Below, in pieces: positions 1-64,000 of a stretch of 64,000 nt of DNA. The DNA lies in IMG/VR virus record IMGVR_UViG_3300025697_003303. One strand, written 5' to 3'. The notes under the pieces were generated by a model. That model worked only from the letters and a program-made list of their open reading frames with translations, made no database searches and was not told where the DNA came from. A program made the position numbers and the translations under genes. Each line of letters begins with the position of its first letter. The first letter of the stretch is position 1. The stretch is from an uncultured virus (IMG/VR IMGVR_UViG_3300025697_003303). Taxonomy: Duplodnaviria > Heunggongvirae > Uroviricota > Caudoviricetes.

Positions 1-714
1 ATTAACATATTTCCATCCACCATATATATTGCGATTAACAACAACTGGTCTAGAATTTACAATTGATTCTGTTATTATTCTTGGGCTACTATCAGCAGTA
101 TTAGGGAAAAGAACAAATTTTGCGGAAGTTATAACGGAAGATAATTTATTATCGGTAAAAAGCTTATGTTTTGTTTCAATGTTCGTGAAACTTTTCCACT
201 CATTTTTTGCTATCTTTAAAAGATTTTTATAGATAGGTCTTTTATACTTTTTTGAGTCATTAATGCAATAGTCAACAATAAGTCCATTTAGCCCAAGCTC
301 CCTAGCCGCTCTGTCTATCAAACGAAGCATATAAAGACCCTTACATTTAATACCTTGCCTAGATAAAAGTGTAAAATAAACAAAATCATATTTAGGAATT
401 TTAGACGGATTTCCTACAGCAGTCAAAAGATCATCACAAAAATCTGATTCAGATAATAAATATTGTGGAACAGATGGAGGCAAATGAGTTTTAATCCTAA
501 ACGGATGACAAATAGCCTTTATCTTCTTAGACCAAGTTATATTTTTTTCTGCAAATCTATAATCACAAGAAATACAAATACCAACTTTTTTTATCTTTTT
601 GTTCTGTACTTCAGCACCAAAAGGTTTTCTCATCAACGTAATATCTAAATTAGTGATTTTCCCACCTTTAGTAACTGCTATAAGTTTTTTAAAACTATCA
701 GGCTTTACACGCAT
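1..714 (-). CDS. Glycosyltransferase, GT-B/GT4-like, partial (runs off window start)
   Basis: Not in ORF track. Manual translation from ATG at 714 (AAGGA upstream) is open to base 1 and ends ...FVLFPNTADSSPRIITESIVNSRPVVVNRNIYGGWKYVN, resembling the GT-B C-terminal motif. Confidence 0.7.
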   Translation of the reverse strand, partial: MRVKPDSFKKLIAVTKGGKITNLDITLMRKPFGAEVQNKKIKKVGICISCDYRFAEKNITWSKKIKAICHPFRIKTHLPPSVPQYLLSESDFCDDLLTAVGNPSKIPKYDFVYFTLLSRQGIKCKGLYMLRLIDRAARELGLNGLIVDYCINDSKKYKRPIYKNLLKIAKNEWKSFTNIETKHKLFTDNKLSSVITSAKFVLFPNTADSSPRIITESIVNSRPVVVNRNIYGGWKYVN

Positions 715-766
715 TAATTTTTCCTTTTATTCAAGAAAATCTGTTTTTCTTTTCTCTATTTTACTA

Positions 767-1405
767 TCATCTTTTAGTTGCAACAAAAATAGGCCAATTT
801 GTTTTCTTGTGATATATCTTATCTATATCAAATCCATTTTGTTTCAAGAATTTAGATATACTCTTTACCGTATACAGCCCAAACCTATTGTTCGTTTTAT
901 TTTTGTCTTTCCTTGCACTACATATAAATATCTCAGCGTCTTCCATTATATCAAGAAGGACATCTATATCTTTATTGTCGAGGTGATAGAGAACCTGGCA
1001 TGCCAAAATCCCTTTGATATTATACAAATCGTTATTTTTAAAACCATTAAGTTTTTCATTCCTAAAAAATATTCTAGTGGTATCAAATCCCCTCTTCTTG
1101 AAAAATGTTTTTGTAATAAGAGCATTCCTATAAAATGTCTCGTTGAATTCCACTCCAATAACTTTGTCAAACTTCATAGACGCTACCACAGATAATATCC
1201 CATTATTACAACCAATATCAACTATTCCAAACGGATACTTTTCAGATATGTCACGCATAACATCAAGTGCATTCTTAAACCTTTTGTTAATCTTTTGATA
1301 GTGGCGAATCTTCTCTTTAGACTTAGGAAACTCTACATTCCATGCTCTTACTAATTTGTTATATATACCAGACAGATACTTCGTACTCAGTAAATCTTTT
1401 GTCAT
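767..1405 (-). CDS. Class I SAM-dependent methyltransferase
   Basis: IVDIGCNNG motif I, VIGVEFN, QVLYHL. Confidence 0.8.
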   Translation of the reverse strand: MTKDLLSTKYLSGIYNKLVRAWNVEFPKSKEKIRHYQKINKRFKNALDVMRDISEKYPFGIVDIGCNNGILSVVASMKFDKVIGVEFNETFYRNALITKTFFKKRGFDTTRIFFRNEKLNGFKNNDLYNIKGILACQVLYHLDNKDIDVLLDIMEDAEIFICSARKDKNKTNNRFGLYTVKSISKFLKQNGFDIDKIYHKKTNWPIFVATKR

Positions 1406-2109
1406 TGTAGCAACTCCAAACCAGATAAATCTGTTTTTCTTTTCTCTATTTTTGCTTTTACTATTTTTTGCAATTTATCATTAATCAATAACTTAGCTTT
1501 AGATTTATGCATTTGCTTTCCGTGTTTTCTATATATGGCTACATGATCATTAACCCATCCTGTTTTAAAACCATGATTAAAAACCCTATAAAACATTTCC
1601 CTATCACTTTTAGATCTAAGAGATTCATCATATAAGCCTATTTTCCTATGTATATCTTTCAAAAGCATAACACCTTGAGCATGAACATATTTAGGATTTT
1701 TTGTCTTCTTCCATTTTTTTGTCATTCTAGATTCGCTTAATGCACCTTTTGAAAGATCTATAACAGGACCGTGAACGAAATCATATCCCATTTCTATTTT
1801 TTTCAACCTTATAGATAAACTATTTTCCGTCAACATGTCATCAGCATCAAGCATAACTAAAACTTCTGATGTAGCATTTTTTATCCCTATATTTTTCGCA
1901 TATGAATAACCTCTGTTCTCATCCAATTTTATATATTTAAGTCTATCTGTTTTGAATTTTCTAATTACACTATAAGGATTATCTGTAGATGAATCGTCTA
2001 CAACGATCATTTCTGAATCCTTAATATCTTGAGAGAGAAAAGACTTAATTGCCGGTCCTATATATCTCTTATAATTGTATAGGGTTGTTACCACCGTAAC
2101 ACGCATCAT
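1402..2109 (-). CDS. Glycosyltransferase family 2
   Basis: VTVVTTLYN, VVDDSSTD, LDADD. Start moved to ATG 2109 behind GAGGAG. Confidence 0.9.
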   Translation of the reverse strand: MMRVTVVTTLYNYKRYIGPAIKSFLSQDIKDSEMIVVDDSSTDNPYSVIRKFKTDRLKYIKLDENRGYSYAKNIGIKNATSEVLVMLDADDMLTENSLSIRLKKIEMGYDFVHGPVIDLSKGALSESRMTKKWKKTKNPKYVHAQGVMLLKDIHRKIGLYDESLRSKSDREMFYRVFNHGFKTGWVNDHVAIYRKHGKQMHKSKAKLLINDKLQKIVKAKIEKRKTDLSGLELLQ

Positions 2110-3013
2110 ATACTCCTCTAATAACGTTAGCATATTTCTCAGCAACTTTTTTAATATCTAAATCTGGTCTATTGGGTTTTGTCTTAATTTTGATCAATTC
2201 ATGTATCCCATTAGCAACAATCTTTGGATCCAGATTATCAAACTTTTGCTTTAATATCTTTTTATTTTTCCACTTATCTACATTCAATATAACACCATCA
2301 GAGTTAACGAGTTCTGGCGTTCCCCCTAGATTTGTACAAAGAACATTAAGACCGCATGCTAAGCCCTCTATAACAGCATTCGGACAAGAATCTATATGAC
2401 AAAGATGAATTTGATAATCACATGCCTTCATTATAGATATAACATCTTCTGGACTTTTAGCTCCAACATAATGAACATATTTTGATTCAAATTTTTCAGT
2501 TACATTATCACCAACTATATATAAATGGTTCTTTAAATTAGCCTCTAAAAATCCTTTAATTATTGAATTGGGTCTTTTATTATCTCTCCATCTGTGGCTT
2601 GAAGCAACAAAAGAACCTGGTTCTATAGATATGTCCTTAGCTATAGACTTAACAAAATCAAAATCAATACCATTATATATAACCTTAGACGGTTTTCTAA
2701 CTCCCAAAAAGTGATGACACATTTGCCTAGAAAAAGAAGACTGATATATAACATATTTTGATCTTTTGACATTATCTCTCAACGGATCGTTAGGAGCAGT
2801 ACTATTCAAATAATAACATCCATCCATTCTAGCTATACAAGGTTTTTTATGTTTATGCAACTGTCGAATAAATGTCAACTCTATATCAAACGGTAATTTT
2901 CTTTTTGTAACAATTTCTATATCATCAAAAAGATTTAGACTGTTAGCAATTCTTGATCGAAATACTGCTGGCCCACCCTTAAATTTTTCCATTGAAATAT
3001 ATAACTTTATCAT
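2069..3013 (-). CDS. Glycosyltransferase family 4
   Basis: IYNGID, DSCPNAVIEGLACGLNVLCTNLGGTPELV. Paralog of 3792..4733. Confidence 0.9.
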   Translation of the reverse strand: MIKLYISMEKFKGGPAVFRSRIANSLNLFDDIEIVTKRKLPFDIELTFIRQLHKHKKPCIARMDGCYYLNSTAPNDPLRDNVKRSKYVIYQSSFSRQMCHHFLGVRKPSKVIYNGIDFDFVKSIAKDISIEPGSFVASSHRWRDNKRPNSIIKGFLEANLKNHLYIVGDNVTEKFESKYVHYVGAKSPEDVISIMKACDYQIHLCHIDSCPNAVIEGLACGLNVLCTNLGGTPELVNSDGVILNVDKWKNKKILKQKFDNLDPKIVANGIHELIKIKTKPNRPDLDIKKVAEKYANVIRGVYDACYGGNNPIQL

Positions 3014-4142
3014 TTTTCACCTGGTTTGTGATAGATAATATTATATGGTTTATAATTATACTTTTTTCTTCTATTTATAGCCTCTTTAATTATTCTACCC
3101 CACACCTGACGAGTAGGTGCCCCAGAAGTGGTAATGGAATGAGATTTTCTTTGTCGATATCTATAACATATAGTTTTAGAAAATAGTCCTATCCCAAGTT
3201 CTTCTAATCTATATCCCATATACTTATCAACAGAACATCTAAGTCCCGCTTTAAATATCTTATCAGGACGAGGACACCTATTAGAAAATGTTCTCCAATG
3301 AGAAAACCCATGTTGTTTTTTTATTCCCAATTGTAATAAACTTTTATACTTGCCAGGATGCCTACTCATACCCTTTTTTTGTGATATCATTTTTATATTA
3401 CATATTTGAAATTGTGTATAAATATATGTAACCTCTGGATATCCTTCGTATAGATCCATAACATGCTCAACTGCACCAGCTTTTAACATATCATCAGCAT
3501 CAAGGACTCCCATAAAATCTCCATTAGAGTGTAATCTGCATATTTCATATGAGCTTGCACAATACTTTCTTTTTTTGTTCTTAATATACTTAATATCTAT
3601 ATTATTTTTCACAAAATTATTTTTAAGCTTACGAATAGTATTTTTTGTTTTATTTCCATCATTAGAACAATCGTCTACAATGACAACTTCAAGTGGTCGA
3701 TATGTTTGTTGTAGTATGGACCTGGCCCAGTCATTAAGATATTTAGAACAATTATATGATGCTGTCATTATTGTGAAAAGTTTGTTCATTTTTATTTATT
3801 TACTGACCTTTTAATGGAGTTCGCATACATTGATGCTGTTATATTTATATCGACATCAATGCGACAACATCTTTCTTTTTTCTCAAGAATGTCATTGATA
3901 CCGTTAGACACAACATCAACTGGTAAATTATCAAGAATTTTAAACTTTTTGACTTTAAAATTCCATTTATCTACATCTAATATGACACCATCAGAAGCAA
4001 CAAGCTCTGGCGTTCCCCCTAGATTCGTACAAAGGACATTAAGACCGCATGCTAAACCCTCTATAACAGCATTTGGACAAGAATCTATATGACAAAGATG
4101 AATTTGATAGTCACATGCTTTCATTATAGATATAATATCTTC
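2314..4142. repeat. Dispersed 136-bp near-identical repeat (2314..2449 and 4007..4142) inside the two GT4 paralogs
   Basis: Manual alignment gives 7 mismatches in 136 bp, all transitions. Confidence 0.9.
3010..3789 (-). CDS. Glycosyltransferase family 2
   Basis: TIMTASYN, VDDCSND, LDADD. Paralog of 7066..7863. Confidence 0.9.
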   Translation of the reverse strand: MNKLFTIMTASYNCSKYLNDWARSILQQTYRPLEVVIVDDCSNDGNKTKNTIRKLKNNFVKNNIDIKYIKNKKRKYCASSYEICRLHSNGDFMGVLDADDMLKAGAVEHVMDLYEGYPEVTYIYTQFQICNIKMISQKKGMSRHPGKYKSLLQLGIKKQHGFSHWRTFSNRCPRPDKIFKAGLRCSVDKYMGYRLEELGIGLFSKTICYRYRQRKSHSITTSGAPTRQVWGRIIKEAINRRKKYNYKPYNIIYHKPGEK

Positions 4143-4733
4143 GCTAGAATTCTTACCAAGGAAATGTATAAAATTACTTTTATATTTAAATGGAATATCA
4201 TCATCTTTAAACTCACCTATAAAATACAAATGCCTACCAGTATTAGCCTCTAAAAATCCTCGTATTATCGACAACGGTCTTTTATTATCTCTCCCTCTCC
4301 AATTAGAACAAGCAACAAACGATCCTGGAACTATTTTATCACTTGCATCTATACTTTTAACCCATTTTAAATCTATGCCATTTTTTATTATATCATAAGG
4401 CTTGTTCCCAAATTTTAACAATTTCTTACACATCCTATATGAAAATTCAGACTGGAATATAAGATGTTTTGCATTTTTAATTGTTTTGATAATAGGAATA
4501 TTTTTATTGAAAACTTTCTTCCTATAATAACATCCATCTAACCTTACAATATAATTACCTTTATGCTTAGTTTTTTTTTCTACAATAACAAACTCGGTAT
4601 CAAAATTAGATTTTTCTTTATATGTGATCGAAATACCATCTTGTTTTTTTAAAAAAGGCAAAATCCTATCAAGAAAAACCCTTGGACCACCAGAAAAATT
4701 TGGTCTACGTAAAAATATTGTAACATTTTTCAA
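3792..4733 (-). CDS. Glycosyltransferase family 4 (TTG start)
   Basis: IKNGID, DSCPNAVIEGLACG...GGTPELV. Confidence 0.9.
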   Translation of the reverse strand: MKNVTIFLRRPNFSGGPRVFLDRILPFLKKQDGISITYKEKSNFDTEFVIVEKKTKHKGNYIVRLDGCYYRKKVFNKNIPIIKTIKNAKHLIFQSEFSYRMCKKLLKFGNKPYDIIKNGIDLKWVKSIDASDKIVPGSFVACSNWRGRDNKRPLSIIRGFLEANTGRHLYFIGEFKDDDIPFKYKSNFIHFLGKNSSEDIISIMKACDYQIHLCHIDSCPNAVIEGLACGLNVLCTNLGGTPELVASDGVILDVDKWNFKVKKFKILDNLPVDVVSNGINDILEKKERCCRIDVDINITASMYANSIKRSVNK

Positions 4734-4828
4734 AACGATCCTTTTTATTTATACTACAAAATACTATCTTTAACGAAAATCGTCAAACTTAAATATTTTA
4801 TAAAGCATGCGGTATTATTTTTAAGCTC

Positions 4829-5668
4829 CTAAGCAAAATCAACGTAATACCATCTTTTTTCTTTTTTATCATATAATATATTGCCATATTTCCTTTGAAG
4901 ATTTTTCAAAAAAGCCGACTTTCCCGATCTCATAGATTTCCATATTTTATTTCTTCTTACTTCTTTTTCTATGGTTTTACAAAATATTTTAAAATAATGT
5001 TTCGTAAACCTAGGATTTTCAGCAGAAAAACCATCACCATATAAAACATCTTTTTCTTCATTACTAAGTAAATACGCTGTATACCTTTTATCTGTCCACA
5101 ACTTAGTAAAAATAGACATAACTATATCTCGATTTTTTTCGCATAAATTAAAATCAAAAGAAGGAGTCACTATCCTTTTAGTAACAATTCCTATAGATTT
5201 ATAATTTAGTGTCTTTACTTTTACAACGTTATTTACACTACCTCTTACATAAAAGATGTCAATATTAATATTAACATTACATGTGCCAAATATTTTTGGG
5301 TATATTTTTTTATCTGATAAGCGATATGCACATTTAATATAATTTGATATAAAAGTATTTCCTGGCTTCTTCATACCAGGTATCAATGACATAAAAACAG
5401 ACACACCTTTTTTTTCTACCATTGGATAATAGAATTTCTTTCTTCCATAATAACCAAAAAACTTGCCGTCCTTAAAAGCTAAATTGCTTGGTGAAGATAT
5501 TAATAACGATTTATATAGTTTCATCTTCGATTGTAATTTAAGAATAGCTTCATGTAAACTGTCTTTTCTGGGAATGATGTCTCCAAGAAGCCCATCCTCT
5601 TTAACAAAAGCGGCTCGAATACCACATACAATTTTACCAGATATATTAATACACTTTTTTTTAATCAT
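4829..5668 (-). CDS. Hypothetical protein, possibly a degenerate kinase-like fold
   Basis: 279-aa ORF in operon context. C-terminal GNILYD...WYYVDFA loosely resembles kinase catalytic-loop/DFG segments. Confidence 0.5.
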   Translation of the reverse strand: MIKKKCINISGKIVCGIRAAFVKEDGLLGDIIPRKDSLHEAILKLQSKMKLYKSLLISSPSNLAFKDGKFFGYYGRKKFYYPMVEKKGVSVFMSLIPGMKKPGNTFISNYIKCAYRLSDKKIYPKIFGTCNVNINIDIFYVRGSVNNVVKVKTLNYKSIGIVTKRIVTPSFDFNLCEKNRDIVMSIFTKLWTDKRYTAYLLSNEEKDVLYGDGFSAENPRFTKHYFKIFCKTIEKEVRRNKIWKSMRSGKSAFLKNLQRKYGNILYDKKEKRWYYVDFA

Positions 5669-6174
5669 TTTAGAACGCCATATATAGCTTCAGCTTTTTG
5701 AAAAAAACCACCAGGAATACCATAAGCCTCATTTTCAAAAACTTTTTTAATAATAATCCTACTCTCTAAAAGAGATCTAATATCAGCGACTTTTTTCCTT
5801 GCCACTATTTTATCATAATTATGGTCTGCATAGCTTATGAGTACCTTTCCATCTTTACGAAGAACCCTACAAATCTCAGAAAGTACAATAGGCATATCAG
5901 TAATATAAAATGACCAATTCATAAAAACTAGATCAATTGAAGCGTCTCCAAGCGGTATATCTTCTCCTTTAGCATTGAAATCAACCTTTTTTTTAAACTT
6001 TGGATCTGGGTCCACTCTTATCATCTTTTTACAATTTATATAAGATTTATATGAATGCCCCTCAGAATCTTTATCTCTCCCACATCCAAGATTTAATACA
6101 ATGCCAAATTTTTTGTGTTTCAAAATCTTTTTAAGCCATTTGTTGTGCTTTTGCCTTAATTTAGTTGCCATCAT
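5665..6174 (-). CDS. Class I SAM-dependent methyltransferase (type 11-like)
   Basis: VLNLGCG, IPLGDASIDLV, EICRVLRKDG. Confidence 0.85.
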   Translation of the reverse strand: MMATKLRQKHNKWLKKILKHKKFGIVLNLGCGRDKDSEGHSYKSYINCKKMIRVDPDPKFKKKVDFNAKGEDIPLGDASIDLVFMNWSFYITDMPIVLSEICRVLRKDGKVLISYADHNYDKIVARKKVADIRSLLESRIIIKKVFENEAYGIPGGFFQKAEAIYGVLK

Positions 6175-6782
6175 ATCTCCATAAAAAACGTATTTTTATA
6201 TGTATTAAATTCACCATCCCCAAAATTAAGTATTTTTAAACCATTATTCATAAAAAAAGATGCCCAGCGATCAAGATCCCATACAGTCAAATGGAGTGTG
6301 CCTTTTTTATCCAGCGTAGTATGTACCCTGATAAGAAAATATTTACTTGTAACACGTATTGCTTCTTCTATAGCAAATTTCAGATCTTTTGCTCTAATAT
6401 GTTCATAGACATCTGTTGACATGTAAAGGTCAAAAGAATTATCATTAAACTTAGATAAATCAGTTGCAGAAGATCGTTTACAATTAAGTTTATGTTTCTT
6501 GCAATGTTTCACAACAATCTTAGAAACATCTTGTCTTATTTGTACCTCTGACTGGTACAACACTTTTCCGTTACTTTTAACGGCACAACCAATAAACTTA
6601 GAACCAGTATCCATACCAGCTACAATCTCCTGTTTATAAGAACTACTACCAAACAATAGTTTAATAGTAAAAGGAGTACGACTAACGACTTTAGCTTCAC
6701 CACTTTTCAACAATTTCCTAGCAATACATGGTGAACAAGGCATCATTGGTTCATCTTTACAGTTTTTAACGTATACTAACAT
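6171..6782 (-). pseudogene. iscB: Chimeric ORF: IscB N-terminus (PLMP + RuvC-I) fused in frame to the C-terminal half of a SAM methyltransferase
   Basis: MLVYVKN..PMMPCSPCIARKLLKSGEAKVVSRTPFTIKL...AGMDTGSK is an IscB/RRXRR N-terminus. After DVSK (6519..6530) the sequence reads SATDLSKFNDNSFDL..STDVYEHI..EAIRV, which is methyltransferase-like. Confidence 0.85.
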
Positions 6783-7100
6783 AAAGCATACCTCTGACTG
6801 AAAACAGAGTAATGTGTATCTGTAGATTCGAAGTTTCTACAGAATCCAACTTCACCTCGACCAGATAATAAAAGGTTTAACGTTACAAACACTGTCTCTA
6901 CTTCACAAGACTGTTTAATTTGTAACCAAAGAGGAAAGTACTGGTGCGTCATACTTTCGTTTCTAATTTCTTTCTTATCGTTTACTAACAACTTTTTAAT
7001 TTCTCCTGTGTTAGTGGTCTGGTCAACTTAACCTCTTTCGAGGTTCTCTCTGTCAGTTGGGGCTTTTACAAGCCCCTTCCTTTAGGGAGGGGTAGTTGAC
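6783..7100 (-). ncRNA. IscB-associated omega-RNA (HEARO-like) scaffold, copy 1
   Basis: Starts GTCAACTACCCCTCCCTAAAGGAAGGGGCTTG, then GTTGACCAGACC and several hairpins. Lies directly upstream of the iscB ATG and covaries with copy 2. Confidence 0.88.
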
Positions 7101-7863
7101 TATGCCTAACAATTTTAAATGGTTTTAAATTATATTTTTTACGTCTTGCGACAGCATCATTCTTAACTACCTTCCATTGATGCATAGCTTTCTCTACTTT
7201 AGAAATAGCACCAGGAGATCCCATTCGATAATTATAGCAAATCCTGTCAGTAAACATGCCTAAAGCGAACTCTTCAAGTCTGTATCCCATATATTTATCG
7301 ACAGAAGATCTCAATCCAACCCCCCAGATCTTGTCAAGCCTAGGATGACGCTTAGAGAACGTTCTCCAATGAGAATATGTGTGTTTACCTCTTAACCCAA
7401 GACTTAACATACTTTCTCCTCTCTTCGGAGCCGAACAAAATCCTCTCCTTAAAAACTTCATTTTTTTATTAAACATATTAAATTGAGTATATATCCATGT
7501 AATATTAGGATGTTTTTTATACAAATCAACAATATACTCTACAGCATCATCAACAAGAGCATCATCAGAATCTAAAACTCCAAAAAAAAAGCCTGACGAA
7601 TTTTCCCATGCTCTCTTATAAGAACTACCACAATATTTTCTAGTCTCATTAGATAGTATGTTTATATCTATATCATTGTCTATAAACCTATTTTTGATAT
7701 CCTTAATTTTAGATAAAGTGTCATCCTTAGAACAGTCATCAACGAAAATAACCTCAAGTGGTCTATATCTTTGTGCTAATATAGATTTAGCCCACGTATT
7801 GATAAACTTACTTGAATTATAAGCCGAAGTTAATATAGTGAATTTATTTCCATTTTTTTGCAT
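7066..7863 (-). CDS. Glycosyltransferase family 2; last 11 aa derive from the inserted element end
   Basis: TILTSAYN, VDDCSKD, LDSDD. C-terminal SQLPLPKGRGL is the translation of the omega-RNA 5' end. Confidence 0.9.
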   Translation of the reverse strand: MQKNGNKFTILTSAYNSSKFINTWAKSILAQRYRPLEVIFVDDCSKDDTLSKIKDIKNRFIDNDIDINILSNETRKYCGSSYKRAWENSSGFFFGVLDSDDALVDDAVEYIVDLYKKHPNITWIYTQFNMFNKKMKFLRRGFCSAPKRGESMLSLGLRGKHTYSHWRTFSKRHPRLDKIWGVGLRSSVDKYMGYRLEEFALGMFTDRICYNYRMGSPGAISKVEKAMHQWKVVKNDAVARRKKYNLKPFKIVRHSQLPLPKGRGL

Positions 7864-8923
7864 AATAAATACTTTCAATTAATTTCAAATAATTCTCAGA
7901 CATTTTTTTAGAACTCAAACAATCTCGAAAATGTTCTCTTGTTGTTTTTTTAAGTTCATTCAGTTTATTAGTATCTTCACATAATTTTCTGAGTATCTCA
8001 CGAGCATGATTTTTTGTTTTAAATACATATCCATTAACACCTTCCTCTATGACCTCTTTATTTCCGTAATGATTACTACAAATAACTGGAACTCCACTAG
8101 CCAAAGCTTCAAGAACCGAAACACTTAAACCCTCTTGTTCATTAATTTGATATAAGAAAAGATCCCAAGTTTTAATAATAGAAACTTTTTCTTTAAAATC
8201 AGTCACAAAACCTCTAAAAACTATATCGTTACGTTTCTTTTTTATTTTCGAATAATATTTTTTAGCCTGTGTTAAAAACGGTCCCGCACCTATATAGTCA
8301 TGAACCATTTTTTTAGGAAGCTCAACAGTGGCACACCATTTTATCCAACCGTCAGAATACTTCCATCTATTAAAAGTATTAATTCTTCCAGTAACAATAG
8401 TATTCTTACGATCATACTCATCTGCGATAGGAACTATTTTATCATACCTCTCGAAATCAACTCCATTCATGACAACAGCCATCTTCCCTCTACATCGTTT
8501 TCTATGTTTTTGCATACCTGTTAACATACTGTGGCACACAGAAACTATGTAATTACATTTATGTATTTTTATTTTAAATTGAGGCTTTGCAAACGTATGA
8601 TTGATAACTATAATAGGAATGATATCAAATAATTTCTGATATACGCTAGTATCAGATCTTAATAACTTGTGATATATTAAAACACATGGCTTATGCTGAA
8701 CTATGGTCTGTATGAAGTTTTTTTCTTTTACGTTTGTGACTTTTACGCCATAAGAGGACTCCGCATTATTTCTAGCGATTTGACTACTCTTTCTACAATA
8801 AACTATTTGTTGATACTCTGAATGCTTGTTAACAGCATAAAAAGTTTCCATAAGCATAGTTTGTGCTCCACCTATATGAAAATTGTCAATATAATGTATT
8901 ATTTTAGGCTTAAGCTGTTTCAT
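7844..8923 (-). CDS. Glycosyltransferase family 4
   Basis: IGGAQTM, VMNGVD, EGLSVSVLEALASGVPVI..GNKEVIEEGVNGY. Confidence 0.92.
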   Translation of the reverse strand: MKQLKPKIIHYIDNFHIGGAQTMLMETFYAVNKHSEYQQIVYCRKSSQIARNNAESSYGVKVTNVKEKNFIQTIVQHKPCVLIYHKLLRSDTSVYQKLFDIIPIIVINHTFAKPQFKIKIHKCNYIVSVCHSMLTGMQKHRKRCRGKMAVVMNGVDFERYDKIVPIADEYDRKNTIVTGRINTFNRWKYSDGWIKWCATVELPKKMVHDYIGAGPFLTQAKKYYSKIKKKRNDIVFRGFVTDFKEKVSIIKTWDLFLYQINEQEGLSVSVLEALASGVPVICSNHYGNKEVIEEGVNGYVFKTKNHAREILRKLCEDTNKLNELKKTTREHFRDCLSSKKMSENYLKLIESIYYAKKWK

Positions 8924-8927
8924 TTTA

Positions 8928-9731
8928 TTAATCTAGATATACGCTTTTATCATATATCTTAATATGGTCTTTTAAAAGTGATTTTTCATTAAATGTATAT
9001 AATTTTTTACCAGTGACTTCTTCATATGATCTAACTAAATCACAAGTATATTTAGCAGTGTGATGCTTTGTCTCTAATCCTCTCCCCATAATTTGAGTAA
9101 TCGCCCTAAGAGCATTATCAGGCAACCAAAAATATCTATGATCATATAAATCAACGCCAACGAATATAACATTATCATAACCAAGATATGTAATGATATG
9201 CATAATACATGTCATAGTACAAAAATCATAAACTAATCCGTCAGTAAAAATATCGAGTTCCATCATCTTTTTAGAAACTACAGATTGTCTACGACCTCCC
9301 CCACCAAGCTTGTCTTCAAACTCTTTGAAAGCGGTTGGTGCGAAAATCTCTTTCAGAATAATACCAGTGTGATTAAACTTATTATAAACAGATTTGTGAG
9401 AATAAGTATTAATCTTTTTCCATCTAGGAGATGACTGAGCTAAATCGTCACATATAATACAAGACTTAGGATAAAACCTAGTTAAAAAGCTTACCAAAGT
9501 TCCCTGAGTTTCACCTCTCGTCGCAAAAGCTTTAGTCCCTTGCTCCCTCATAAAATAAAAAGTTGTCGGTATTTTTGATTTACATAGCCAGTTAAATCCT
9601 ACAGAATCGAATTGAGATAAGTGGATCTTATCTGCATCTGTAAGTTTTTTGATAGAGTTTCCACAACCGTAAACTACTATTGTATCACTCTTCTTATATC
9701 TTTTAAAATCTTTTTCGCCTATTCTATTCAT
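8928..9731 (-). CDS. Maf/DUF115-like putative nonulosonate transferase
   Basis: TIVVYGCGNSI, VGFNW, LGYDNVIFVGVDLY; neu genes nearby. Confidence 0.55.
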   Translation of the reverse strand: MNRIGEKDFKRYKKSDTIVVYGCGNSIKKLTDADKIHLSQFDSVGFNWLCKSKIPTTFYFMREQGTKAFATRGETQGTLVSFLTRFYPKSCIICDDLAQSSPRWKKINTYSHKSVYNKFNHTGIILKEIFAPTAFKEFEDKLGGGGRRQSVVSKKMMELDIFTDGLVYDFCTMTCIMHIITYLGYDNVIFVGVDLYDHRYFWLPDNALRAITQIMGRGLETKHHTAKYTCDLVRSYEEVTGKKLYTFNEKSLLKDHIKIYDKSVYLD

Positions 9732-10708
9732 ACTATAAAAACACTTTTACATTTATCACATTTATAATTTACTTTTATTTCCGCTTTTAGTGCTTCTCTC
9801 GTCGCAATGACGCTGTTACAATCAGGACATACTGTCCTTCTAAATTCTCTAGCTTTATCGTTAAAAATGTTATGAACGTAAACAAAGTTAAAAGTAGTCT
9901 TTAAGAATTCCGCTACCTCAAAAACAGTCTCATTAGAACTGCTCTCACTTATATTTTCGTCAGTCGGAATAATCCTCAACACATGAATTGGAATGTCTGA
10001 TTTTATACCTGAACCTATCGAATCTAAATCCAAAAGAGGAGTAAAATCATACAATTCGCTGTCCCCATAAACCGGAACACTAATTTCTACATGATTCTTA
10101 CTTAAAATAGCTTGCTTAATTCTTTCAAATACAGGAACCCCCTTATCTACATTAGCTCCACATTTATCATAATAAACGCTATCATCGCCCTTCCAGTCTA
10201 TATTCAATGCGTCAGTCGCTTCTAGAATATCAGTCCAAGGATCTTCGTTAACATAAGCGTTTGTACTTATCATAAATTTTATGTTCTGCTTACTACACTT
10301 CTCTGCCAAATCTAAAAGAAACTCATAATAAGGGATAGGCTCAGTATAAGTCATACATACACCAATACATCCTTTTGCGACAGCCATATTAACTATCGCA
10401 CTTGGACTAAAATATTTACATCCGTCAGCATTTTTCTTCCTACTTATACATATGTTCTGGCAAAAATTGCAGACTAGATTGCAGCCACTCCCACCCACAG
10501 ATAGTATCTTAGAACCTGGAAAGAAATGATAAAAAGGCTTCTTCTCAATCGGTTCTATAGCCATTGTAGAAATGCGGCTATAACTCTCTAGATAGATCCC
10601 ATCCTTAGAAGCTTTTCTAGATCCACAGATACCAGATTGACCGCTTTTTAGCGTACATTCATGAGGACATATCGTACATTTAAACGAACCACTCTCTTGT
10701 TTTTTCAA
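9728..10708 (-). CDS. amrS: AmmeMemoRadiSam-type radical SAM enzyme (TTG start)
   Basis: CTICPHEC..GICGSR, EPIEKKPFYHFFPGS, GCNLVCNFCQN, TYTEP. Confidence 0.85.
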   Translation of the reverse strand: MKKQESGSFKCTICPHECTLKSGQSGICGSRKASKDGIYLESYSRISTMAIEPIEKKPFYHFFPGSKILSVGGSGCNLVCNFCQNICISRKKNADGCKYFSPSAIVNMAVAKGCIGVCMTYTEPIPYYEFLLDLAEKCSKQNIKFMISTNAYVNEDPWTDILEATDALNIDWKGDDSVYYDKCGANVDKGVPVFERIKQAILSKNHVEISVPVYGDSELYDFTPLLDLDSIGSGIKSDIPIHVLRIIPTDENISESSSNETVFEVAEFLKTTFNFVYVHNIFNDKAREFRRTVCPDCNSVIATREALKAEIKVNYKCDKCKSVFIV

Positions 10709-10718
10709 CGAGTCTCTC

Positions 10719-11273
10719 CTAAGAATCTTGTCCCTGTTTATTTTTCAGATATATCTCACCTATGGCACATTTTCCGTCCATATGATCTATTTCATGACTA
10801 ATAACCTTAGATTCGAATCCTTCAAAATCTTCTATATGTTCTTCAAAATTCGCATCTAAATACTTAACCTTAATAGCATAAGGTCTTTGAATCTCTGAGA
10901 CTATTCCTGGGAAGGAAAGACACCCCTCTTCTCCGATAGTAAACTTGTCAGAAGATTGTTCTATAATTTCAGGATTTATTAACAACCTTACTGTATTAAG
11001 TTTTACATTGAATCTCAATACACAAACTCTTTTACTTACTCCAATTTGACAAGCTGCTAATCCAACTCCGTTTGATGTCGCACATACAACGTCCATAAGA
11101 GTTTTAATAAACGCAGTATCATCATCCTTAGACAATTCTGTAGATAAGGCATAAAGCTCAGGAGCATCATATAAAAGAATCTTCTCAACGAGTTCCATAT
11201 TAGCTGCTTTCTTCTTCTCTCTGTTGGCGAAAATCTTATTGCGTCTTTTTAATGCTTTTGTTTTATTACTCAT
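10719..11273 (-). CDS. def: Peptide deformylase
   Basis: GVGLAACQIG, EGCLSFPG and HEIDHMDG motifs. Confidence 0.95.
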   Translation of the reverse strand: MSNKTKALKRRNKIFANREKKKAANMELVEKILLYDAPELYALSTELSKDDDTAFIKTLMDVVCATSNGVGLAACQIGVSKRVCVLRFNVKLNTVRLLINPEIIEQSSDKFTIGEEGCLSFPGIVSEIQRPYAIKVKYLDANFEEHIEDFEGFESKVISHEIDHMDGKCAIGEIYLKNKQGQDS

Positions 11274-11275
11274 AA

Positions 11276-11668
11276 TTATCTCAACGCAACCTTAATTCGG
11301 ATACGTCCATCCTTGTCTACTTTTTCTGATTTAAGTGAATATTTAGTACTTTTCTTTCTGACAGTCTGCTTAACTCTATGTTTAGAATACAACTGTTTCA
11401 AAAGCTTAAGTTTGAGCTTTCTCTTATCCATAGAATCATGATGCAAAAGATATGTGTCTCCTGACAACTCAAATCCTACATCAGCACTTAATGCCCTATT
11501 AGACGCTTTCCGTAAAATCACATGAGCTTTTTTGCCAGTTTTATTATAAAAACTCTTAAGCGTTTGAGCAACGTCGTTTCGCTCGACAACAAACCCTAAT
11601 TCTTTGAGAGATTCTACTAAACAATCTCCATCCTTCAACTCAACTTTTATAGTAATATTCTCTGACAT
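11276..11668 (-). CDS. DUF1257 (Ycf35-like) protein
   Basis: ELKDGDCLVESLKELG..KAHVIL..ADVGFEL..LKQLYS. Paralog of next gene. Confidence 0.7.
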   Translation of the reverse strand: MSENITIKVELKDGDCLVESLKELGFVVERNDVAQTLKSFYNKTGKKAHVILRKASNRALSADVGFELSGDTYLLHHDSMDKRKLKLKLLKQLYSKHRVKQTVRKKSTKYSLKSEKVDKDGRIRIKVALR

Positions 11669-11673
11669 CTTAT

Positions 11674-12075
11674 TTACCTGATAGACACTTTGATTCTAAT
11701 TCGACCATCAGCATCAACTGTTTTTGATTTCAGTTTATACTTTGTGGTCTTATGGGAAATAGTTTTTTCTACTTTATATTTAGCATAAAGTTGTTTCAAT
11801 TGATTTGGTCTTAGTTTCTTCTTGTTCTTGTCAAATTCCGAAACACGCAAAATGTATTCGCCATTTATCAACTCAAAACCGACATCATTAGAAGCTCTAC
11901 CAACTTGACTTCTAGGTATAATTATATGAGCTTTCTGCTTTCGCTTGTCGCCCTGATAACCTTCAAGAGCTACAGCATCAGCATGTATCTGAGGCTTGTA
12001 ACCGAGTTCTTCTAAAGTTTTAACAAGACACTCTTGATCTTTTAAGCCGATATCGATTTGATGATATTCAGACAT
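11674..12075 (-). CDS. DUF1257 (Ycf35-like) protein
   Basis: LEGYQGDKRKQKAHIIIPR..ASNDVGFE..LKQLYA..DGRIRI. Start at ATG 12075 behind AAGGA. Confidence 0.75.
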   Translation of the reverse strand: MSEYHQIDIGLKDQECLVKTLEELGYKPQIHADAVALEGYQGDKRKQKAHIIIPRSQVGRASNDVGFELINGEYILRVSEFDKNKKKLRPNQLKQLYAKYKVEKTISHKTTKYKLKSKTVDADGRIRIKVSIR

Positions 12076-12086
12076 ATCTATATTCC

Positions 12087-12560
12087 TTAATCTAAGATGT
12101 CTCTTAGCCAAGACATTTTTGGTAAATCTTCCGGGTTCTTTTCCGCTCTTTCCAGAGCAACTATAACATCTTTATCAGTAAAAAGTAGATGATGCTCATC
12201 GTTATCAATGACTACTCTTACATGATTGTATTTACTCGCCGCTGTCGGAACTTTCTTCTTGTTAACGACCTCTTGCAAATCAGCCATTCTTGGCTCATTG
12301 AAAAGATTAACTTCATCTACTATTATATCACGCATCCAGGACACTTTCGGTAAATCTTCTGGATTTTTATTAGCTCTTTTAAGTCCAAGCTTAATCTGCC
12401 AATCAGTAAACAACAAATGCTTCTCTTCACCGCTTGGGAACTGAACTCTGATATGATTATACTTCAATGCCGCTCCAAACTTCCTATCTGCATTTTTAAC
12501 CTTCTCTACGTCACCGAGCCTTTTGCCTTTTACTTGTTTTCCTATTACACCAATTTTCAT
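12087..12560 (-). CDS. Hypothetical protein built from two tandem ~65-aa repeats
   Basis: KYNH(I/V)RV..HLLFTD..RA.KNPEDLPK.SW.RDI occurs twice. Confidence 0.75.
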   Translation of the reverse strand: MKIGVIGKQVKGKRLGDVEKVKNADRKFGAALKYNHIRVQFPSGEEKHLLFTDWQIKLGLKRANKNPEDLPKVSWMRDIIVDEVNLFNEPRMADLQEVVNKKKVPTAASKYNHVRVVIDNDEHHLLFTDKDVIVALERAEKNPEDLPKMSWLRDILD

Positions 12561-12561
12561 A

Positions 12562-13077
12562 TTATTCTCCTAATATTATGTCGTTTGTTTTATCGTTATG
12601 ATATCTAATTAAAAGATCAACAAAATCTCTCACAGCACCATGCCCACCTTTGTTATCGGAAATATGGTTAGATTGCTGCTGTATATCATAAATAGCATCA
12701 CTTGGACAAGCAGTAATTTTAGCCAAGTTCATACATTCTAAATCATTTTCATCATCGCCCATATAAGCGATATTATCAAAAGTTATATCTGTCCCTTCTA
12801 AACGAGTTTCTATATGTTGTTTTTTGTCTATCACAGAACTAAAAACATGCAAATTATGTTTAGCTACAACAGGTAATCTTTTGAACTGATATTCTATACA
12901 CATGTCTGTAGCACCAGTTATAATATAAACTTTAACTCCTAAATCTTGTAATTTTGATAGTCCATGAAAGTCTTTTGTATTAAAAGCTTTCGTAACAATG
13001 TCATCATCAGAAACCCTATAAGTTCCATCAGTTAAAGTCCCATCTAAGTCGGTTATAAACATTTTTATTTTTGTCAT
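12562..13077 (-). CDS. kdsC: KdsC/YrbI-family HAD phosphatase (KDO-8-P or nonulosonate-9-P phosphatase)
   Basis: DLDGTLTDG, IITG, YMGDDEND, GGHGAVRDF. Real start ATG 13077. Confidence 0.88.
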   Translation of the reverse strand: MTKIKMFITDLDGTLTDGTYRVSDDDIVTKAFNTKDFHGLSKLQDLGVKVYIITGATDMCIEYQFKRLPVVAKHNLHVFSSVIDKKQHIETRLEGTDITFDNIAYMGDDENDLECMNLAKITACPSDAIYDIQQQSNHISDNKGGHGAVRDFVDLLIRYHNDKTNDIILGE

Positions 13078-13135
13078 AATATATATTATATCGAATTTTT
13101 GTTCACATTCCGATATAAAAATAAAGGAGACAAAC

Positions 13136-14026
13136 ATGGAAGAAAAATATGCAACAGTAATAGCTGAAGTAGGTGGAACGCACATCGGCAAAATGGATAG
13201 AGCTAAAGATCTTATCAAATTAGCTAAAGAAGCTGGAGCAGACGTAGTAAAATTTCAAAAACGAAATCCATATGAAAGCGTTGCTAAAGAATGGTGGGAT
13301 AAACCCCATCCTAATAAAATATTTTCTTATGGAGACACATATCTAGAACATAGACTCAATCTTGAACTATCTCAAGATCAACATGCAGAATTAAAAGAAT
13401 ATTGTGAAAAAATAGGGATAGTATATTCTACCTCAGTCTGGGACGAAACGTCTACAAAAGAAATAGTTGAACTAAAACCAGACTTCATAAAAATACCGAG
13501 TGCATGCAATCATAGATTAGATCTTATAGATTATATATATGACAATAGTGAATGCGATCTTCATATCTCTACCGGCATGACAAATCACGCAGAAAGAGAT
13601 ATACTATTCACTCATATACTTGAAAAAGATAAAAACTTAGAACGTACAGTCATATATCATTGCACCAGTGGCTATCCAGTCCCTTTCGATAAACTCTACC
13701 TAAAAGAACTAACAATGATATCTTTATCATTTAAATCTAAATGTAATACTCTAGGGATCAGTAGCTCGAATCTTAAATTGGGTTTTTCTAATCATGGATA
13801 TGGCATCGCTATGGAACCAGCAGCATACGCTTTAGGAGCTAGATATTTTGAAAGACACTTCGCTGATGATCGGTCTTTTCGTCATTCAGACAGTTCCTGC
13901 TCCCTTGAGCCTCAAGGATTAGAAAAGCTTGTCAGAGACCTAAGATCCTTAGAAGTTGCCTTAGAAGGCAAGCCATACGCTATAGACGACATTGAGATGG
14001 AACAAAGGAATAAACTCAGAGCTTAA
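13136..14026 (+). CDS. neuB: NeuB-family N-acetylneuraminate/nonulosonate(-9-P) synthase without C-terminal SAF domain
   Basis: IAEVGGTH.G, GADVVKFQKR, KIPSA, ISTGM, HCTSGYP, GFSNH, ERHF. AAGGAG RBS. Only convincing plus-strand gene. Confidence 0.93.
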   Translation: MEEKYATVIAEVGGTHIGKMDRAKDLIKLAKEAGADVVKFQKRNPYESVAKEWWDKPHPNKIFSYGDTYLEHRLNLELSQDQHAELKEYCEKIGIVYSTSVWDETSTKEIVELKPDFIKIPSACNHRLDLIDYIYDNSECDLHISTGMTNHAERDILFTHILEKDKNLERTVIYHCTSGYPVPFDKLYLKELTMISLSFKSKCNTLGISSSNLKLGFSNHGYGIAMEPAAYALGARYFERHFADDRSFRHSDSSCSLEPQGLEKLVRDLRSLEVALEGKPYAIDDIEMEQRNKLRA

Positions 14027-14789
14027 GAAAATCTATCATAGTCTGCTCTATTATTTTAAAATCTAATTCAGTATCTATCTGAAGAGATCTCTGCTCGTCA
14101 AGAGGATAAACCGTAAAATTTGGACCTATTCTATTATTAGTTTCTAACAATATATCTATATCTGTCAAGTATAGGTTTCCGCAATCGTGTAGGAAAAAAT
14201 CTTTTTCACTCAAGGACTGCCGCATTGGTCTATTCTTTAACAATGTCCTTTCGTTCATTACATATCCGTCTTTTTCTTTATGCACGAAAAACGGAGTATG
14301 AACGCTTACTGTAAATAGACTATCTGCTTTCTCTCTTTCTTTCTTCTGTAAACATTCATCGATCAAAACACTTTCTCTTGTATCACGAATCGGAGATGTT
14401 GGCTGAAGATTAGCAATGATATCAGCATCTATTCCTAAATTTTCTTTTGCAAAATTATAAGCATGTATCAATGCGTCCTCATTTTTACTGGTGGCTGTAG
14501 CATATTCATCAGGACGCTGAAGAAAATTTATATTCTTGCATTTAACCAAATCTTCAAAACGAGTATCAGACTTATCGGCTATCTCATTGATTAATTGTAA
14601 TGATATTTCTTTGACATGTTCGCAATTAGAACTAATAATTACGGAATCAACATAGTTAGATCTTATTGCAGATAATATGGACCATGTAAATAACGGGGCA
14701 CCCAACATCTTCTTGTAGTTTTTTCCCGGAAGACCAACACTCCCGGCTCGTGCCGTAATAATTGCTAAAACTTTTTTGCCATTTATCAT
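14016..14789 (-). CDS. neuA: CMP-nonulosonate (acylneuraminate) cytidylyltransferase
   Basis: AIITARAGSVGLPGKN, LQPTSPIR, QIDTELDF. Confidence 0.92.
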   Translation of the reverse strand: MINGKKVLAIITARAGSVGLPGKNYKKMLGAPLFTWSILSAIRSNYVDSVIISSNCEHVKEISLQLINEIADKSDTRFEDLVKCKNINFLQRPDEYATATSKNEDALIHAYNFAKENLGIDADIIANLQPTSPIRDTRESVLIDECLQKKEREKADSLFTVSVHTPFFVHKEKDGYVMNERTLLKNRPMRQSLSEKDFFLHDCGNLYLTDIDILLETNNRIGPNFTVYPLDEQRSLQIDTELDFKIIEQTMIDFLKL

Positions 14790-14796
14790 ACATATG

Positions 14797-15681
14797 TTAT
14801 CGGATAATATCGCAATTTTGTCTTATCTGATACGCTAAATCTATAGCTGGTTTGGCATCTAGGATACCATATCCATTTCCATCCAATATTTCACGATATG
14901 ATTTAGTATGCAAATCTGTAAACCCATCAGAGAACTCTAATTCCTCACCATCTATATCAATACACCTATAAGTCTTTTCGCAACCTATAGGTAACAACTT
15001 TTTGTCGGTTGATAATTCCCATTCTATGTTAGCTCTATCTAATACTAAATGCCCAGAAATATGATCGTCATTATGTAAAACAGAAGTTGAATCTTTAACG
15101 CTACCAAATAGCCATATTAGCATATCAAAAAAATGGATTCCTATATTCATGATAAGTCCACCAGATTTAAGAGGATCTCCTTTCCATGAATGTCCATACC
15201 ATTTCCCTCTTGATGTGATATATTTTAACTTAATTTCATATTTTTTATCTTTTAAGCTGTTTTTAAGTTTTTGTATTGATTCATGATATCTTAATTGTAA
15301 TATAGAATAGACTTTACCTTTACTGTCCTCCTGCATTTTATTTAAAGCATCACAATTCCAAGGAGATATAACCAACGGTTTCTCACATATTACATTAGAA
15401 CCAATACGCAAACCAAATCTGATGTGAGCATCATGCAAATAATTGGGAGAACAAATGGAGACATAATCAATGTTGATCCCAGATTCAATCAACTTACAAA
15501 TGTGACGATCAAATCTTTCAAATTCACAAAAATAAGCGGAATTAGGAAAATATGAATCAATTATACCAACCGAATCGTGAGGATCTAGGATAGCTAATAA
15601 ATCGTTCCCAGTCTCCTTAATAGCTTTTAGATGTCTTGGAGCTATATAACCTGCTGCACCGACCAATACAAAATTTGCCAC
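14797..15681 (-). CDS. wbpB: Gfo/Idh/MocA oxidoreductase, WbpB/WlbA-like UDP-GlcNAcA 3-dehydrogenase (GTG start)
   Basis: GAAGYIAPRHLKAIK, ICSPNYLHDAH, CEKPLV, NIGIHFFDML, EFSDGFTDLHT. Confidence 0.88.
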   Translation of the reverse strand: MANFVLVGAAGYIAPRHLKAIKETGNDLLAILDPHDSVGIIDSYFPNSAYFCEFERFDRHICKLIESGINIDYVSICSPNYLHDAHIRFGLRIGSNVICEKPLVISPWNCDALNKMQEDSKGKVYSILQLRYHESIQKLKNSLKDKKYEIKLKYITSRGKWYGHSWKGDPLKSGGLIMNIGIHFFDMLIWLFGSVKDSTSVLHNDDHISGHLVLDRANIEWELSTDKKLLPIGCEKTYRCIDIDGEELEFSDGFTDLHTKSYREILDGNGYGILDAKPAIDLAYQIRQNCDIIR

Positions 15682-15691
15682 GATAACCTCA

Positions 15692-16387
15692 TTATATCAT
15701 TTTTAAAGCGTCTTCCAAAGGAATTTTGCGAAAAGAGTCTATCTGACTAGAAAGACTACAATTATACACAGAAGCTTTTTTATGGATAGCGAACCTGTTC
15801 AAATGCTTATACATTTTATTATTTAATATAAAAATTCTCATTTGGTGATGCCTAGAATGAATCATCCCCTTAAAATGAGGTCGATCCCTCTTATCCCAAT
15901 GCTCCCAAAAATAACGACGACCCATAGAACCTCTTATATAATGATCAGCCCCCAACAAAAAGACCTTCTTACAACCCATCTGTAAAGCCAAATCTAAAGC
16001 AGAAGGAACACTAGAACAATGACAAAGACCCTCATCTTCAACATCTAAACCGTTTTCATCCGTAGGACGAGGACTAAATACATAAAAACCACTAAGCTCT
16101 CTAAAATATCTTCTCCAACTATCACGAACAATCCTATTAGCCTTAGCGTCTAAAACATCTTTCCAATAACTCCACTTTCTACAAAAAGCATCATTAGATA
16201 TCCAATATCTTTTGTCTGCCTTACCTTTAGCCCAATCCATTAAAACAATAGAAGAGTTAACACAAATAACCACATGTTTATGAATTCCAGAAATATCAAG
16301 ATTATTCAAACTCGTACCAGAACCAACGACAAAAGCACTCTCTCCTACATGCTTGTCTTTTAGTAATGTATATGGTTTTAAATTCAT
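15692..16387 (-). CDS. Maf/DUF115-like putative nonulosonate transferase
   Basis: LKDKHVGESAFVVGSGTSL, ALDLALQMGCKKVFLLGADH, VYNCS. Confidence 0.65.
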   Translation of the reverse strand: MNLKPYTLLKDKHVGESAFVVGSGTSLNNLDISGIHKHVVICVNSSIVLMDWAKGKADKRYWISNDAFCRKWSYWKDVLDAKANRIVRDSWRRYFRELSGFYVFSPRPTDENGLDVEDEGLCHCSSVPSALDLALQMGCKKVFLLGADHYIRGSMGRRYFWEHWDKRDRPHFKGMIHSRHHQMRIFILNNKMYKHLNRFAIHKKASVYNCSLSSQIDSFRKIPLEDALKMI

Positions 16388-18279
16388 GCTAGTCCACACT
16401 CAGAAACGAAACGACTAGGTTCTACTTTGATTAATTCAGGTTTTCCCCATGGAGATTTAAGCCTATTCTCACAACTAGAAACATATAATCTTCTCTCAGA
16501 TCTAGTAATCCCGACAAAGAATACTCTTCTTTCTTCTTCAACAGCCTCTATCTTCTCCTCTGGAGTCTTCGCTTCCCTTAACGCCATGAAATGAGGATGT
16601 ATACCCTCTTCCGCTCCAACAATAAAAACAACAGGGAATTCCAACCCCTTTGAAGCATGCATTGTCATCAAAGAAACAGAATCTTCCGCTTCCTTATCTG
16701 AAGACGAAATCAAAGCTATACTATGAAGATAATCAGAGATAGATGAATTTGTTTGACCAAAAACCGTAGCATTATTTATAAGCTCCTCAACATTACTCTT
16801 CCTGTCTTCATAATCTTTATTGTTCTTAGAAGCTTTCTCCAAATGACCATAATAATTAATCTTAGAGATAAGAAGAGATAGAGCCTTGCCAGCATGCATA
16901 GCAGAAAAATCAAAATCAAAAACTTCTCGTATCCTTTTAGCTGCTTTTATTATGCTCTTTCGATTAGTCAACTCGTCAATTTTTGAACACGCTTCCATCA
17001 AAGATATATCATTATCTTGAGAAACCTCGACTATTCTACTATATGTTACTTCGCCTATATCGCTAAACATATCTATAACACGATGAAAAGCGATCTTGTC
17101 ATAAGAATTGGCAAGCCATCTGAGCATCCCTAGACAGTCTCTTATTTCTTTTCTATCAAAAAAGTTAGGTCCACCAATAACTGTAAAGGGTATATACAAT
17201 TTAGCAAATGCCGTTTGGAGTTCAAGAGACATTCTATTTAACCTATAAAAAATAGCAATATCGTTATAAGCCCAACCTTCGTCATCTACTAGAAACTTAA
17301 TCTTCTTAGCTACTGCATTAGCTTCTGCTGTTTGATCATAATGTTTAGAATAATAAGGCTCTTGACCGCTCTCATTGTCAGTCTCAAATTTTATTACTGT
17401 AAAACTACTATTCTTTTTAATTAACTTTTCTGCAACTTTAATAATTTCAGGTGTCGATCTGTAATTTTTACCTAAAGATATTTCCTTACAGTCTTTATAC
17501 TTCGTAATAAAGTCTAAAACGTTTTGATATCTTGCTCCTCTAAAGCGGTACACACTTTGATTTACGTCTCCTATGACCATAACATTTTTGTGTTTTCCAG
17601 CAAAAAGATTAACAAGTTCGAACTGAGCATAGTTCGTATCTTGTATTTCATCTACCAATATGTACTCAAACTGGTTTTGCAATCTTCCTAGAATATCTTC
17701 TTCCGTTTTTAAAAGTCTAACTGTCTCATACAACAATCCACTAAAATCAATAGCGTTTTGTTCTTTAATTTCTGCTAGATATTTTTTAGCAATACTAGAT
17801 TCAACGCTATCTTCAAACCTTTGTAATATTGTGTTTTCATCTTCTATCATTTCTCTGCCAAAATTCATCTTATGTCCAATACCATAAAAATTCAGTTTCT
17901 TGACATCAAATCCCATCTGACGAGCGAGACTCTTCATCAAACTTTTTTGGTCATGATCATCAAATATGCTAAAACCTTTTGTATATCCTATCTTCGTTCC
18001 TACTTTACGCAATATTTTAACGCAAAGAGAATGAAACGTTCCAATATAAAACGTAGCATCAGCAATATTAAGCCTTTTACAAATACGTTCACGCATTTCG
18101 TTTGCTGCTTTATTGGTAAATGTAAGACATAAGATATGAGATGGATTAACGCCCTTATCAATAAGATTTGCAACTCGCTCTACAACACAGGCCGTTTTTC
18201 CCGATCCAGGTCCAGCCGTTACTACACATTGTCCCTGGAAAAAATCTACTACTTCTTGCTGCTGATCATTAAATAACAT
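16384..18279 (-). CDS. uvrD: UvrD/PcrA/Rep-family SF1 DNA helicase
   Basis: AGPGSGKT, LTFTNKAA, VDEIQDTN, GDVNQSVYRFRGA, NYRS, MTMHASKGLEF, EEERRVFFVGITR. Confidence 0.95.
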   Translation of the reverse strand: MLFNDQQQEVVDFFQGQCVVTAGPGSGKTACVVERVANLIDKGVNPSHILCLTFTNKAANEMRERICKRLNIADATFYIGTFHSLCVKILRKVGTKIGYTKGFSIFDDHDQKSLMKSLARQMGFDVKKLNFYGIGHKMNFGREMIEDENTILQRFEDSVESSIAKKYLAEIKEQNAIDFSGLLYETVRLLKTEEDILGRLQNQFEYILVDEIQDTNYAQFELVNLFAGKHKNVMVIGDVNQSVYRFRGARYQNVLDFITKYKDCKEISLGKNYRSTPEIIKVAEKLIKKNSSFTVIKFETDNESGQEPYYSKHYDQTAEANAVAKKIKFLVDDEGWAYNDIAIFYRLNRMSLELQTAFAKLYIPFTVIGGPNFFDRKEIRDCLGMLRWLANSYDKIAFHRVIDMFSDIGEVTYSRIVEVSQDNDISLMEACSKIDELTNRKSIIKAAKRIREVFDFDFSAMHAGKALSLLISKINYYGHLEKASKNNKDYEDRKSNVEELINNATVFGQTNSSISDYLHSIALISSSDKEAEDSVSLMTMHASKGLEFPVVFIVGAEEGIHPHFMALREAKTPEEKIEAVEEERRVFFVGITRSERRLYVSSCENRLKSPWGKPELIKVEPSRFVSECGLA

Positions 18280-18294
18280 ATTGCTCTTTCTGTT

Positions 18295-18660
18295 CTAACT
18301 TTTTTTGGATAGATTAAAGCTTTTAACTTGTGGACGCAGATGGTCAAACATGGAATAAGCCTTCTTCCTTATTCTATCAGAAGAGTAAAACACTTTCCAT
18401 AAATTATTGGGATGGAAAAAGCCTATCTTATTTAATACAATTCTGTTATCTGAATCGTATATTTTGATATGAGGTAATTCATCTACTCCATGTTCGTCAC
18501 AAAGCTTTTGTTGATCATCTGCGAATGCGTCTATATAAATAAAATCTATTTGAGTATCTTTTTCGCCTTTGAGAGAGGGAGGAAACTTTTCTGCTCCAAA
18601 AGCAGAAAGCCACTGCTTGCATCTCTCACACTCTTCACTTGCAAAAAATAATAGTTTCAC
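18295..18660 (-). CDS. Thioredoxin-like protein
   Basis: N-terminal CERC, GVDELPHIKI. Confidence 0.65.
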   Translation of the reverse strand: MKLLFFASEECERCKQWLSAFGAEKFPPSLKGEKDTQIDFIYIDAFADDQQKLCDEHGVDELPHIKIYDSDNRIVLNKIGFFHPNNLWKVFYSSDRIRKKAYSMFDHLRPQVKSFNLSKKS

Positions 18661-19001
18661 TGTTTTTTCGACTCCGCACTCAAGACCTCTGGAAAAGGAT
18701 ACTCATCTATAGCGTCTACAAGTGACCCTATATTATTTTCATCTACTTCATTTGGCATTTTTTTAATCTTAACATCAAAAACCCAATTTAACTCTTTGCC
18801 TTCTATATCAGACAAAAATTTAATTAATTGCTCGTTAGTAACATCTCCGAAAATGCCAAAGCCTTCTAACAACTCCTTACTACGCATAGCTAGTTTTACG
18901 GTTTTATCTTCGTCTAAGATTCTAACACTCCAATATACTAGCTTTTCTTCTTCTTTATATTCTGTACTTAGTATTTTAATCCTTTTTTTATCACTCATCA
19001 T
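18657..19001 (-). CDS. Hypothetical protein
   Basis: ORF overlapping both neighbours in a coupled operon. Confidence 0.65.
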   Translation of the reverse strand: MMSDKKRIKILSTEYKEEEKLVYWSVRILDEDKTVKLAMRSKELLEGFGIFGDVTNEQLIKFLSDIEGKELNWVFDVKIKKMPNEVDENNIGSLVDAIDEYPFPEVLSAESKKQ

Positions 19002-19785
19002 TTTCCCCATCAATAACACTTTCTATGCTTCCTCTCAGACATTCTATCAAAGATCTAACGCACGCAGCTTTTTCTGCTGGGTCCGTAATAGTTCCTTTAA
19101 CAATAGTCATCTGATTAAGAACTACATCTGGAAATAGGTGCAAAAGAAGATGATCATGATAAGATCTATAAGAACCTTCATCTTTGTCATTTATATTTTT
19201 CTTCTTAACGCCTATAGATTCTTCAATCTTTATAAGTTCATTCCACCATTTATCTATATCTTTTTGAGTTACTTTCTTTTTAGCAGTAACTAAAGGACAT
19301 TGATCATGAAGAATAACGTCTGGGCGGTCCTTATACATCTCTTTGAATTTATTAAATCTTTTAGTGAATTTATCTTTAGGAGTTATCCCATAGATATAGC
19401 AATTAAAACATCTAGTTTTATGTTGGGTACATAGACCCGTATCTTTGTTATGGAATATGCACCCCTTCACTGGATTATTATTAAGATAAGCGTTAACAGC
19501 ACGCTCAATCAAATCTAAAATATCCGGCAACGCCCAATATTTTATAACATCCTTCCAAGTATGTAAAAACTCTACGTAAAGAACTTGCGGGGTTTGGCAT
19601 GAACAGCACCAACTTTTGCACGTATCAAGATTATCTATACAACCAGTAGTTGATGGAATTTTCTTGTATAAAGCTCTTAATTTTCTATGTGCTCCTTTTA
19701 GTTTTGGAGCATCGTGGGCGTATTTTTTCATAATGCTTTTTTGAGAAGGAGAATCCCCTCGTTTACGGGTAAGAGGAATTCTCAA
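18991..19785 (-). CDS. YkgJ-like cysteine-cluster (Fe-S/Zn) protein
   Basis: C..CKSWCC, GCIFH...GLCTQHKTRCFNCYIYG, QCP. Confidence 0.7.
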   Translation of the reverse strand: MRIPLTRKRGDSPSQKSIMKKYAHDAPKLKGAHRKLRALYKKIPSTTGCIDNLDTCKSWCCSCQTPQVLYVEFLHTWKDVIKYWALPDILDLIERAVNAYLNNNPVKGCIFHNKDTGLCTQHKTRCFNCYIYGITPKDKFTKRFNKFKEMYKDRPDVILHDQCPLVTAKKKVTQKDIDKWWNELIKIEESIGVKKKNINDKDEGSYRSYHDHLLLHLFPDVVLNQMTIVKGTITDPAEKAACVRSLIECLRGSIESVIDGENDE

Positions 19786-19822
19786 CCTTTTTATGTTAAA
19801 GTTTTTAAAAAATTAAAGTTTA

Positions 19823-19869
19823 GATAACCTTTTTAGCCCTTGCTTTTTAACAAGAGCTAAAAGGCTATC
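19823..19869 (-). other. Long stem-loop downstream of the orphan omega-RNA (terminator or element end)
   Basis: Minus strand GATAGCCTTTTAGCTCTTG-loop-CAAGGGCTAAAAAGGTTATC. Both mismatches are G-U pairs in minus-strand RNA; T-rich tract follows. Confidence 0.6.
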
Positions 19870-19887
19870 AACAAAAAGGAAAAATAA

Positions 19888-20224
19888 TACAGTTTTTAAC
19901 GCATGCTAATATAAAACATACCTCTGACTATAAACAGAGTAGTGCGTATCTACGATTTTGGAGAAAATCGTAGAATTCGTCTTTCCCTCGACCGGATATT
20001 AAAAGGTTTAACGTTACAAACACTATCTCTACCTCACAAAACTGTTTAATTTGTAACCTCAGAGCCTGGAACTGGGACGGCATTCCAGGGTGACTAATTT
20101 CTTTTGTATCGTTTACTAACAACTATTAACTCCTGTCAGTGGTCTGGTCAACTTAATCTCTTTCGAGATTCTCTCTATCAGTTAGGGCTTTTACAAGCCC
20201 CTTCCTTTAGGGAGGGTAGTTGAC
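19888..20224 (-). ncRNA. Orphan omega-RNA scaffold, copy 2 (19913..20224), followed by ~25 nt of iscB remnant with ATG mutated to ATA
   Basis: Homologous to 6758..7100, starts GTCAACTACCCTCCCTAAAGGAAGGGGCTTG, compensatory stem changes relative to copy 1. Confidence 0.87.
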
Positions 20225-20382
20225 AATTTCCTTCTTGAACAAATTATGTTTGTAAAAAATGCTTTAGAGAAACAATATCCAGGTGACCAATCCGAAAAAG
20301 CATATGAAAACTTAAAACTAGATCTAAAAATAGATCCACCAAAACATCTGCTACTAAAACGATTTTTCATAATCATTTTCAT
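20191..20382 (-). CDS. Small hypothetical protein whose C-terminus is supplied by the element end
   Basis: ATG overlaps upstream TGA; ends STTLPKGRGL from the omega-RNA 5' end. Confidence 0.35.
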   Translation of the reverse strand: MKMIMKNRFSSRCFGGSIFRSSFKFSYAFSDWSPGYCFSKAFFTNIICSRRKLSTTLPKGRGL

Positions 20383-20975
20383 CAGATCTCCAATTCATCC
20401 ATTTCTTCTACATCAATTTCTTCTACAGACTGCAAAATATCTTGCATCTTCTGAAAATCTGAAAAAGACTTATCAACTGTAACAGATAACGATTGTTTAT
20501 CGTCTACCCTTTTTACAGTAGACGGAAGAGATCCATTCTTTTCCCATAGATCTAAAACTTTCTTCAATGGAGTTCTTACTATAGTAGTCTTAGTGACAAC
20601 AATCTTGTCAAGTTCATCTCCTTCTAACTCTTTTTGGATATAAGATATAAGAGAATCATTATCCTCTTCATCCCAATCCCATTTTCCCTTAACATTCCTA
20701 ACAGAAACTTTACCAACGCCAGGAAAATTAAGTGACTTCTTATTATTCTCATCAAGAGTCGCCACTATGACTTCTTTAAGTCGTTCTTTTCTAGAAGAGA
20801 GTTTATCAATCTCTGCTGTTATCTTTTCTATTCTCTTTTTCTTTAACTCTTTGTACCACTCGACTGTCTTGTCTATACCGCTAATAGATAGAATAAGTTC
20901 TTCTATGTCGCACTCTGAATCTAAAGGGGTAACATCTTTACTCGTTAAAATTGCACTAATAACTTGTTTATCCAT
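20382..20975 (-). CDS. Gp157/Gam-like phage coiled-coil protein
   Basis: Coiled coil followed by KSLNFPGVGKVSVR, acidic tail; recombination context. Confidence 0.55.
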   Translation of the reverse strand: MDKQVISAILTSKDVTPLDSECDIEELILSISGIDKTVEWYKELKKKRIEKITAEIDKLSSRKERLKEVIVATLDENNKKSLNFPGVGKVSVRNVKGKWDWDEEDNDSLISYIQKELEGDELDKIVVTKTTIVRTPLKKVLDLWEKNGSLPSTVKRVDDKQSLSVTVDKSFSDFQKMQDILQSVEEIDVEEMDELEI

Positions 20976-20990
20976 TTTTTTTATCTCCTA

Positions 20991-21344
20991 TTAAACATCA
21001 TCTCCGAAATCAAAAACTTTTAAAACAACTGCTGTCTTTTCGCCGGAATCTCCGAAAGTTACTGTCTGAAAACTAGGAGATAGAACAAGATCCATACCCT
21101 TAGTTTTAGCGTCTCCACTAGCTATAATAGTAGACTTGATAGCGTTGTTTAATGCTGCTGCTCCTACACATCTGAGATGAGCAATTCCATGTTTCTGTAT
21201 GACTTGCAAAATAGCATTAGCAGTTCGTTTTACATAACGTTTAGCATCATCTCTGTCTGCAATAGTTCCCTTAATTAAAAGCAATGTTTGATCATCAGAA
21301 TTTACATAAGGTTTTCGTTCTGGGGTCTGTTCTTCGGTACTCAT
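20991..21344 (-). CDS. SpoVS-like (Alba-fold) protein
   Basis: ANAI..LRCVGAAALNNAIKSTIIASG..LVLSPSF..EKTAVVL matches the SpoVS pattern. Confidence 0.75.
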   Translation of the reverse strand: MSTEEQTPERKPYVNSDDQTLLLIKGTIADRDDAKRYVKRTANAILQVIQKHGIAHLRCVGAAALNNAIKSTIIASGDAKTKGMDLVLSPSFQTVTFGDSGEKTAVVLKVFDFGDDV

Positions 21345-21443
21345 ATTTCTCTCCTATTATTCAACTATTAAAAATTACTACTTAACTTCAAATGCACATC
21401 GATGCACACATCTATATCGTGTTCGATAAAGATTTGTCTCCAA

Positions 21444-22457
21444 CTATTTAATGAGATTGCCGTAGAACTTCTGCTGCTTATCGCTTAAAACTTTCTTGTC
21501 CTTCCAAATCGCACTTTTATGACATAATGATTTAAAAGCACAATTGCTACATTCATAATCGCTTTTATCTGAACATCTCGGTGGAGGTAGCTTTGGTTTT
21601 TCACAAGCAGCCATCTCATTCATAGAAATAGCTTGCTTTTTAATCAAGTCAAACATAGTATCTGAAGCTTTCTCAATCTTATATGGACGAACTTCAGAAT
21701 TATTTTTGTTTTCATATATAAGCATACCATAATCAAGATCAAGCAAATTAGCATAAATGCAAAGCTGTACTCTATAACCTAAATCAGGACCAGTCCTCAT
21801 CAATGAGTTCTTCCAACGATAATCATTCATCGTCTTCATATCAATAACGACTGGAGTTTTTGGGAGCTTATCAATATCAAAAGATACAGGAACGCCTTCA
21901 AATCTAGAAACATCAAGATTAGAGAAATCAACAATCAAGTCAACATGACCAAACATATTCATCTCTTCGCTTAATACGCAAACCTCCTCATATGCAAACT
22001 TATTACAACCACATACGCATTTCTCTGGTTGGAACACGCCAAGCTTCTCTTTTAGCCCATACTTTCTTACTGTAGCCTTGTATGCGTCCGCTGTAGAGAG
22101 TTTTGAGGTTAAAACGCCCTCATCATCAAACATTCTACATAATGGGTTTAAACATCTCCATACGCCTCTGAGGACTCCCATGCCGGTAAAGTAACTCTCC
22201 CAACGAGCATGCATATTATGCCCCTTGCCAAAAAGTCTAAGCAACTTACTATCAAAACTTTCTTGTTCTACCTTAATCAATCCCATTGCAACATACTTCA
22301 TATATTGCATATTTCTCAAACATTTACCAAACGCACTGGGATGATACTGAAGATATTGTCTTGTATTCCCTTTTGCTTCATGTCTGATATGAGTATCAAC
22401 TGTTCCCATTATGTTCTGTAACTCTGGTGGGATGTATGCTGCTGCTGCGTTTGTCAT
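21444..22457 (-). CDS. PD-(D/E)XK Cas4-like exonuclease with Cys cluster
   Basis: HPSAFGKCLR, GHVDLIV, VIDMKT, QLCIY, CSNCAFKSLC. Confidence 0.8.
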   Translation of the reverse strand: MTNAAAAYIPPELQNIMGTVDTHIRHEAKGNTRQYLQYHPSAFGKCLRNMQYMKYVAMGLIKVEQESFDSKLLRLFGKGHNMHARWESYFTGMGVLRGVWRCLNPLCRMFDDEGVLTSKLSTADAYKATVRKYGLKEKLGVFQPEKCVCGCNKFAYEEVCVLSEEMNMFGHVDLIVDFSNLDVSRFEGVPVSFDIDKLPKTPVVIDMKTMNDYRWKNSLMRTGPDLGYRVQLCIYANLLDLDYGMLIYENKNNSEVRPYKIEKASDTMFDLIKKQAISMNEMAACEKPKLPPPRCSDKSDYECSNCAFKSLCHKSAIWKDKKVLSDKQQKFYGNLIK

Positions 22458-22458
22458 C

Positions 22459-23199
22459 TTAATCTCCTATTTTCTTCAATAAATCAATTTTAGATTTCTT
22501 CAATAAATTGACGAGGGATGCTTTCCCTTCTGTTTTAATAAAATCGTCTGGGTCTAACCCGTTTGGTACAACTACTGGAATTATCAAAATGTCATAAATA
22601 TTTTTTAGACTATATTTGACATTTAACTTCATAGCTCTTTCCATAGAATTCTTTCCAGCTTCATCGCCATCAAACATTAAAAATATTTCTTGGCAATATC
22701 TAGAAAGAAGAGAGATTTGTTTTATACTTAATGAACTGCCTAACATACCGACAGTGCGTTTTATATTAATAGAGTGCATTTGAATGACATCAAACTCGCC
22801 CTCTACAATAATTGCTTGATTGCTCCTAATTATATAATCTTTAGCTATATCAAGAGCATAAAGATAATTTGACTTTATGTATTGTTCGTGGAAAAATTTA
22901 CTATATGCGTTCTCCCTCCAGTCACGAGAAGAGAGTGCTACCAATTCTCCGTAAGGATCATGAATGGGTAGCACTATTCTTCCTGCGAACTCATGAGGAT
23001 CTCCATAAAGATTATTTACATGAGAAGGAACATATCCTAATCCAAAATTATCAATCACATCTACTGAAAAACCTCTCTTAAGCTTTAGGTAATTAAGTGC
23101 CTCTTTCCCTTCTGGTGAAGATAAAGTATCAATCGCCAGCCTTTTTACCTTTTGCCTTTCCACTTCCGCTAGTCTTCGTCTTGGGTCGTGATTTCTCAT
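22459..23199 (-). CDS. dnaG: DNA primase catalytic/TOPRIM core lacking the zinc finger
   Basis: YLKLKRG, FGLGY, GRIVLPI, IIVEGEFDV, FDGDEAG, DPDDFI. Confidence 0.88.
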   Translation of the reverse strand: MRNHDPRRRLAEVERQKVKRLAIDTLSSPEGKEALNYLKLKRGFSVDVIDNFGLGYVPSHVNNLYGDPHEFAGRIVLPIHDPYGELVALSSRDWRENAYSKFFHEQYIKSNYLYALDIAKDYIIRSNQAIIVEGEFDVIQMHSINIKRTVGMLGSSLSIKQISLLSRYCQEIFLMFDGDEAGKNSMERAMKLNVKYSLKNIYDILIIPVVVPNGLDPDDFIKTEGKASLVNLLKKSKIDLLKKIGD

Positions 23200-24364
23200 C
23201 TATTTTACTTTCTTTTTTCTTCGTTGCTTCATAGTCATTTGTCCACTTGTTTATTTCAGGAGGCAATATCGTACTACTTTCTTCTGCGGCTACGATAAGA
23301 TCTTGACCGAGAAGATACTGCAATTCATTATACTTTATGTATTCAGTAAAATTAGTTTTGCCTTCTGCTTCGTGCTTCTTCCCATCGCTACTGCATGTCC
23401 ATTTAAAGATTCCCTTAAAAACAGAGATAACCTTCAATTGACGACCTGCTTCGAACATAATTTCTTCAACATTGGGAAAGTGAGGTACATAATAAACAGG
23501 AACTTCTACGTTTTCCTCGCAAGGTTTAGCGAATCTGTTTTTTTCAAGTTTCATGTAAGACTTTCTACCAATAATTTTCATCTTACCATCATCGCCAGGA
23601 ATTTCTATGAGAGCTTCTTTGCTTTTTTTCTTGGTAATCTTTATGATTAACGATGAATTATGTTTAAGACTCATACCTCCTGGTGTAGTTTCAGGATTTC
23701 CAAACCGCTGGGCTATTTTAAATCTCAGTTGATTAATAAAAATCAACAACGCACCATACTTGTCAGCGTAAGCAACAAGCTTTCCTAAATTCTCGCTCAT
23801 TAGTCTTGCAAGTTTACCAATGATTATTTTATCAGCAGCAGCTTCTCCTCTATCCTTAGTTACAAGATTAGCAACAGAATCAAGAACGATAACTTTAACA
23901 CCTGATTTAATTAGTTCAAGGATTGCGTCAAAAACATCTTCTGCATAATAGACTTTGTCAACATCACCTGGATTAGACATAGTAGAATAATAAATCTCAT
24001 CTATATCAACACCATTAATTATAGCAAGACCCTCTGCGAAACTGTGTTCCGTATCAAGCCAAGCGACTTTATGCCCTAATTTTTGAGCGAAACCAGATAT
24101 CCTATAAGCTAATGAGCTTTTTCCAGATCCCTCTTCGCCGTACAGCATAACTAACTTGCCAAGAGGGATTCCAAGAGTGTTAGAAGGATCATATCCTTTT
24201 AACGTTGATAGATCTATTTTTTCTGGCAGTTCGCCATAATTGATAGCAAAGTCTAAACTGAAATGCCCAGTTGGAATATAACCTACTGGAGTTGTGGCAG
24301 CACCTTTTCTAATAAAACCTTTTAAATTTTCAACTATTACGTCACTATTATTTTTTTTTGCCAT
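23129..24364 (-). CDS. recA: RecA/UvsX-like recombinase
   Basis: IPTGHFSLD, YGEEGSGKS, LDSVANL, FINQLR, GNPETTPGG.SLKH, KNRFAKP. Confidence 0.92.
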   Translation of the reverse strand: MAKKNNSDVIVENLKGFIRKGAATTPVGYIPTGHFSLDFAINYGELPEKIDLSTLKGYDPSNTLGIPLGKLVMLYGEEGSGKSSLAYRISGFAQKLGHKVAWLDTEHSFAEGLAIINGVDIDEIYYSTMSNPGDVDKVYYAEDVFDAILELIKSGVKVIVLDSVANLVTKDRGEAAADKIIIGKLARLMSENLGKLVAYADKYGALLIFINQLRFKIAQRFGNPETTPGGMSLKHNSSLIIKITKKKSKEALIEIPGDDGKMKIIGRKSYMKLEKNRFAKPCEENVEVPVYYVPHFPNVEEIMFEAGRQLKVISVFKGIFKWTCSSDGKKHEAEGKTNFTEYIKYNELQYLLGQDLIVAAEESSTILPPEINKWTNDYEATKKKESKIDEKSRPKTKTSGSGKAKGKKAGD

Positions 24365-24392
24365 TTTCTCTCCTTTAATTTACACATTCCAT

Positions 24393-24430
24393 AAAAAAAA
24401 GATATCAAGGGGGAGGTTGCCCTCCCCCTC
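24393..24430 (-). terminator. Rho-independent terminator after the SSB-like gene
   Basis: GGGGGAGG-GCAA-CCTCCCCC stem with a T8 run shortly downstream on the minus strand. Confidence 0.75.
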
Positions 24431-24445
24431 TCAATCAAATCCTAT

Positions 24446-25114
24446 TTAGAAGGGTAAATCGTCGCTAACTTCCTGAGAACTCGGGTCGATGTTGCTCGTA
24501 GGAGCTTCCACGCCTGGATCTGCTGAAGCGGGCTTCGGAGAGGAATTTCCTGAAGCTACAACGTCTTCTCCAAAAAGCTTTTCTTCTAGTTGATCGTTGG
24601 GAGTCACCTTAAAGATGTCTTGCAACTTATTAAGACCTCCACGACCCTTTACCATAGCGATTTCGTCTTCTGCCAAAGTACTCTTTCTATCGAACGTGGT
24701 AATGATCTTTTTAGATCTACCAGCCCCAGTGACAACAATCTTGAAATCTGCTCCTTCAGTGGCACCTGGATTAAGACCAGTCATGGTAAAATACTTCTTG
24801 AACTCGCCAAAGACTTTTACGCCACCTTCAAGAATCTTAAGTTCACCATCTGCTCTATCAATAACATTAATAGCATAACGCTCAGACGGATTGATAGCAT
24901 GATTCTTTGTTACAGGGTTATTCTCAGCGTCTTCACAAACCGCACTTCTCCATCGTTGATCGTCTCCCTGTACCATGAACTTATTCATAGCTATAGGTGG
25001 ACCCAAAAGCCTTACAACGTGGGTTCCAGCATTCAACCTAAGAAAATTTGATTTGCCTGATGATTTGCCTGCTTTTTCGTCACTTACGTCTTTCCAATCG
25101 ATTACTTGACTCAT
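24446..25114 (-). CDS. Phage single-stranded DNA-binding protein (gp32-like)
   Basis: FLRL..G.HVVRLL, YAINVIDRADG..KILE, G.DF.I; acidic tail ending DDLPF; next to recA. Confidence 0.75.
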   Translation of the reverse strand: MSQVIDWKDVSDEKAGKSSGKSNFLRLNAGTHVVRLLGPPIAMNKFMVQGDDQRWRSAVCEDAENNPVTKNHAINPSERYAINVIDRADGELKILEGGVKVFGEFKKYFTMTGLNPGATEGADFKIVVTGAGRSKKIITTFDRKSTLAEDEIAMVKGRGGLNKLQDIFKVTPNDQLEEKLFGEDVVASGNSSPKPASADPGVEAPTSNIDPSSQEVSDDLPF

Positions 25115-25141
25115 ATTAAACCTCACTACTTTTATGGAGAC

Positions 25142-26479
25142 TCACACTGGCATCTTATCCCAACTTTTAATTTCTACTCCCTGAACAGATTTCTTTTTGA
25201 CTTTTGGCCCTATTGCAACGGTTCCTCCGCTGACTGGCAGATCGTCATAATCTGTTAATGTTTCAGGGGTTTCTTTTCTTGTATAAGTCTCTGTAGGATA
25301 AGAAGAAGAAACATTACTATTATAATCACCTTGATTTCTGTCTATTGGCTTATCGTTTTGAGAGATCGTAACCTGTCTCGACAATAGGTCAAAAGCAGCA
25401 TCTAGGTTCTTATGTATAATATCGGCAGTTTTATGGATGGACTTTAAACTTTCTAAATATAATTCCATATCTCTCATATTTTCGAAGATTACCCCTTCCT
25501 GTTTGCCTCTTTCGTATTGCGTTCTGGCTAAAACACCTCTCAAAAGTTCAACAGTTCTGTCCCATTTATAATATTGTGAATTAACTTCAGTCTGAATTTG
25601 ACAAACACGATCACGAAATCCTTGAACATTTGTCATATTTTTATATAATTGTGGCAGATCGTAGATATTCGACCCAGTATCACAATAACTATCTCTAAGC
25701 TCCGACTCATACCTCTCAAATGGAAGTTGCTTTCCTCTCAAAATAGTCCTAATAATAGAAACCTTTTGATTGTAAAAATAATCAAACTTTGCATTTTCAC
25801 TTGAAGTAATCCAATCTATTTCACCTTCAGGTAAACCATGATCAATATTAGGAGTTACATTAGGAGTTACATTACTACCTGTATTATCCTCAATAGAAAA
25901 TACATCATCTTTAACTACATCCTTTTCAGCAATCTCCATTTCCTTTTGTTCTTTTTTTATCTGTTCGTTTTCTTTTACGGGATCTAAAACAACATCATCT
26001 TGCAAAGGCATTGTTTGAGATATTGCTCCAGTTTCTGCCAAAGTATCTTCCAAAGCAGATTTTGTAGATTGAGGCGTTGTAACCCCTAGAATAGCATCCA
26101 TGCCATCGTCTACAGTCTCTTCTAAGGGCTTATCTAACGGACCCTCTTCCAATGGGGTCTTTACCGATATCGAATCGTCTACATCGCTAAATACAGTCTC
26201 AGTGACATTGGTAACAATATCTGTGTCTTCATCACCCATTTCACCAAATAATGTTTCTTCGATTTTAACTTCTTGCTTTTCTTCTACTTTAACTTCTTTT
26301 GGGGTTTCCTCTATAAGATCGAGACCAGAAACAGAAGAAGTTTTATCAGTATCCTTCATAACTTCTGTTACGTCCAGCACTCTATCAGAAAAGTCTTCAT
26401 TAGCTGGAACTTCTTCTCTTTCTCTTTTTATTTTAGGAAAGCCAAAAAGATCTTCAATATCTTTAATATTAGTTTCCAT
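25142..26479 (-). CDS. Hypothetical protein with acidic low-complexity N-half and helical C-half
   Basis: 445-aa ORF with AAGGA RBS. Confidence 0.7.
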   Translation of the reverse strand: METNIKDIEDLFGFPKIKREREEVPANEDFSDRVLDVTEVMKDTDKTSSVSGLDLIEETPKEVKVEEKQEVKIEETLFGEMGDEDTDIVTNVTETVFSDVDDSISVKTPLEEGPLDKPLEETVDDGMDAILGVTTPQSTKSALEDTLAETGAISQTMPLQDDVVLDPVKENEQIKKEQKEMEIAEKDVVKDDVFSIEDNTGSNVTPNVTPNIDHGLPEGEIDWITSSENAKFDYFYNQKVSIIRTILRGKQLPFERYESELRDSYCDTGSNIYDLPQLYKNMTNVQGFRDRVCQIQTEVNSQYYKWDRTVELLRGVLARTQYERGKQEGVIFENMRDMELYLESLKSIHKTADIIHKNLDAAFDLLSRQVTISQNDKPIDRNQGDYNSNVSSSYPTETYTRKETPETLTDYDDLPVSGGTVAIGPKVKKKSVQGVEIKSWDKMPV

Positions 26480-26482
26480 GTT

Positions 26483-26782
26483 TTATCCTTCTATTTGTCC
26501 AAGAACGTCATCCTCTGATACATCTCCCATAGACTGAAGTGCATTTTTAAAATACGCTTTCTTTTCTGATGTATTCAATTCATTAAAAACATCTAATCTA
26601 GTCTTCTTAAAATCATTCACAAGAAGCTTGCTAATATTGTCTGATTTCTTCTGTCTTTCTGCCAAATCTGACCATTCTACTTCTTCTTCGTAGTGAACGA
26701 CAAGTTCAAGACTCTCATACTGTGCTACATTGTAAATTCTTTTAATCGACTTTGAAATTTTTGATTTTCTTTTTTCACTCAT
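26483..26782 (-). CDS. Hypothetical protein
   Basis: 99-aa ORF in operon. Confidence 0.65.
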   Translation of the reverse strand: MSEKRKSKISKSIKRIYNVAQYESLELVVHYEEEVEWSDLAERQKKSDNISKLLVNDFKKTRLDVFNELNTSEKKAYFKNALQSMGDVSEDDVLGQIEG

Positions 26783-26815
26783 TTTCTTTTTTCCTATTAA
26801 AAATGTTAATTAATC

Positions 26816-26947
26816 CTATTCGTTCATCCACTTATAAATCTCTTCATTATCCATGTTTGCTATATGCTGCTTATCTTTATCCGTCAAAATAAGCATAATA
26901 GGTTGATCATCGCCATCGTAAAATTTATCTTTTATTTTAATCCTCAA
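26816..26947 (-). CDS. Small hypothetical protein (43 aa, TTG start)
   Basis: TAAGGAG RBS then MRIKIKDKFYDGDDQPIMLILTDKDKQHIANM...; below the ORF-track cutoff. Confidence 0.55.
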   Translation of the reverse strand: MRIKIKDKFYDGDDQPIMLILTDKDKQHIANMDNEEIYKWMNE

Positions 26948-26957
26948 ATATTTCTCC

Positions 26958-29900
26958 TTATCCAAATAGGTCCATAGACTCTACGCCCTTCTTAGCAGCT
27001 TTCTTTAGATCATTACGAATAACCATAAATTGAGCTACAAGTTTACCTTTGGAGAGCCTTTTTCCTGTCGCCTTATAATGATCTTTTATCATTTTACTAA
27101 AGAAATCAGATTCAGCCAAAGAAGCTATCGTATCTTTATTAACAAGTTTAAAATCTGTTTTTGAAGCGAGATCTTTTAAAGACTCATAAGGCTTATTATT
27201 AGCTATATTTTGTGCTGTAGGAAGACCAACCCCTTTAACCATAATACTAGGTGAGACTACTGTTTGATCTATTCCATTAGCCTTATCTTCTTTTCTTACT
27301 ATTCTATAATTAACATCACAATTATTCAAATCTCTATCAGCAAGGTGAATATTCATTTTCTTGAGATCTCGCTCAAGGTCTATAATTTTATCATGCTTCT
27401 TATCTTCATTGGCTACGTCCAAAGAACAGATCATAAACTCTGCTGTGTAGTTCGCTTTCAGGTAGGCAGAGATCCAAGAAGTAAAACCATACGCTGACGA
27501 GTGGGCCATATTGAACCCATAAGATGCAAACGGGATAATGAAAGTGTCCCAATATTGTTCAGCAACATTTTCTGGGACACCATTACTAACACAACCGCTT
27601 ACAAACTGTACTTTGTACTGACTGATCAGATGTTCTTTTTTCTTGCCAATCCCTTTAATCAGAATATAACCGTCTGTAACAGAAATGCCAGCCAAAGAAT
27701 TACATATCTGCATAACCTGTTCTTGATAACAGTTAGAGACAACAATCCCATTGGCTAAAAAATTATGATTCTTTTTAATAGAAACAGAATAAAACTGTTT
27801 TGGACCGACATTTTCAATAGATTTTATTTCATAAAATCTTAGATCTCCTAGATTAACATTAAACGATCCTATTCCTTTATTTGTAATAATTTTTCGTTTA
27901 TGAACTATATTAGACCGATTAATCGCATATCTAGTACAAAACCCCCTTACAGACATTCCACTCTCTGCAATTTTTTGTTTAATATAATCTTTAGGAATCC
28001 TTCCTACCATTAATCCTCTTGTTGTAATCCCTTCTATCTTTTTTATAACTAAATATGGAGATATAAACTTAGACAATCTGTCTGTATTATAAAAGTGCAC
28101 TCTCAATTTAGTAGTATATGTAAAAATTCCAAGATTAAGACATAGACGTTTGACTCCAGATAATATTTTATCACTTGTAGATGTTACATTGCATGTGATT
28201 TCATTTTTTTTATTATTAAAAATACATCCGTCACTATCAATTAATCCTGCCAGATACGATGCTTGAACTTTTAAACTAGACTTTAATATTATATCTGGTA
28301 CACATTTGTTTTTACCAACCGTTTTTAACCTCATATTTTCTAAAAAATAATGTAATTTTGTTTTTCTATTACCACAACCTATTTTTCTCCAATTTGCCAA
28401 TTCAGGGCAAGAAACTATGATATACCATGAACGAGTATGAAAAAACTTTTTTGTCTTTATTTTTGGAAGTTTAAACTTAAGCCATTTAATAAGACTATCA
28501 CAATTTTTCTCTGGTCCACAAGAAAGAGTAATACCTGTAGATATTTGAGCATCACCAGTCAACATCCCCAGTAAATAAGCAACATCAACATCCCTCCCTA
28601 GCCAACTTGCTATATTCCTCTTTGAGACTTGTGACTTTACAGAAAAGAAAGGGCATGCTATAAGATCATTATCTACATCTATATCTTTAACTTCTTTCCA
28701 TCCGTCCCACGTATATACCTTATGGTCATTAGTTAAAATAACAGAATATCCATTTTTTAAACTAACTTTATAACCATCTTCAAATCTACTCTTCTTTAGA
28801 GCTATACACTCATCTTTCTCAGTTTTATATGAAGACTCATTAACAGATACAATTTTATCTCCAACGCCTAAACTTTTAATGGGAATCTGACTCCCATTAA
28901 ATAAAGAAACTAAAGAATTCTCCTCTACACACAAAATTCCATGCGTTTTTTCAAGATAAGGTTTAACAAAAGGTTCGATGGTTGGATGGAAGTAAGAAAC
29001 AGGACTTAATCCTTTCTTTCTCTCACAATATTCAGGAATACTTCCCATTGGACCTGGACGATAGAGAGCAATAGCAGCAACGACATCATCGAAAGAAGAT
29101 ACTCCTATGTCTCTCATAGTTTGTTGCATACCTCCATTCTCGCACTGGAAGACTCCCTTTAATTTTCCTCTACGATATAGTTCAAATGTTGGCTCATCTT
29201 TAAGATTTAAATTCTCTACATCTATATCTATTCCATAATTACTTTTAACCATCTTAACCGTTCTATCTATTACCGTCAAAATAGATGTAGCCAAAATATC
29301 TAATTTGATAAGACCCATCGACTCTAAATCGTTCATATCATATTGCGAAGCATATTGTTCCTTTTTAGATCTACGTACAGGAGCAAGTGTATGTACTGGA
29401 ACGTCTGCAATCACGATGCCAGCAGGATGCTTAGAAAATGAAGATAAAAGACCTTGAATATTTTTAGTATGTGTAACAATATCTGGATATTTATCCATGT
29501 AATATTTAAAATCAGGACAATATTTGATTGCATCCTCTATAGTCTTAATAGGGACTTCTTTCCCTTCCTCGTCTTTTGCCTTCATAAAGATTCCTTGAGC
29601 TTTAGGAAGCTGTCCAAGGATCTCTTCTACTTTCGCCATATTTTCTGTAACAAACTCTTGCTTACCTTTATGAAAAGCTTGAGCAATATCAAGAGCTTTA
29701 ATAGTTCTTGTTAGAGCCATTCTCAATTTAAGACCTATATAAGTGCCTATATTTTCTACATTTTCTCTTCCATATTTCTCTATGATGTATTCATAGATTT
29801 CCCCTCTGCGGAAGAAATCAAAGTCAGAATCAATATCTGGAAAGCCAGGTCGAGCAAAAACTCGCTTGCCAGTAACCTCATCAGTTTTGAATGCTAAAAA

Positions 29901-31160
29901 CCGTTCCCAGAGCAGGTCGAAACCCTCTCCATCTTCACTTAACGGTGGAGGACCATAACAAACTTTTAGACATCTCAACAAAACACTAGAATACGCCGAA
30001 CCCCGGCCAGGAGCCATGAAAATATCATTCTTTCTTGCAAAATTAGCTATGTCCCAGACAATTAAAAAGTAAGTAGCAAAATCATAATTATTATTATCTT
30101 TTGCTACTTGAATATCTGCTAATTCTTTTTCAAGAGCTTCTACATATACAGTTTTTTTATCCCAACCAAGATCTTTCATCCCTTTTTCTGCCAAATCTTT
30201 GAGAAATTCCATAGGACTATTAAATCCATCTGGAGTCTCAAACTCCGGCAACCTCATCCTCTTAACAAAAAGATTATCCTTAATATCTTGATGATCAACC
30301 ATGTTAGCAACAGCAACTGTATTCGTAATGCAATTAGGATTATCTTTAAATAACTGATACATTTCATCAGCAGACTTCATATAAAATTCTGCATATACTT
30401 GTCGCAGTCTCTTAGGATTAGACAAACACGTTCTTGTTGACATACAAGTAAGTACTTCCTGAGATAAAGCTTGATCTTGAGTCACATAATGGCAGTCGTT
30501 TGTTGCTATTACTGGAATATCTAATTCTTTACTCAGTTTAAATATTTCTGGGATTATTTTCAATTCGGCTGGGATCCCATGATACATAACTTCAAGAAAA
30601 AATCTGTCTCCAAAAATATCCTTAAACATCATTGCCACTTTTTTAGCAGCATCATATCTATCATATAATAAATTCTGGTTAACGATCCCTTTCAAGCATG
30701 CAGTCGAACAAATTAGTCCTTCAGAATGTTTAGCAAGTAGATCAAAATCTATTCTTGGAGAAAAATAAAAGCCTTCTGTATAAGCAAAATTAGAAAGAGA
30801 ACATAAATTCTGATATCCTTTCCAATTCTGAGCAATTAAAACCAGATGAAAATTACCGCCTTGTCCTGACGGTTGGGTCTCTGAGCTTTTATTGAACCTA
30901 CTCGCAGACATGTAGAACTCACAGCCAAGTAGAGGCTTGATGGTATCGTATGGAATGTCGTTACCATCTTCATCTTTAGTTGCTTCGCATAATTTGATGA
31001 ATTTTATTAGTCCACCAACATTTCCGTGATCTGTCAAAGCTAAAGCAGGGAACCCAAACTTCCTTGCAGTCATGACAAGACTCTTAACACTTGCGAGTCC
31101 GTCAAATGCAGATAGGTCGCTGTGACAATGTGTGTGAACGAAACTTTTATTACTTATCAT
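26958..31160 (-). CDS. dnaE: DNA polymerase III alpha subunit with one intein
   Basis: PHP HTHCHS, ALTDHG, PGRGS, FPDIDSDF, HPAGIVI, ALYRPGPM, YGFNMAHS, YLKANY; ends SMDLFG. Confidence 0.96.
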   Translation of the reverse strand: MISNKSFVHTHCHSDLSAFDGLASVKSLVMTARKFGFPALALTDHGNVGGLIKFIKLCEATKDEDGNDIPYDTIKPLLGCEFYMSASRFNKSSETQPSGQGGNFHLVLIAQNWKGYQNLCSLSNFAYTEGFYFSPRIDFDLLAKHSEGLICSTACLKGIVNQNLLYDRYDAAKKVAMMFKDIFGDRFFLEVMYHGIPAELKIIPEIFKLSKELDIPVIATNDCHYVTQDQALSQEVLTCMSTRTCLSNPKRLRQVYAEFYMKSADEMYQLFKDNPNCITNTVAVANMVDHQDIKDNLFVKRMRLPEFETPDGFNSPMEFLKDLAEKGMKDLGWDKKTVYVEALEKELADIQVAKDNNNYDFATYFLIVWDIANFARKNDIFMAPGRGSAYSSVLLRCLKVCYGPPPLSEDGEGFDLLWERFLAFKTDEVTGKRVFARPGFPDIDSDFDFFRRGEIYEYIIEKYGRENVENIGTYIGLKLRMALTRTIKALDIAQAFHKGKQEFVTENMAKVEEILGQLPKAQGIFMKAKDEEGKEVPIKTIEDAIKYCPDFKYYMDKYPDIVTHTKNIQGLLSSFSKHPAGIVIADVPVHTLAPVRRSKKEQYASQYDMNDLESMGLIKLDILATSILTVIDRTVKMVKSNYGIDIDVENLNLKDEPTFELYRRGKLKGVFQCENGGMQQTMRDIGVSSFDDVVAAIALYRPGPMGSIPEYCERKKGLSPVSYFHPTIEPFVKPYLEKTHGILCVEENSLVSLFNGSQIPIKSLGVGDKIVSVNESSYKTEKDECIALKKSRFEDGYKVSLKNGYSVILTNDHKVYTWDGWKEVKDIDVDNDLIACPFFSVKSQVSKRNIASWLGRDVDVAYLLGMLTGDAQISTGITLSCGPEKNCDSLIKWLKFKLPKIKTKKFFHTRSWYIIVSCPELANWRKIGCGNRKTKLHYFLENMRLKTVGKNKCVPDIILKSSLKVQASYLAGLIDSDGCIFNNKKNEITCNVTSTSDKILSGVKRLCLNLGIFTYTTKLRVHFYNTDRLSKFISPYLVIKKIEGITTRGLMVGRIPKDYIKQKIAESGMSVRGFCTRYAINRSNIVHKRKIITNKGIGSFNVNLGDLRFYEIKSIENVGPKQFYSVSIKKNHNFLANGIVVSNCYQEQVMQICNSLAGISVTDGYILIKGIGKKKEHLISQYKVQFVSGCVSNGVPENVAEQYWDTFIIPFASYGFNMAHSSAYGFTSWISAYLKANYTAEFMICSLDVANEDKKHDKIIDLERDLKKMNIHLADRDLNNCDVNYRIVRKEDKANGIDQTVVSPSIMVKGVGLPTAQNIANNKPYESLKDLASKTDFKLVNKDTIASLAESDFFSKMIKDHYKATGKRLSKGKLVAQFMVIRNDLKKAAKKGVESMDLFG
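27732..28931 (-). mobile_element. DnaE intein (400 aa) with in-frame LAGLIDADG endonuclease
   Basis: GIL|CVEENSLV...LT.DH...YLLGMLTGDA...YLAGLIDSDG...NFLANGIVVSN|CYQEQ; removal restores GILCYQEQ. Confidence 0.93.
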
Positions 31161-31220
31161 TGTTTATGTAAATCCTTTAGTTGGCTTCACTTATATAAAT
31201 ACTTATTATTTATCATGCTT

Positions 31221-31568
31221 TTATTCACTTAAATCTAAAAAGTCATATGAGGTTACTTCTGACTTACTTGATAGTATACCAAATCTGTCAGTCACAATTT
31301 CAATAAATTTTATTCTATCTATTTTAATTGTTGTTTTTGTTATATATTTGCCTGCGAATATCTTTATATTTACATTATCCCCTTCGACAGAACCTACGCG
31401 AACTTTTTTCCATGTCGTTGTGATGTCAGCGTCAGGCTGCTGATATTCTAAAGAAATGTCAATATATGAAGAACATATATTTTCGAGCAACTTTCTAATT
31501 AACTCTACGTCTTCAATTTCTTCATCTCTTATAACTTGATGTACAATCTGTGTCTTCTTAAATCTCAT
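31221..31568 (-). CDS. Hypothetical protein
   Basis: ATG overlaps upstream TGA; ends YDFLDLSE. Confidence 0.7.
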   Translation of the reverse strand: MRFKKTQIVHQVIRDEEIEDVELIRKLLENICSSYIDISLEYQQPDADITTTWKKVRVGSVEGDNVNIKIFAGKYITKTTIKIDRIKFIEIVTDRFGILSSKSEVTSYDFLDLSE

Positions 31569-31837
31569 CAATAATGTTTATTGGGATTATAAAATTCACG
31601 ATGACCGTCCCTGTACTTTACATATTTCGGGTTCCTTTTTCTATATATGTCTGGGTCCATCTCAAAACCTTCTCGTTCTTTTGCAGCAAGACCGCAATAG
31701 CCTTTGCCTTCAGCTTTCATATATCTCTCACACCAAACTCCGTCAGGAGCTTTGTATTTCTTTTTACTATCCTTCATAGGACGCATAATTTCGAAAACTT
31801 CTTCTGTCTTTGGATGTAGATAGCAATAGATGGGAAT
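31568..31837 (-). CDS. FmdB-like small protein, probable ATT start
   Basis: AAGGA-7nt-ATT CCC ATC TAT TGC TAT gives (M)PIYCYLHPKTEEVFEIMRPM, the typical MPIYxY N-terminus. Confidence 0.6.
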   Translation of the reverse strand: MPIYCYLHPKTEEVFEIMRPMKDSKKKYKAPDGVWCERYMKAEGKGYCGLAAKEREGFEMDPDIYRKRNPKYVKYRDGHREFYNPNKHY

Positions 31838-31849
31838 GGTATTATCCTT

Positions 31850-32008
31850 TCAATCTTCTTTTAAGTTAAGAAACGCGAATGGACCTTGAATTACATCTTT
31901 TTTCATTTCTATTTTTTTGCGTTTCTTTGGTTTTTTTTCGCAATTATGTAATTCGTTTAAAACGTTAGGCATAATATTTATCTCATATTGCACTGTACAG
32001 CTTTCCAT
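31850..32008 (-). CDS. Small hypothetical protein (52 aa)
   Basis: Manual translation MESCTVQY...QGPFAFLNLKED fills the gap. Confidence 0.5.
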   Translation of the reverse strand: MESCTVQYEINIMPNVLNELHNCEKKPKKRKKIEMKKDVIQGPFAFLNLKED

Positions 32009-32035
32009 AGTAGTTACGTACTGAGGTTGCTCATC

Positions 32036-32191
32036 TTAAAAAGATGTAATATTCATGTGATCCTGATTCGTTTGTATATTAGTTACGGCTACAGACCCTA
32101 GAATTTCCCCATGCTTAGGATTAAACGATAAAAACCCATCTTCATCTACATAAGCCATTCGAGCGTAACAAAGTTTCGTTAAATCAGTCAT
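32036..32191 (-). CDS. Small hypothetical protein (51 aa)
   Basis: Manual translation MTDLTKLCYARMAYVDEDG...; start overlaps upstream gene end. Confidence 0.45.
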   Translation of the reverse strand: MTDLTKLCYARMAYVDEDGFLSFNPKHGEILGSVAVTNIQTNQDHMNITSF

Positions 32192-33002
32192 GACTAAATC
32201 CAAAATCCATCATTCCAAACTTAGAACCACTATTATCTTTGATCTCTACTTCGATATTCTCATTATCAGAATATATACTAATAAGTTTTCTCGCTGATGC
32301 TATAGCTACTTTTTTCGTTGCCTTGAAAAACTCTTTATCCAATTTCTTAAATATCTTCTTTCTAGCTTGATCTGTCTTAATCGCTACTTCATCAATATTA
32401 TAACCATTATTTACAAGAACTTTTCTTACTATTTCTTTTGAATAAGAGACAGTCATGAAGTAAGGAAGAAAATTATATACAATAATTCTATCGTCGCTAT
32501 GTCCTTTACTTCTCAGATACTCAAGAGAATTTCCATATGCAAATTCTTCTTCCATCTGCACGCCTCCTCCCCTGTTGTCATGCATAGAAACATAATGAAG
32601 AAGCTCATGAACGATCACTTCATCATCAGTAATTTTAGCAGTTATAGTTGACCATGTTTCATCTTTACCGTCAGATGAGAATTCTAATTCTTTGGATATT
32701 ACAACTATCCTAGAAATCTTATCATAACAACCGCCAATCTTTTTCAGTCCTAATCTATCAAGACAAGACTTCTCTACTCGATATACGGTTACATCTTTGA
32801 TTCCTACATTTGGAAAAAGTTTATCTACATAATTATATGATGCTTTATATTGTGATCTTTCAGAGTAGTTAATTCTTTCTGTTTTAGGATGATTTTGAAT
32901 CTTTTTCATCCTTTCTGTTGAAAGTTCGGATTGACCTTGATGAGCTAAATTTATTGCTCTTTTGTAATTTAGTATATCTTTATTAGTCCATCTTCTTCTC
33001 AC
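32184..33002 (-). CDS. Putative zinc metallopeptidase (HExxH)
   Basis: GGCYD, VIVHELLHYV, EEEFAY. Confidence 0.65.
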   Translation of the reverse strand: MRRRWTNKDILNYKRAINLAHQGQSELSTERMKKIQNHPKTERINYSERSQYKASYNYVDKLFPNVGIKDVTVYRVEKSCLDRLGLKKIGGCYDKISRIVVISKELEFSSDGKDETWSTITAKITDDEVIVHELLHYVSMHDNRGGGVQMEEEFAYGNSLEYLRSKGHSDDRIIVYNFLPYFMTVSYSKEIVRKVLVNNGYNIDEVAIKTDQARKKIFKKLDKEFFKATKKVAIASARKLISIYSDNENIEVEIKDNSGSKFGMMDFGFSHD

Positions 33003-33214
33003 GGGAGATATCCTTCACATTGTACTACGGCAGAACATTCGTTTCCTCGAATATATATTCTATGTTTCTTCTGTATACCTACTATACTAATTTTTTGCCA
33101 CTGAACAGGATTACTGCAATCTCTTGACTTGCAATTATTGCAAAGAGGCTCAACAATCCCTTTAGGACCGTATATCATCTTTTGTAACGAAATTGTTTGA
33201 CATTTATATTCCAT
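32999..33214 (-). CDS. Small Cys-rich protein
   Basis: PLCNNCKSRDCSNP, VQCEGY. Confidence 0.6.
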   Translation of the reverse strand: MEYKCQTISLQKMIYGPKGIVEPLCNNCKSRDCSNPVQWQKISIVGIQKKHRIYIRGNECSAVVQCEGYLP

Positions 33215-33219
33215 TTTTT

Positions 33220-33780
33220 TTATTCAGTTTCTTCTTTATGCCTGCTTCTAATCGTCTTTTCTCCGCTCTGTTGTTTATTCGTTGCTGCTTGCCTCTCTAA
33301 AGCCATTTCTTGCGAAGATGGACTGTTCGACGTATTACTCATTTGAGGCGTTTCTGGGGCGACCTGGGACGTTTCTGTGGGCAAATAAGAGACATCCTCT
33401 CCATCGAATGATCCTATTGGATTGCTACTATCAATAATTATCTCTGTAGTCTCTATTTGTTCCTCTTGAGGATCAGGTGAATCTTCTATAACGGGTGGAG
33501 ACAGTTTTGTTTTCCTCATAGCCGCTTCTCTAGGAATAGGAGTATTCAAAGGTGGTTTAGTTTTTTTCTCTCCCTCTATATGTCCTTCAGCACGTAAAAA
33601 ATCTACAACCTCTGCAAACATTTTCGATGGAAAAGATATATAGTCACCTTCGGTTTCAGAGACAGATATAGTCGGACCATATTCTTCTGTATAGTGGTGC
33701 TTAATATAGACTCCATATCCGTCTTTACTTTCTGTCCAATGGAAGTCAACTGTTACTTTCTTTTTATCCGAATTAATCAT
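33220..33780 (-). CDS. Hypothetical protein
   Basis: 186-aa ORF with GAGGAG RBS. Confidence 0.7.
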   Translation of the reverse strand: MINSDKKKVTVDFHWTESKDGYGVYIKHHYTEEYGPTISVSETEGDYISFPSKMFAEVVDFLRAEGHIEGEKKTKPPLNTPIPREAAMRKTKLSPPVIEDSPDPQEEQIETTEIIIDSSNPIGSFDGEDVSYLPTETSQVAPETPQMSNTSNSPSSQEMALERQAATNKQQSGEKTIRSRHKEETE

Positions 33781-33978
33781 TTATTCTCCTCGCACTTTTC
33801 TAGCTACAGAATCGAGTGCTTCTTTTATTACCTTGTTATTTTTTATTCTGTTTTTTTTAACTCTATCTATTTCCCCATCAGCAGGAATGTCTTCTCCGCA
33901 CTTACAGACCTTACCATAAAAATGATCAAATGCAAGTTCGTATTTAGCTCCGCAAGATGGGCAAACTATAATTCTCAT
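33781..33978 (-). CDS. Small zinc-ribbon protein
   Basis: CPSCG...CKCG; ATGA overlap. Confidence 0.65.
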   Translation of the reverse strand: MRIIVCPSCGAKYELAFDHFYGKVCKCGEDIPADGEIDRVKKNRIKNNKVIKEALDSVARKVRGE

Positions 33979-34430
33979 TCTTCGTCCTCATCGTCATCTA
34001 TGTAATCGGAATAATCAATAACTCGCTCCCCATATCTTTCATCAAGGCACTCAGAATCAAGCACACTTGTCTCCCAAAAATGTTTCCAAAAATCTAATCC
34101 ATCTCTAATCAGATCAGGATGAGGTTGAGGACAATTCCAACCATTATCTTGTGCCCAGATAGAAATACATGGAATATCTGAGTTATAAAAAACATCAGCA
34201 ACAGACGATTCATATTCAGCAATAATTATTTTTTTATTGTGATAAAAATGCAAAACAAACATACAAGAATTAGTTGGGAAATCTATTGTTAGATGAGAGC
34301 GAACCATCCATTCAACGCCAACATAAGAATCATCTTCCATTATTTGTTTTACAAGATCGTACTTACCCTCAGTTTCGAGTATAGTATGATCAGTAAAGTT
34401 TAAGCTAAATTCTTGTCCTTCAAATTCCAT
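33975..34430 (-). CDS. Hypothetical acidic protein
   Basis: ORF in coupled operon. Confidence 0.7.
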   Translation of the reverse strand: MEFEGQEFSLNFTDHTILETEGKYDLVKQIMEDDSYVGVEWMVRSHLTIDFPTNSCMFVLHFYHNKKIIIAEYESSVADVFYNSDIPCISIWAQDNGWNCPQPHPDLIRDGLDFWKHFWETSVLDSECLDERYGERVIDYSDYIDDDEDEE

Positions 34431-35280
34431 CAAAAAGATCTTCCTCTTTATCTTCTTTGTCTTTCTTTTTCTTTTCTAATCTTTTAGATCTTGGTATATA
34501 TTCGCTATCAAATAAATCAACGACAGTCTCTATTCTTTCTTTTGCAAAACTACAATAATCTTCGCTAATATCTATGCCAATGTATTTTCTAGCAAGTTTT
34601 TTAGCAACATATGTAGTAGTCCCAGTTCCATTAAACGGATCAAGAACAATATCTCCTCGATACGAAAATAACTTGACTAAACGTTTTACTAACTCCTCGG
34701 GAAAACTTGCAGGATGTCCAGCTATTTTCCTAGTCTCAGGTGAGATAAACCATGTGCTAAGAGTATACTCGCAAAATTCTTCCTTAGTCATATCCGATAA
34801 CTCACTATCACCTTCAAGTTTCCAATCTCCCTTAGAGAAAATAATGATATATTCATGATTTCTTCTTATATTCGGATTGCTACATGAAGCCCAAGAACCA
34901 AAAGCCGTTTGCTTCCCAATTGCGTTTTGTTTAAGCCAACAAATCTCAGTTCGGAATTTCCAACCTATTTCTGTCATAAGATTATAAAGATGAGCATATA
35001 TGCATCGTACATATTCTTGGTCTTTATCGTCTTGTCTATTTGTCATAGCATCTATGTTAATAGCACATCTACCACCATGCTTAGTAACTCTATAGACTTC
35101 AGAAAAGACCTCTTTAAGCCAGACAAGATAATCTGCATAAGGCTGATCGTCCTCAACGGAGTCGTATCTAATTTTTACGTTATAAGGTGGACTACAGTCC
35201 GTCAAAGCAACTATTTCGTCAGGGACATCTTTCAATCCGTCTAATACATCTTTATTTATTATTGTGTTTAATATGTTCAT
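34420..35280 (-). CDS. Orphan DNA methyltransferase, beta class (N4-C/N6-A)
   Basis: SPPYN motif IV before HPASFP and VLDPFNGTGTT motif I; no cognate restriction gene seen. Confidence 0.92.
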   Translation of the reverse strand: MNILNTIINKDVLDGLKDVPDEIVALTDCSPPYNVKIRYDSVEDDQPYADYLVWLKEVFSEVYRVTKHGGRCAINIDAMTNRQDDKDQEYVRCIYAHLYNLMTEIGWKFRTEICWLKQNAIGKQTAFGSWASCSNPNIRRNHEYIIIFSKGDWKLEGDSELSDMTKEEFCEYTLSTWFISPETRKIAGHPASFPEELVKRLVKLFSYRGDIVLDPFNGTGTTTYVAKKLARKYIGIDISEDYCSFAKERIETVVDLFDSEYIPRSKRLEKKKKDKEDKEEDLFDGI

Positions 35281-35281
35281 A

Positions 35282-35938
35282 TCAGATACTTCCATAAGCC
35301 CTAGCACATTCCTGCTTTTCTTTTATTTTTTCATCTTCCCACTTTTTATATCTATATTCAAAAGGACTTAGCCCATCGAGTCTTCTATCAGAAATAAAAT
35401 CATGTAATTCAATCATACCATCTAAATCTTCACTCTTAACTAGATAATCAACTTTTTTATACAGCCTTTCTAAAAAATCAACTTCTTCTTTCTCGTCTCT
35501 TTCAATCTTCTGAGAGTAAAGAAAACCCAGAGAGCTTATATTTAAAGACAACCTTCCTATTTCGCTAGAATTTTCTGAGTCTTCTCCATTTATCTGTTTT
35601 TTTAAAGCTTTAACAAGAAATTCTATTTCGCTAGATTCTGTTATACTAACATCTTTGCCAAGGATAGATATAGATTCTCCCCAAGTAAGATCTTCCATCT
35701 CAGCTTTAAGAGATATTATACATCCAGATCTTTTACACCCAAAACAAAAATAGTTCTCGTTCTCATTTTCTTTATTCGCAGCATATACAATAAAAGATGG
35801 TTTATTATCTTTATGAATAGGACAAACATAAGAAGTTCTATCTCCTAAAGACCTAACTGGTTGAATGCCTTTTGAAGCTAAGTAATCGACTATACTATGT
35901 TTATCTCGGATCAGATGTAAAGACTGCTCTTTTATCAC
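35282..35938 (-). CDS. Stand-alone CHC2 primase zinc-finger protein
   Basis: CPIHKDNKPSF...YFCFGCKRSG, no TOPRIM domain; next to dnaB. Confidence 0.85.
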   Translation of the reverse strand: MIKEQSLHLIRDKHSIVDYLASKGIQPVRSLGDRTSYVCPIHKDNKPSFIVYAANKENENENYFCFGCKRSGCIISLKAEMEDLTWGESISILGKDVSITESSEIEFLVKALKKQINGEDSENSSEIGRLSLNISSLGFLYSQKIERDEKEEVDFLERLYKKVDYLVKSEDLDGMIELHDFISDRRLDGLSPFEYRYKKWEDEKIKEKQECARAYGSI

Positions 35939-37419
35939 TACTGATATCCCTCAAACGGTAGATCTAATTCACTACTATCAAAATCTGCAATCGGATCATC
36001 TATCTTCTCTAAAATATTTTCTTGACTTACTGCTGTGATCCAATCTTTATTATCACCTTCGATCATTCCAATATTTCCTTGTACTTCTAATGATGTTTTT
36101 GTTGAACCATTTGGGAAGATACCAGTTCCATATCTTGTTTTTATAACATAGCAATGTAGTCTCCCATTGTTATTAGGATCTTTCATCTGTCCAAAAATAT
36201 TATCAGCATCAGCAGAATATTCTTGAGAACCTCTCAAGTCTTCAGAATAAAAACTACCTTTAATCGCTCCAGTTTTTCTAAAACGTTTCAAACCTTCTCT
36301 ACCTATCTGAGCACCAGATATAATAGAAAAACCTTTTTCATGAATACCCATTTTAGGTTTGCCCATCTGTCTTAAATCTTTAAGCATTTCACCAATCTGT
36401 AAATCATTTCTCGCATTATTAGATCCAGCTTCTGGGATAAGGTTTGCGATATAGTCAACAACAATAACATCTGGTTTAAAAATATCTATATGAGCTTCTA
36501 TTTCTCTCCTAAGAAAAGATACTGGAATTCTCTCTGCTGTTTCCATGATATAAAACTGGTCATAACTTGCTATATCATCGCAATTCTTTTGTATCTTTTC
36601 CCACTCTTCTTTTGTTAATTGGTCAGGATGCTCTATCTTGTCAAATGGAATTTTGGTTTCCCTAGATACCATTTTTTGAACCCACTTATCTCTAGGCATC
36701 TCTAGAGGAACAATAAGAATTTTTTTATTTTGCGTTTTCCAAATGTTGACAGCTACGTTCATCATCATGCTCGACTTGAATGCCCCAACATCGCCACAGA
36801 ACAAAGTTAACGTCCCAGGAGCGAACCCAACGACCATAGCAGAGTCTATCTCCCTTATATTACACGAAACTATATCTGCGTCTCCTCTTGCAGCCTTATC
36901 TTTCAGACCTTGTATAAACTTGGGATAATAATCGTGTATGTCTTCATAAATTGTTTTTCTTTTTCCTTCATCATCCATCTCCATACGTGACAGAGAAGAT
37001 ATTAGATCTTTAGCCGCAAACAAACCTCCCTTATCTGTTACATTATTCCTATATCTGTCAATATAATTAATTATATTTTTAGTGATATGATGCTCAACTA
37101 TTTTTGATTTTAAGTGATGAAAATCATTTTCGTTGACATTTGCTATATTGAGATTTATTCTATTATATAAAGCCTCTTGAGATATACCATCTAGTTTACT
37201 ATACGGACCATTTTTTAAGATACTAGATAATTGCCTACGTGTCAGTAATACATTTTGGTTATTAGCTATAATTATGGCATTAAGAATTGGACGATGCGTC
37301 TCGTCAAAATATTTAATGTCTGGTCCCTCATTGACCCAAATATCGACAGCCCCTCGATGCTTGAGTAATAAACTTATGAAACTAATTTCATTTTGTATTT
37401 TTTTCTTATTATCTATCAT
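35938..37419 (-). CDS. dnaB: DnaB-like replicative helicase
   Basis: GDVGAFKSS, PLEMP, VIVVDYI, GAQIGR, DLRGSQEYSADAD, KTRYG. Confidence 0.85.
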   Translation of the reverse strand: MIDNKKKIQNEISFISLLLKHRGAVDIWVNEGPDIKYFDETHRPILNAIIIANNQNVLLTRRQLSSILKNGPYSKLDGISQEALYNRINLNIANVNENDFHHLKSKIVEHHITKNIINYIDRYRNNVTDKGGLFAAKDLISSLSRMEMDDEGKRKTIYEDIHDYYPKFIQGLKDKAARGDADIVSCNIREIDSAMVVGFAPGTLTLFCGDVGAFKSSMMMNVAVNIWKTQNKKILIVPLEMPRDKWVQKMVSRETKIPFDKIEHPDQLTKEEWEKIQKNCDDIASYDQFYIMETAERIPVSFLRREIEAHIDIFKPDVIVVDYIANLIPEAGSNNARNDLQIGEMLKDLRQMGKPKMGIHEKGFSIISGAQIGREGLKRFRKTGAIKGSFYSEDLRGSQEYSADADNIFGQMKDPNNNGRLHCYVIKTRYGTGIFPNGSTKTSLEVQGNIGMIEGDNKDWITAVSQENILEKIDDPIADFDSSELDLPFEGYQ

Positions 37420-38226
37420 TTATTCAAATAATTTTATTTTGCATGAACGCTTATCTTTTACTATACTGCTAATGGTTAGACCAAACACATCTTCCCATCG
37501 ATTAGAATTATCTTCTATGTCAAACTTGAAAACAAATATTGTTGGCAATCCCGAATCAAGCCTTTCAGCAAAAAAGGGATCTATTAAAGACGACATATAA
37601 GCTTCTGATCCTCTAGTTAAACCAGAGTCAGAAGGAATATCATCAACAACTAGCCAATCACATGATTCTAAATGAGATATACTGTCATCTTCTTTACGTA
37701 TAAGATGTTTCAATTTGACAAAAGGAATCCAATCATACGTCTCAACTGCTCCACCTGGTTTTACTCTCTGTTTAATTGCTTCTCGCATAATAATAGAAGC
37801 AACAAATGTCTTACCTGTTTGAGATCCATTAAGAGAATATATTAAAACATTCGTACCATATTCCAACCTCTTATCCATAATAGATTTTTTATCAAGATCT
37901 AAATTCTTTTTATCATAACTATTAATTTGTAAATCATCAAGTGTAACGTTTCTCCAACAATACTTAAGTAAAATTGATTTTGCACTACTAACTACTGTTG
38001 GAGATAAGGATGTACCACTATCCGTAAGCCCATTAAAGTCCCATATTGTATATTTATGGTATGGGTGAGGGATAATAGAACATATATAAGCTTTTGTTTC
38101 TGCGGCTACTTTACATATGCATCCGTCTGGGTTAGAGCATTTCGAAATATCATCACCAATACAGTGTTCACATTGACTAGCGAAAATACGTTCTAATCTT
38201 AGTTTTGTTTTTGTTATATCTTTCAA
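37420..38226 (-). CDS. DnaC/IstB-like helicase loader ATPase
   Basis: N-terminal Cys cluster, GSQTGKTF, WLVVDDI, R..SGLPTIF. Confidence 0.7.
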   Translation of the reverse strand: MKDITKTKLRLERIFASQCEHCIGDDISKCSNPDGCICKVAAETKAYICSIIPHPYHKYTIWDFNGLTDSGTSLSPTVVSSAKSILLKYCWRNVTLDDLQINSYDKKNLDLDKKSIMDKRLEYGTNVLIYSLNGSQTGKTFVASIIMREAIKQRVKPGGAVETYDWIPFVKLKHLIRKEDDSISHLESCDWLVVDDIPSDSGLTRGSEAYMSSLIDPFFAERLDSGLPTIFVFKFDIEDNSNRWEDVFGLTISSIVKDKRSCKIKLFE

Positions 38227-38924
38227 TTTTCATCCAGTATGATACCGATTGCATCTTCTTCCTTTTTTACTTTTTGCGGTTTTGGCTTAGGATCTTTATT
38301 CGCAAAAACGAAACCACGCTCATGCGCGAGATCAGTCATGTCTTTGAAGTAATCTGGACGCATTTGTCTCTGAGGAGTAAAAGTTTTAAAAGCATTTACG
38401 ATATCTTTTGTTGTTAGCTCTCTCCTACTATCGGCAAAAGCTTCAAATAGTCCAACATGAATTGCCTTCTCAATTTCCGCTCCACTACAACCGTCAGATG
38501 CTTTGGAAATCCTCTTAAGATCAAAGTTTGCAGGAATCCTCTTGTTTCTTACTATTAAAACAGAAGCTATCTCTACTCTTTCATCTTCATTAGGAAAATC
38601 AACGAAAAAGATTTCATCAAAACGTCTGAAAAACGGAGTAGGAATTTTTTCTATTTCGTTAGCTGTTGCGACAACAAAAACATCTGCCGTTTTTTCTTCC
38701 ATCCAAGTTAAGAACGTTGAAACAACTCTATCTGTAGTTCCACCATCAGTTGAACTGCTAGATTCAGTCCCAGATAAACCCTTATCAATTTCGTCAATCC
38801 AAAGGCAACAATTATGACTTATCATCCCATTTGAAACATAATTGTTAGGGGATTCACAACAAGGATCATAAACATATTCGACTTCATTAACTTCTTCTAT
38901 TCCTACAACTTCTGCTACATTCAT
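38223..38924 (-). CDS. Split-intein C-fragment (38 aa, 38811..38924) plus C-terminal half of AAA+ ATPase (Ycf46-like)
   Basis: AGGAGA RBS; MNVAEVVGIEEV..YVYD..NNYVSNGMISHN|CCLWIDEIDKG (Walker B), FVVATAN, RRFDEIFFVDFP, SGAEIE. Confidence 0.92.
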   Translation of the reverse strand: MNVAEVVGIEEVNEVEYVYDPCCESPNNYVSNGMISHNCCLWIDEIDKGLSGTESSSSTDGGTTDRVVSTFLTWMEEKTADVFVVATANEIEKIPTPFFRRFDEIFFVDFPNEDERVEIASVLIVRNKRIPANFDLKRISKASDGCSGAEIEKAIHVGLFEAFADSRRELTTKDIVNAFKTFTPQRQMRPDYFKDMTDLAHERGFVFANKDPKPKPQKVKKEEDAIGIILDEN

Positions 38925-38933
38925 TATGTTCTC

Positions 38934-39074
38934 CTAGTTTTTGATTTTTCTATTTAAATGTTCGTTCAAATGACATTTTCGACATAACGCTATACCATTA
39001 CCGATATCAAAGAATAAACAATCGCTATATATTTTCTTCTTGTTAAACCCATGTTCTTTAACAAAATCATACAT
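38934..39074 (-). pseudogene. HNH endonuclease C-terminal remnant between the split-intein halves
   Basis: MYDFVKEHGFNKKKIYSDCLFFDIGNGIALCRKCHLNEH...; NGxxLCxxCH motif. Confidence 0.7.
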
Positions 39075-40512
39075 CGAGGAGTGTCACAATTTTATCTTTT
39101 ACTTTAATATCCTTCATTTTCTTCCATTCTTTTTTATTTTTATTTAAAACCAAAAATTTGTGGTCTTCAGAAACTTTAATTGTCGAGCCATCCGACAAAG
39201 TAATTTTATATACTTTTTTACTGTTAACTTTTCTTCGTATAATCGCTTTCAGTTTTGAACTAACAACCTTATCTTCTTCTACATCGAATGATGGGATCTC
39301 AATAGGATTATCCAATATAGCTATTGATGTTTTGTCAGAAATGTCAAACTTATTGTTAATTTGATCAAATGCTTTTCCTGCAACTATAGTGCCAGAATGT
39401 GTTTTTATCTTTGTTTCATAAGATACACACGGAGCCAACTCCTCACTTAAACGACAAGCTTCTCTAGCTTGCTCTTCTGATTCTCCAACGTGAGAACGGA
39501 ATAGAGTTCCAAAATCAAGTTTTAAAAGAGGAATGCCATAAAAATTTGCAATAGCTTTGGCTGTCAAGCTCTTACCTCCCCCTGGAATTCCGCAAATTAA
39601 TGCTCCCTTCAATGCAGGAAGACCAAATTCTTTTGCTTTAGGATCAAATACCTCTTTTCTACGTTCTAACCATGAACGCATATTAACAAGACCACCAACA
39701 TCATCCATCGTCAAATTCGGCTCATAAAACTCCAAAGTTCCACGTTGACGAATATACTGTTTCTTTTCGCCTAAAATAGCGTTAGTGTCAAACCCTCTAT
39801 GAACAACAACTGACTTAGACAAAGCCTTTTGAGCTTCAGTCAGAGTCAACCCATTAACAGAACCAACAATCTCGTGTTCATTGTCTTTGAACTGTTTCGT
39901 CAAATCTTTTTCTAATTTAACAGATTCCTTACCAACAGCAGTAAGTAAAGATTTAACAGTCCCCTTGATTTCACTCTTATTAGGATACGGAAAATCTAGA
40001 ACGCTGAAAAGATTATTTAAACCAGGTGGGATTGACAGAGAGTGACCAGTAATAACAATCATGGTCATAGAATCAATTTGAGCAAAAGTTTTGATCCTAC
40101 GCTCTGTCTCTGGATTATCAAGAAAATTATAAAAATCCAACATCAGATATATCTTACCATTAATTTGTTGAGCCTCATACCCGCCTTTCTTAGAGGCATC
40201 CGCTTTCGCGTCTTGTATAATATAGTGCAAAGCATTATCTGGATCAAGGACTTCATCTGAGACTGCCTTATCTATTTCTCCCGTCAATAGATCAGACATC
40301 CCAGTATAACAATCCCAAGTTGAAGCTCTGAAACCTCTCGACACAACAAGATGCTTAAAGTAATTCAACATTCGCTTCTCTTCTCGACATGTAAGAAAAA
40401 CGACTGGAGCACGGATCTTCATCAAAGCAACAAGCTCATCGGTAAACTCTGGAGTCGCCATTGTCTCTATGATCTTAATGCTTTCGCTAGGAGTACTATC
40501 TATTTTTGCCAT
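39067..40512 (-). CDS. N-terminal half of AAA+ ATPase (Ycf46-like) plus split-intein N-fragment (120 aa, 39070..39429)
   Basis: DVGGL..W, GIPGGGKSL, VGESE, LAP|CVSYETKI...IKVSEDHKFLV...WKKMKDIKVKDKI then stop. Confidence 0.92.
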   Translation of the reverse strand: MAKIDSTPSESIKIIETMATPEFTDELVALMKIRAPVVFLTCREEKRMLNYFKHLVVSRGFRASTWDCYTGMSDLLTGEIDKAVSDEVLDPDNALHYIIQDAKADASKKGGYEAQQINGKIYLMLDFYNFLDNPETERRIKTFAQIDSMTMIVITGHSLSIPPGLNNLFSVLDFPYPNKSEIKGTVKSLLTAVGKESVKLEKDLTKQFKDNEHEIVGSVNGLTLTEAQKALSKSVVVHRGFDTNAILGEKKQYIRQRGTLEFYEPNLTMDDVGGLVNMRSWLERRKEVFDPKAKEFGLPALKGALICGIPGGGKSLTAKAIANFYGIPLLKLDFGTLFRSHVGESEEQAREACRLSEELAPCVSYETKIKTHSGTIVAGKAFDQINNKFDISDKTSIAILDNPIEIPSFDVEEDKVVSSKLKAIIRRKVNSKKVYKITLSDGSTIKVSEDHKFLVLNKNKKEWKKMKDIKVKDKIVTLLDV

Positions 40513-40575
40513 GATAAACCTTTCTTCTTCAATATTCGAAATTAATTCTTCATCAGCTAAATCTTAACATAAAAT

Positions 40576-41085
40576 TTATGCACTTTTTGGAGATAGAACT
40601 ACAATAATTGAACCTCCAGCAACTTTAGGAGGACTCCATGTAGCAATCTCATCAAACTCTGAGATATTCTCATTACATCTTTTTAGTGCCTCTTGCATAT
40701 CTCTTTTTTGTCTTCCTCTAACAGAGAATATATATTTGACTTTATTCTTCTTCCCAATAAACTTTTTAATTTGTCTATGTTTGGTCTGTAGATCATGAAC
40801 ATCTATACCTAACCCATTACGAAGATGGACTTCTTTAGTGACAGTTTGTTTCTTCTTTGGTTTCTTTTTGTTTTCTTCGTACCGTACCTTACCATAGTCC
40901 ATTATTTTGCATATCGGAGGTTTATCTTTATCCTGCGATATAAGAACGAGATCCAACCCAGCTTCATGAGAACAGCTTAATGCTTCAAACCTAGAGACTA
41001 CGCCTCTACTGTCTCCGTTCTCTAAAATCAAAAATATTTGTTTGCTTTTGATTCTTTCATTCGTTATTTTTCTATCTTTGCTAAT
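40576..41085 (-). CDS. infC: Translation initiation factor IF-3, ATT start
   Basis: AGGAGA-5nt-ATT then SKDRKITNERIK...AGLDLVLI..PPICKIMDYGK.RYE..KEV...HDL.TK..KVK..RGRQ. Confidence 0.9.
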   Translation of the reverse strand: MSKDRKITNERIKSKQIFLILENGDSRGVVSRFEALSCSHEAGLDLVLISQDKDKPPICKIMDYGKVRYEENKKKPKKKQTVTKEVHLRNGLGIDVHDLQTKHRQIKKFIGKKNKVKYIFSVRGRQKRDMQEALKRCNENISEFDEIATWSPPKVAGGSIIVVLSPKSA

Positions 41086-41947
41086 CTTTTTCTCCTAAAT
41101 CACACCAATCTTCTTTTGTAAACGTTAACTTTAAATCTACTTCTATATTAAACTTTTTAAGAACTATATCACAATCCTTAATCACAAAAGAATCGGGATA
41201 CGGGTTTAATGACTCTGTTTTATCAATAATACTTTGATAATTACCTCTTAAATGGAAGGAACTAAATGCTCCCATAATATGCAAATTGGCATGTTCAATT
41301 GAATAATTCTTACATATGACTAACCAATTAAGAGAGATAAGTAAACCATATTCTAAAATTAGATTCTCTCCACCGGCTAAATAGTATTGCTCTATTCTTT
41401 TTTTAGATATTTCTTTTCGTTCTTGATCTGTGCTCACAATTTTATGTTTGTTTTTCTCATTCATAAAATTATTAAAACTTACATTGTAATCATATTTTTC
41501 AACGAAAGCTTTAATAGGTCTATCATCTTTTAAATACCAAAGAGTAAAATTGCCTTTTTTCTTCCAATAGTACATGCCCCACTCTTTAATGAAAAAGTCT
41601 ACATAATCTCTAAGTACAATATTGTCACAGAATCCAAGTATTTCAGCAACACTATCAAATATTCTCCCAAAAAACAATATCATTGAGACTTTGCCACAGG
41701 TCCATTCCTCATCTATATTTTTCCTAAATTGTTGAATAAAATAGATAGTAAAATCGGAATTCTTCCATTCCGACAAATCATCTCTAACCTTCCAGCTAAG
41801 ACTATTTTTAATATCAGATATTGCTATACTTCTTACTGAAGTTGTGTTCCCATAAATCTCAACAGGTTTTTCTTTCCCCTTGGGCTTTAAATTCTGTTTT
41901 TCTCCCCCTACTATACCCATAAGCATATCTTTTGTTTTCTTATTCAT
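41081..41947 (-). CDS. Hypothetical protein
   Basis: 288-aa ORF with ATGA overlap. Confidence 0.7.
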   Translation of the reverse strand: MNKKTKDMLMGIVGGEKQNLKPKGKEKPVEIYGNTTSVRSIAISDIKNSLSWKVRDDLSEWKNSDFTIYFIQQFRKNIDEEWTCGKVSMILFFGRIFDSVAEILGFCDNIVLRDYVDFFIKEWGMYYWKKKGNFTLWYLKDDRPIKAFVEKYDYNVSFNNFMNEKNKHKIVSTDQERKEISKKRIEQYYLAGGENLILEYGLLISLNWLVICKNYSIEHANLHIMGAFSSFHLRGNYQSIIDKTESLNPYPDSFVIKDCDIVLKKFNIEVDLKLTFTKEDWCDLGEKD

Positions 41948-43047
41948 TGTGCAAAAATGACATATTCAATAGCTTTTCTATTCTCTTCAGAACGAGAATT
42001 ATATTCATAATCAATTGCTTCTACTTCTACGTCGCTTCTTACTTCAGATACGATCCTCTTTATGTTATCGATATCAGTCCAGCTAGAATCATTATAACTT
42101 ATAACAAGACACGAAATATCAGATAAAGATTTTAAAACAGAAATAAAATGTTCTTCATAATTCTTTTTCTTTGCGAATTTTTTCATAGAAGAGGATATAT
42201 CCCACTTGTCCATCGTTTGCTGACGAGCATAAGATTCGAAAAAATTAAACATAAGACCATAGTCGCTTTGCTGCCCTCCATATGGAGGATCGATATAAGC
42301 CAAGTCAATTTTCTCTTCCCTATACTCTTTAGAGTTAAGAAAATCAATTGCATCAAGACAGAAAGCCTTATTCCCCTCTACGCATTTTAACGAATCATCT
42401 CCCACAAATGAATACCAATGAATACTATTAAAAGACATAGGATAACCGCCATTTCGTTGATGACCAATCCTATGATCTAATTTCGCTAGAATTTGACCAC
42501 TATTAAGCCTACCTCCCAGATAACAATGTTTACTAATATAAATTTGGATATTAGCAAACGCCAATGCCTTCTCATAATCATTATCTAAATCATCAATATT
42601 AGCACGATAATTATCCAAAAACTCAGCTTCATCTGGTGTAAATCTCTCTTTATATTCTTTTCTAACAAATTCAATCTTACTATCATTATCATTCTTTAAC
42701 AAATAATCTTTTTGTTCTTGAGATAAAACAACAGAATTGTTGGCAACAAAAGCGTTGGCATAAAAATAAGAGCTTAACAGTATATCATTTGTTATTACCC
42801 TTTTCCCCATATATTTCATGACGAGAGAAACGCAGGCACTACCGCTGAATAAATCTAAAGCTGATTCATACTTAATGTTTCTTTGCTCGATTGATTCTAA
42901 TATTTTAGATACGATTTTCCTTTTATTTCCGGCATAAGGATTGTGCAAACCTTTTACTCTACCTTCAACATATTTGACTTTAGAGCTAAAAGTTTCTTCG
43001 CATTCCCCTGTCTCGAAATTTATATGTACTGGCGTATGTGCTCTCAT
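41944..43047 (-). CDS. DNA adenine methyltransferase (alpha class)
   Basis: PYAGNK, LDLFSGS, ITND, YIDPPY, ISYN. Confidence 0.9.
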   Translation of the reverse strand: MRAHTPVHINFETGECEETFSSKVKYVEGRVKGLHNPYAGNKRKIVSKILESIEQRNIKYESALDLFSGSACVSLVMKYMGKRVITNDILLSSYFYANAFVANNSVVLSQEQKDYLLKNDNDSKIEFVRKEYKERFTPDEAEFLDNYRANIDDLDNDYEKALAFANIQIYISKHCYLGGRLNSGQILAKLDHRIGHQRNGGYPMSFNSIHWYSFVGDDSLKCVEGNKAFCLDAIDFLNSKEYREEKIDLAYIDPPYGGQQSDYGLMFNFFESYARQQTMDKWDISSSMKKFAKKKNYEEHFISVLKSLSDISCLVISYNDSSWTDIDNIKRIVSEVRSDVEVEAIDYEYNSRSEENRKAIEYVIFAQ

Positions 43048-46000
43048 TTTATTTTCAGTTCATCAATATTAAATTCTGGTTCTGTTTGATATATACTTTT
43101 TCTTGCTCTGCTATGAGCAAACATATATTTACAATTGTCCATAAAATCTATAACTGTTGCTTCTTTTTTTCCAGGAAAGGTTCTTAAAATACGACCTACA
43201 CGTTGCAAAGCACGAGTTTTGGATTTGCCAGATCCCGCTAAAATTAAAGTATCTAATGGTCGGACGTTTATTCCTTCATCGAAAATAGTCGATGCGATTG
43301 TGACGGATGCTTTTCGTTCTCTTATCTCATCAAGGCGTTTTTTTCTTACCTTTGACGAATGAGATCCATGTATAAAAACGCTATCTGGTATTAAACTTTC
43401 TAGTATTTTACCATGCTTAATTTGTTTGCATAGAATAAGAACAACCCTATCATTTTCCATCATTTGTTTTGCGACTTTAGCAATAATATTATTCCTTATT
43501 GTATTGTTTACTATACCCTCTTTATAAGCAGTTGCATATGTCCCAAATTTCTTGCCTCTCATATTTGACATGGGGATAAAATATATATCTGGTTTAATAA
43601 GATAATTTTCTTTAATTAATTGTGATGCAGTAATATTACAAACTTTTTTCCCAAAACAAGCTTCAATCAAGATATCATCACCTTGGTCCCGGTAAGGCGT
43701 GGCGGAATTGTGAACTAGCACACCGTTAGCAACAAAAGAATGATGCCCTACCATTTCTAAGTCATACACGTATCCATCAGAAGGAATCTCTTTTATCTCC
43801 AACACCTTTTTTTCTATGCAATTAATTGGGAATTTTTTAACATTTCCTTTGCGTTTACTATTTATCCCATCTAGAGCATTGTCAGAAAATATAATTTGGA
43901 AAGAATCTCTCCTACCAATAATTCTTCTTCCATCTATTATCCCTCCTAAAGCTTTTTTTCTTTTGCTAACAGTATACGAAACATTTAAACTTCTTAATAG
44001 AGTCTTAATATCATCTACCATACCAGTAGAAGTACTTGTTATTCTAACATATCTACGATTACGTTTTATATCTCTTTCTCTTTTTTTTCTGATACCATCA
44101 GAATCTATCAATCCCTCTAATAACATTCTTCTACTTTCTTCATCTCCAAATAATAGTTCTTTAGGAATTCTTTTATCATAGCAACGGTATTCGCCAACAA
44201 TTTTTTTCAAGAAAGTTACTAATGGGAAACACGATATGCTAACCTCAAAAGAAGCCCCTTTCATCTTTTTGCATTTTGGATGAATTACTAAACCCTCTAT
44301 AGATTGCAATTTATTCAAAAATGTATCCAAAAAAGATTCTTCAACAGCAAATCTAATTCTGCTCCCATCAAACCATCCATCCCCTAAAAAGAATCCAATA
44401 ATATATGAAAAATTATTTAAAGACACAGAGGTAGAAAGACCAACTCCATTTGCTCCTTCTGTGTATATCCACTTCGGAGTTATACCATGTTTTTGAAAAA
44501 CTTCTAAATTATCCCTATATTGACTTAGATATAAAGATCCACCATATTTTTTTGACATTACTCCACGACGACATAATTGTGAATAAGAATGTTTATTCAA
44601 TCCTATTTCTGACAAAGGTATTCCCTTGAGATTAATACCAACCCTAAATTTATTTGAGGGTAAAGAACTAAGAATGTCTATTGACTCTGCCTTGTCTGAA
44701 TATCCAGCCCCATTATCTAATAATAATGTATCTCCGACTTCCAAATCTGAAGTTAAACATTGAATAATTTCGCCACTATCTGTAATTTTGAATATAGAAT
44801 GATCCTCTGTTAACTTAATGTTGTCTTTTCCAGCAAATCTGACCATATATGATGTAGATGTGTTTTTGTGTCTTATTATTCTTCGAACACCCTTCCAACG
44901 AAAACTCTCTTTTTCCCAACCTCTAGATTCGGCTCCTGATAAATCTATCACATCATAACCACCATCACACCTGAGAGAGTAATTCCCTAAAGACGCTCTC
45001 TTCCAAGCTTCTTCTATAGTAATGTTTTCTCCTCTCTCAAAAAACATATCTCCTTTTATTTCTATTTTTGTATCGCTAAAAACCGACATCCCATAACGAT
45101 ATCTACAACCCAATGACATATCTGAAATGACCTGGCACGAGTCCGACCGGACGTGCTGGCAATTATGAACCAAAATATCATTTGCAAAAAAGCAATGTGT
45201 TTCTTTAACGGTGATATCGTATACATCTTCTGAAGCTACTTCTTTTATGCTAACTATTTTTTGATATTTTGTATTGCATGCATGGAGGGATGTATTTTTT
45301 GACAGCTTTAAAAACCTCTCTTCTTGTTTCTGACAAAATTCCAATAAAATAGTATTTTTGCTTTTCTCTGTAAATTGAAACTGGTCCGTAGTTATCTGAA
45401 AACCATTCGGAAATGATTTCATTCTCTTCCAAAGAAAATCCCTCTGTGTGTAATCTAAGTTGCGAAGAGTTGCTTCCATCATCGCAGATCCACCATGCAA
45501 GTCCAATGGCCCCAATGGAATCGAGCCATTCCCTAGTAACGCACTTTCTTTTGGAGCCATTATGAGTGATTTCATAAATTTTGAGCAAAGATGGATGACT
45601 TCTAGTGTGGTAATGTATAAGCCAGTCTCCATAGCCTTTATTTTCAACTTTTTTAAGATATGGATAAAATCTGTGCAAAAAAGACATTTTATGTTCAACC
45701 CAATCTCTTTGATCCAAGCAATGATTCCCGCAAAGTCTTGATGAATCTCCAAGCAAAGTTCCAAGAATAGACTGTTTTTCGAGTTTATTAAGTCAGATAT
45801 CCCAATTGGGAGGTCTCTTATCATGCTGTTGGCAAAATTGACTGTAGCCCCTCTCCCCTTTTCTTTGAATAAATATCTCAAGAGTTGTTGCTCTAGGCTT
45901 AACTCTCTCTCCGCATCCGCACAAGCAAAACGGGGCATTCCTGACAATATTCTTATATATCTTTTTCCATTCCTGATCTGTTCTTTTTTTAACTTGGTGT

Positions 46001-47138
46001 CCAAGTATATATCTTTGCCTTGAACATCCTGATAAAACTTGTCCGCAGCCGCACTCACAAGTCCTAATATCTTGTCTTTTTTTGTTATTTTTCCGGCTTT
46101 TTTCCACCCTGAGTCCGTCATCAACGGATGATTTTTTGTGCATTTTATCCTCCTGCATGATTCTAATTCTATTTCAATTATTTCTTTATTGCCCATTCTA
46201 AAAAAATCAGTTATTTCAGACCATATGGGCTTTTGACCATTATAACTAAGAATGAGTTTACAATTACGCGACTCTATCTCATCTATTCTTACCTTTCCTT
46301 GTTCTGTGTGAACGAGAGTATCACCAGTAACACATTCGTCCACGATCATTCCTTTTGCAGACAGTATAAGGTCTTTAATTTCTATCTTATTTTTTTCAGA
46401 AACACCTTTTTCTTTGACAATTTTTTCTTCGTCATCAAATTTTTTATACTTCATACCACATGCTCGAACAGCAGTTTGAATTGTCATAACGTTTATATCT
46501 TTTATATTACATTTACCGTCTCCGATTACACCAACGTCAAGAGATGATCCATTATAATTAATAAATCGTTCTAATTCGTCTTTTGCTTGATTTAGAAGAT
46601 CTTTAGATGTCACATAAAAAACAAATGGACTAACATTTAGTTTAGCTATAATCGAAGCTCCTATGAAGCTTTTGCCACTTCCAGTAGCCGCTTGAAGCAC
46701 TCCACGTTCTACATTGCATGCCTTATTGATGGCATCCGTTTGATAATCTCTATCCTCAAACTCTCCAGTATCCATTATGAGATTAAGAGATTTACAAACT
46801 TTTTCTCTTTTATCGTAGACTTTGCATGTCATATACTGACTCTTGAAGTAAGCTATTGCTTTACTCGCTAAACCAGTGGGGAAATGAGTTCCTTGTTTTT
46901 TTACAGCACATTTGCATTTCGCACTATTATAACAAACTGTAGTTACAAGTCCATCATATTCTTTAAGCCAAGGCTTATTTTCAATATCAGGGTCTAATTG
47001 TATTTGTTGTATACGATAAAGAGCGTCTTCTGGCATATATCCTAAAGCTCTTTTAAGACCTTGATAAACTTCAGATTTGAGCCTACCCTGCACGAACGTG
47101 ACAGTATTAGTTATGATTAAAGATATTTCGTTAGACAT
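43044..47138 (-). CDS. SF2 DEXH helicase (UvsW/XPB-like) with two inteins
   Basis: RDYQ, ATGSGKS, VDE|CQH, GM|SATPYR, STIFDEGIN, LQRVGRILR. Confidence 0.93.
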   Translation of the reverse strand: MSNEISLIITNTVTFVQGRLKSEVYQGLKRALGYMPEDALYRIQQIQLDPDIENKPWLKEYDGLVTTVCYNSAKCKCAVKKQGTHFPTGLASKAIAYFKSQYMTCKVYDKREKVCKSLNLIMDTGEFEDRDYQTDAINKACNVERGVLQAATGSGKSFIGASIIAKLNVSPFVFYVTSKDLLNQAKDELERFINYNGSSLDVGVIGDGKCNIKDINVMTIQTAVRACGMKYKKFDDEEKIVKEKGVSEKNKIEIKDLILSAKGMIVDECVTGDTLVHTEQGKVRIDEIESRNCKLILSYNGQKPIWSEITDFFRMGNKEIIEIELESCRRIKCTKNHPLMTDSGWKKAGKITKKDKILGLVSAAADKFYQDVQGKDIYLDTKLKKEQIRNGKRYIRILSGMPRFACADAERELSLEQQLLRYLFKEKGRGATVNFANSMIRDLPIGISDLINSKNSLFLELCLEIHQDFAGIIAWIKEIGLNIKCLFCTDFIHILKKLKIKAMETGLYITTLEVIHLCSKFMKSLIMAPKESALLGNGSIPLGPLDLHGGSAMMEATLRNLDYTQRDFLWKRMKSFPNGFQITTDQFQFTEKSKNTILLEFCQKQEERFLKLSKNTSLHACNTKYQKIVSIKEVASEDVYDITVKETHCFFANDILVHNCQHVRSDSCQVISDMSLGCRYRYGMSVFSDTKIEIKGDMFFERGENITIEEAWKRASLGNYSLRCDGGYDVIDLSGAESRGWEKESFRWKGVRRIIRHKNTSTSYMVRFAGKDNIKLTEDHSIFKITDSGEIIQCLTSDLEVGDTLLLDNGAGYSDKAESIDILSSLPSNKFRVGINLKGIPLSEIGLNKHSYSQLCRRGVMSKKYGGSLYLSQYRDNLEVFQKHGITPKWIYTEGANGVGLSTSVSLNNFSYIIGFFLGDGWFDGSRIRFAVEESFLDTFLNKLQSIEGLVIHPKCKKMKGASFEVSISCFPLVTFLKKIVGEYRCYDKRIPKELLFGDEESRRMLLEGLIDSDGIRKKRERDIKRNRRYVRITSTSTGMVDDIKTLLRSLNVSYTVSKRKKALGGIIDGRRIIGRRDSFQIIFSDNALDGINSKRKGNVKKFPINCIEKKVLEIKEIPSDGYVYDLEMVGHHSFVANGVLVHNSATPYRDQGDDILIEACFGKKVCNITASQLIKENYLIKPDIYFIPMSNMRGKKFGTYATAYKEGIVNNTIRNNIIAKVAKQMMENDRVVLILCKQIKHGKILESLIPDSVFIHGSHSSKVRKKRLDEIRERKASVTIASTIFDEGINVRPLDTLILAGSGKSKTRALQRVGRILRTFPGKKEATVIDFMDNCKYMFAHSRARKSIYQTEPEFNIDELKIK
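43707..45086 (-). mobile_element. Helicase intein 2 (460 aa, Ser N-terminus) in motif III, with in-frame LAGLIDADG endonuclease
   Basis: YGM|SVFSDT...LTEDHS...IIGFFLGDG...LLEGLIDSDG...VYDLEM..HHSFVANGVLVHN|SATP. Confidence 0.93.
45162..46334 (-). mobile_element. Helicase intein 1 (391 aa) in motif II, with no recognisable in-frame endonuclease
   Basis: DE|CVTGDTLV...CTKNHPL...VYDITV..THCFFANDILVHN|CQH. Confidence 0.92.
45250..46143 (-). pseudogene. Nested out-of-frame homing endonuclease gene (two CxCGCG motifs + LAGLIDADG_2) inside intein 1, interrupted by one TGA at 45793..45795
   Basis: AGGAGG (46149..46154) 5 nt before ATG 46143; CECGCG, CLCGCG, ILGTLLGDS, LAWWICDDGS, LHTEGFS. Track ORFs 45793..46158 and 45250..45756 share one frame. 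Confidence 0.85.
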
Positions 47139-47140
47139 AC

Positions 47141-47341
47141 TTATGAATTGTTTCTATTCTTGTTTTTTCTAGAGTTCTTCGGTTCCCAGAGTTTTTTAAC
47201 TTCATCTTCGCTCTCAGGGAGTTCTGGTGATTCAAACAATACATGACCTTGTTGACCTACATCTCTGCTCTTCCAGAAATTAGGGTACATATCCCAGCTT
47301 CCAGCCAGTTTAATATATTCACTTGTCTTTATTATTCTCAT
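47141..47341 (-). CDS. Small hypothetical protein
   Basis: 66-aa ORF MRIIKTSEYIKLAG... Confidence 0.6.
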   Translation of the reverse strand: MRIIKTSEYIKLAGSWDMYPNFWKSRDVGQQGHVLFESPELPESEDEVKKLWEPKNSRKNKNRNNS

Positions 47342-47498
47342 TTTCTTCTAATAGATTAACCAATTTTTCAAGGTTATCATAAACTCCTTGAAACTTTTTA
47401 TCTGCTGGAATTTCCTTTCCATCGACAAGGAGTCTTCTAGCAACATTGAATTTTTCAATTATTTTACGTAAAATTTGTGCTGTTTCTGCGTTTTCCAT
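47319..47498 (-). CDS. Small hypothetical protein (59 aa)
   Basis: GAGGAAGG RBS; MENAETAQILRKIIEKF... by manual translation. Confidence 0.6.
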   Translation of the reverse strand: MENAETAQILRKIIEKFNVARRLLVDGKEIPADKKFQGVYDNLEKLVNLLEENENNKDK

Positions 47499-47510
47499 AT
47501 TTCCTTCCTC

Positions 47511-48584
47511 TTACCATACTCGATCAGAACCTAGATTCTTTTCTATTATGGTATTATTTTCTTCTTTTGTATTTTCGCCAGATCTTACTCTGAGCATAGA
47601 CTCATATGTAACTCCATCTCTACCAGCCTTTTTTTGTTCTACTTCAATCTTATCTTGGATCTCTTGGAACCAAGGGTTCAATCCTTTATAAACAGACCAA
47701 TCCGTTACTCTGGATGGTTCTAACATTTTTTCAATTAATCCAAAGAACCAAAACGAGTTAGTTAGATTATTCATAAATTGAGCCTCTTTAATCATACTCT
47801 CGCTATTAGCTTTTTTAGTTGAGTCAACAACTAAATGTTCTATTTTATTTTCTATGCCAACATAAGTTAAAAGTATCATTAAGAAGTCATTGACTTTCTT
47901 ATCGTCACCATATACTAATTTCATTGCTCCACAAATCTTAGACTGCAACTCTGATGACATCATTTCTTTTATAATTTTATAAGCATTTAAATCATGTGCT
48001 TTTAAAGCAGCGATAAAAAGAAAAGCATCTCTTACTGGTTTGTACTCTATACATCCGTTTAGACCAATAAAACTATTCTCAATATCTAGAATTTCTTTGT
48101 CAAGATATTCAGCGATATCACAAGCAGATGTATCTTCTACGACTGCGATAGCTATATTATCAAGTTGGACTTCATACGCTGTACAAATGATATCTTTCAT
48201 TAATAGCCAAACGACAGGAAACTGATACAATCTCAATACAAATTCTTCATCATTTTTGAAACAATCTAATGAGCCTTCATCGTTACATAGAAACAATAAA
48301 AATGCTCTCCAAAGATCAAGAACTCTTTCTAGCTCGGTGTGATCCATGATTAAGCTGCTGCCGCAAATCTGCTCGAAATGAGTGAAGTATATCAATACTA
48401 TTTTACTATTTATATCAAACCAGTTCTTAGCATCTGATACGCAGATAGAACCATTAGAAAGGACATCTCCCATTTGTCCATCTTCTGTAAATCTTATATT
48501 AAGATCCACGAATGGGCATCCAGCACCTTCACATGCTGATTCTATAAGAAACTTAGACAACTTATAATCACTTATCTTTCGCAC
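47511..48584 (-). CDS. Hypothetical protein
   Basis: 357-aa ORF, GTG start. Confidence 0.7.
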   Translation of the reverse strand: MRKISDYKLSKFLIESACEGAGCPFVDLNIRFTEDGQMGDVLSNGSICVSDAKNWFDINSKIVLIYFTHFEQICGSSLIMDHTELERVLDLWRAFLLFLCNDEGSLDCFKNDEEFVLRLYQFPVVWLLMKDIICTAYEVQLDNIAIAVVEDTSACDIAEYLDKEILDIENSFIGLNGCIEYKPVRDAFLFIAALKAHDLNAYKIIKEMMSSELQSKICGAMKLVYGDDKKVNDFLMILLTYVGIENKIEHLVVDSTKKANSESMIKEAQFMNNLTNSFWFFGLIEKMLEPSRVTDWSVYKGLNPWFQEIQDKIEVEQKKAGRDGVTYESMLRVRSGENTKEENNTIIEKNLGSDRVW

Positions 48585-49065
48585 TATCTTTGGTGTACCT
48601 TTCCATGTCTTCGCTGGAGATACCAGCTTTTTCCATTATGTCTGCCCAACTTTTACAATCTTTCATCATATTATTAAAATTATCAACTTCTTTTTGAGAG
48701 ATACCGCTCTTTATGTTTTTTTTGACACTCTCTTTGATATTATCTTGTTTTTCTTGTTTTTCTTCTATAAATTCTAAAGCGTCTTCATCGCTACTTAACG
48801 CTCCATACTTCTGTAGCATATCTAACACAAATTCTTTAACATCACATTCGGTTATATCAAAACCATAAGTCTTGTGACAGTAATCGCATGTATGCTCCAT
48901 AACAAGATACGAATTCCTATCTTTTTTCTCTTTTTCATCTTCATCTTCGTATTCTTTAACTCCGATGGCTACAATGGACTCTAATCTTATATTTTTTCCA
49001 CAATTAGGGCATTCCATCCCTATCTCTTTTATCTTGTCTTCTAACCATTGCGGTAAATCTATCAT
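48568..49065 (-). CDS. Zinc-binding hypothetical protein
   Basis: CPNCG...CDYCH. Confidence 0.7.
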   Translation of the reverse strand: MIDLPQWLEDKIKEIGMECPNCGKNIRLESIVAIGVKEYEDEDEKEKKDRNSYLVMEHTCDYCHKTYGFDITECDVKEFVLDMLQKYGALSSDEDALEFIEEKQEKQDNIKESVKKNIKSGISQKEVDNFNNMMKDCKSWADIMEKAGISSEDMERYTKDSAKDK

Positions 49066-49118
49066 AACAAAACTCCAACTTACTTATTCAACGAATAACT
49101 ATAAACTCCTTTTATCTT

Positions 49119-50363
49119 CTACCTTCTATCTATATTAAGGTTGAGATCATAAGTCCAAGTAATACCTCTTTTATCGTGTATTCCAAACATTTTCTGTTCT
49201 GGCATAGACGATTTTTGAAGATTTTTCAAAGAGAATATGTCGCCACCGACGAAACTCCCATTTAGAAGGACTTTACCATGATTTGTAGATAACTCCGCAG
49301 TACTATGATAATGACCAGCTATAGTATAATCGGGAATATCTTTCAAGATACCTATCATTTTTTGCTCAAAATCTAACAAGCTTTTAGCGGGCCATGACAT
49401 TCCTCTCATATCGTCTCCATGGACGACGAGGAACTTATGACTTCTTATTTTTTCAAATATCCACCATGTTTTAGGAACATTAAACTTAACTCTTGGATTA
49501 TTTTTGAATCTGCCCATAAGGAACTGGTAACACATGAAATCCCAATTGACGTATTCTTTTTCTGAGCCTCGCTTACTAGCCCGCCCATGATTTCCGAACA
49601 CACCATAAAAATTAATCTCTTTAAAGATTTCTAACCAATGATCTATCATTTGAGCAAGAGCTTCAACGCCTTCAACGAACTGTTCAAATATAGGCATATT
49701 AATATAGATAGGAGACCATGCTCCAACATCATTCATACCAGCAACAATATCTCCTAAACAAAATATATGAAGCGTATCTAAAGCATACAGTTTGGAATGA
49801 AGATCAACAATATCAGTAGCAGCATATTTAAGATTCTCAACTCTCTGTTTAAAAATCTCTAAATTATACTCTCCTAATCCACCAGTTTCTTCCATAGAGA
49901 ATTCCTGACCGATATGACAATCGCTAATAATAATTCCGACATCCTCTACATGATCTTTCTTCGCATGTTTACGCCTCGGTTTTCTGGGAGCAGGAACTTT
50001 TGGAAGAGCTTCTATCGCTCTAACTATTCTATCTCCTATAATATCTGCTTTTACTTTAGCAACGCCAATCCTCTTATCTCTAAGTTGCGTTAGTCTCTCA
50101 AGATAAGCCTTCTTTAGTCCCTCTTTGATAGTATGTTTAGTTGTATCATAAAAAGGTTTATTAACCCAAATAGTATTTCTGTATTTTTTTTCGCAAGCAC
50201 TAACAGAACGATCAAATAGTTCTGAAGATATGATACGATACGGAATGCCATCTTCTCGCATACTATACAACATTATCTCTTCGTTTTCAGTCCAAGGTGC
50301 GGGTCTAATCTTACTCTTGCTCTTGCTTTTATTTTTACTCATATTAAACCTTTCTTTCTCCAT
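49119..50363 (-). CDS. Calcineurin-like metallophosphoesterase with N-terminal Myb/HTH-like domain
   Basis: WTENEE..RSVSAC; SDCHIG, LGDIV, GNHGR, VHGD, GHYH. Confidence 0.85.
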   Translation of the reverse strand: MEKERFNMSKNKSKSKSKIRPAPWTENEEIMLYSMREDGIPYRIISSELFDRSVSACEKKYRNTIWVNKPFYDTTKHTIKEGLKKAYLERLTQLRDKRIGVAKVKADIIGDRIVRAIEALPKVPAPRKPRRKHAKKDHVEDVGIIISDCHIGQEFSMEETGGLGEYNLEIFKQRVENLKYAATDIVDLHSKLYALDTLHIFCLGDIVAGMNDVGAWSPIYINMPIFEQFVEGVEALAQMIDHWLEIFKEINFYGVFGNHGRASKRGSEKEYVNWDFMCYQFLMGRFKNNPRVKFNVPKTWWIFEKIRSHKFLVVHGDDMRGMSWPAKSLLDFEQKMIGILKDIPDYTIAGHYHSTAELSTNHGKVLLNGSFVGGDIFSLKNLQKSSMPEQKMFGIHDKRGITWTYDLNLNIDRR

Positions 50364-51049
50364 CGATCTAACAATATTAGATGAGATTCTTTCATTTCTG
50401 AAGATCTACCATAAGTCAGACCATTCCTATTAAGTCTATATTTTATCAAGGGAGTTTCCAATGTGCAGAAATTAAATCCAGAGAATAAGCATCTTCCCCA
50501 AAATTCGAGATCATGAACGAGTTGAAAATCCTTATCTTTTGTATATTTTCCAATTTTAATAAAATCATCTCTTTTAAACATCGCAGAAGGATTTATTATC
50601 GGATTCTTCCCGGACGCTATTGCATTTATCATACCTGAATTACTATTAGGAGGATGACTCCATTCCCTCATTCTTAGTCCATCCTCATTAACAATTATAG
50701 CGTATCCTCCTACACAAAATAAACTTTTATCAGATTTTAACATTTTAACTTCTTGTTCTAAACGAGAAGGAAGACTGATATCATCTGCATCATGTATCGC
50801 AATATACTCTCCCTCCGCTATATCTATTGAAAAATTAGAACGAAAAGGCACTCCCATATTTTCTTCATAACCCCAAAACTCTATTCTTTCGTCTTTAAAA
50901 GATCTGATAATTTCAGCAGTCCTATCTGTAGATCCATCGTTTATGATTATAAATTCAAAATCTTCATATGTCTGATTTAATATGGAGTTTATAGATTCTT
51001 CTATAAATTTCTCACAATTATATACTGTAGTTATAACGCTGATTTTCAT
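50339..51049 (-). CDS. Glycosyltransferase family 2
   Basis: MKISVITTVYN, INDGSTD, HDADD. Confidence 0.92.
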   Translation of the reverse strand: MKISVITTVYNCEKFIEESINSILNQTYEDFEFIIINDGSTDRTAEIIRSFKDERIEFWGYEENMGVPFRSNFSIDIAEGEYIAIHDADDISLPSRLEQEVKMLKSDKSLFCVGGYAIIVNEDGLRMREWSHPPNSNSGMINAIASGKNPIINPSAMFKRDDFIKIGKYTKDKDFQLVHDLEFWGRCLFSGFNFCTLETPLIKYRLNRNGLTYGRSSEMKESHLILLDRWRKKGLI

Positions 51050-51782
51050 AAAGCAAACTCTCACTCATTTTTATTCTTTTATGAAATGGAGGACTATAGT
51101 TCTTCCATTTTTCTCTAAAATACTTTAAACTTTTACGAAAATTTTTATGTTTATCTTCTTGCGAAATTATTGACATTGTTTGATGAGGCTTATGCATGAT
51201 TCTAGCGTATGGATTCCATCCAAGATGAAAGCCCCTTTTATGACATCTAAAATTAAAATCAGGGTCTTCAAAGTACATTGGGCTAAAATTAGTATCGAAT
51301 AAACCGATTTCTTCAACGACTCTCCTCCTAATAAGCATACCACCGGCTCCAACATAAGTATAATAGTCTGTTGGATTCTGTGCTATACGAAGAGGTCTAA
51401 AGTTTTCGCTCATCTCCCAAGCTTCTACGCCCAAGACATCATAAAGACCTTGCTTCATAAAAAAGAGATGTTGATCAAGCCACTCTTTCTCGACAAATTG
51501 ATCATTGTCTAAAAAGAGCAAGTAATCATATTCTAAATGTTTACTCTTTTCGTATCCAGTATTCCTACCATCAATGACGCCGCTATTATGATCTAAAGAA
51601 ATGATATGAACATTATCTCTATCTATTTTTTCTAAATACTCTTTCGTACCATCTGTTGACCCATTGTCTACGATAACCAAATGGTAATTCCCATAAGTAT
51701 TGTCAAAAAATTGAGTTAGAAATTGTTTAGTAACATTAATTTTATTGTGCGTTAATACTATTATGCAAGTTGAATCAGAAAT
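51018..51782 (-). CDS. Glycosyltransferase family 2, probable ATT start
   Basis: GGAGG-c-ATT-ATT then SDSTCIIVLTHNK...LVIVDNGSTD, FLDND, YFEDPDF. No in-frame ATG/GTG/TTG before the first GT2 strand. Confidence 0.85.
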   Translation of the reverse strand: MSDSTCIIVLTHNKINVTKQFLTQFFDNTYGNYHLVIVDNGSTDGTKEYLEKIDRDNVHIISLDHNSGVIDGRNTGYEKSKHLEYDYLLFLDNDQFVEKEWLDQHLFFMKQGLYDVLGVEAWEMSENFRPLRIAQNPTDYYTYVGAGGMLIRRRVVEEIGLFDTNFSPMYFEDPDFNFRCHKRGFHLGWNPYARIMHKPHQTMSIISQEDKHKNFRKSLKYFREKWKNYSPPFHKRIKMSESLLYENQRYNYSI

Positions 51783-51847
51783 AATGCCTCCATGAATATT
51801 ATCGAACTTTTATAGGTTATGGCATTATAACATTTTCCCTAACCACA

Positions 51848-54800
51848 TTATACGCTGATATTAACAGATGCATTAAAGAACGAACACTCTCCAACGCCTC
51901 TCAGAGTGAAATCTCCGAGTACACCTTCGCTTGTTTCATCACAACACAATGTAGAATCAGAAATGTCTTTAAACCTATCATTCTCTAAGGTTACACATGT
52001 GCATTCGTTAGGATCTGCACCAAAGACAGCAATGTCAGAAGATCTATCATAAATTTGAGCATAATAAGTTTGGTCTGTCTTACAATATATTACAATCAAA
52101 ACAACGTTAGCTGCGATTCTAGAGAACCACCATCCAACAAACCCAACAGTATCTAACGTAGCATCGTATGCATAAGTTCCTTGTACTCTCTCGTAGCAAG
52201 AATTCCCAGGGACAGAATCAATAAAAACTGAAGCTGTTGTTTGTGTAGGATCGTTACATGTAATCCATGGGAAGTCAGAGCAGACGTTCCCGCTAGTTGC
52301 TGTAGGAGTAGTCCCTTGTAAATAATCTTTAATACTTTTTTCCGTAGCAAACATCTCAGAAAATCCGTGGAAACTAATTTCTGTATTAACATCGCTGTTG
52401 TCAATTCTAAACCCAGATCTTATTTTACTAGGATCTTGTATTCTAATAATATAATTATCATACATTTTTGTAGAGAACACTACCAATCCATCTCTAGGAT
52501 GTAACTCATAAGAACTAGATGATATCGTATTATTAGAAGAATCGAAGATAGTAACACTTGATTCGTAATCCCAACTTCCATATGTTGCCTTGAATTCATA
52601 ATTATCTACATTAACTAAAGATTCAGAACGAATACCTACAATATTTCTATTCCTTACTGGCAAGACTACTCCACCGCCTGCATTTGGGCGTGACGGCTTA
52701 GCTCCGCTATCAAAATCGTTCCAGTTATGAGATGCAGAAGTAGAGACCCCAAACTTTACTTCTCCTTCATCTGTAGAATCTAGAGTTGATACAACTTGTC
52801 GATTATTGTCATCAACAGTATGCTCATTGACGAATAAATAATCTGTTTTTACAGCAGTATATGTTAATCCGAATCCCTCTATTAAAGGATGTCCCGTAGA
52901 AGACCCATCATTCACTTCTTCATTTGTAGTTGTAAGACAACTTGTTATCTTCATGTCTAGTTTTACATATCTTACATCTAGATCAGAAAAACCAACATCA
53001 AAACCAGGTTCAAAATAAATCGTATATGGAGAATAATCATAACCATCATCACTAGCAGACATTCTCCACTCTCCTGACGTATTCGCTGGTAATTCGAATA
53101 AAACGTTCGCAGAATTAAGATTAACAACTTCTCCAAAATCAATAGTATAGATAGCAGATCCATAACCCAAAGAACCTTTAGTCTTCCCTGTCATTATGCA
53201 AACTAAATCATCCTCAAAAGAATCAGATACGATACTAAAACTTTGTCCACCAGTATGATATGACAATTTATCTAAAATAATAGAACCAGTCCTATCTATA
53301 CTAGACGAGATAACAGAAGGATTCTTCAATGACAAATTGCCAACGATAAGAGGAACCTCTTGATAGTTGTCTATATCATTAACAGCATCAATCGCTTCTT
53401 GATAATTCTTCGTAGAAACATTTGGACTATTATCTGCAAAAGTATAGATAATCTTATCGTTGGCGTCATAACTCTGATCATTCAAAACAGTAGAAACAGT
53501 GTACAATGAGTCATACAAAGGAGAAGACCCGAATGGAATTTCTTCAGATATAGTATCTATAATAGTTAAAGCTTCACTACTGACAACGGCTCCACTACTC
53601 GTATGATCTATAACCGAAGGAACTGTCATATTACTAGACAAAATATCAGTTGAGACTGAATTGTTCTGGTAGAGAGGAGCAGATACGATCTTAAAAACAT
53701 TATCGCTAAAAATAGATTTAAAATTAAGCGATGCAATTGTTATGTTAGAGGTGACAGGAACTATACAAGAAGGCGAAAGAGTAGCAGCCTCACTAGCGTC
53801 ATTAACTATAGAGACTAATGTCTGTCCATAATATGAAGTAAACCCGCCAGAAGCAGTACCAACAGTCTCTGGGACAAACCCATCCACTATAGTAGACTGA
53901 AGAACTATTTTATATAGATTATTATCTAACCCTTCTGTAAATACCATCTCGTCAACGACTCCTTTAATCATATCGTCGGAACGAGGTTTCAAAGAGAATA
54001 CAGATTCTCCATCTATGACACTTATTTCATCTTCATCAAATAATACATTATATGGCAAAAAGCTTTCTGGGATCAATGTTATATCTTCTGCATCTGACAA
54101 TTGTAAGTACCCTGCAAGCTTTACTGTCGCTAAAACATCAACATTACCGCCGTCATCAACAGCACTTACTTTAGCTCCTAAATACTGATTTCCGTTAAGA
54201 GACATTCCATCTTCATATGGTTCAATAGATATCTTGAGAAAACCATTACCCTTTCCACTTTCTATCCCGCCTACATACATAACATGAGAATGACCATTAT
54301 ACGAAACAATCGCAGCAGCACCGCCATCCTTTGATTTGGTAGTATTACCTAATTCTAAAACATCATATGGGATATCACCGCCTATATTTTCAATAGATTC
54401 AAACATCTTAAGTGTTTCTGAATTAGAATTAAAACCGCCTATAGAATAAACTCTTCCTCCGTCAATAGCAGATGCAGAAAAACATCTAGGCTGCAACATA
54501 TGATTAAACTTATTATTAATGACATCAAGAGACCCAGAAGAAACATTATATGAAAAACCTGTAGCATAATATTCCAAAGAAGCATCTATTTTTTGAAAAG
54601 CTCCAGACAAAACAACTATATCATTACCATCAACAAATGACAAAGGAGAAATCCTACTATAAGTTTTAAACTCTGTCTCAGATATTGCGTCAGAATATCC
54701 CCACTCATCGCTACTTATGTTATAATGAAGAATTCTATCATTGTAATCCACGAAAGATCCATTATCTGTTATATCTCTAATACCACTAACAATATATATC

Positions 54801-57800
54801 CTATTCAGAGAAGGAATATATGTGGCAGAACCAAAAGCGATTCCATACCCAACCTTATCGATAGAGCCTATATCTATTAATGGCATACTCTCCATTTCGC
54901 TCCATGTATCAGTAACCGCATCATACTTTTCAGTTGCTCTAGAAGTATATACTATATTTTTTGTTTTATCATATTGTATCCCGCCAAATATATATATGTC
55001 CGTACCAACAACAACGGACATTGCTCCCATTCTTTCAGTTGGCATAGATGTCATTGTCATCCATGAGTCATTAGATATGTTATATCTTTCAACAGTAGGA
55101 AGTATTTCGTTCGCACCAATACCGCCAATAGCATATAGCTGGTCTAAAACAGACTCAACACATAAATGCCCTCTAGCAGTAGACATTGAAGATGACTGAG
55201 ACCATTCATTCGTAAACGTATCGTATTTATCTGTTCTAACACTAAAAATACTTCTAATATTATCAGAGGATGATTGATCTTTCCAATCATCTGAATCGTT
55301 TCTCAACAATAGGCATATCGTCTCTGTTCTCTTTATGTTCCCTATATTATCATCAAACAAAGAATATGTTGCAGTAAGATATATATTCGCAGCAATATCT
55401 TTATTAGACTGTAAAGGCTGCAATTCTACAGTGGCATAGCTTCTCTCTCTATCTGCATCTACTTCAGTGTCAACATAAGTTAATGTCTTTATTTTACTAT
55501 CAACAGCTTGAACTGAATTCTCCGTGTGATTAACTATTTTTATATCTATTTCCGTACCGTCTGGAACAAAAGTATCTGCAAAAGAGACATCTAATATAAA
55601 TTGATTAATTGATTTTCCATCTAATATTACTCCCTCTATTCTACTAATATCATCTCCATTTTTAGCCCTCCTATCTACGACTCTTATTCTCAATGATTCT
55701 TCAGGGACCAAAACTGTCGGTACTAAACCATTCCCAAATGATCCTCCACCAGTAAGCGTTAGAGTTTCATTATCAAAAACAGAAACGATATGACCCGTAA
55801 CAGTTATCTCATTATTATACAGTGAGTACTTATCTGCTGCTATAGGAGCACAATCTGTACGTAGACTCTCAAATCCTGTAATTTCTGCATCAGTATCTTT
55901 TCTGTTTAGTCTAAAATATACAAAAGTATTATCATACTGAGAAAGATTAACTGACGCTGCTCCGTGATCAATAGTAGCATTATCTGTATTAAGAACCCAT
56001 CTATCGAGATATGGGTCAAGATACTCAACAACATCTCCCCAAATTACCTCAACTTCTGGATCGCTCGTATCGATTCTAATCATCATGCCATGATTTAGTT
56101 GATGGATTTCATTACCCACAGAAGTCATACATTGTCTAAACGGTTCAGAATACTTAGTAGTAGAAGTCTCAGCATTATGAGAAATAGTGAGGGTCGCATA
56201 CCCGATACCATCACTCCAAAACTTTTGTTTCAGGTCAGCAAACTCCATCAAGAGATTAGAAGACATTACTCTATGCCCCTTTTCCCTTAGAGGTATAAGT
56301 TCTATTACTTGAGAATCGCTTGCTGTCAAACCATCATAAAAGACAGACACATTCATTGTATGCGTTTCATACTCAAAACCAGAACCATCTATTTGCACAT
56401 TATTAATCGGTCCTAAAAATACATTTCTAGCAACACTTTTATTCAAGAAAGAAAAGATACCGTTTGGATCACCAGTATTATCTTTAGAATAAAAGATTCT
56501 ATCAATAGCATTATCCTTTTTAGTTAGACTCCATTCGGCTGTAGCTGTGTCAGGTAAGAAGGTTCTTTTAGACAGATCTTTAGGATCGTCTGGATCTAAC
56601 ATATAAACAATCGCTGTTTGTTCTAAAATCTGACGACCATCAGATAAAGGAACATTAGGCTGTATGTCAACCACTAAAGGATTCCCGAAAACGATTAATT
56701 TCTTTTTTACAATTGTCGAACCATTACGCAAACGAACTTTTATATACAATAAAACAGTTTGAGCTTGATCTGGAGTCGCCAAAGATATATCTGCATAAGT
56801 TACATTTTCTGTTTCGCCAGTTAAAACTCCATATATATCTCTTTTTTCTCTTGTCCCTGAAACAACCTCGATAGCACTATTGACATAAGAATAAACGCTC
56901 AACAAACCTGTCACTGGTTGGACTTCATCTACATCAAAATCTACTGTAGCATCATAAACTGTAGCACTAACAACTGTATTATTAGATCTAGCAGAAAGAT
57001 ATTCATCTTTTAAGTAAACTCTAGAGATATAAGAAGAAGATGACGTAGCATATGTTCCGTTATAATTAGCAGTAGAAGACGGTATCTGACTATCTAACGC
57101 ATTTATCTTTTGTTTACTAACCACTTCAACGTACTTGCTATCTTTATTCTCTACTTCAAATGATAATTTATTTTTCCACTCTACTTGAATAATTCTTGAT
57201 TTATATACGAATTCAAGACCCTCAAAAGACACAGTAAATCTTATTGACAATAATACAGATTGTAAGTTAGACAAGAGAGAAACATCTTTTGTCAACCTCA
57301 AAATCCCTCTCGATAAACCGTTGTCCAATTTTGTAACCGTCAATCCATATAATTCATTTATATCTGGAGCGTTTACAGCAGTATCTCCAGCAAAAATATC
57401 TTCAGCAACATCGTCTGGATATGTATAAGACGCATTTTCGATTTCCCATGAGATAGTATAATCTCTACTAATATGATTATCAGATTGATCGGTCATCTTC
57501 ATATAGAAGACAATATTCTCGTCAAAGAAAGTACTTATGTCTCTTTTTGGAACAAAATTATCCCACAAAACCTTCAAACTTGAACCGCTTACTATTTCAT
57601 AATGTACGTTTTTAACATCTTCCAAAGGAATTTGAGATTCACTTAGACCGCTCAAAGGGATTATGCTAACAGTGCTGGAACTAGATGGTCTCCCAAACAT
57701 ATCAATAGTAGATATCGTATAATAATAACGAGTATCATTGCTTAATAATCTGTCTATATATTTAATTTTAAATACATCATCGTCAAAAACTAAAATACCA

Positions 57801-59776
57801 TCACTATTCCCATATTCATCAAAAATAGGAAAACCTGTTGTAGATCGATATATCCTTATTCTCTTAATTCTCTCGTCTGAAGCATCAAGATCCCATTTCA
57901 AATAAACTTTCCTATCTCCTGCCACTCCCTCAAATCCATAAGGGGCAGACAAAGAAGAAGATAAAGAAGAAACAAGCTCTCTACTTTCTGTATCTATATC
58001 TGGAATAAGAACAGCAATCGACATAGCATCATCGATATTACAAACATTACCACTACTATTCTGAGAGAAAATTCTAAAATATTGGTTTTCACCCAAAATA
58101 AAATTATCTTGGAACGTAGTATAAAAATCTCCATCAGATGTTATAGTATTAAAATATATCTCTTGACCGTCACCTTCGTAAGAAGGAATCCTTATATCGT
58201 TCGATACGATACTAACGATATTACCATTGAAGTTATATATTTCTGGAATCGTAAATTTAAGAACAACTAATCTATCACCATTATCATTTCTAAAAATATT
58301 ATGTTGATCTAGAATATAATCAAAATCTTTCAGATCATTATATATAACGACTTCACATATTTCTCCGAAGAAGCTATCTACATTCGCAACTGCTCCCCTA
58401 TTATATCCTATATCAAAATACATATCTCCTATAGATAAATTAAGAGAACCTAAAATGGCAGACCCTACAGGAGAACCGTTAACGTAAAAAGAAACAGAAC
58501 CATTAGACATATTGATAGAAACATCTATTTTATTCCACTGATTCAAAGTTAAGACATCAATAGAAGATGAGACAATAGCAAAACCAGTATCAAAGGTCAA
58601 ACCTCCATCAGTATTCGTATATAAAGCATAGTTTGCGATTGCTCCATCCTGCCTCATAATAATAGCTTTATTAGACGCAAAATTATAAGGTTTAATCCAA
58701 GAGCTAATAGTTATACTCTCATCTTCTCTTAATTCAAAAGTAGAGGTAACAGACTGTGTAGTTACAGCAGTAGTTTCTCCGTTAAAACGCAAACCTGATT
58801 TACCGAATGGTACGTCATCTGCATTTAACCAAATTGCATTAGACTCTGATACGATTAAATCAGAAGATGAAGTAAAATCATATAAAATTTGACCTTCTGC
58901 TTCATCGAAATGCCAAAGACCCCATACTGTGCTGTCTACAATGACTCCAGATCCTATCAAAATTTCAGAACTAAAGGTTTTTACACCCCTAGGAAGACTT
59001 TCGTCATTAGGAGTTACTTGTATCCTAACTCCATCACTAAACTGATAATTAGTATTGAATGTATAAATACCGTAATAGTATGTTTTATTTGCTTCAATTC
59101 CTAAATCTTGTATGCCATTAGAAATACCATCAAATAATATCTCTCCATCTATAGGATTAGAAGGAAAAGAATCTTCTCTTCTTACAACTCTAATCCCTGC
59201 AAAATTATTAAGAGTATCATTAAATAAGTATTGTTGATAGAATTCGGAGTTTAGAGCACTAAGTTGGTTATTTGATTCTAAATCAGCCGTTACAGAGAGT
59301 TTTATTTTTTGACCCCCAAAGGTAAAGATTTTATACAAAACCTCGGCAGGATAGCTCCCAGATACCTTGCTGACGAACCTCTTAGCTAGGTCATGTCTAA
59401 ATCCACCCTCATCATTCCAAGACATGCTTCCACTCTCATCGAAAAGAATAGACACGATACTATCATTAAAATCAAGACCGATATCGTTAAATCCATATGC
59501 ATCTGCTTGCAGTTTAGTGCCAAATAGCTCTAAATTATCTGGGTTAAAATATGATCTCGTTAAAGTACTCTGTGTTGGAGAAGTTACGTTAATCCTTTGG
59601 TTGCTAGAATCAAAACCTCCAGATTCATCATCTGAGAATATCTTCATAGCATGTTTTTTTGTATTAGTTACATACCAATTCCCAACAGCCCAATCCCCAT
59701 CTATAGAATAATAAAGACAATAATAATTGACTAAATCCCACTCTCCACTATTCGGATCAAATAAACAAATGTTCAT
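51848..59776 (-). CDS. Giant (2642 aa) putative virion/adhesin protein: vWA, FN3-like, LamG and Kelch modules
   Basis: FDESGSM MIDAS; GLWHFDE...TISSWIK...FFGEICEV (LamG); V.LKW..RIYRS..YYYTI (FN3); repeated LYAIGG/IYIFGG..KYD...W (Kelch). Confidence 0.8.
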   Translation of the reverse strand: MNICLFDPNSGEWDLVNYYCLYYSIDGDWAVGNWYVTNTKKHAMKIFSDDESGGFDSSNQRINVTSPTQSTLTRSYFNPDNLELFGTKLQADAYGFNDIGLDFNDSIVSILFDESGSMSWNDEGGFRHDLAKRFVSKVSGSYPAEVLYKIFTFGGQKIKLSVTADLESNNQLSALNSEFYQQYLFNDTLNNFAGIRVVRREDSFPSNPIDGEILFDGISNGIQDLGIEANKTYYYGIYTFNTNYQFSDGVRIQVTPNDESLPRGVKTFSSEILIGSGVIVDSTVWGLWHFDEAEGQILYDFTSSSDLIVSESNAIWLNADDVPFGKSGLRFNGETTAVTTQSVTSTFELREDESITISSWIKPYNFASNKAIIMRQDGAIANYALYTNTDGGLTFDTGFAIVSSSIDVLTLNQWNKIDVSINMSNGSVSFYVNGSPVGSAILGSLNLSIGDMYFDIGYNRGAVANVDSFFGEICEVVIYNDLKDFDYILDQHNIFRNDNGDRLVVLKFTIPEIYNFNGNIVSIVSNDIRIPSYEGDGQEIYFNTITSDGDFYTTFQDNFILGENQYFRIFSQNSSGNVCNIDDAMSIAVLIPDIDTESRELVSSLSSSLSAPYGFEGVAGDRKVYLKWDLDASDERIKRIRIYRSTTGFPIFDEYGNSDGILVFDDDVFKIKYIDRLLSNDTRYYYTISTIDMFGRPSSSSTVSIIPLSGLSESQIPLEDVKNVHYEIVSGSSLKVLWDNFVPKRDISTFFDENIVFYMKMTDQSDNHISRDYTISWEIENASYTYPDDVAEDIFAGDTAVNAPDINELYGLTVTKLDNGLSRGILRLTKDVSLLSNLQSVLLSIRFTVSFEGLEFVYKSRIIQVEWKNKLSFEVENKDSKYVEVVSKQKINALDSQIPSSTANYNGTYATSSSSYISRVYLKDEYLSARSNNTVVSATVYDATVDFDVDEVQPVTGLLSVYSYVNSAIEVVSGTREKRDIYGVLTGETENVTYADISLATPDQAQTVLLYIKVRLRNGSTIVKKKLIVFGNPLVVDIQPNVPLSDGRQILEQTAIVYMLDPDDPKDLSKRTFLPDTATAEWSLTKKDNAIDRIFYSKDNTGDPNGIFSFLNKSVARNVFLGPINNVQIDGSGFEYETHTMNVSVFYDGLTASDSQVIELIPLREKGHRVMSSNLLMEFADLKQKFWSDGIGYATLTISHNAETSTTKYSEPFRQCMTSVGNEIHQLNHGMMIRIDTSDPEVEVIWGDVVEYLDPYLDRWVLNTDNATIDHGAASVNLSQYDNTFVYFRLNRKDTDAEITGFESLRTDCAPIAADKYSLYNNEITVTGHIVSVFDNETLTLTGGGSFGNGLVPTVLVPEESLRIRVVDRRAKNGDDISRIEGVILDGKSINQFILDVSFADTFVPDGTEIDIKIVNHTENSVQAVDSKIKTLTYVDTEVDADRERSYATVELQPLQSNKDIAANIYLTATYSLFDDNIGNIKRTETICLLLRNDSDDWKDQSSSDNIRSIFSVRTDKYDTFTNEWSQSSSMSTARGHLCVESVLDQLYAIGGIGANEILPTVERYNISNDSWMTMTSMPTERMGAMSVVVGTDIYIFGGIQYDKTKNIVYTSRATEKYDAVTDTWSEMESMPLIDIGSIDKVGYGIAFGSATYIPSLNRIYIVSGIRDITDNGSFVDYNDRILHYNISSDEWGYSDAISETEFKTYSRISPLSFVDGNDIVVLSGAFQKIDASLEYYATGFSYNVSSGSLDVINNKFNHMLQPRCFSASAIDGGRVYSIGGFNSNSETLKMFESIENIGGDIPYDVLELGNTTKSKDGGAAAIVSYNGHSHVMYVGGIESGKGNGFLKISIEPYEDGMSLNGNQYLGAKVSAVDDGGNVDVLATVKLAGYLQLSDAEDITLIPESFLPYNVLFDEDEISVIDGESVFSLKPRSDDMIKGVVDEMVFTEGLDNNLYKIVLQSTIVDGFVPETVGTASGGFTSYYGQTLVSIVNDASEAATLSPSCIVPVTSNITIASLNFKSIFSDNVFKIVSAPLYQNNSVSTDILSSNMTVPSVIDHTSSGAVVSSEALTIIDTISEEIPFGSSPLYDSLYTVSTVLNDQSYDANDKIIYTFADNSPNVSTKNYQEAIDAVNDIDNYQEVPLIVGNLSLKNPSVISSSIDRTGSIILDKLSYHTGGQSFSIVSDSFEDDLVCIMTGKTKGSLGYGSAIYTIDFGEVVNLNSANVLFELPANTSGEWRMSASDDGYDYSPYTIYFEPGFDVGFSDLDVRYVKLDMKITSCLTTTNEEVNDGSSTGHPLIEGFGLTYTAVKTDYLFVNEHTVDDNNRQVVSTLDSTDEGEVKFGVSTSASHNWNDFDSGAKPSRPNAGGGVVLPVRNRNIVGIRSESLVNVDNYEFKATYGSWDYESSVTIFDSSNNTISSSSYELHPRDGLVVFSTKMYDNYIIRIQDPSKIRSGFRIDNSDVNTEISFHGFSEMFATEKSIKDYLQGTTPTATSGNVCSDFPWITCNDPTQTTASVFIDSVPGNSCYERVQGTYAYDATLDTVGFVGWWFSRIAANVVLIVIYCKTDQTYYAQIYDRSSDIAVFGADPNECTCVTLENDRFKDISDSTLCCDETSEGVLGDFTLRGVGECSFFNASVNISV

Positions 59777-59843
59777 GAAAAAAATATCTCTTCAAAAATA
59801 TAACTATACTATGTATATTTTCGGTTTTATTTGCTTTAATCCT

Positions 59844-60830
59844 TTATGCTTTTATGGCAGATGGACCATCTGTGTCTTCATCAGAGTCAGTAATTTCCCA
59901 TACAACATATTTGTCATCACTAGAACCAGACGAATATAAAACTAAAGCATAGCTATCGCTAAAAGAAATGGCACGAGAACTGTCTAGAAAATTAAGATTA
60001 AAATTATACCAATCATCAGTTTTTAAATCAGAAATGGTTGTAATATAATCATATATAAACAGAGGTGTAATTGGACGATTATTGCTATCGACTGTATAAA
60101 GTCTAGCATGAATTGTAATATATGGAGCAACAGAAAAATCAGGACCATCACCCGAAACAGCTTCACTAACATCAGATGTTATATAAACCTTATCAATAAA
60201 ACTCCCATCTATAGTTGGATGTATCTCTAATGTATGGAGATTTGTATCATTTATGTCTATTACAAGAGAATTCCACTCCCATGATGCAATAGAAGATAAA
60301 TTATCGATATTTCCTATATCAACATTATCTAAAAAAATGTTTGATCTAAAAGAAACTGTCGATGTTCTAGTTCTTAACCATAATCTATATTGTCCTGACG
60401 AAGAGGCTTGTATCGGATAACTAACAGAAGCATAACTCCCAGTCGCGTCTAAAACATCCACTGATAAATAACCTCCACCACAAAATCCAAGTGTAGTATC
60501 ATCTGCGATTATTTTATTGGTTCCTTGAGACAAAGATGAAAAATTCAGAGAATCAATAGAAACATTATCAGAAAACGAAAAATAACTACTTTCGTTGTTT
60601 AACTTTGGTCTCAAATAAACAGAAGCTTTTGTAGGAATAAAACGGTCATTAACGCTAAATATTTGTGCTAATTTTACAGATTGACTAGACTGACCAGATC
60701 CGCTATAATAAAAACCAGCAATTTGCCAACGATCCGCAGCTTCTACGACTCCATCAGGGACTGGCAATACATCGTCCATTTGGGAGAAGTTTAAAGCAGC
60801 GGCTCTTTTTGATGCAGAGTCAACAGCCAT
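59844..60830 (-). CDS. Putative virion structural protein with beta-sandwich/CBM-like domain
   Basis: 328 aa; GQYRLWLR, W.WN, IDKVYIT. Confidence 0.6.
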   Translation of the reverse strand: MAVDSASKRAAALNFSQMDDVLPVPDGVVEAADRWQIAGFYYSGSGQSSQSVKLAQIFSVNDRFIPTKASVYLRPKLNNESSYFSFSDNVSIDSLNFSSLSQGTNKIIADDTTLGFCGGGYLSVDVLDATGSYASVSYPIQASSSGQYRLWLRTRTSTVSFRSNIFLDNVDIGNIDNLSSIASWEWNSLVIDINDTNLHTLEIHPTIDGSFIDKVYITSDVSEAVSGDGPDFSVAPYITIHARLYTVDSNNRPITPLFIYDYITTISDLKTDDWYNFNLNFLDSSRAISFSDSYALVLYSSGSSDDKYVVWEITDSDEDTDGPSAIKA

Positions 60831-62179
60831 TAACCAGACTCCATCTCACCTTTAGTAAACAACCCTCCAGCATCACTGATGTCTGATTTTTGGTCTATAA
60901 TAGTTTCAGCATCATTATATAACTTAAAAAGATTCGAGTTTTGTTCTTTTCTATTTCTCCAATTCTTATAAAGATAATCTATTTTTGTATTTGTGTCTGC
61001 CGAAACTGGAGGACTTAACTGTCCCGGCTCTCCTCTGTTTGAAGTAAGTGCTAAAGTATCTGCTAATATATCATTAATTTCACTCGCATTAATGTCAACA
61101 CCTAAGCCTGCACCGCTACATATAAACCCATCGCCGAAGAATCCGCCTGCCTCGAAAAACACACCATCAGAAAAAACAGACCTAACGTGCATCCCATACC
61201 CAGAGTTAGTAAAGATAGCCACACCGTCACCTGTCCCACCCGTAATAGTAGCTCCGGTTTCACCTGTAGCGGCAAGTCCTGACCCAGTACCATTTCCTGA
61301 CACAACAAGCCCATCGCCGTCGCCCCCTGTTGAGGTAAACGCTACAGCATCTCCATTACTGGCGTTAATTGTCATGCCAAAGGTTCCTCCATCTATATCG
61401 ACACCGATAACAATAGCATCTATATCAATGCCTATTTGATCGGCATCAATGTCAATACCTGATAGTGCAGCATTGAGATATAAAGCATCTCCACCTGATG
61501 CTTCAAATACTACCGCATCTCCAGTGACACCTGCATTAATATATAATCCATGACCAGAACCATTGCCAACAGCAATAATACCAGAGCCATTGCCTCCATA
61601 TGAGGTGGCTATTAAACCAGTACCAGCAATGCCGTCAAGAGCAAGTCCATCAGTGTTTCCAGCGATAGTCATTCCGGTAGTAGAACCGGAAACATTTAGT
61701 CCAATTCCTCCTGATCCAACGATTGAAGCTCCAACAGTTGAGCCTATAGCACTGAATGCTGTACCAGAGTCATTATCTATATTCAATTCTTTGAGTTTCA
61801 GTGTAGCATTATTCCCATTTGTCAATTCACCGTCAATTTGTGTGACATTCGCAGGCATGGTCGATATGATCGTTCCATTCCACCAGAAAGTTGCACTCGC
61901 CACAACTATATCGTCAATCGCCGGAGCACCAGCAACCTGCTCATATAACGTAACACAAACAGAAGCATCAGATGTCAATGTCGCTGGGACTGTGGCAATA
62001 TACTGATAAGATGCCGCAGGTGTCTCAGTCGAAGTTATGTCATAATTACCCCAATCGGCGGGAACAAATGTCTCATATGCAGCAGCAACATCATCCCAAT
62101 ATTGCCCTGCCTGATTATTTAACACAACGTACATCGTCTTACCTGTTCGGTCATGTCTGTATCCTGGAAAAGTTGCCAT
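60830..62179 (-). CDS. Gly-rich putative tail/fibre protein with beta-helix-like repeats
   Basis: Repeated G(D/H)G(L/V) turns, higher GC. Confidence 0.65.
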   Translation of the reverse strand: MATFPGYRHDRTGKTMYVVLNNQAGQYWDDVAAAYETFVPADWGNYDITSTETPAASYQYIATVPATLTSDASVCVTLYEQVAGAPAIDDIVVASATFWWNGTIISTMPANVTQIDGELTNGNNATLKLKELNIDNDSGTAFSAIGSTVGASIVGSGGIGLNVSGSTTGMTIAGNTDGLALDGIAGTGLIATSYGGNGSGIIAVGNGSGHGLYINAGVTGDAVVFEASGGDALYLNAALSGIDIDADQIGIDIDAIVIGVDIDGGTFGMTINASNGDAVAFTSTGGDGDGLVVSGNGTGSGLAATGETGATITGGTGDGVAIFTNSGYGMHVRSVFSDGVFFEAGGFFGDGFICSGAGLGVDINASEINDILADTLALTSNRGEPGQLSPPVSADTNTKIDYLYKNWRNRKEQNSNLFKLYNDAETIIDQKSDISDAGGLFTKGEMESG

Positions 62180-62180
62180 A

Positions 62181-63722
62181 TTACCTCGCTATCCAGCCGC
62201 CTTTGCTGGCTGCTTTTGTTGCTGTATGAGTGGTTATTTTCGTTGCGTTTATACCACCTGTACTTGTAATCTCAGTGCCACGCCCAATAAGCAATTCAGT
62301 AATAGGAGAAACAGTAGCAGGCCATTCTATCACATTTGTTATGCCAATTGATCGCAGAGTCAGTGCGGTTATTACTGGAGTATCTGCACCTGTGACATTA
62401 CCTTTTATCGTAAACTCTTTACTGTTAGTGTTGAGAGTAGTCACGCCAGCAGACTCGTTGACAACGAGATTCCCGATTAGCGTTGTGTCATCAGTCAGCG
62501 TGAGCGTTGTATTGTTCGTTGCTGTAGATTCAGCCGTAATTGTCGGTACAGTTATTATATCGTTCAAGTTAACGGTCTTGATGTTCGATGTATCGAATGC
62601 TACTGTTATCGTCGTGGTGCCTGCGAATGTTATTCCATTGTCAATGCTGGTTGCATCGACTCCGGCGATTGATCTGATTGTGTTTTCGGAACCAGTAGCA
62701 AGAGTAAGATTGCCGCTACGATCTGTTGATGCTGCTTTTCCCAACGTAATATCGCCACAAGTCAGCGATCCGGTTGAGAATACCGCTCGGCCAACATGGG
62801 AGTTTGCTATCGCCTCTATGTCGAAACCGGCGTTACCGACATCCACCGAACCTGTAAACGTCACCGGTTTATTGTTGTAATTATGAATAGCCAATAACGA
62901 ACATCCGGTGACAGTAAAGGCTTTTTGATTTACACTTGTCAGGTAGTTCACAATATAAATTGACTCTACGGTAAGCGAGTTGACGGTGTCTTGATCAATA
63001 CAATCATCGCCGGAGATCCACCTCATATACAGGGAGGACGACGCACCGCCTGTTGCAATTCCCGGACCCAATGTTATCCTATCCAGATACGATGTGCTTA
63101 AAAATGTCGTTGTTTTACCGGCAGCCGCACAGATAAGTTTCGGATGCCCCTTGAGAGCATAAGCATAGCTTCTCTGCTTAAAGGTTCCAGTTCCGGTGAG
63201 GTTGATGACTAGGTCGGCACCTACGACGCCGTGAACAGCCTCATAGTCGCCGCTAACTGATAATGTAATTGTTTCAACTGTGCCGCTTGAGAAATATGCG
63301 TTTCCGGTGACCACCATTTCGTAGCTGTTTCCTGTCACCGTCCCTCCATCAAGCAGTAAATCGCCAGTAATCGATACCGTACCACCAGCATTATTCGAAA
63401 GCGATCCATCTGTCCCGATATCAAGACTAGTACACGAAAAAACACAATCGTCTATAGTCGCGGTTATGTCATCGAGAGTGATGTTATTAGTTACAGAAAA
63501 AGACTGGTCAGAAAATGCCCATTCAGCGGCAGAACCAACGTCGGCATCTAAACTATCAGCAGACCACGGCACATCACAAGTAACCTTGCCAGAGTTAACA
63601 GTAAGTTGTATCGCATCGCCTAATGTAGGAGCAACATGGTCCTTCGCATCGTCATCAGCAATTGACCACGTTGCATCAGAAAAGTTTTGAGCAGTAGTAT
63701 GTCTTGGATATAATGTAGCCAT
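62181..63722 (-). CDS. Thr/Gly-rich putative beta-solenoid virion protein
   Basis: 513 aa, beta-strand repeat composition, higher GC. Confidence 0.65.
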   Translation of the reverse strand: MATLYPRHTTAQNFSDATWSIADDDAKDHVAPTLGDAIQLTVNSGKVTCDVPWSADSLDADVGSAAEWAFSDQSFSVTNNITLDDITATIDDCVFSCTSLDIGTDGSLSNNAGGTVSITGDLLLDGGTVTGNSYEMVVTGNAYFSSGTVETITLSVSGDYEAVHGVVGADLVINLTGTGTFKQRSYAYALKGHPKLICAAAGKTTTFLSTSYLDRITLGPGIATGGASSSLYMRWISGDDCIDQDTVNSLTVESIYIVNYLTSVNQKAFTVTGCSLLAIHNYNNKPVTFTGSVDVGNAGFDIEAIANSHVGRAVFSTGSLTCGDITLGKAASTDRSGNLTLATGSENTIRSIAGVDATSIDNGITFAGTTTITVAFDTSNIKTVNLNDIITVPTITAESTATNNTTLTLTDDTTLIGNLVVNESAGVTTLNTNSKEFTIKGNVTGADTPVITALTLRSIGITNVIEWPATVSPITELLIGRGTEITSTGGINATKITTHTATKAASKGGWIAR

Positions 63723-63734
63723 TTTTCTTTTTTT

Positions 63735-64000
63735 TTACTCTAACTGAGCGTTGGGAAATCGGGTAACCTGTACGGTAACAGAGTAGCGTCTATCCACGAC
63801 TGGTTCAGAAGTGCCATTCTGCTGAAGCGAAGTCACACAAAGTTCTCTAGCTTGAGCTATCAGTGCATTCGCAGCCGCTGCATTCGCAGGAGTAGCCTCA
63901 AAATATACAGTAGTGAATTTATTACCTTCAGCAGGATAGAATGTCGCCCGATCACGATTTTTAACATATCGAGAAGAGGCGGGAATTGTTTCTAGTTCTG
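63735..64000 (-). CDS. Hypothetical protein, partial (start beyond window)
   Basis: Open frame ...ELETIPASSRYVKNRDRATF...FPNAQLE* ends just upstream of the 63722 ATG. Confidence 0.6.
   Translation of the reverse strand, partial: ELETIPASSRYVKNRDRATFYPAEGNKFTTVYFEATPANAAAANALIAQARELCVTSLQQNGTSEPVVDRRYSVTVQVTRFPNAQLE

Follow-up and report, generated by a model that had tools for sequence, protein, structure and literature searches.

The locus examined here raises the question of what the centre of an intein encodes when its own reading frame runs on without a stop and resembles no domain. The window, by which we mean the entire 64,000-nt stretch of DNA that was analysed (from an uncultured virus of the Caudoviricetes), carries a 1364-codon ORF (43044..47138) that is open throughout and encodes an SF2 (ResIII/Helicase_C) helicase precursor with two inteins. 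This gene and the parts of its inteins described below lie on the minus strand. Intein 1 (45162..46334, 391 codons) is inserted in helicase motif II (DE/C...HN/CQH, slashes marking the splice junctions). Intein 2 (43707..45086, residues 685-1144 of P0001, Ser1...HN/Ser) has no counterpart in the relative termed L058. An earlier note on this DNA had proposed that a homing endonuclease gene (HEG) is nested in the -1 frame of intein 1 and is translated from its own ribosome-binding site, and had pointed to the DnaE intein and helicase intein 2 as carriers of in-frame endonucleases. The latter point was borne out by Pfam, which places LAGLIDADG_3/Hom_end domains in frame in both.

Splicing blocks and an open centre

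The two ends of intein 1 form a splicing domain. The N-terminal part (46047..46334, residues 1-96) contains C1, T66 and H69, and the C-terminal part (45162..45278, residues 353-391) contains D373, H390 and N391, followed by Cys as the +1 residue (CQH). All 17 aligned inteins, that of the window among them, share C1 and the block B (TxxH) residues T66 and H69, and D373 (block F), H390 and N391 are likewise invariant in the alignment. In the host frame, the Pfam profile Intein_splicing (PF14890) matches intein 1 with an E-value of 1.9e-19 and 70 bits (cutoff 35.8), and an AlphaFold2 model of host-frame intein 1 has pLDDT values of 88-96 for both parts. Judged by catalytic residues, Pfam profile and predicted fold, intein 1 belongs to class 1, and its splicing blocks are normal, as had been noted from the letters alone. 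Because the catalytic residues are intact and the host is a replication helicase, we infer that the Hint domain still splices itself from the precursor.

Between these parts the host frame (45279..46046, residues 97-352) is stop-free. A Pfam search of this centre of about 256 codons found no domain, in agreement with the first reading of the sequence, and its pLDDT of 24-52 in the AlphaFold2 model indicates no confident fold. When the -1-frame codons were resampled synonymously according to the codon usage of the window, a stop-free host frame arose in 0 of 20,000 trials, the mean being 14.8 stops; permutation of the existing codons produced one in 4 of 20,000. The third frame holds 30 stops. 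The openness of the host frame is far beyond chance, and the sole apparent role of this linker is that the helicase frame stays open.

An endonuclease gene in the -1 frame

The -1 frame of the same DNA encodes a recognizable endonuclease, as proposed. Its first section (45793..46143, 116 codons, ending at TGA 45795-45793) carries two zinc-finger-like CxCGCG modules, CECGCG at 46059-46042 and CLCGCG at 45927-45910. The second (45250..45792, ending at TAG 45252-45250) is a LAGLIDADG_2 domain that has no start of its own before motif 1. It includes the LAGLIDADG motifs ILGTLLGDS (45768-45742) and LAWWICDDGS (45501-45472), with both catalytic motifs (GD, DDG) intact, and LHTEGFS at 45453-45433. 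Profile searches by frame separate the two functions: Intein_splicing is found in the host frame, and LAGLIDADG_2 (PF03161) in the -1 frame only, with an E-value of 7.1e-20 and 72 bits (cutoff 25) over profile positions 4-163 of 168. The corresponding -1 frame protein of L058 was modelled with a mean pLDDT of 84.5, and the PDB entries that it matches best are those of I-WcaI (6x1j, E 2.5e-13) and I-SceI. Upstream, AGGAGG (46154-46149) is separated by a 5-nt spacer from ATG 46143-46141, the whole signal (46141..46154) lying within the host codons C-R-R-I-K-C. The initiation signal and the final TAG of the ORF proposed to run from 46143 to 45250 are thus present as described; its continuity is not, because the TGA interrupts it.

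A longer ORF encloses the HEG out of frame at all 27 metagenome loci, at 16 of 32 viral loci and at 2 of 20 genome loci. From these come 24 distinct sequences of this type, the window and 23 relatives, with GC contents of 0.25-0.60. In 23 distinct lineages, including those with as little as 25% GC, the HEG frame runs for 261-360 codons without a stop, and upstream of motif 1 all 23 relatives keep it open over 76 codons or more. Host-frame stops in the 23 relatives number 0, and codon permutation leads one to expect 3.1-10.6, a comparison that is partly circular since the loci were preselected for an open host frame. Together with the resampling results, this agrees with the proposal that the overlapping intein frame is kept open. 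The data support an arrangement in which overprinting has placed the HEG in the -1 frame, flanked by the splicing blocks, and the helicase frame stays open there only as a linker.

The two frames also differ in their substitution patterns. For the intein centre, dN/dS was 0.15 in the HEG frame versus 1.2 in the host frame for the pair L002-L007, and 0.15 versus 0.76 for the window and L058; these are Nei-Gojobori values for two pairs only, and such estimates are biased on overlapping frames. Mean pairwise amino-acid identity was 0.36 in the HEG frame versus 0.24 in the host frame, even with a host-frame-guided alignment. By these measures, purifying selection appears to switch frame exactly at the intein centre, where it acts on the endonuclease frame and not on that of the host. 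Between the window and L058, pS is 0.26-0.45 in the intein and 0.57-0.77 in the extein, a comparison which indicates that intein 1 is younger than its host gene.

Proposed expression and probable inactivation of the endonuclease gene

Taken as a whole, we consider it probable that the overprinted HEG is functional in intact relatives and was recently knocked out in the window, with splicing preserved. The HEG encodes two CxCGCG modules and an I-SceI/I-WcaI-like LAGLIDADG_2 domain and lies between the splicing blocks in the -1 frame. In intact relatives, the helicase frame crosses the overlap as about 256 residues of structureless linker, and amino-acid constraint is borne by the HEG frame. The Hint domain would excise itself from the precursor. 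The HEG would be translated separately from internal starts that overlap conserved codons of the host frame, for Cys (block B) and for Trp, and the endonuclease would cut intein-less DEC/H alleles, leading to homing. In the window, the HEG would just have been lost to a nonsense codon (TGA) and to an in-frame deletion of 33 nt that removes the first DNA-binding hairpin. Because both lesions leave the essential helicase frame open, the window element is probably passing into the decay phase of the homing cycle, with its splicing preserved.

Conservation of AGGAGG-ATG among homologues had been proposed as a check: AGGAGG-N5-ATG occurs in only 2 of 24 sequences, the window and its closest relative L058, whose stretch is identical. 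A start-type codon (ATG, GTG or TTG) is present in the HEG frame at position 1 in 22 of 24 sequences and at position 2 in 23 of 24, and the xTG at these positions is forced by the host-frame Cys and Trp codons. Internal initiation is plausible but unproven, because the ribosome-binding signal is so restricted and the Cys codon of the host frame would itself impose the xTG.

Two lesions distinguish the window copy, each present in the window alone among the 24 distinct sequences. One is the TGA at 45795-45793, which stands in place of the AAA (Lys) seen in L058 and precedes LAGLIDADG motif 1 by 8 codons. In the other, just after motif 1 at junction 45740..45741, 33 nt have been deleted by comparison with L058 and every other relative, with the loss of 11 residues that in L058 read ILFPSTRSKNP (136-146). 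In the L058 model these form strand beta1 (E135-137) and the hairpin up to beta2 (E147); they are present in 23 of 23 relatives and include a nearly invariant Pro. Consequently, the window copy has no uninterrupted ORF with a start covering the LAGLIDADG_2 domain, nor a complete alpha-beta-beta-alpha-beta-beta-alpha core for both halves.

The reading that competes best with this one, although we think it unlikely, is that the -1 frame gene of the window is an active endonuclease made from AGGAGG-ATG 46143, either by readthrough of the TGA or as a two-piece protein. The AGGAGG-N5-ATG signal resembles the phage's own ribosome-binding sites, such as the one ahead of the gene that starts at 33780; neither LAGLIDADG motif is damaged; the HEG frame is as constrained relative to L058 as noted above; and derived amino-acid changes since the split from L058 are not in excess on the window branch (9, with 9 on that of L058). 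Moreover, the TGA and the deletion are stable in contigs from runs dated 2017-2019, so that the variant could be tolerated or even functional. Against this, 35 of the 83 long stop-to-stop ORFs in the window end in TGA, which is for that reason an ordinary stop there rather than a recoded codon. No ATG, GTG or TTG was found between TGA 45795 and LAGLIDADG motif 1, the deleted residues are those kept in every relative, and the LAGLIDADG_2 score has fallen to 72 bits from 83 in L058 and 94-95 in L007 and L002. The TGA and the hairpin deletion make translation of one protein from ATG 46143, as first envisaged, impossible in the window. To judge from sequence and model, its HEG copy is probably inactive; because it shows no decay beyond the two lesions, either inactivation was very recent or some activity is retained.

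Programmed -1 ribosomal frameshifting, for example on A-AAA-AAA near 46085-46078, would instead join the endonuclease to the N-extein and the N-terminal part of the intein. This is very improbable. The host frame does contain a heptamer A AAA AAA immediately upstream of the first CxCGCG module, and a -1 step leads from this frame to that of the HEG, but the heptamer is not conserved (L058, L002 and L007 are non-slippery there), and start-type codons are kept at both HEG start positions in nearly all sequences.

A shade less credible still is the idea that the -1 frame is the fossil of an in-frame endonuclease, left by two old compensating frameshifts and expressed by no family member. In-frame versions of the same LAGLIDADG_2 clade do occur in long ORFs, one of them, P0056, being a protein named RecA by its source that also has an Intein_splicing domain, and the window's own copy is broken. 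A fossil, however, would not remain stop-free over such lengths in 23 distinct lineages, even at the lowest GC content, and would not yield the low dN/dS of the HEG frame beside the relaxed host frame; frame-specific selection, as estimated here, already contradicts this reading.

Sequencing error is excluded as the source of the two-frame layout, because independently assembled contigs of four runs (X1, X8, X9 and X13) agree without indels, their spanning pieces showing 0 differences, although X1 and X8 may be source samples of the window DNA, which bears on that agreement. Despite homopolymer A runs near both frame-switch points, an artefact of two compensating indels or a non-standard genetic code has a negligible chance of being correct, given the same frame relation in 23 other distinct sequences and a standard code that explains the window's genes well.

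Comparison with known systems

I-SceI and I-WcaI (LAGLIDADG_2) are monomeric double-motif homing endonucleases that are typically intron-encoded or free-standing. The proteins described here share their two LAGLIDADG motifs with acidic residues (Pfam 72-95 bits), and the L058 protein superposes on 6x1j with a target-normalised TM-score of 0.73 and an rmsd of 2.8 Å over 208 columns. They differ in having about 120 extra N-terminal residues with the two CxCGCG modules and in being encoded out of frame inside an intein; the copy in the window, in addition, is without beta1 and the hairpin and lies behind a stop codon.

A homing endonuclease encoded out of frame within an intein is a rare but already described layout, so the suggestion of a new architecture has to be withdrawn. 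Gorbalenya reportedly described in 1998 a cyanobacterial DnaX intein with an out-of-frame (+2 ORF) LAGLIDADG homing endonuclease. This intein, with its LAGLIDADG gene in the +2 frame, is treated in a recent preprint (Phillips, DeSimone and Gogarten, bioRxiv 10.64898/2026.09.14.751524). As far as the accessible text of that source goes, it resembles the helicase intein in having host-frame splicing domains around a low-confidence centre, a LAGLIDADG endonuclease encoded on the same strand in the +2 (that is, -1) frame, a motif resembling a Shine-Dalgarno sequence upstream of the endonuclease start, low dN/dS in the endonuclease frame with high dN/dS in the host frame, and a structural match to I-WcaI (6X1J), which is the best match here too. 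Unlike the DnaX intein, the elements described here reside in a phage SF2 helicase (motif II, DEC/H) rather than dnaX, their carriers are phage or viral contigs of 25-60% GC, and the HEG of the window copy is broken. The phage SF2 helicase is a new host gene for a known kind of intein.

'Non-canonical' inteins of actinobacteriophages (Gosselin, Arsenault and Gogarten, bioRxiv 10.1101/2025.01.02.630785) are similar in that the endonuclease frame differs from that of the exteins and splicing domains, and in that the in-frame centre has no recognizable structure. Among the cases in the accessible portion of that preprint, in contrast, the same-strand out-of-frame endonuclease is endonuclease VII-like (an HEN in frame 3), the LAGLIDADG cases are antisense, and the hosts are DNA polymerase, minor capsid, terminase and thymidylate synthase genes, not helicases. 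The ShiLan-type element, an out-of-frame HNH insertion in phage methylases (PMC11855218), likewise hides an endonuclease ORF in another frame of an insertion that is open in the host frame, and shares a homing-like distribution; as presented in the part of the article consulted, its nuclease is HNH and it is without a splicing domain, and hence is not an intein.

Possible relationship to the DnaX intein

Among solved structures, the splicing domain of the window family is nearest to the Spl DnaX mini-intein (7cfv), which the intein profile matches with an E-value of 1.6e-36 and 129.6 bits; the next-best structure reaches 7.6e-24 and 87.9 bits. Intein 1 of the window itself matches 7cfv with an E-value of 2e-16, and the HEG profile matches P0051, a protein of the cyanobacterium Laspinema, with 5.4e-69. 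It is possible, if somewhat short of an even chance, that the phage helicase inteins are the same composite element as the cyanobacterial dnaX intein, namely a DnaX-type Hint domain with a -1 frame zinc-finger/LAGLIDADG_2 gene.

Were this so, the helicase inteins would be the phage-borne pool that the 2026 preprint (bioRxiv 10.64898/2026.09.14.751524) was unable to trace, and the overprinted pair would have passed as one element between two unrelated replication genes, dnaX and the SF2 helicase (motif II), while both frames stayed open. The HEG starts would be built into the host-frame codons for Cys (block B) and Trp, and the window would represent a first step of decay under a two-frame constraint. 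Such a lineage link would bear on the origin of that classic non-canonical intein.

The family may serve as natural material for the maintenance of two overlapping frames, one for its sequence and the other only for its openness, and for endonuclease decay when only frame-preserving lesions are tolerated. Overprinted HEGs in inteins had been regarded as rarities, and single-frame annotation overlooks them; Gosselin et al. argue that annotation misses such inteins (bioRxiv 10.1101/2025.01.02.630785). One helicase insertion site provides at least 24 distinct examples, and further out-of-frame nests were found in a DEAD-type helicase and in terminase-like genes, all of which speaks for the view, recently put forward, that inteins of this sort are common among phages. 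The practical message for the window is modest: intein 1 can be annotated as an intein of the DnaX type that contains, out of frame, a disrupted LAGLIDADG_2 pseudogene. The copy in phage FoX3 is annotated merely as 'putative DNA helicase'.

Two genes overlap in the centre of helicase intein 1

The ORF 43044..47138(-) encodes a 1364-residue ResIII/Helicase_C helicase (P0001) that carries two inteins. Intein 1 (46334..45162, 391 codons) is inserted at motif II (DE|C...HN|CQH), and its splicing residues C1, T66, H69, D373, H390 and N391 are invariant in 17/17 aligned relatives, in keeping with the normal splicing blocks described in an earlier note on this DNA. The centre of the intein, said there to be stop-free and to resemble no domain in the intein frame, indeed has no stop and gave no Pfam match in that frame. 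An AlphaFold2 model of intein 1, built with the aligned relatives, has pLDDT values of 88-96 at residues 1-96 and 353-391, and of 24-52 at residues 97-352. The overlapping -1 frame encodes the endonuclease that the note had recognized, with two CxCGCG modules and a LAGLIDADG_2 domain (Pfam E 7.1e-20, 72 bits, profile positions 4-163 of 168), and its final TAG lies at 45252-45250. Also as described, the DnaE intein and helicase intein 2 are canonical, with their endonucleases in frame. Intein 2 (43707-45086 (-)) has the form Ser1...HN|Ser, contains an in-frame LAGLIDADG_3/Hom_end endonuclease and begins 25 codons past intein 1; it is precisely missing from L058, the nearest relative of the window, so its presence is variable among relatives. 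A blastn search of the phage collection with the helicase gene returned no match.

Given this overlap, we considered whether sequencing errors or chance could account for it. Contigs assembled separately from four metagenome runs (X1, X8, X9 and X13) cover 45100-46400, and the pieces that span the region carry no differences and no indels. This agreement, which is between contigs rather than raw reads, excludes the compensating frameshift errors that the earlier note had named as a possible source of the arrangement. When synonymous codons of the -1 frame were resampled by the codon usage of the window, the helicase frame was stop-free in 0/20000 trials (mean 14.8 stops), and permutation of the existing -1-frame codons left it stop-free in 4/20000; its openness is therefore not due to chance. 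The third frame of the overlap contains 30 stops. Many short contigs from the same four runs match solely the C-terminal splicing block and junction (45157-45192) at 85-95% identity and are divergent on either side; these communities seem to harbour several related inteins or alleles.

The arrangement recurs in an environmental family

A tblastn search with the -1 frame protein found a match in gp40 of Xanthomonas phage FoX3, a 'putative DNA helicase', in a frame that differs from that of the annotated CDS. The FoX3 helicase contains the same intein (DEC|...HN|CH), the centre of which is likewise uninformative. Among viral contigs there were 32 loci, in 16 of which the endonuclease lies inside a longer ORF in another frame (11 with the frame relation of the window and five with the other offset); the remainder comprised eight in frame with an ORF of 580-1649 codons, seven of free-standing size and one ambiguous case. 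Nesting was found at 2/20 loci in genome contigs and at 27/27 in metagenome contigs, where 26/27 have the frame relation of the window. After near-duplicates were dropped, the window's type was represented by 24 distinct sequences (the window among them), with G+C contents of 0.25-0.60. Upstream of motif 1, the endonuclease frame runs for 76 codons or more without a stop in 23/23 relatives, and 19/23 have two CxCGCG modules. Homologues had been expected to keep both an open intein frame and the ribosome-binding site, and the first of these held: the helicase frame has no stop in 23/23 relatives, where codon permutation predicts 3.1-10.6 and at most 21/2000 permutations per relative are stop-free, a count that is partly circular because an open helicase frame was the criterion for calling a locus nested.

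Some loci depart from this pattern. The three lowest-GC relatives (L062, L066 and L070; 0.25-0.31) have endonuclease ORFs of 261-270 codons, with stops between the usual starts and the second CxCGCG module; these ORFs keep one module and have a start farther downstream. A second type of nest (L017-L020) lies in a DEAD/Helicase_C helicase that has a helix-hairpin-helix domain at its C terminus and an intein at DEC|...HN|CH; its LAGLIDADG_2 gene (114 bits) lies at the other offset, and a Cys-rich tail at the C terminus takes the place of the N-terminal modules (in L017, host 1630-4860, endonuclease frame 2471-3244). Two further long ORFs, L022 1543-5301 and L084 713-4165, likewise have inteins that enclose out-of-frame LAGLIDADG_2 genes. 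For L084, the host has a match to the ATPase domain of terminase gpA. The L022 host, which we read as terminase-like solely on its sequence, has Pfam matches to intein and endonuclease families only and contains a second, canonical in-frame intein. In the database protein P0053, the helicase and the N-terminal splicing domain of the intein continue directly into the endonuclease frame, omitting the first CxCGCG module and leaving that frame close to its end; P0053 is a frameshifted variant or else an intermediate on the way to an in-frame fusion.

Purifying selection moves to the endonuclease frame

Amino-acid identity across the overlap, averaged over the 36 pairs of nine distinct sequences in a helicase-guided alignment, was 0.364 for the endonuclease frame, 0.238 for the helicase frame and 0.200 for the third frame. 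Two pairs of sequences were near enough for Nei-Gojobori estimates of dN/dS by frame, an analysis that the earlier note had proposed. Between the related loci L002 and L007, the helicase and endonuclease frames gave 0.19 and 0.78 in the N-splicing block, 0.25 and 1.6 in the C-extein, and 1.2 and 0.15 in the intein centre, and between the window and L058 the centre gave 0.76 and 0.15; such estimates are biased for overlapping genes, but the contrast is large. Purifying selection thus moves to the endonuclease frame at the intein centre in both pairs. Between the window and L058, pS within the intein (0.26-0.29 in the splicing blocks, 0.45 in the endonuclease frame of the centre) is far below that of the exteins (0.57-0.77), as would be expected if the intein had recently spread laterally.

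The -1 frame protein of L058, modelled with 23 relatives, has a mean pLDDT of 84.5, with most of the endonuclease domain above 90. Among solved structures, I-WcaI (6x1j; E 2.5e-13, TM-score to target 0.73) and I-SceI match it best; on these matches the predicted product is a monomeric endonuclease resembling I-SceI, extended at its N terminus by ~120 residues that hold two zinc-finger-like modules.

The endonuclease gene of the window carries two lesions

The earlier note had the endonuclease ORF run from ATG 46143 to 45250. Its two ends are correctly placed, but an in-frame TGA (45795-45793) terminates the ORF after 116 codons, eight codons upstream of the first LAGLIDADG motif, and the -1 frame from this TGA to motif 1 contains no ATG, GTG or TTG. 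The window copy also lacks 11 residues directly after that motif. L058, which is 86% identical to the window in nucleotide sequence across the intein and 81% identical in the amino acids of the -1 frame, has AAA (Lys117) at the site of the TGA and 33 extra bases that encode ILFPSTRSKNP (residues 136-146), which form strand beta1 and the hairpin toward beta2 in the predicted model. This segment is kept in 23/23 relatives, and each lesion is confined to the window (1/24 sequences). Both lesion sites are also covered by contigs from X9 and X13, which differ from the window at 0-1 positions; X1 and X8 are possibly the window's own source. The LAGLIDADG_2 Pfam score is 83 bits for L058 and 94-95 bits for L007/L002, against 72 bits for the window.

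Reading the TGA as a sense codon under an alternative code was rejected, since TGA ends 35/83 long stop-to-stop ORFs in the window and the standard code accounts for them. The helicase frame survives both lesions, as the TGA is read there within Ser-Asp and the length of the deletion is divisible by three. Derived amino-acid changes gave no sign of relaxed constraint in the window, with 9 on its branch and 9 on that of L058. As the copy bears two lesions and is otherwise undecayed, we read the inactivation as very recent: it is probable that the window holds a freshly disabled homing endonuclease gene within a still functional intein.

Candidate translation starts

The AGGAGG that had been reported five bases before ATG 46143 is present. 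AGGAG-type ribosome-binding sites at similar spacing are frequent before the phage's own genes, and AGGAGG occurs 13 times in the window against 19.6 expected, so that the motif count on its own is uninformative. The endonuclease frame has two conserved sites for start-type codons. Position 1 (ATG 46143 in the window) overlaps the block B Cys codon and is ATG in 15, GTG in four, TTG in three, CTG in none and another codon in two of the 24 sequences. Position 2, 12 codons downstream, overlaps a Trp codon, and the corresponding counts are 17, five, one, one and none. Because the host Cys and Trp codons force TG at these positions, only the base before TG is free. The suggested conservation of the AGGAGG-ATG pair did not extend through the family, as a strong, correctly spaced AGGAGG was found in the window and L058 only (2/24); a GAGG or GGAG core lies 5 nt upstream of position 2 in seven relatives. 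In a diverged relative from run X1 (record 6, 12 differences in 89 bases), differences at 46149-46152 give AGAAAA for AGGAGG, and the Shine-Dalgarno-like hexamer is thus not retained in that variant. Internal initiation from a putative Shine-Dalgarno site is a plausible route to the endonuclease. A programmed -1 frameshift at A-AAA-AAA (~46085) was rejected as the mechanism of the family; this site exists in the window and is not conserved.

Relation to known systems

Earlier cases of out-of-frame endonucleases in inteins were reportedly described by Gorbalenya in 1998. The overprinted architecture proposed for intein 1 is real, conserved and under selection, although it belongs to a known kind and is not new in itself. 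What is new here is the host gene (a phage SF2 helicase, at motif II), the extent of the environmental family, and the probable fresh inactivation of the window copy, which spares the helicase frame. According to a recent preprint, a cyanobacterial dnaX intein contains a LAGLIDADG endonuclease in a +2 ORF, the source of which its authors found untraceable; it likewise has a low-confidence centre, frame-specific dN/dS, Shine-Dalgarno-like motifs and an overlay on I-WcaI 6X1J (bioRxiv 10.64898/2026.09.14.751524). A hidden out-of-frame HNH gene has been described within a methylase insertion that, unlike intein 1, is not an intein (PMC11855218). In a full-text literature search, the accessible texts name no helicase host for published out-of-frame inteins, and supplements may add cases.

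When 17 helicase inteins were combined into a profile, its top solved match was the Spl DnaX mini-intein 7cfv (E 1.6e-36, 129.6 bits), well ahead of DnaB, the next solved intein (87.9 bits), and the window intein alone matches 7cfv at E 2e-16. The endonuclease profile matches P0051, a homologue from the cyanobacterium Laspinema (E 5.4e-69) that has three CxCGCG-type modules and an N-terminus resembling that of the window. Taken together, the 7cfv and P0051 matches suggest that common descent of the helicase intein element with the dnaX element is likely. Two further searches were uninformative: a word-based one with the N-terminal splicing domain of the intein (P0001 residues 269-365) returned five proteins, none of them DnaX, and the ESM Atlas gave for P0051 only generic LAGLIDADG_2 clusters (scores up to 0.77).

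Genomic surroundings

Judging by its Pfam content, the window looks like a large phage replication module, with matches to DnaE (with an in-frame intein), a DnaB-like helicase, a UvrD helicase, RecA and a Dam methylase. The minus strand carries nearly all long ORFs, and G+C is 30-39% nearly throughout, with 45% in the final 2 kb. Contigs from many runs with the label salt lake metagenome contain the stretch.

Three neighbouring genes deserve mention. A 151-residue IF-3 homologue is encoded at 40576-41031 (-) (Pfam IF3_N E 2.6e-19, IF3_C E 1.3e-14). An AAA+ ATPase (38223-40512 (-)) is split by an intein over two ORFs separated by a gap of about 140 nt: 39067..40512 (-) encodes the N part of the ATPase, followed by the N-terminal portion of a splicing domain of the intein type (Pfam profile 25-94), and 38223..38924 (-) opens with the C-terminal part (profile 121-155) and continues into the remaining AAA domain and lid, an arrangement that looks like a naturally split, trans-splicing intein. 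Finally, a 2642-residue ORF at 51848-59776 (-) with Kelch beta-propeller repeats and a Laminin_G_3 (concanavalin-like) domain may encode a giant structural or host-binding protein.
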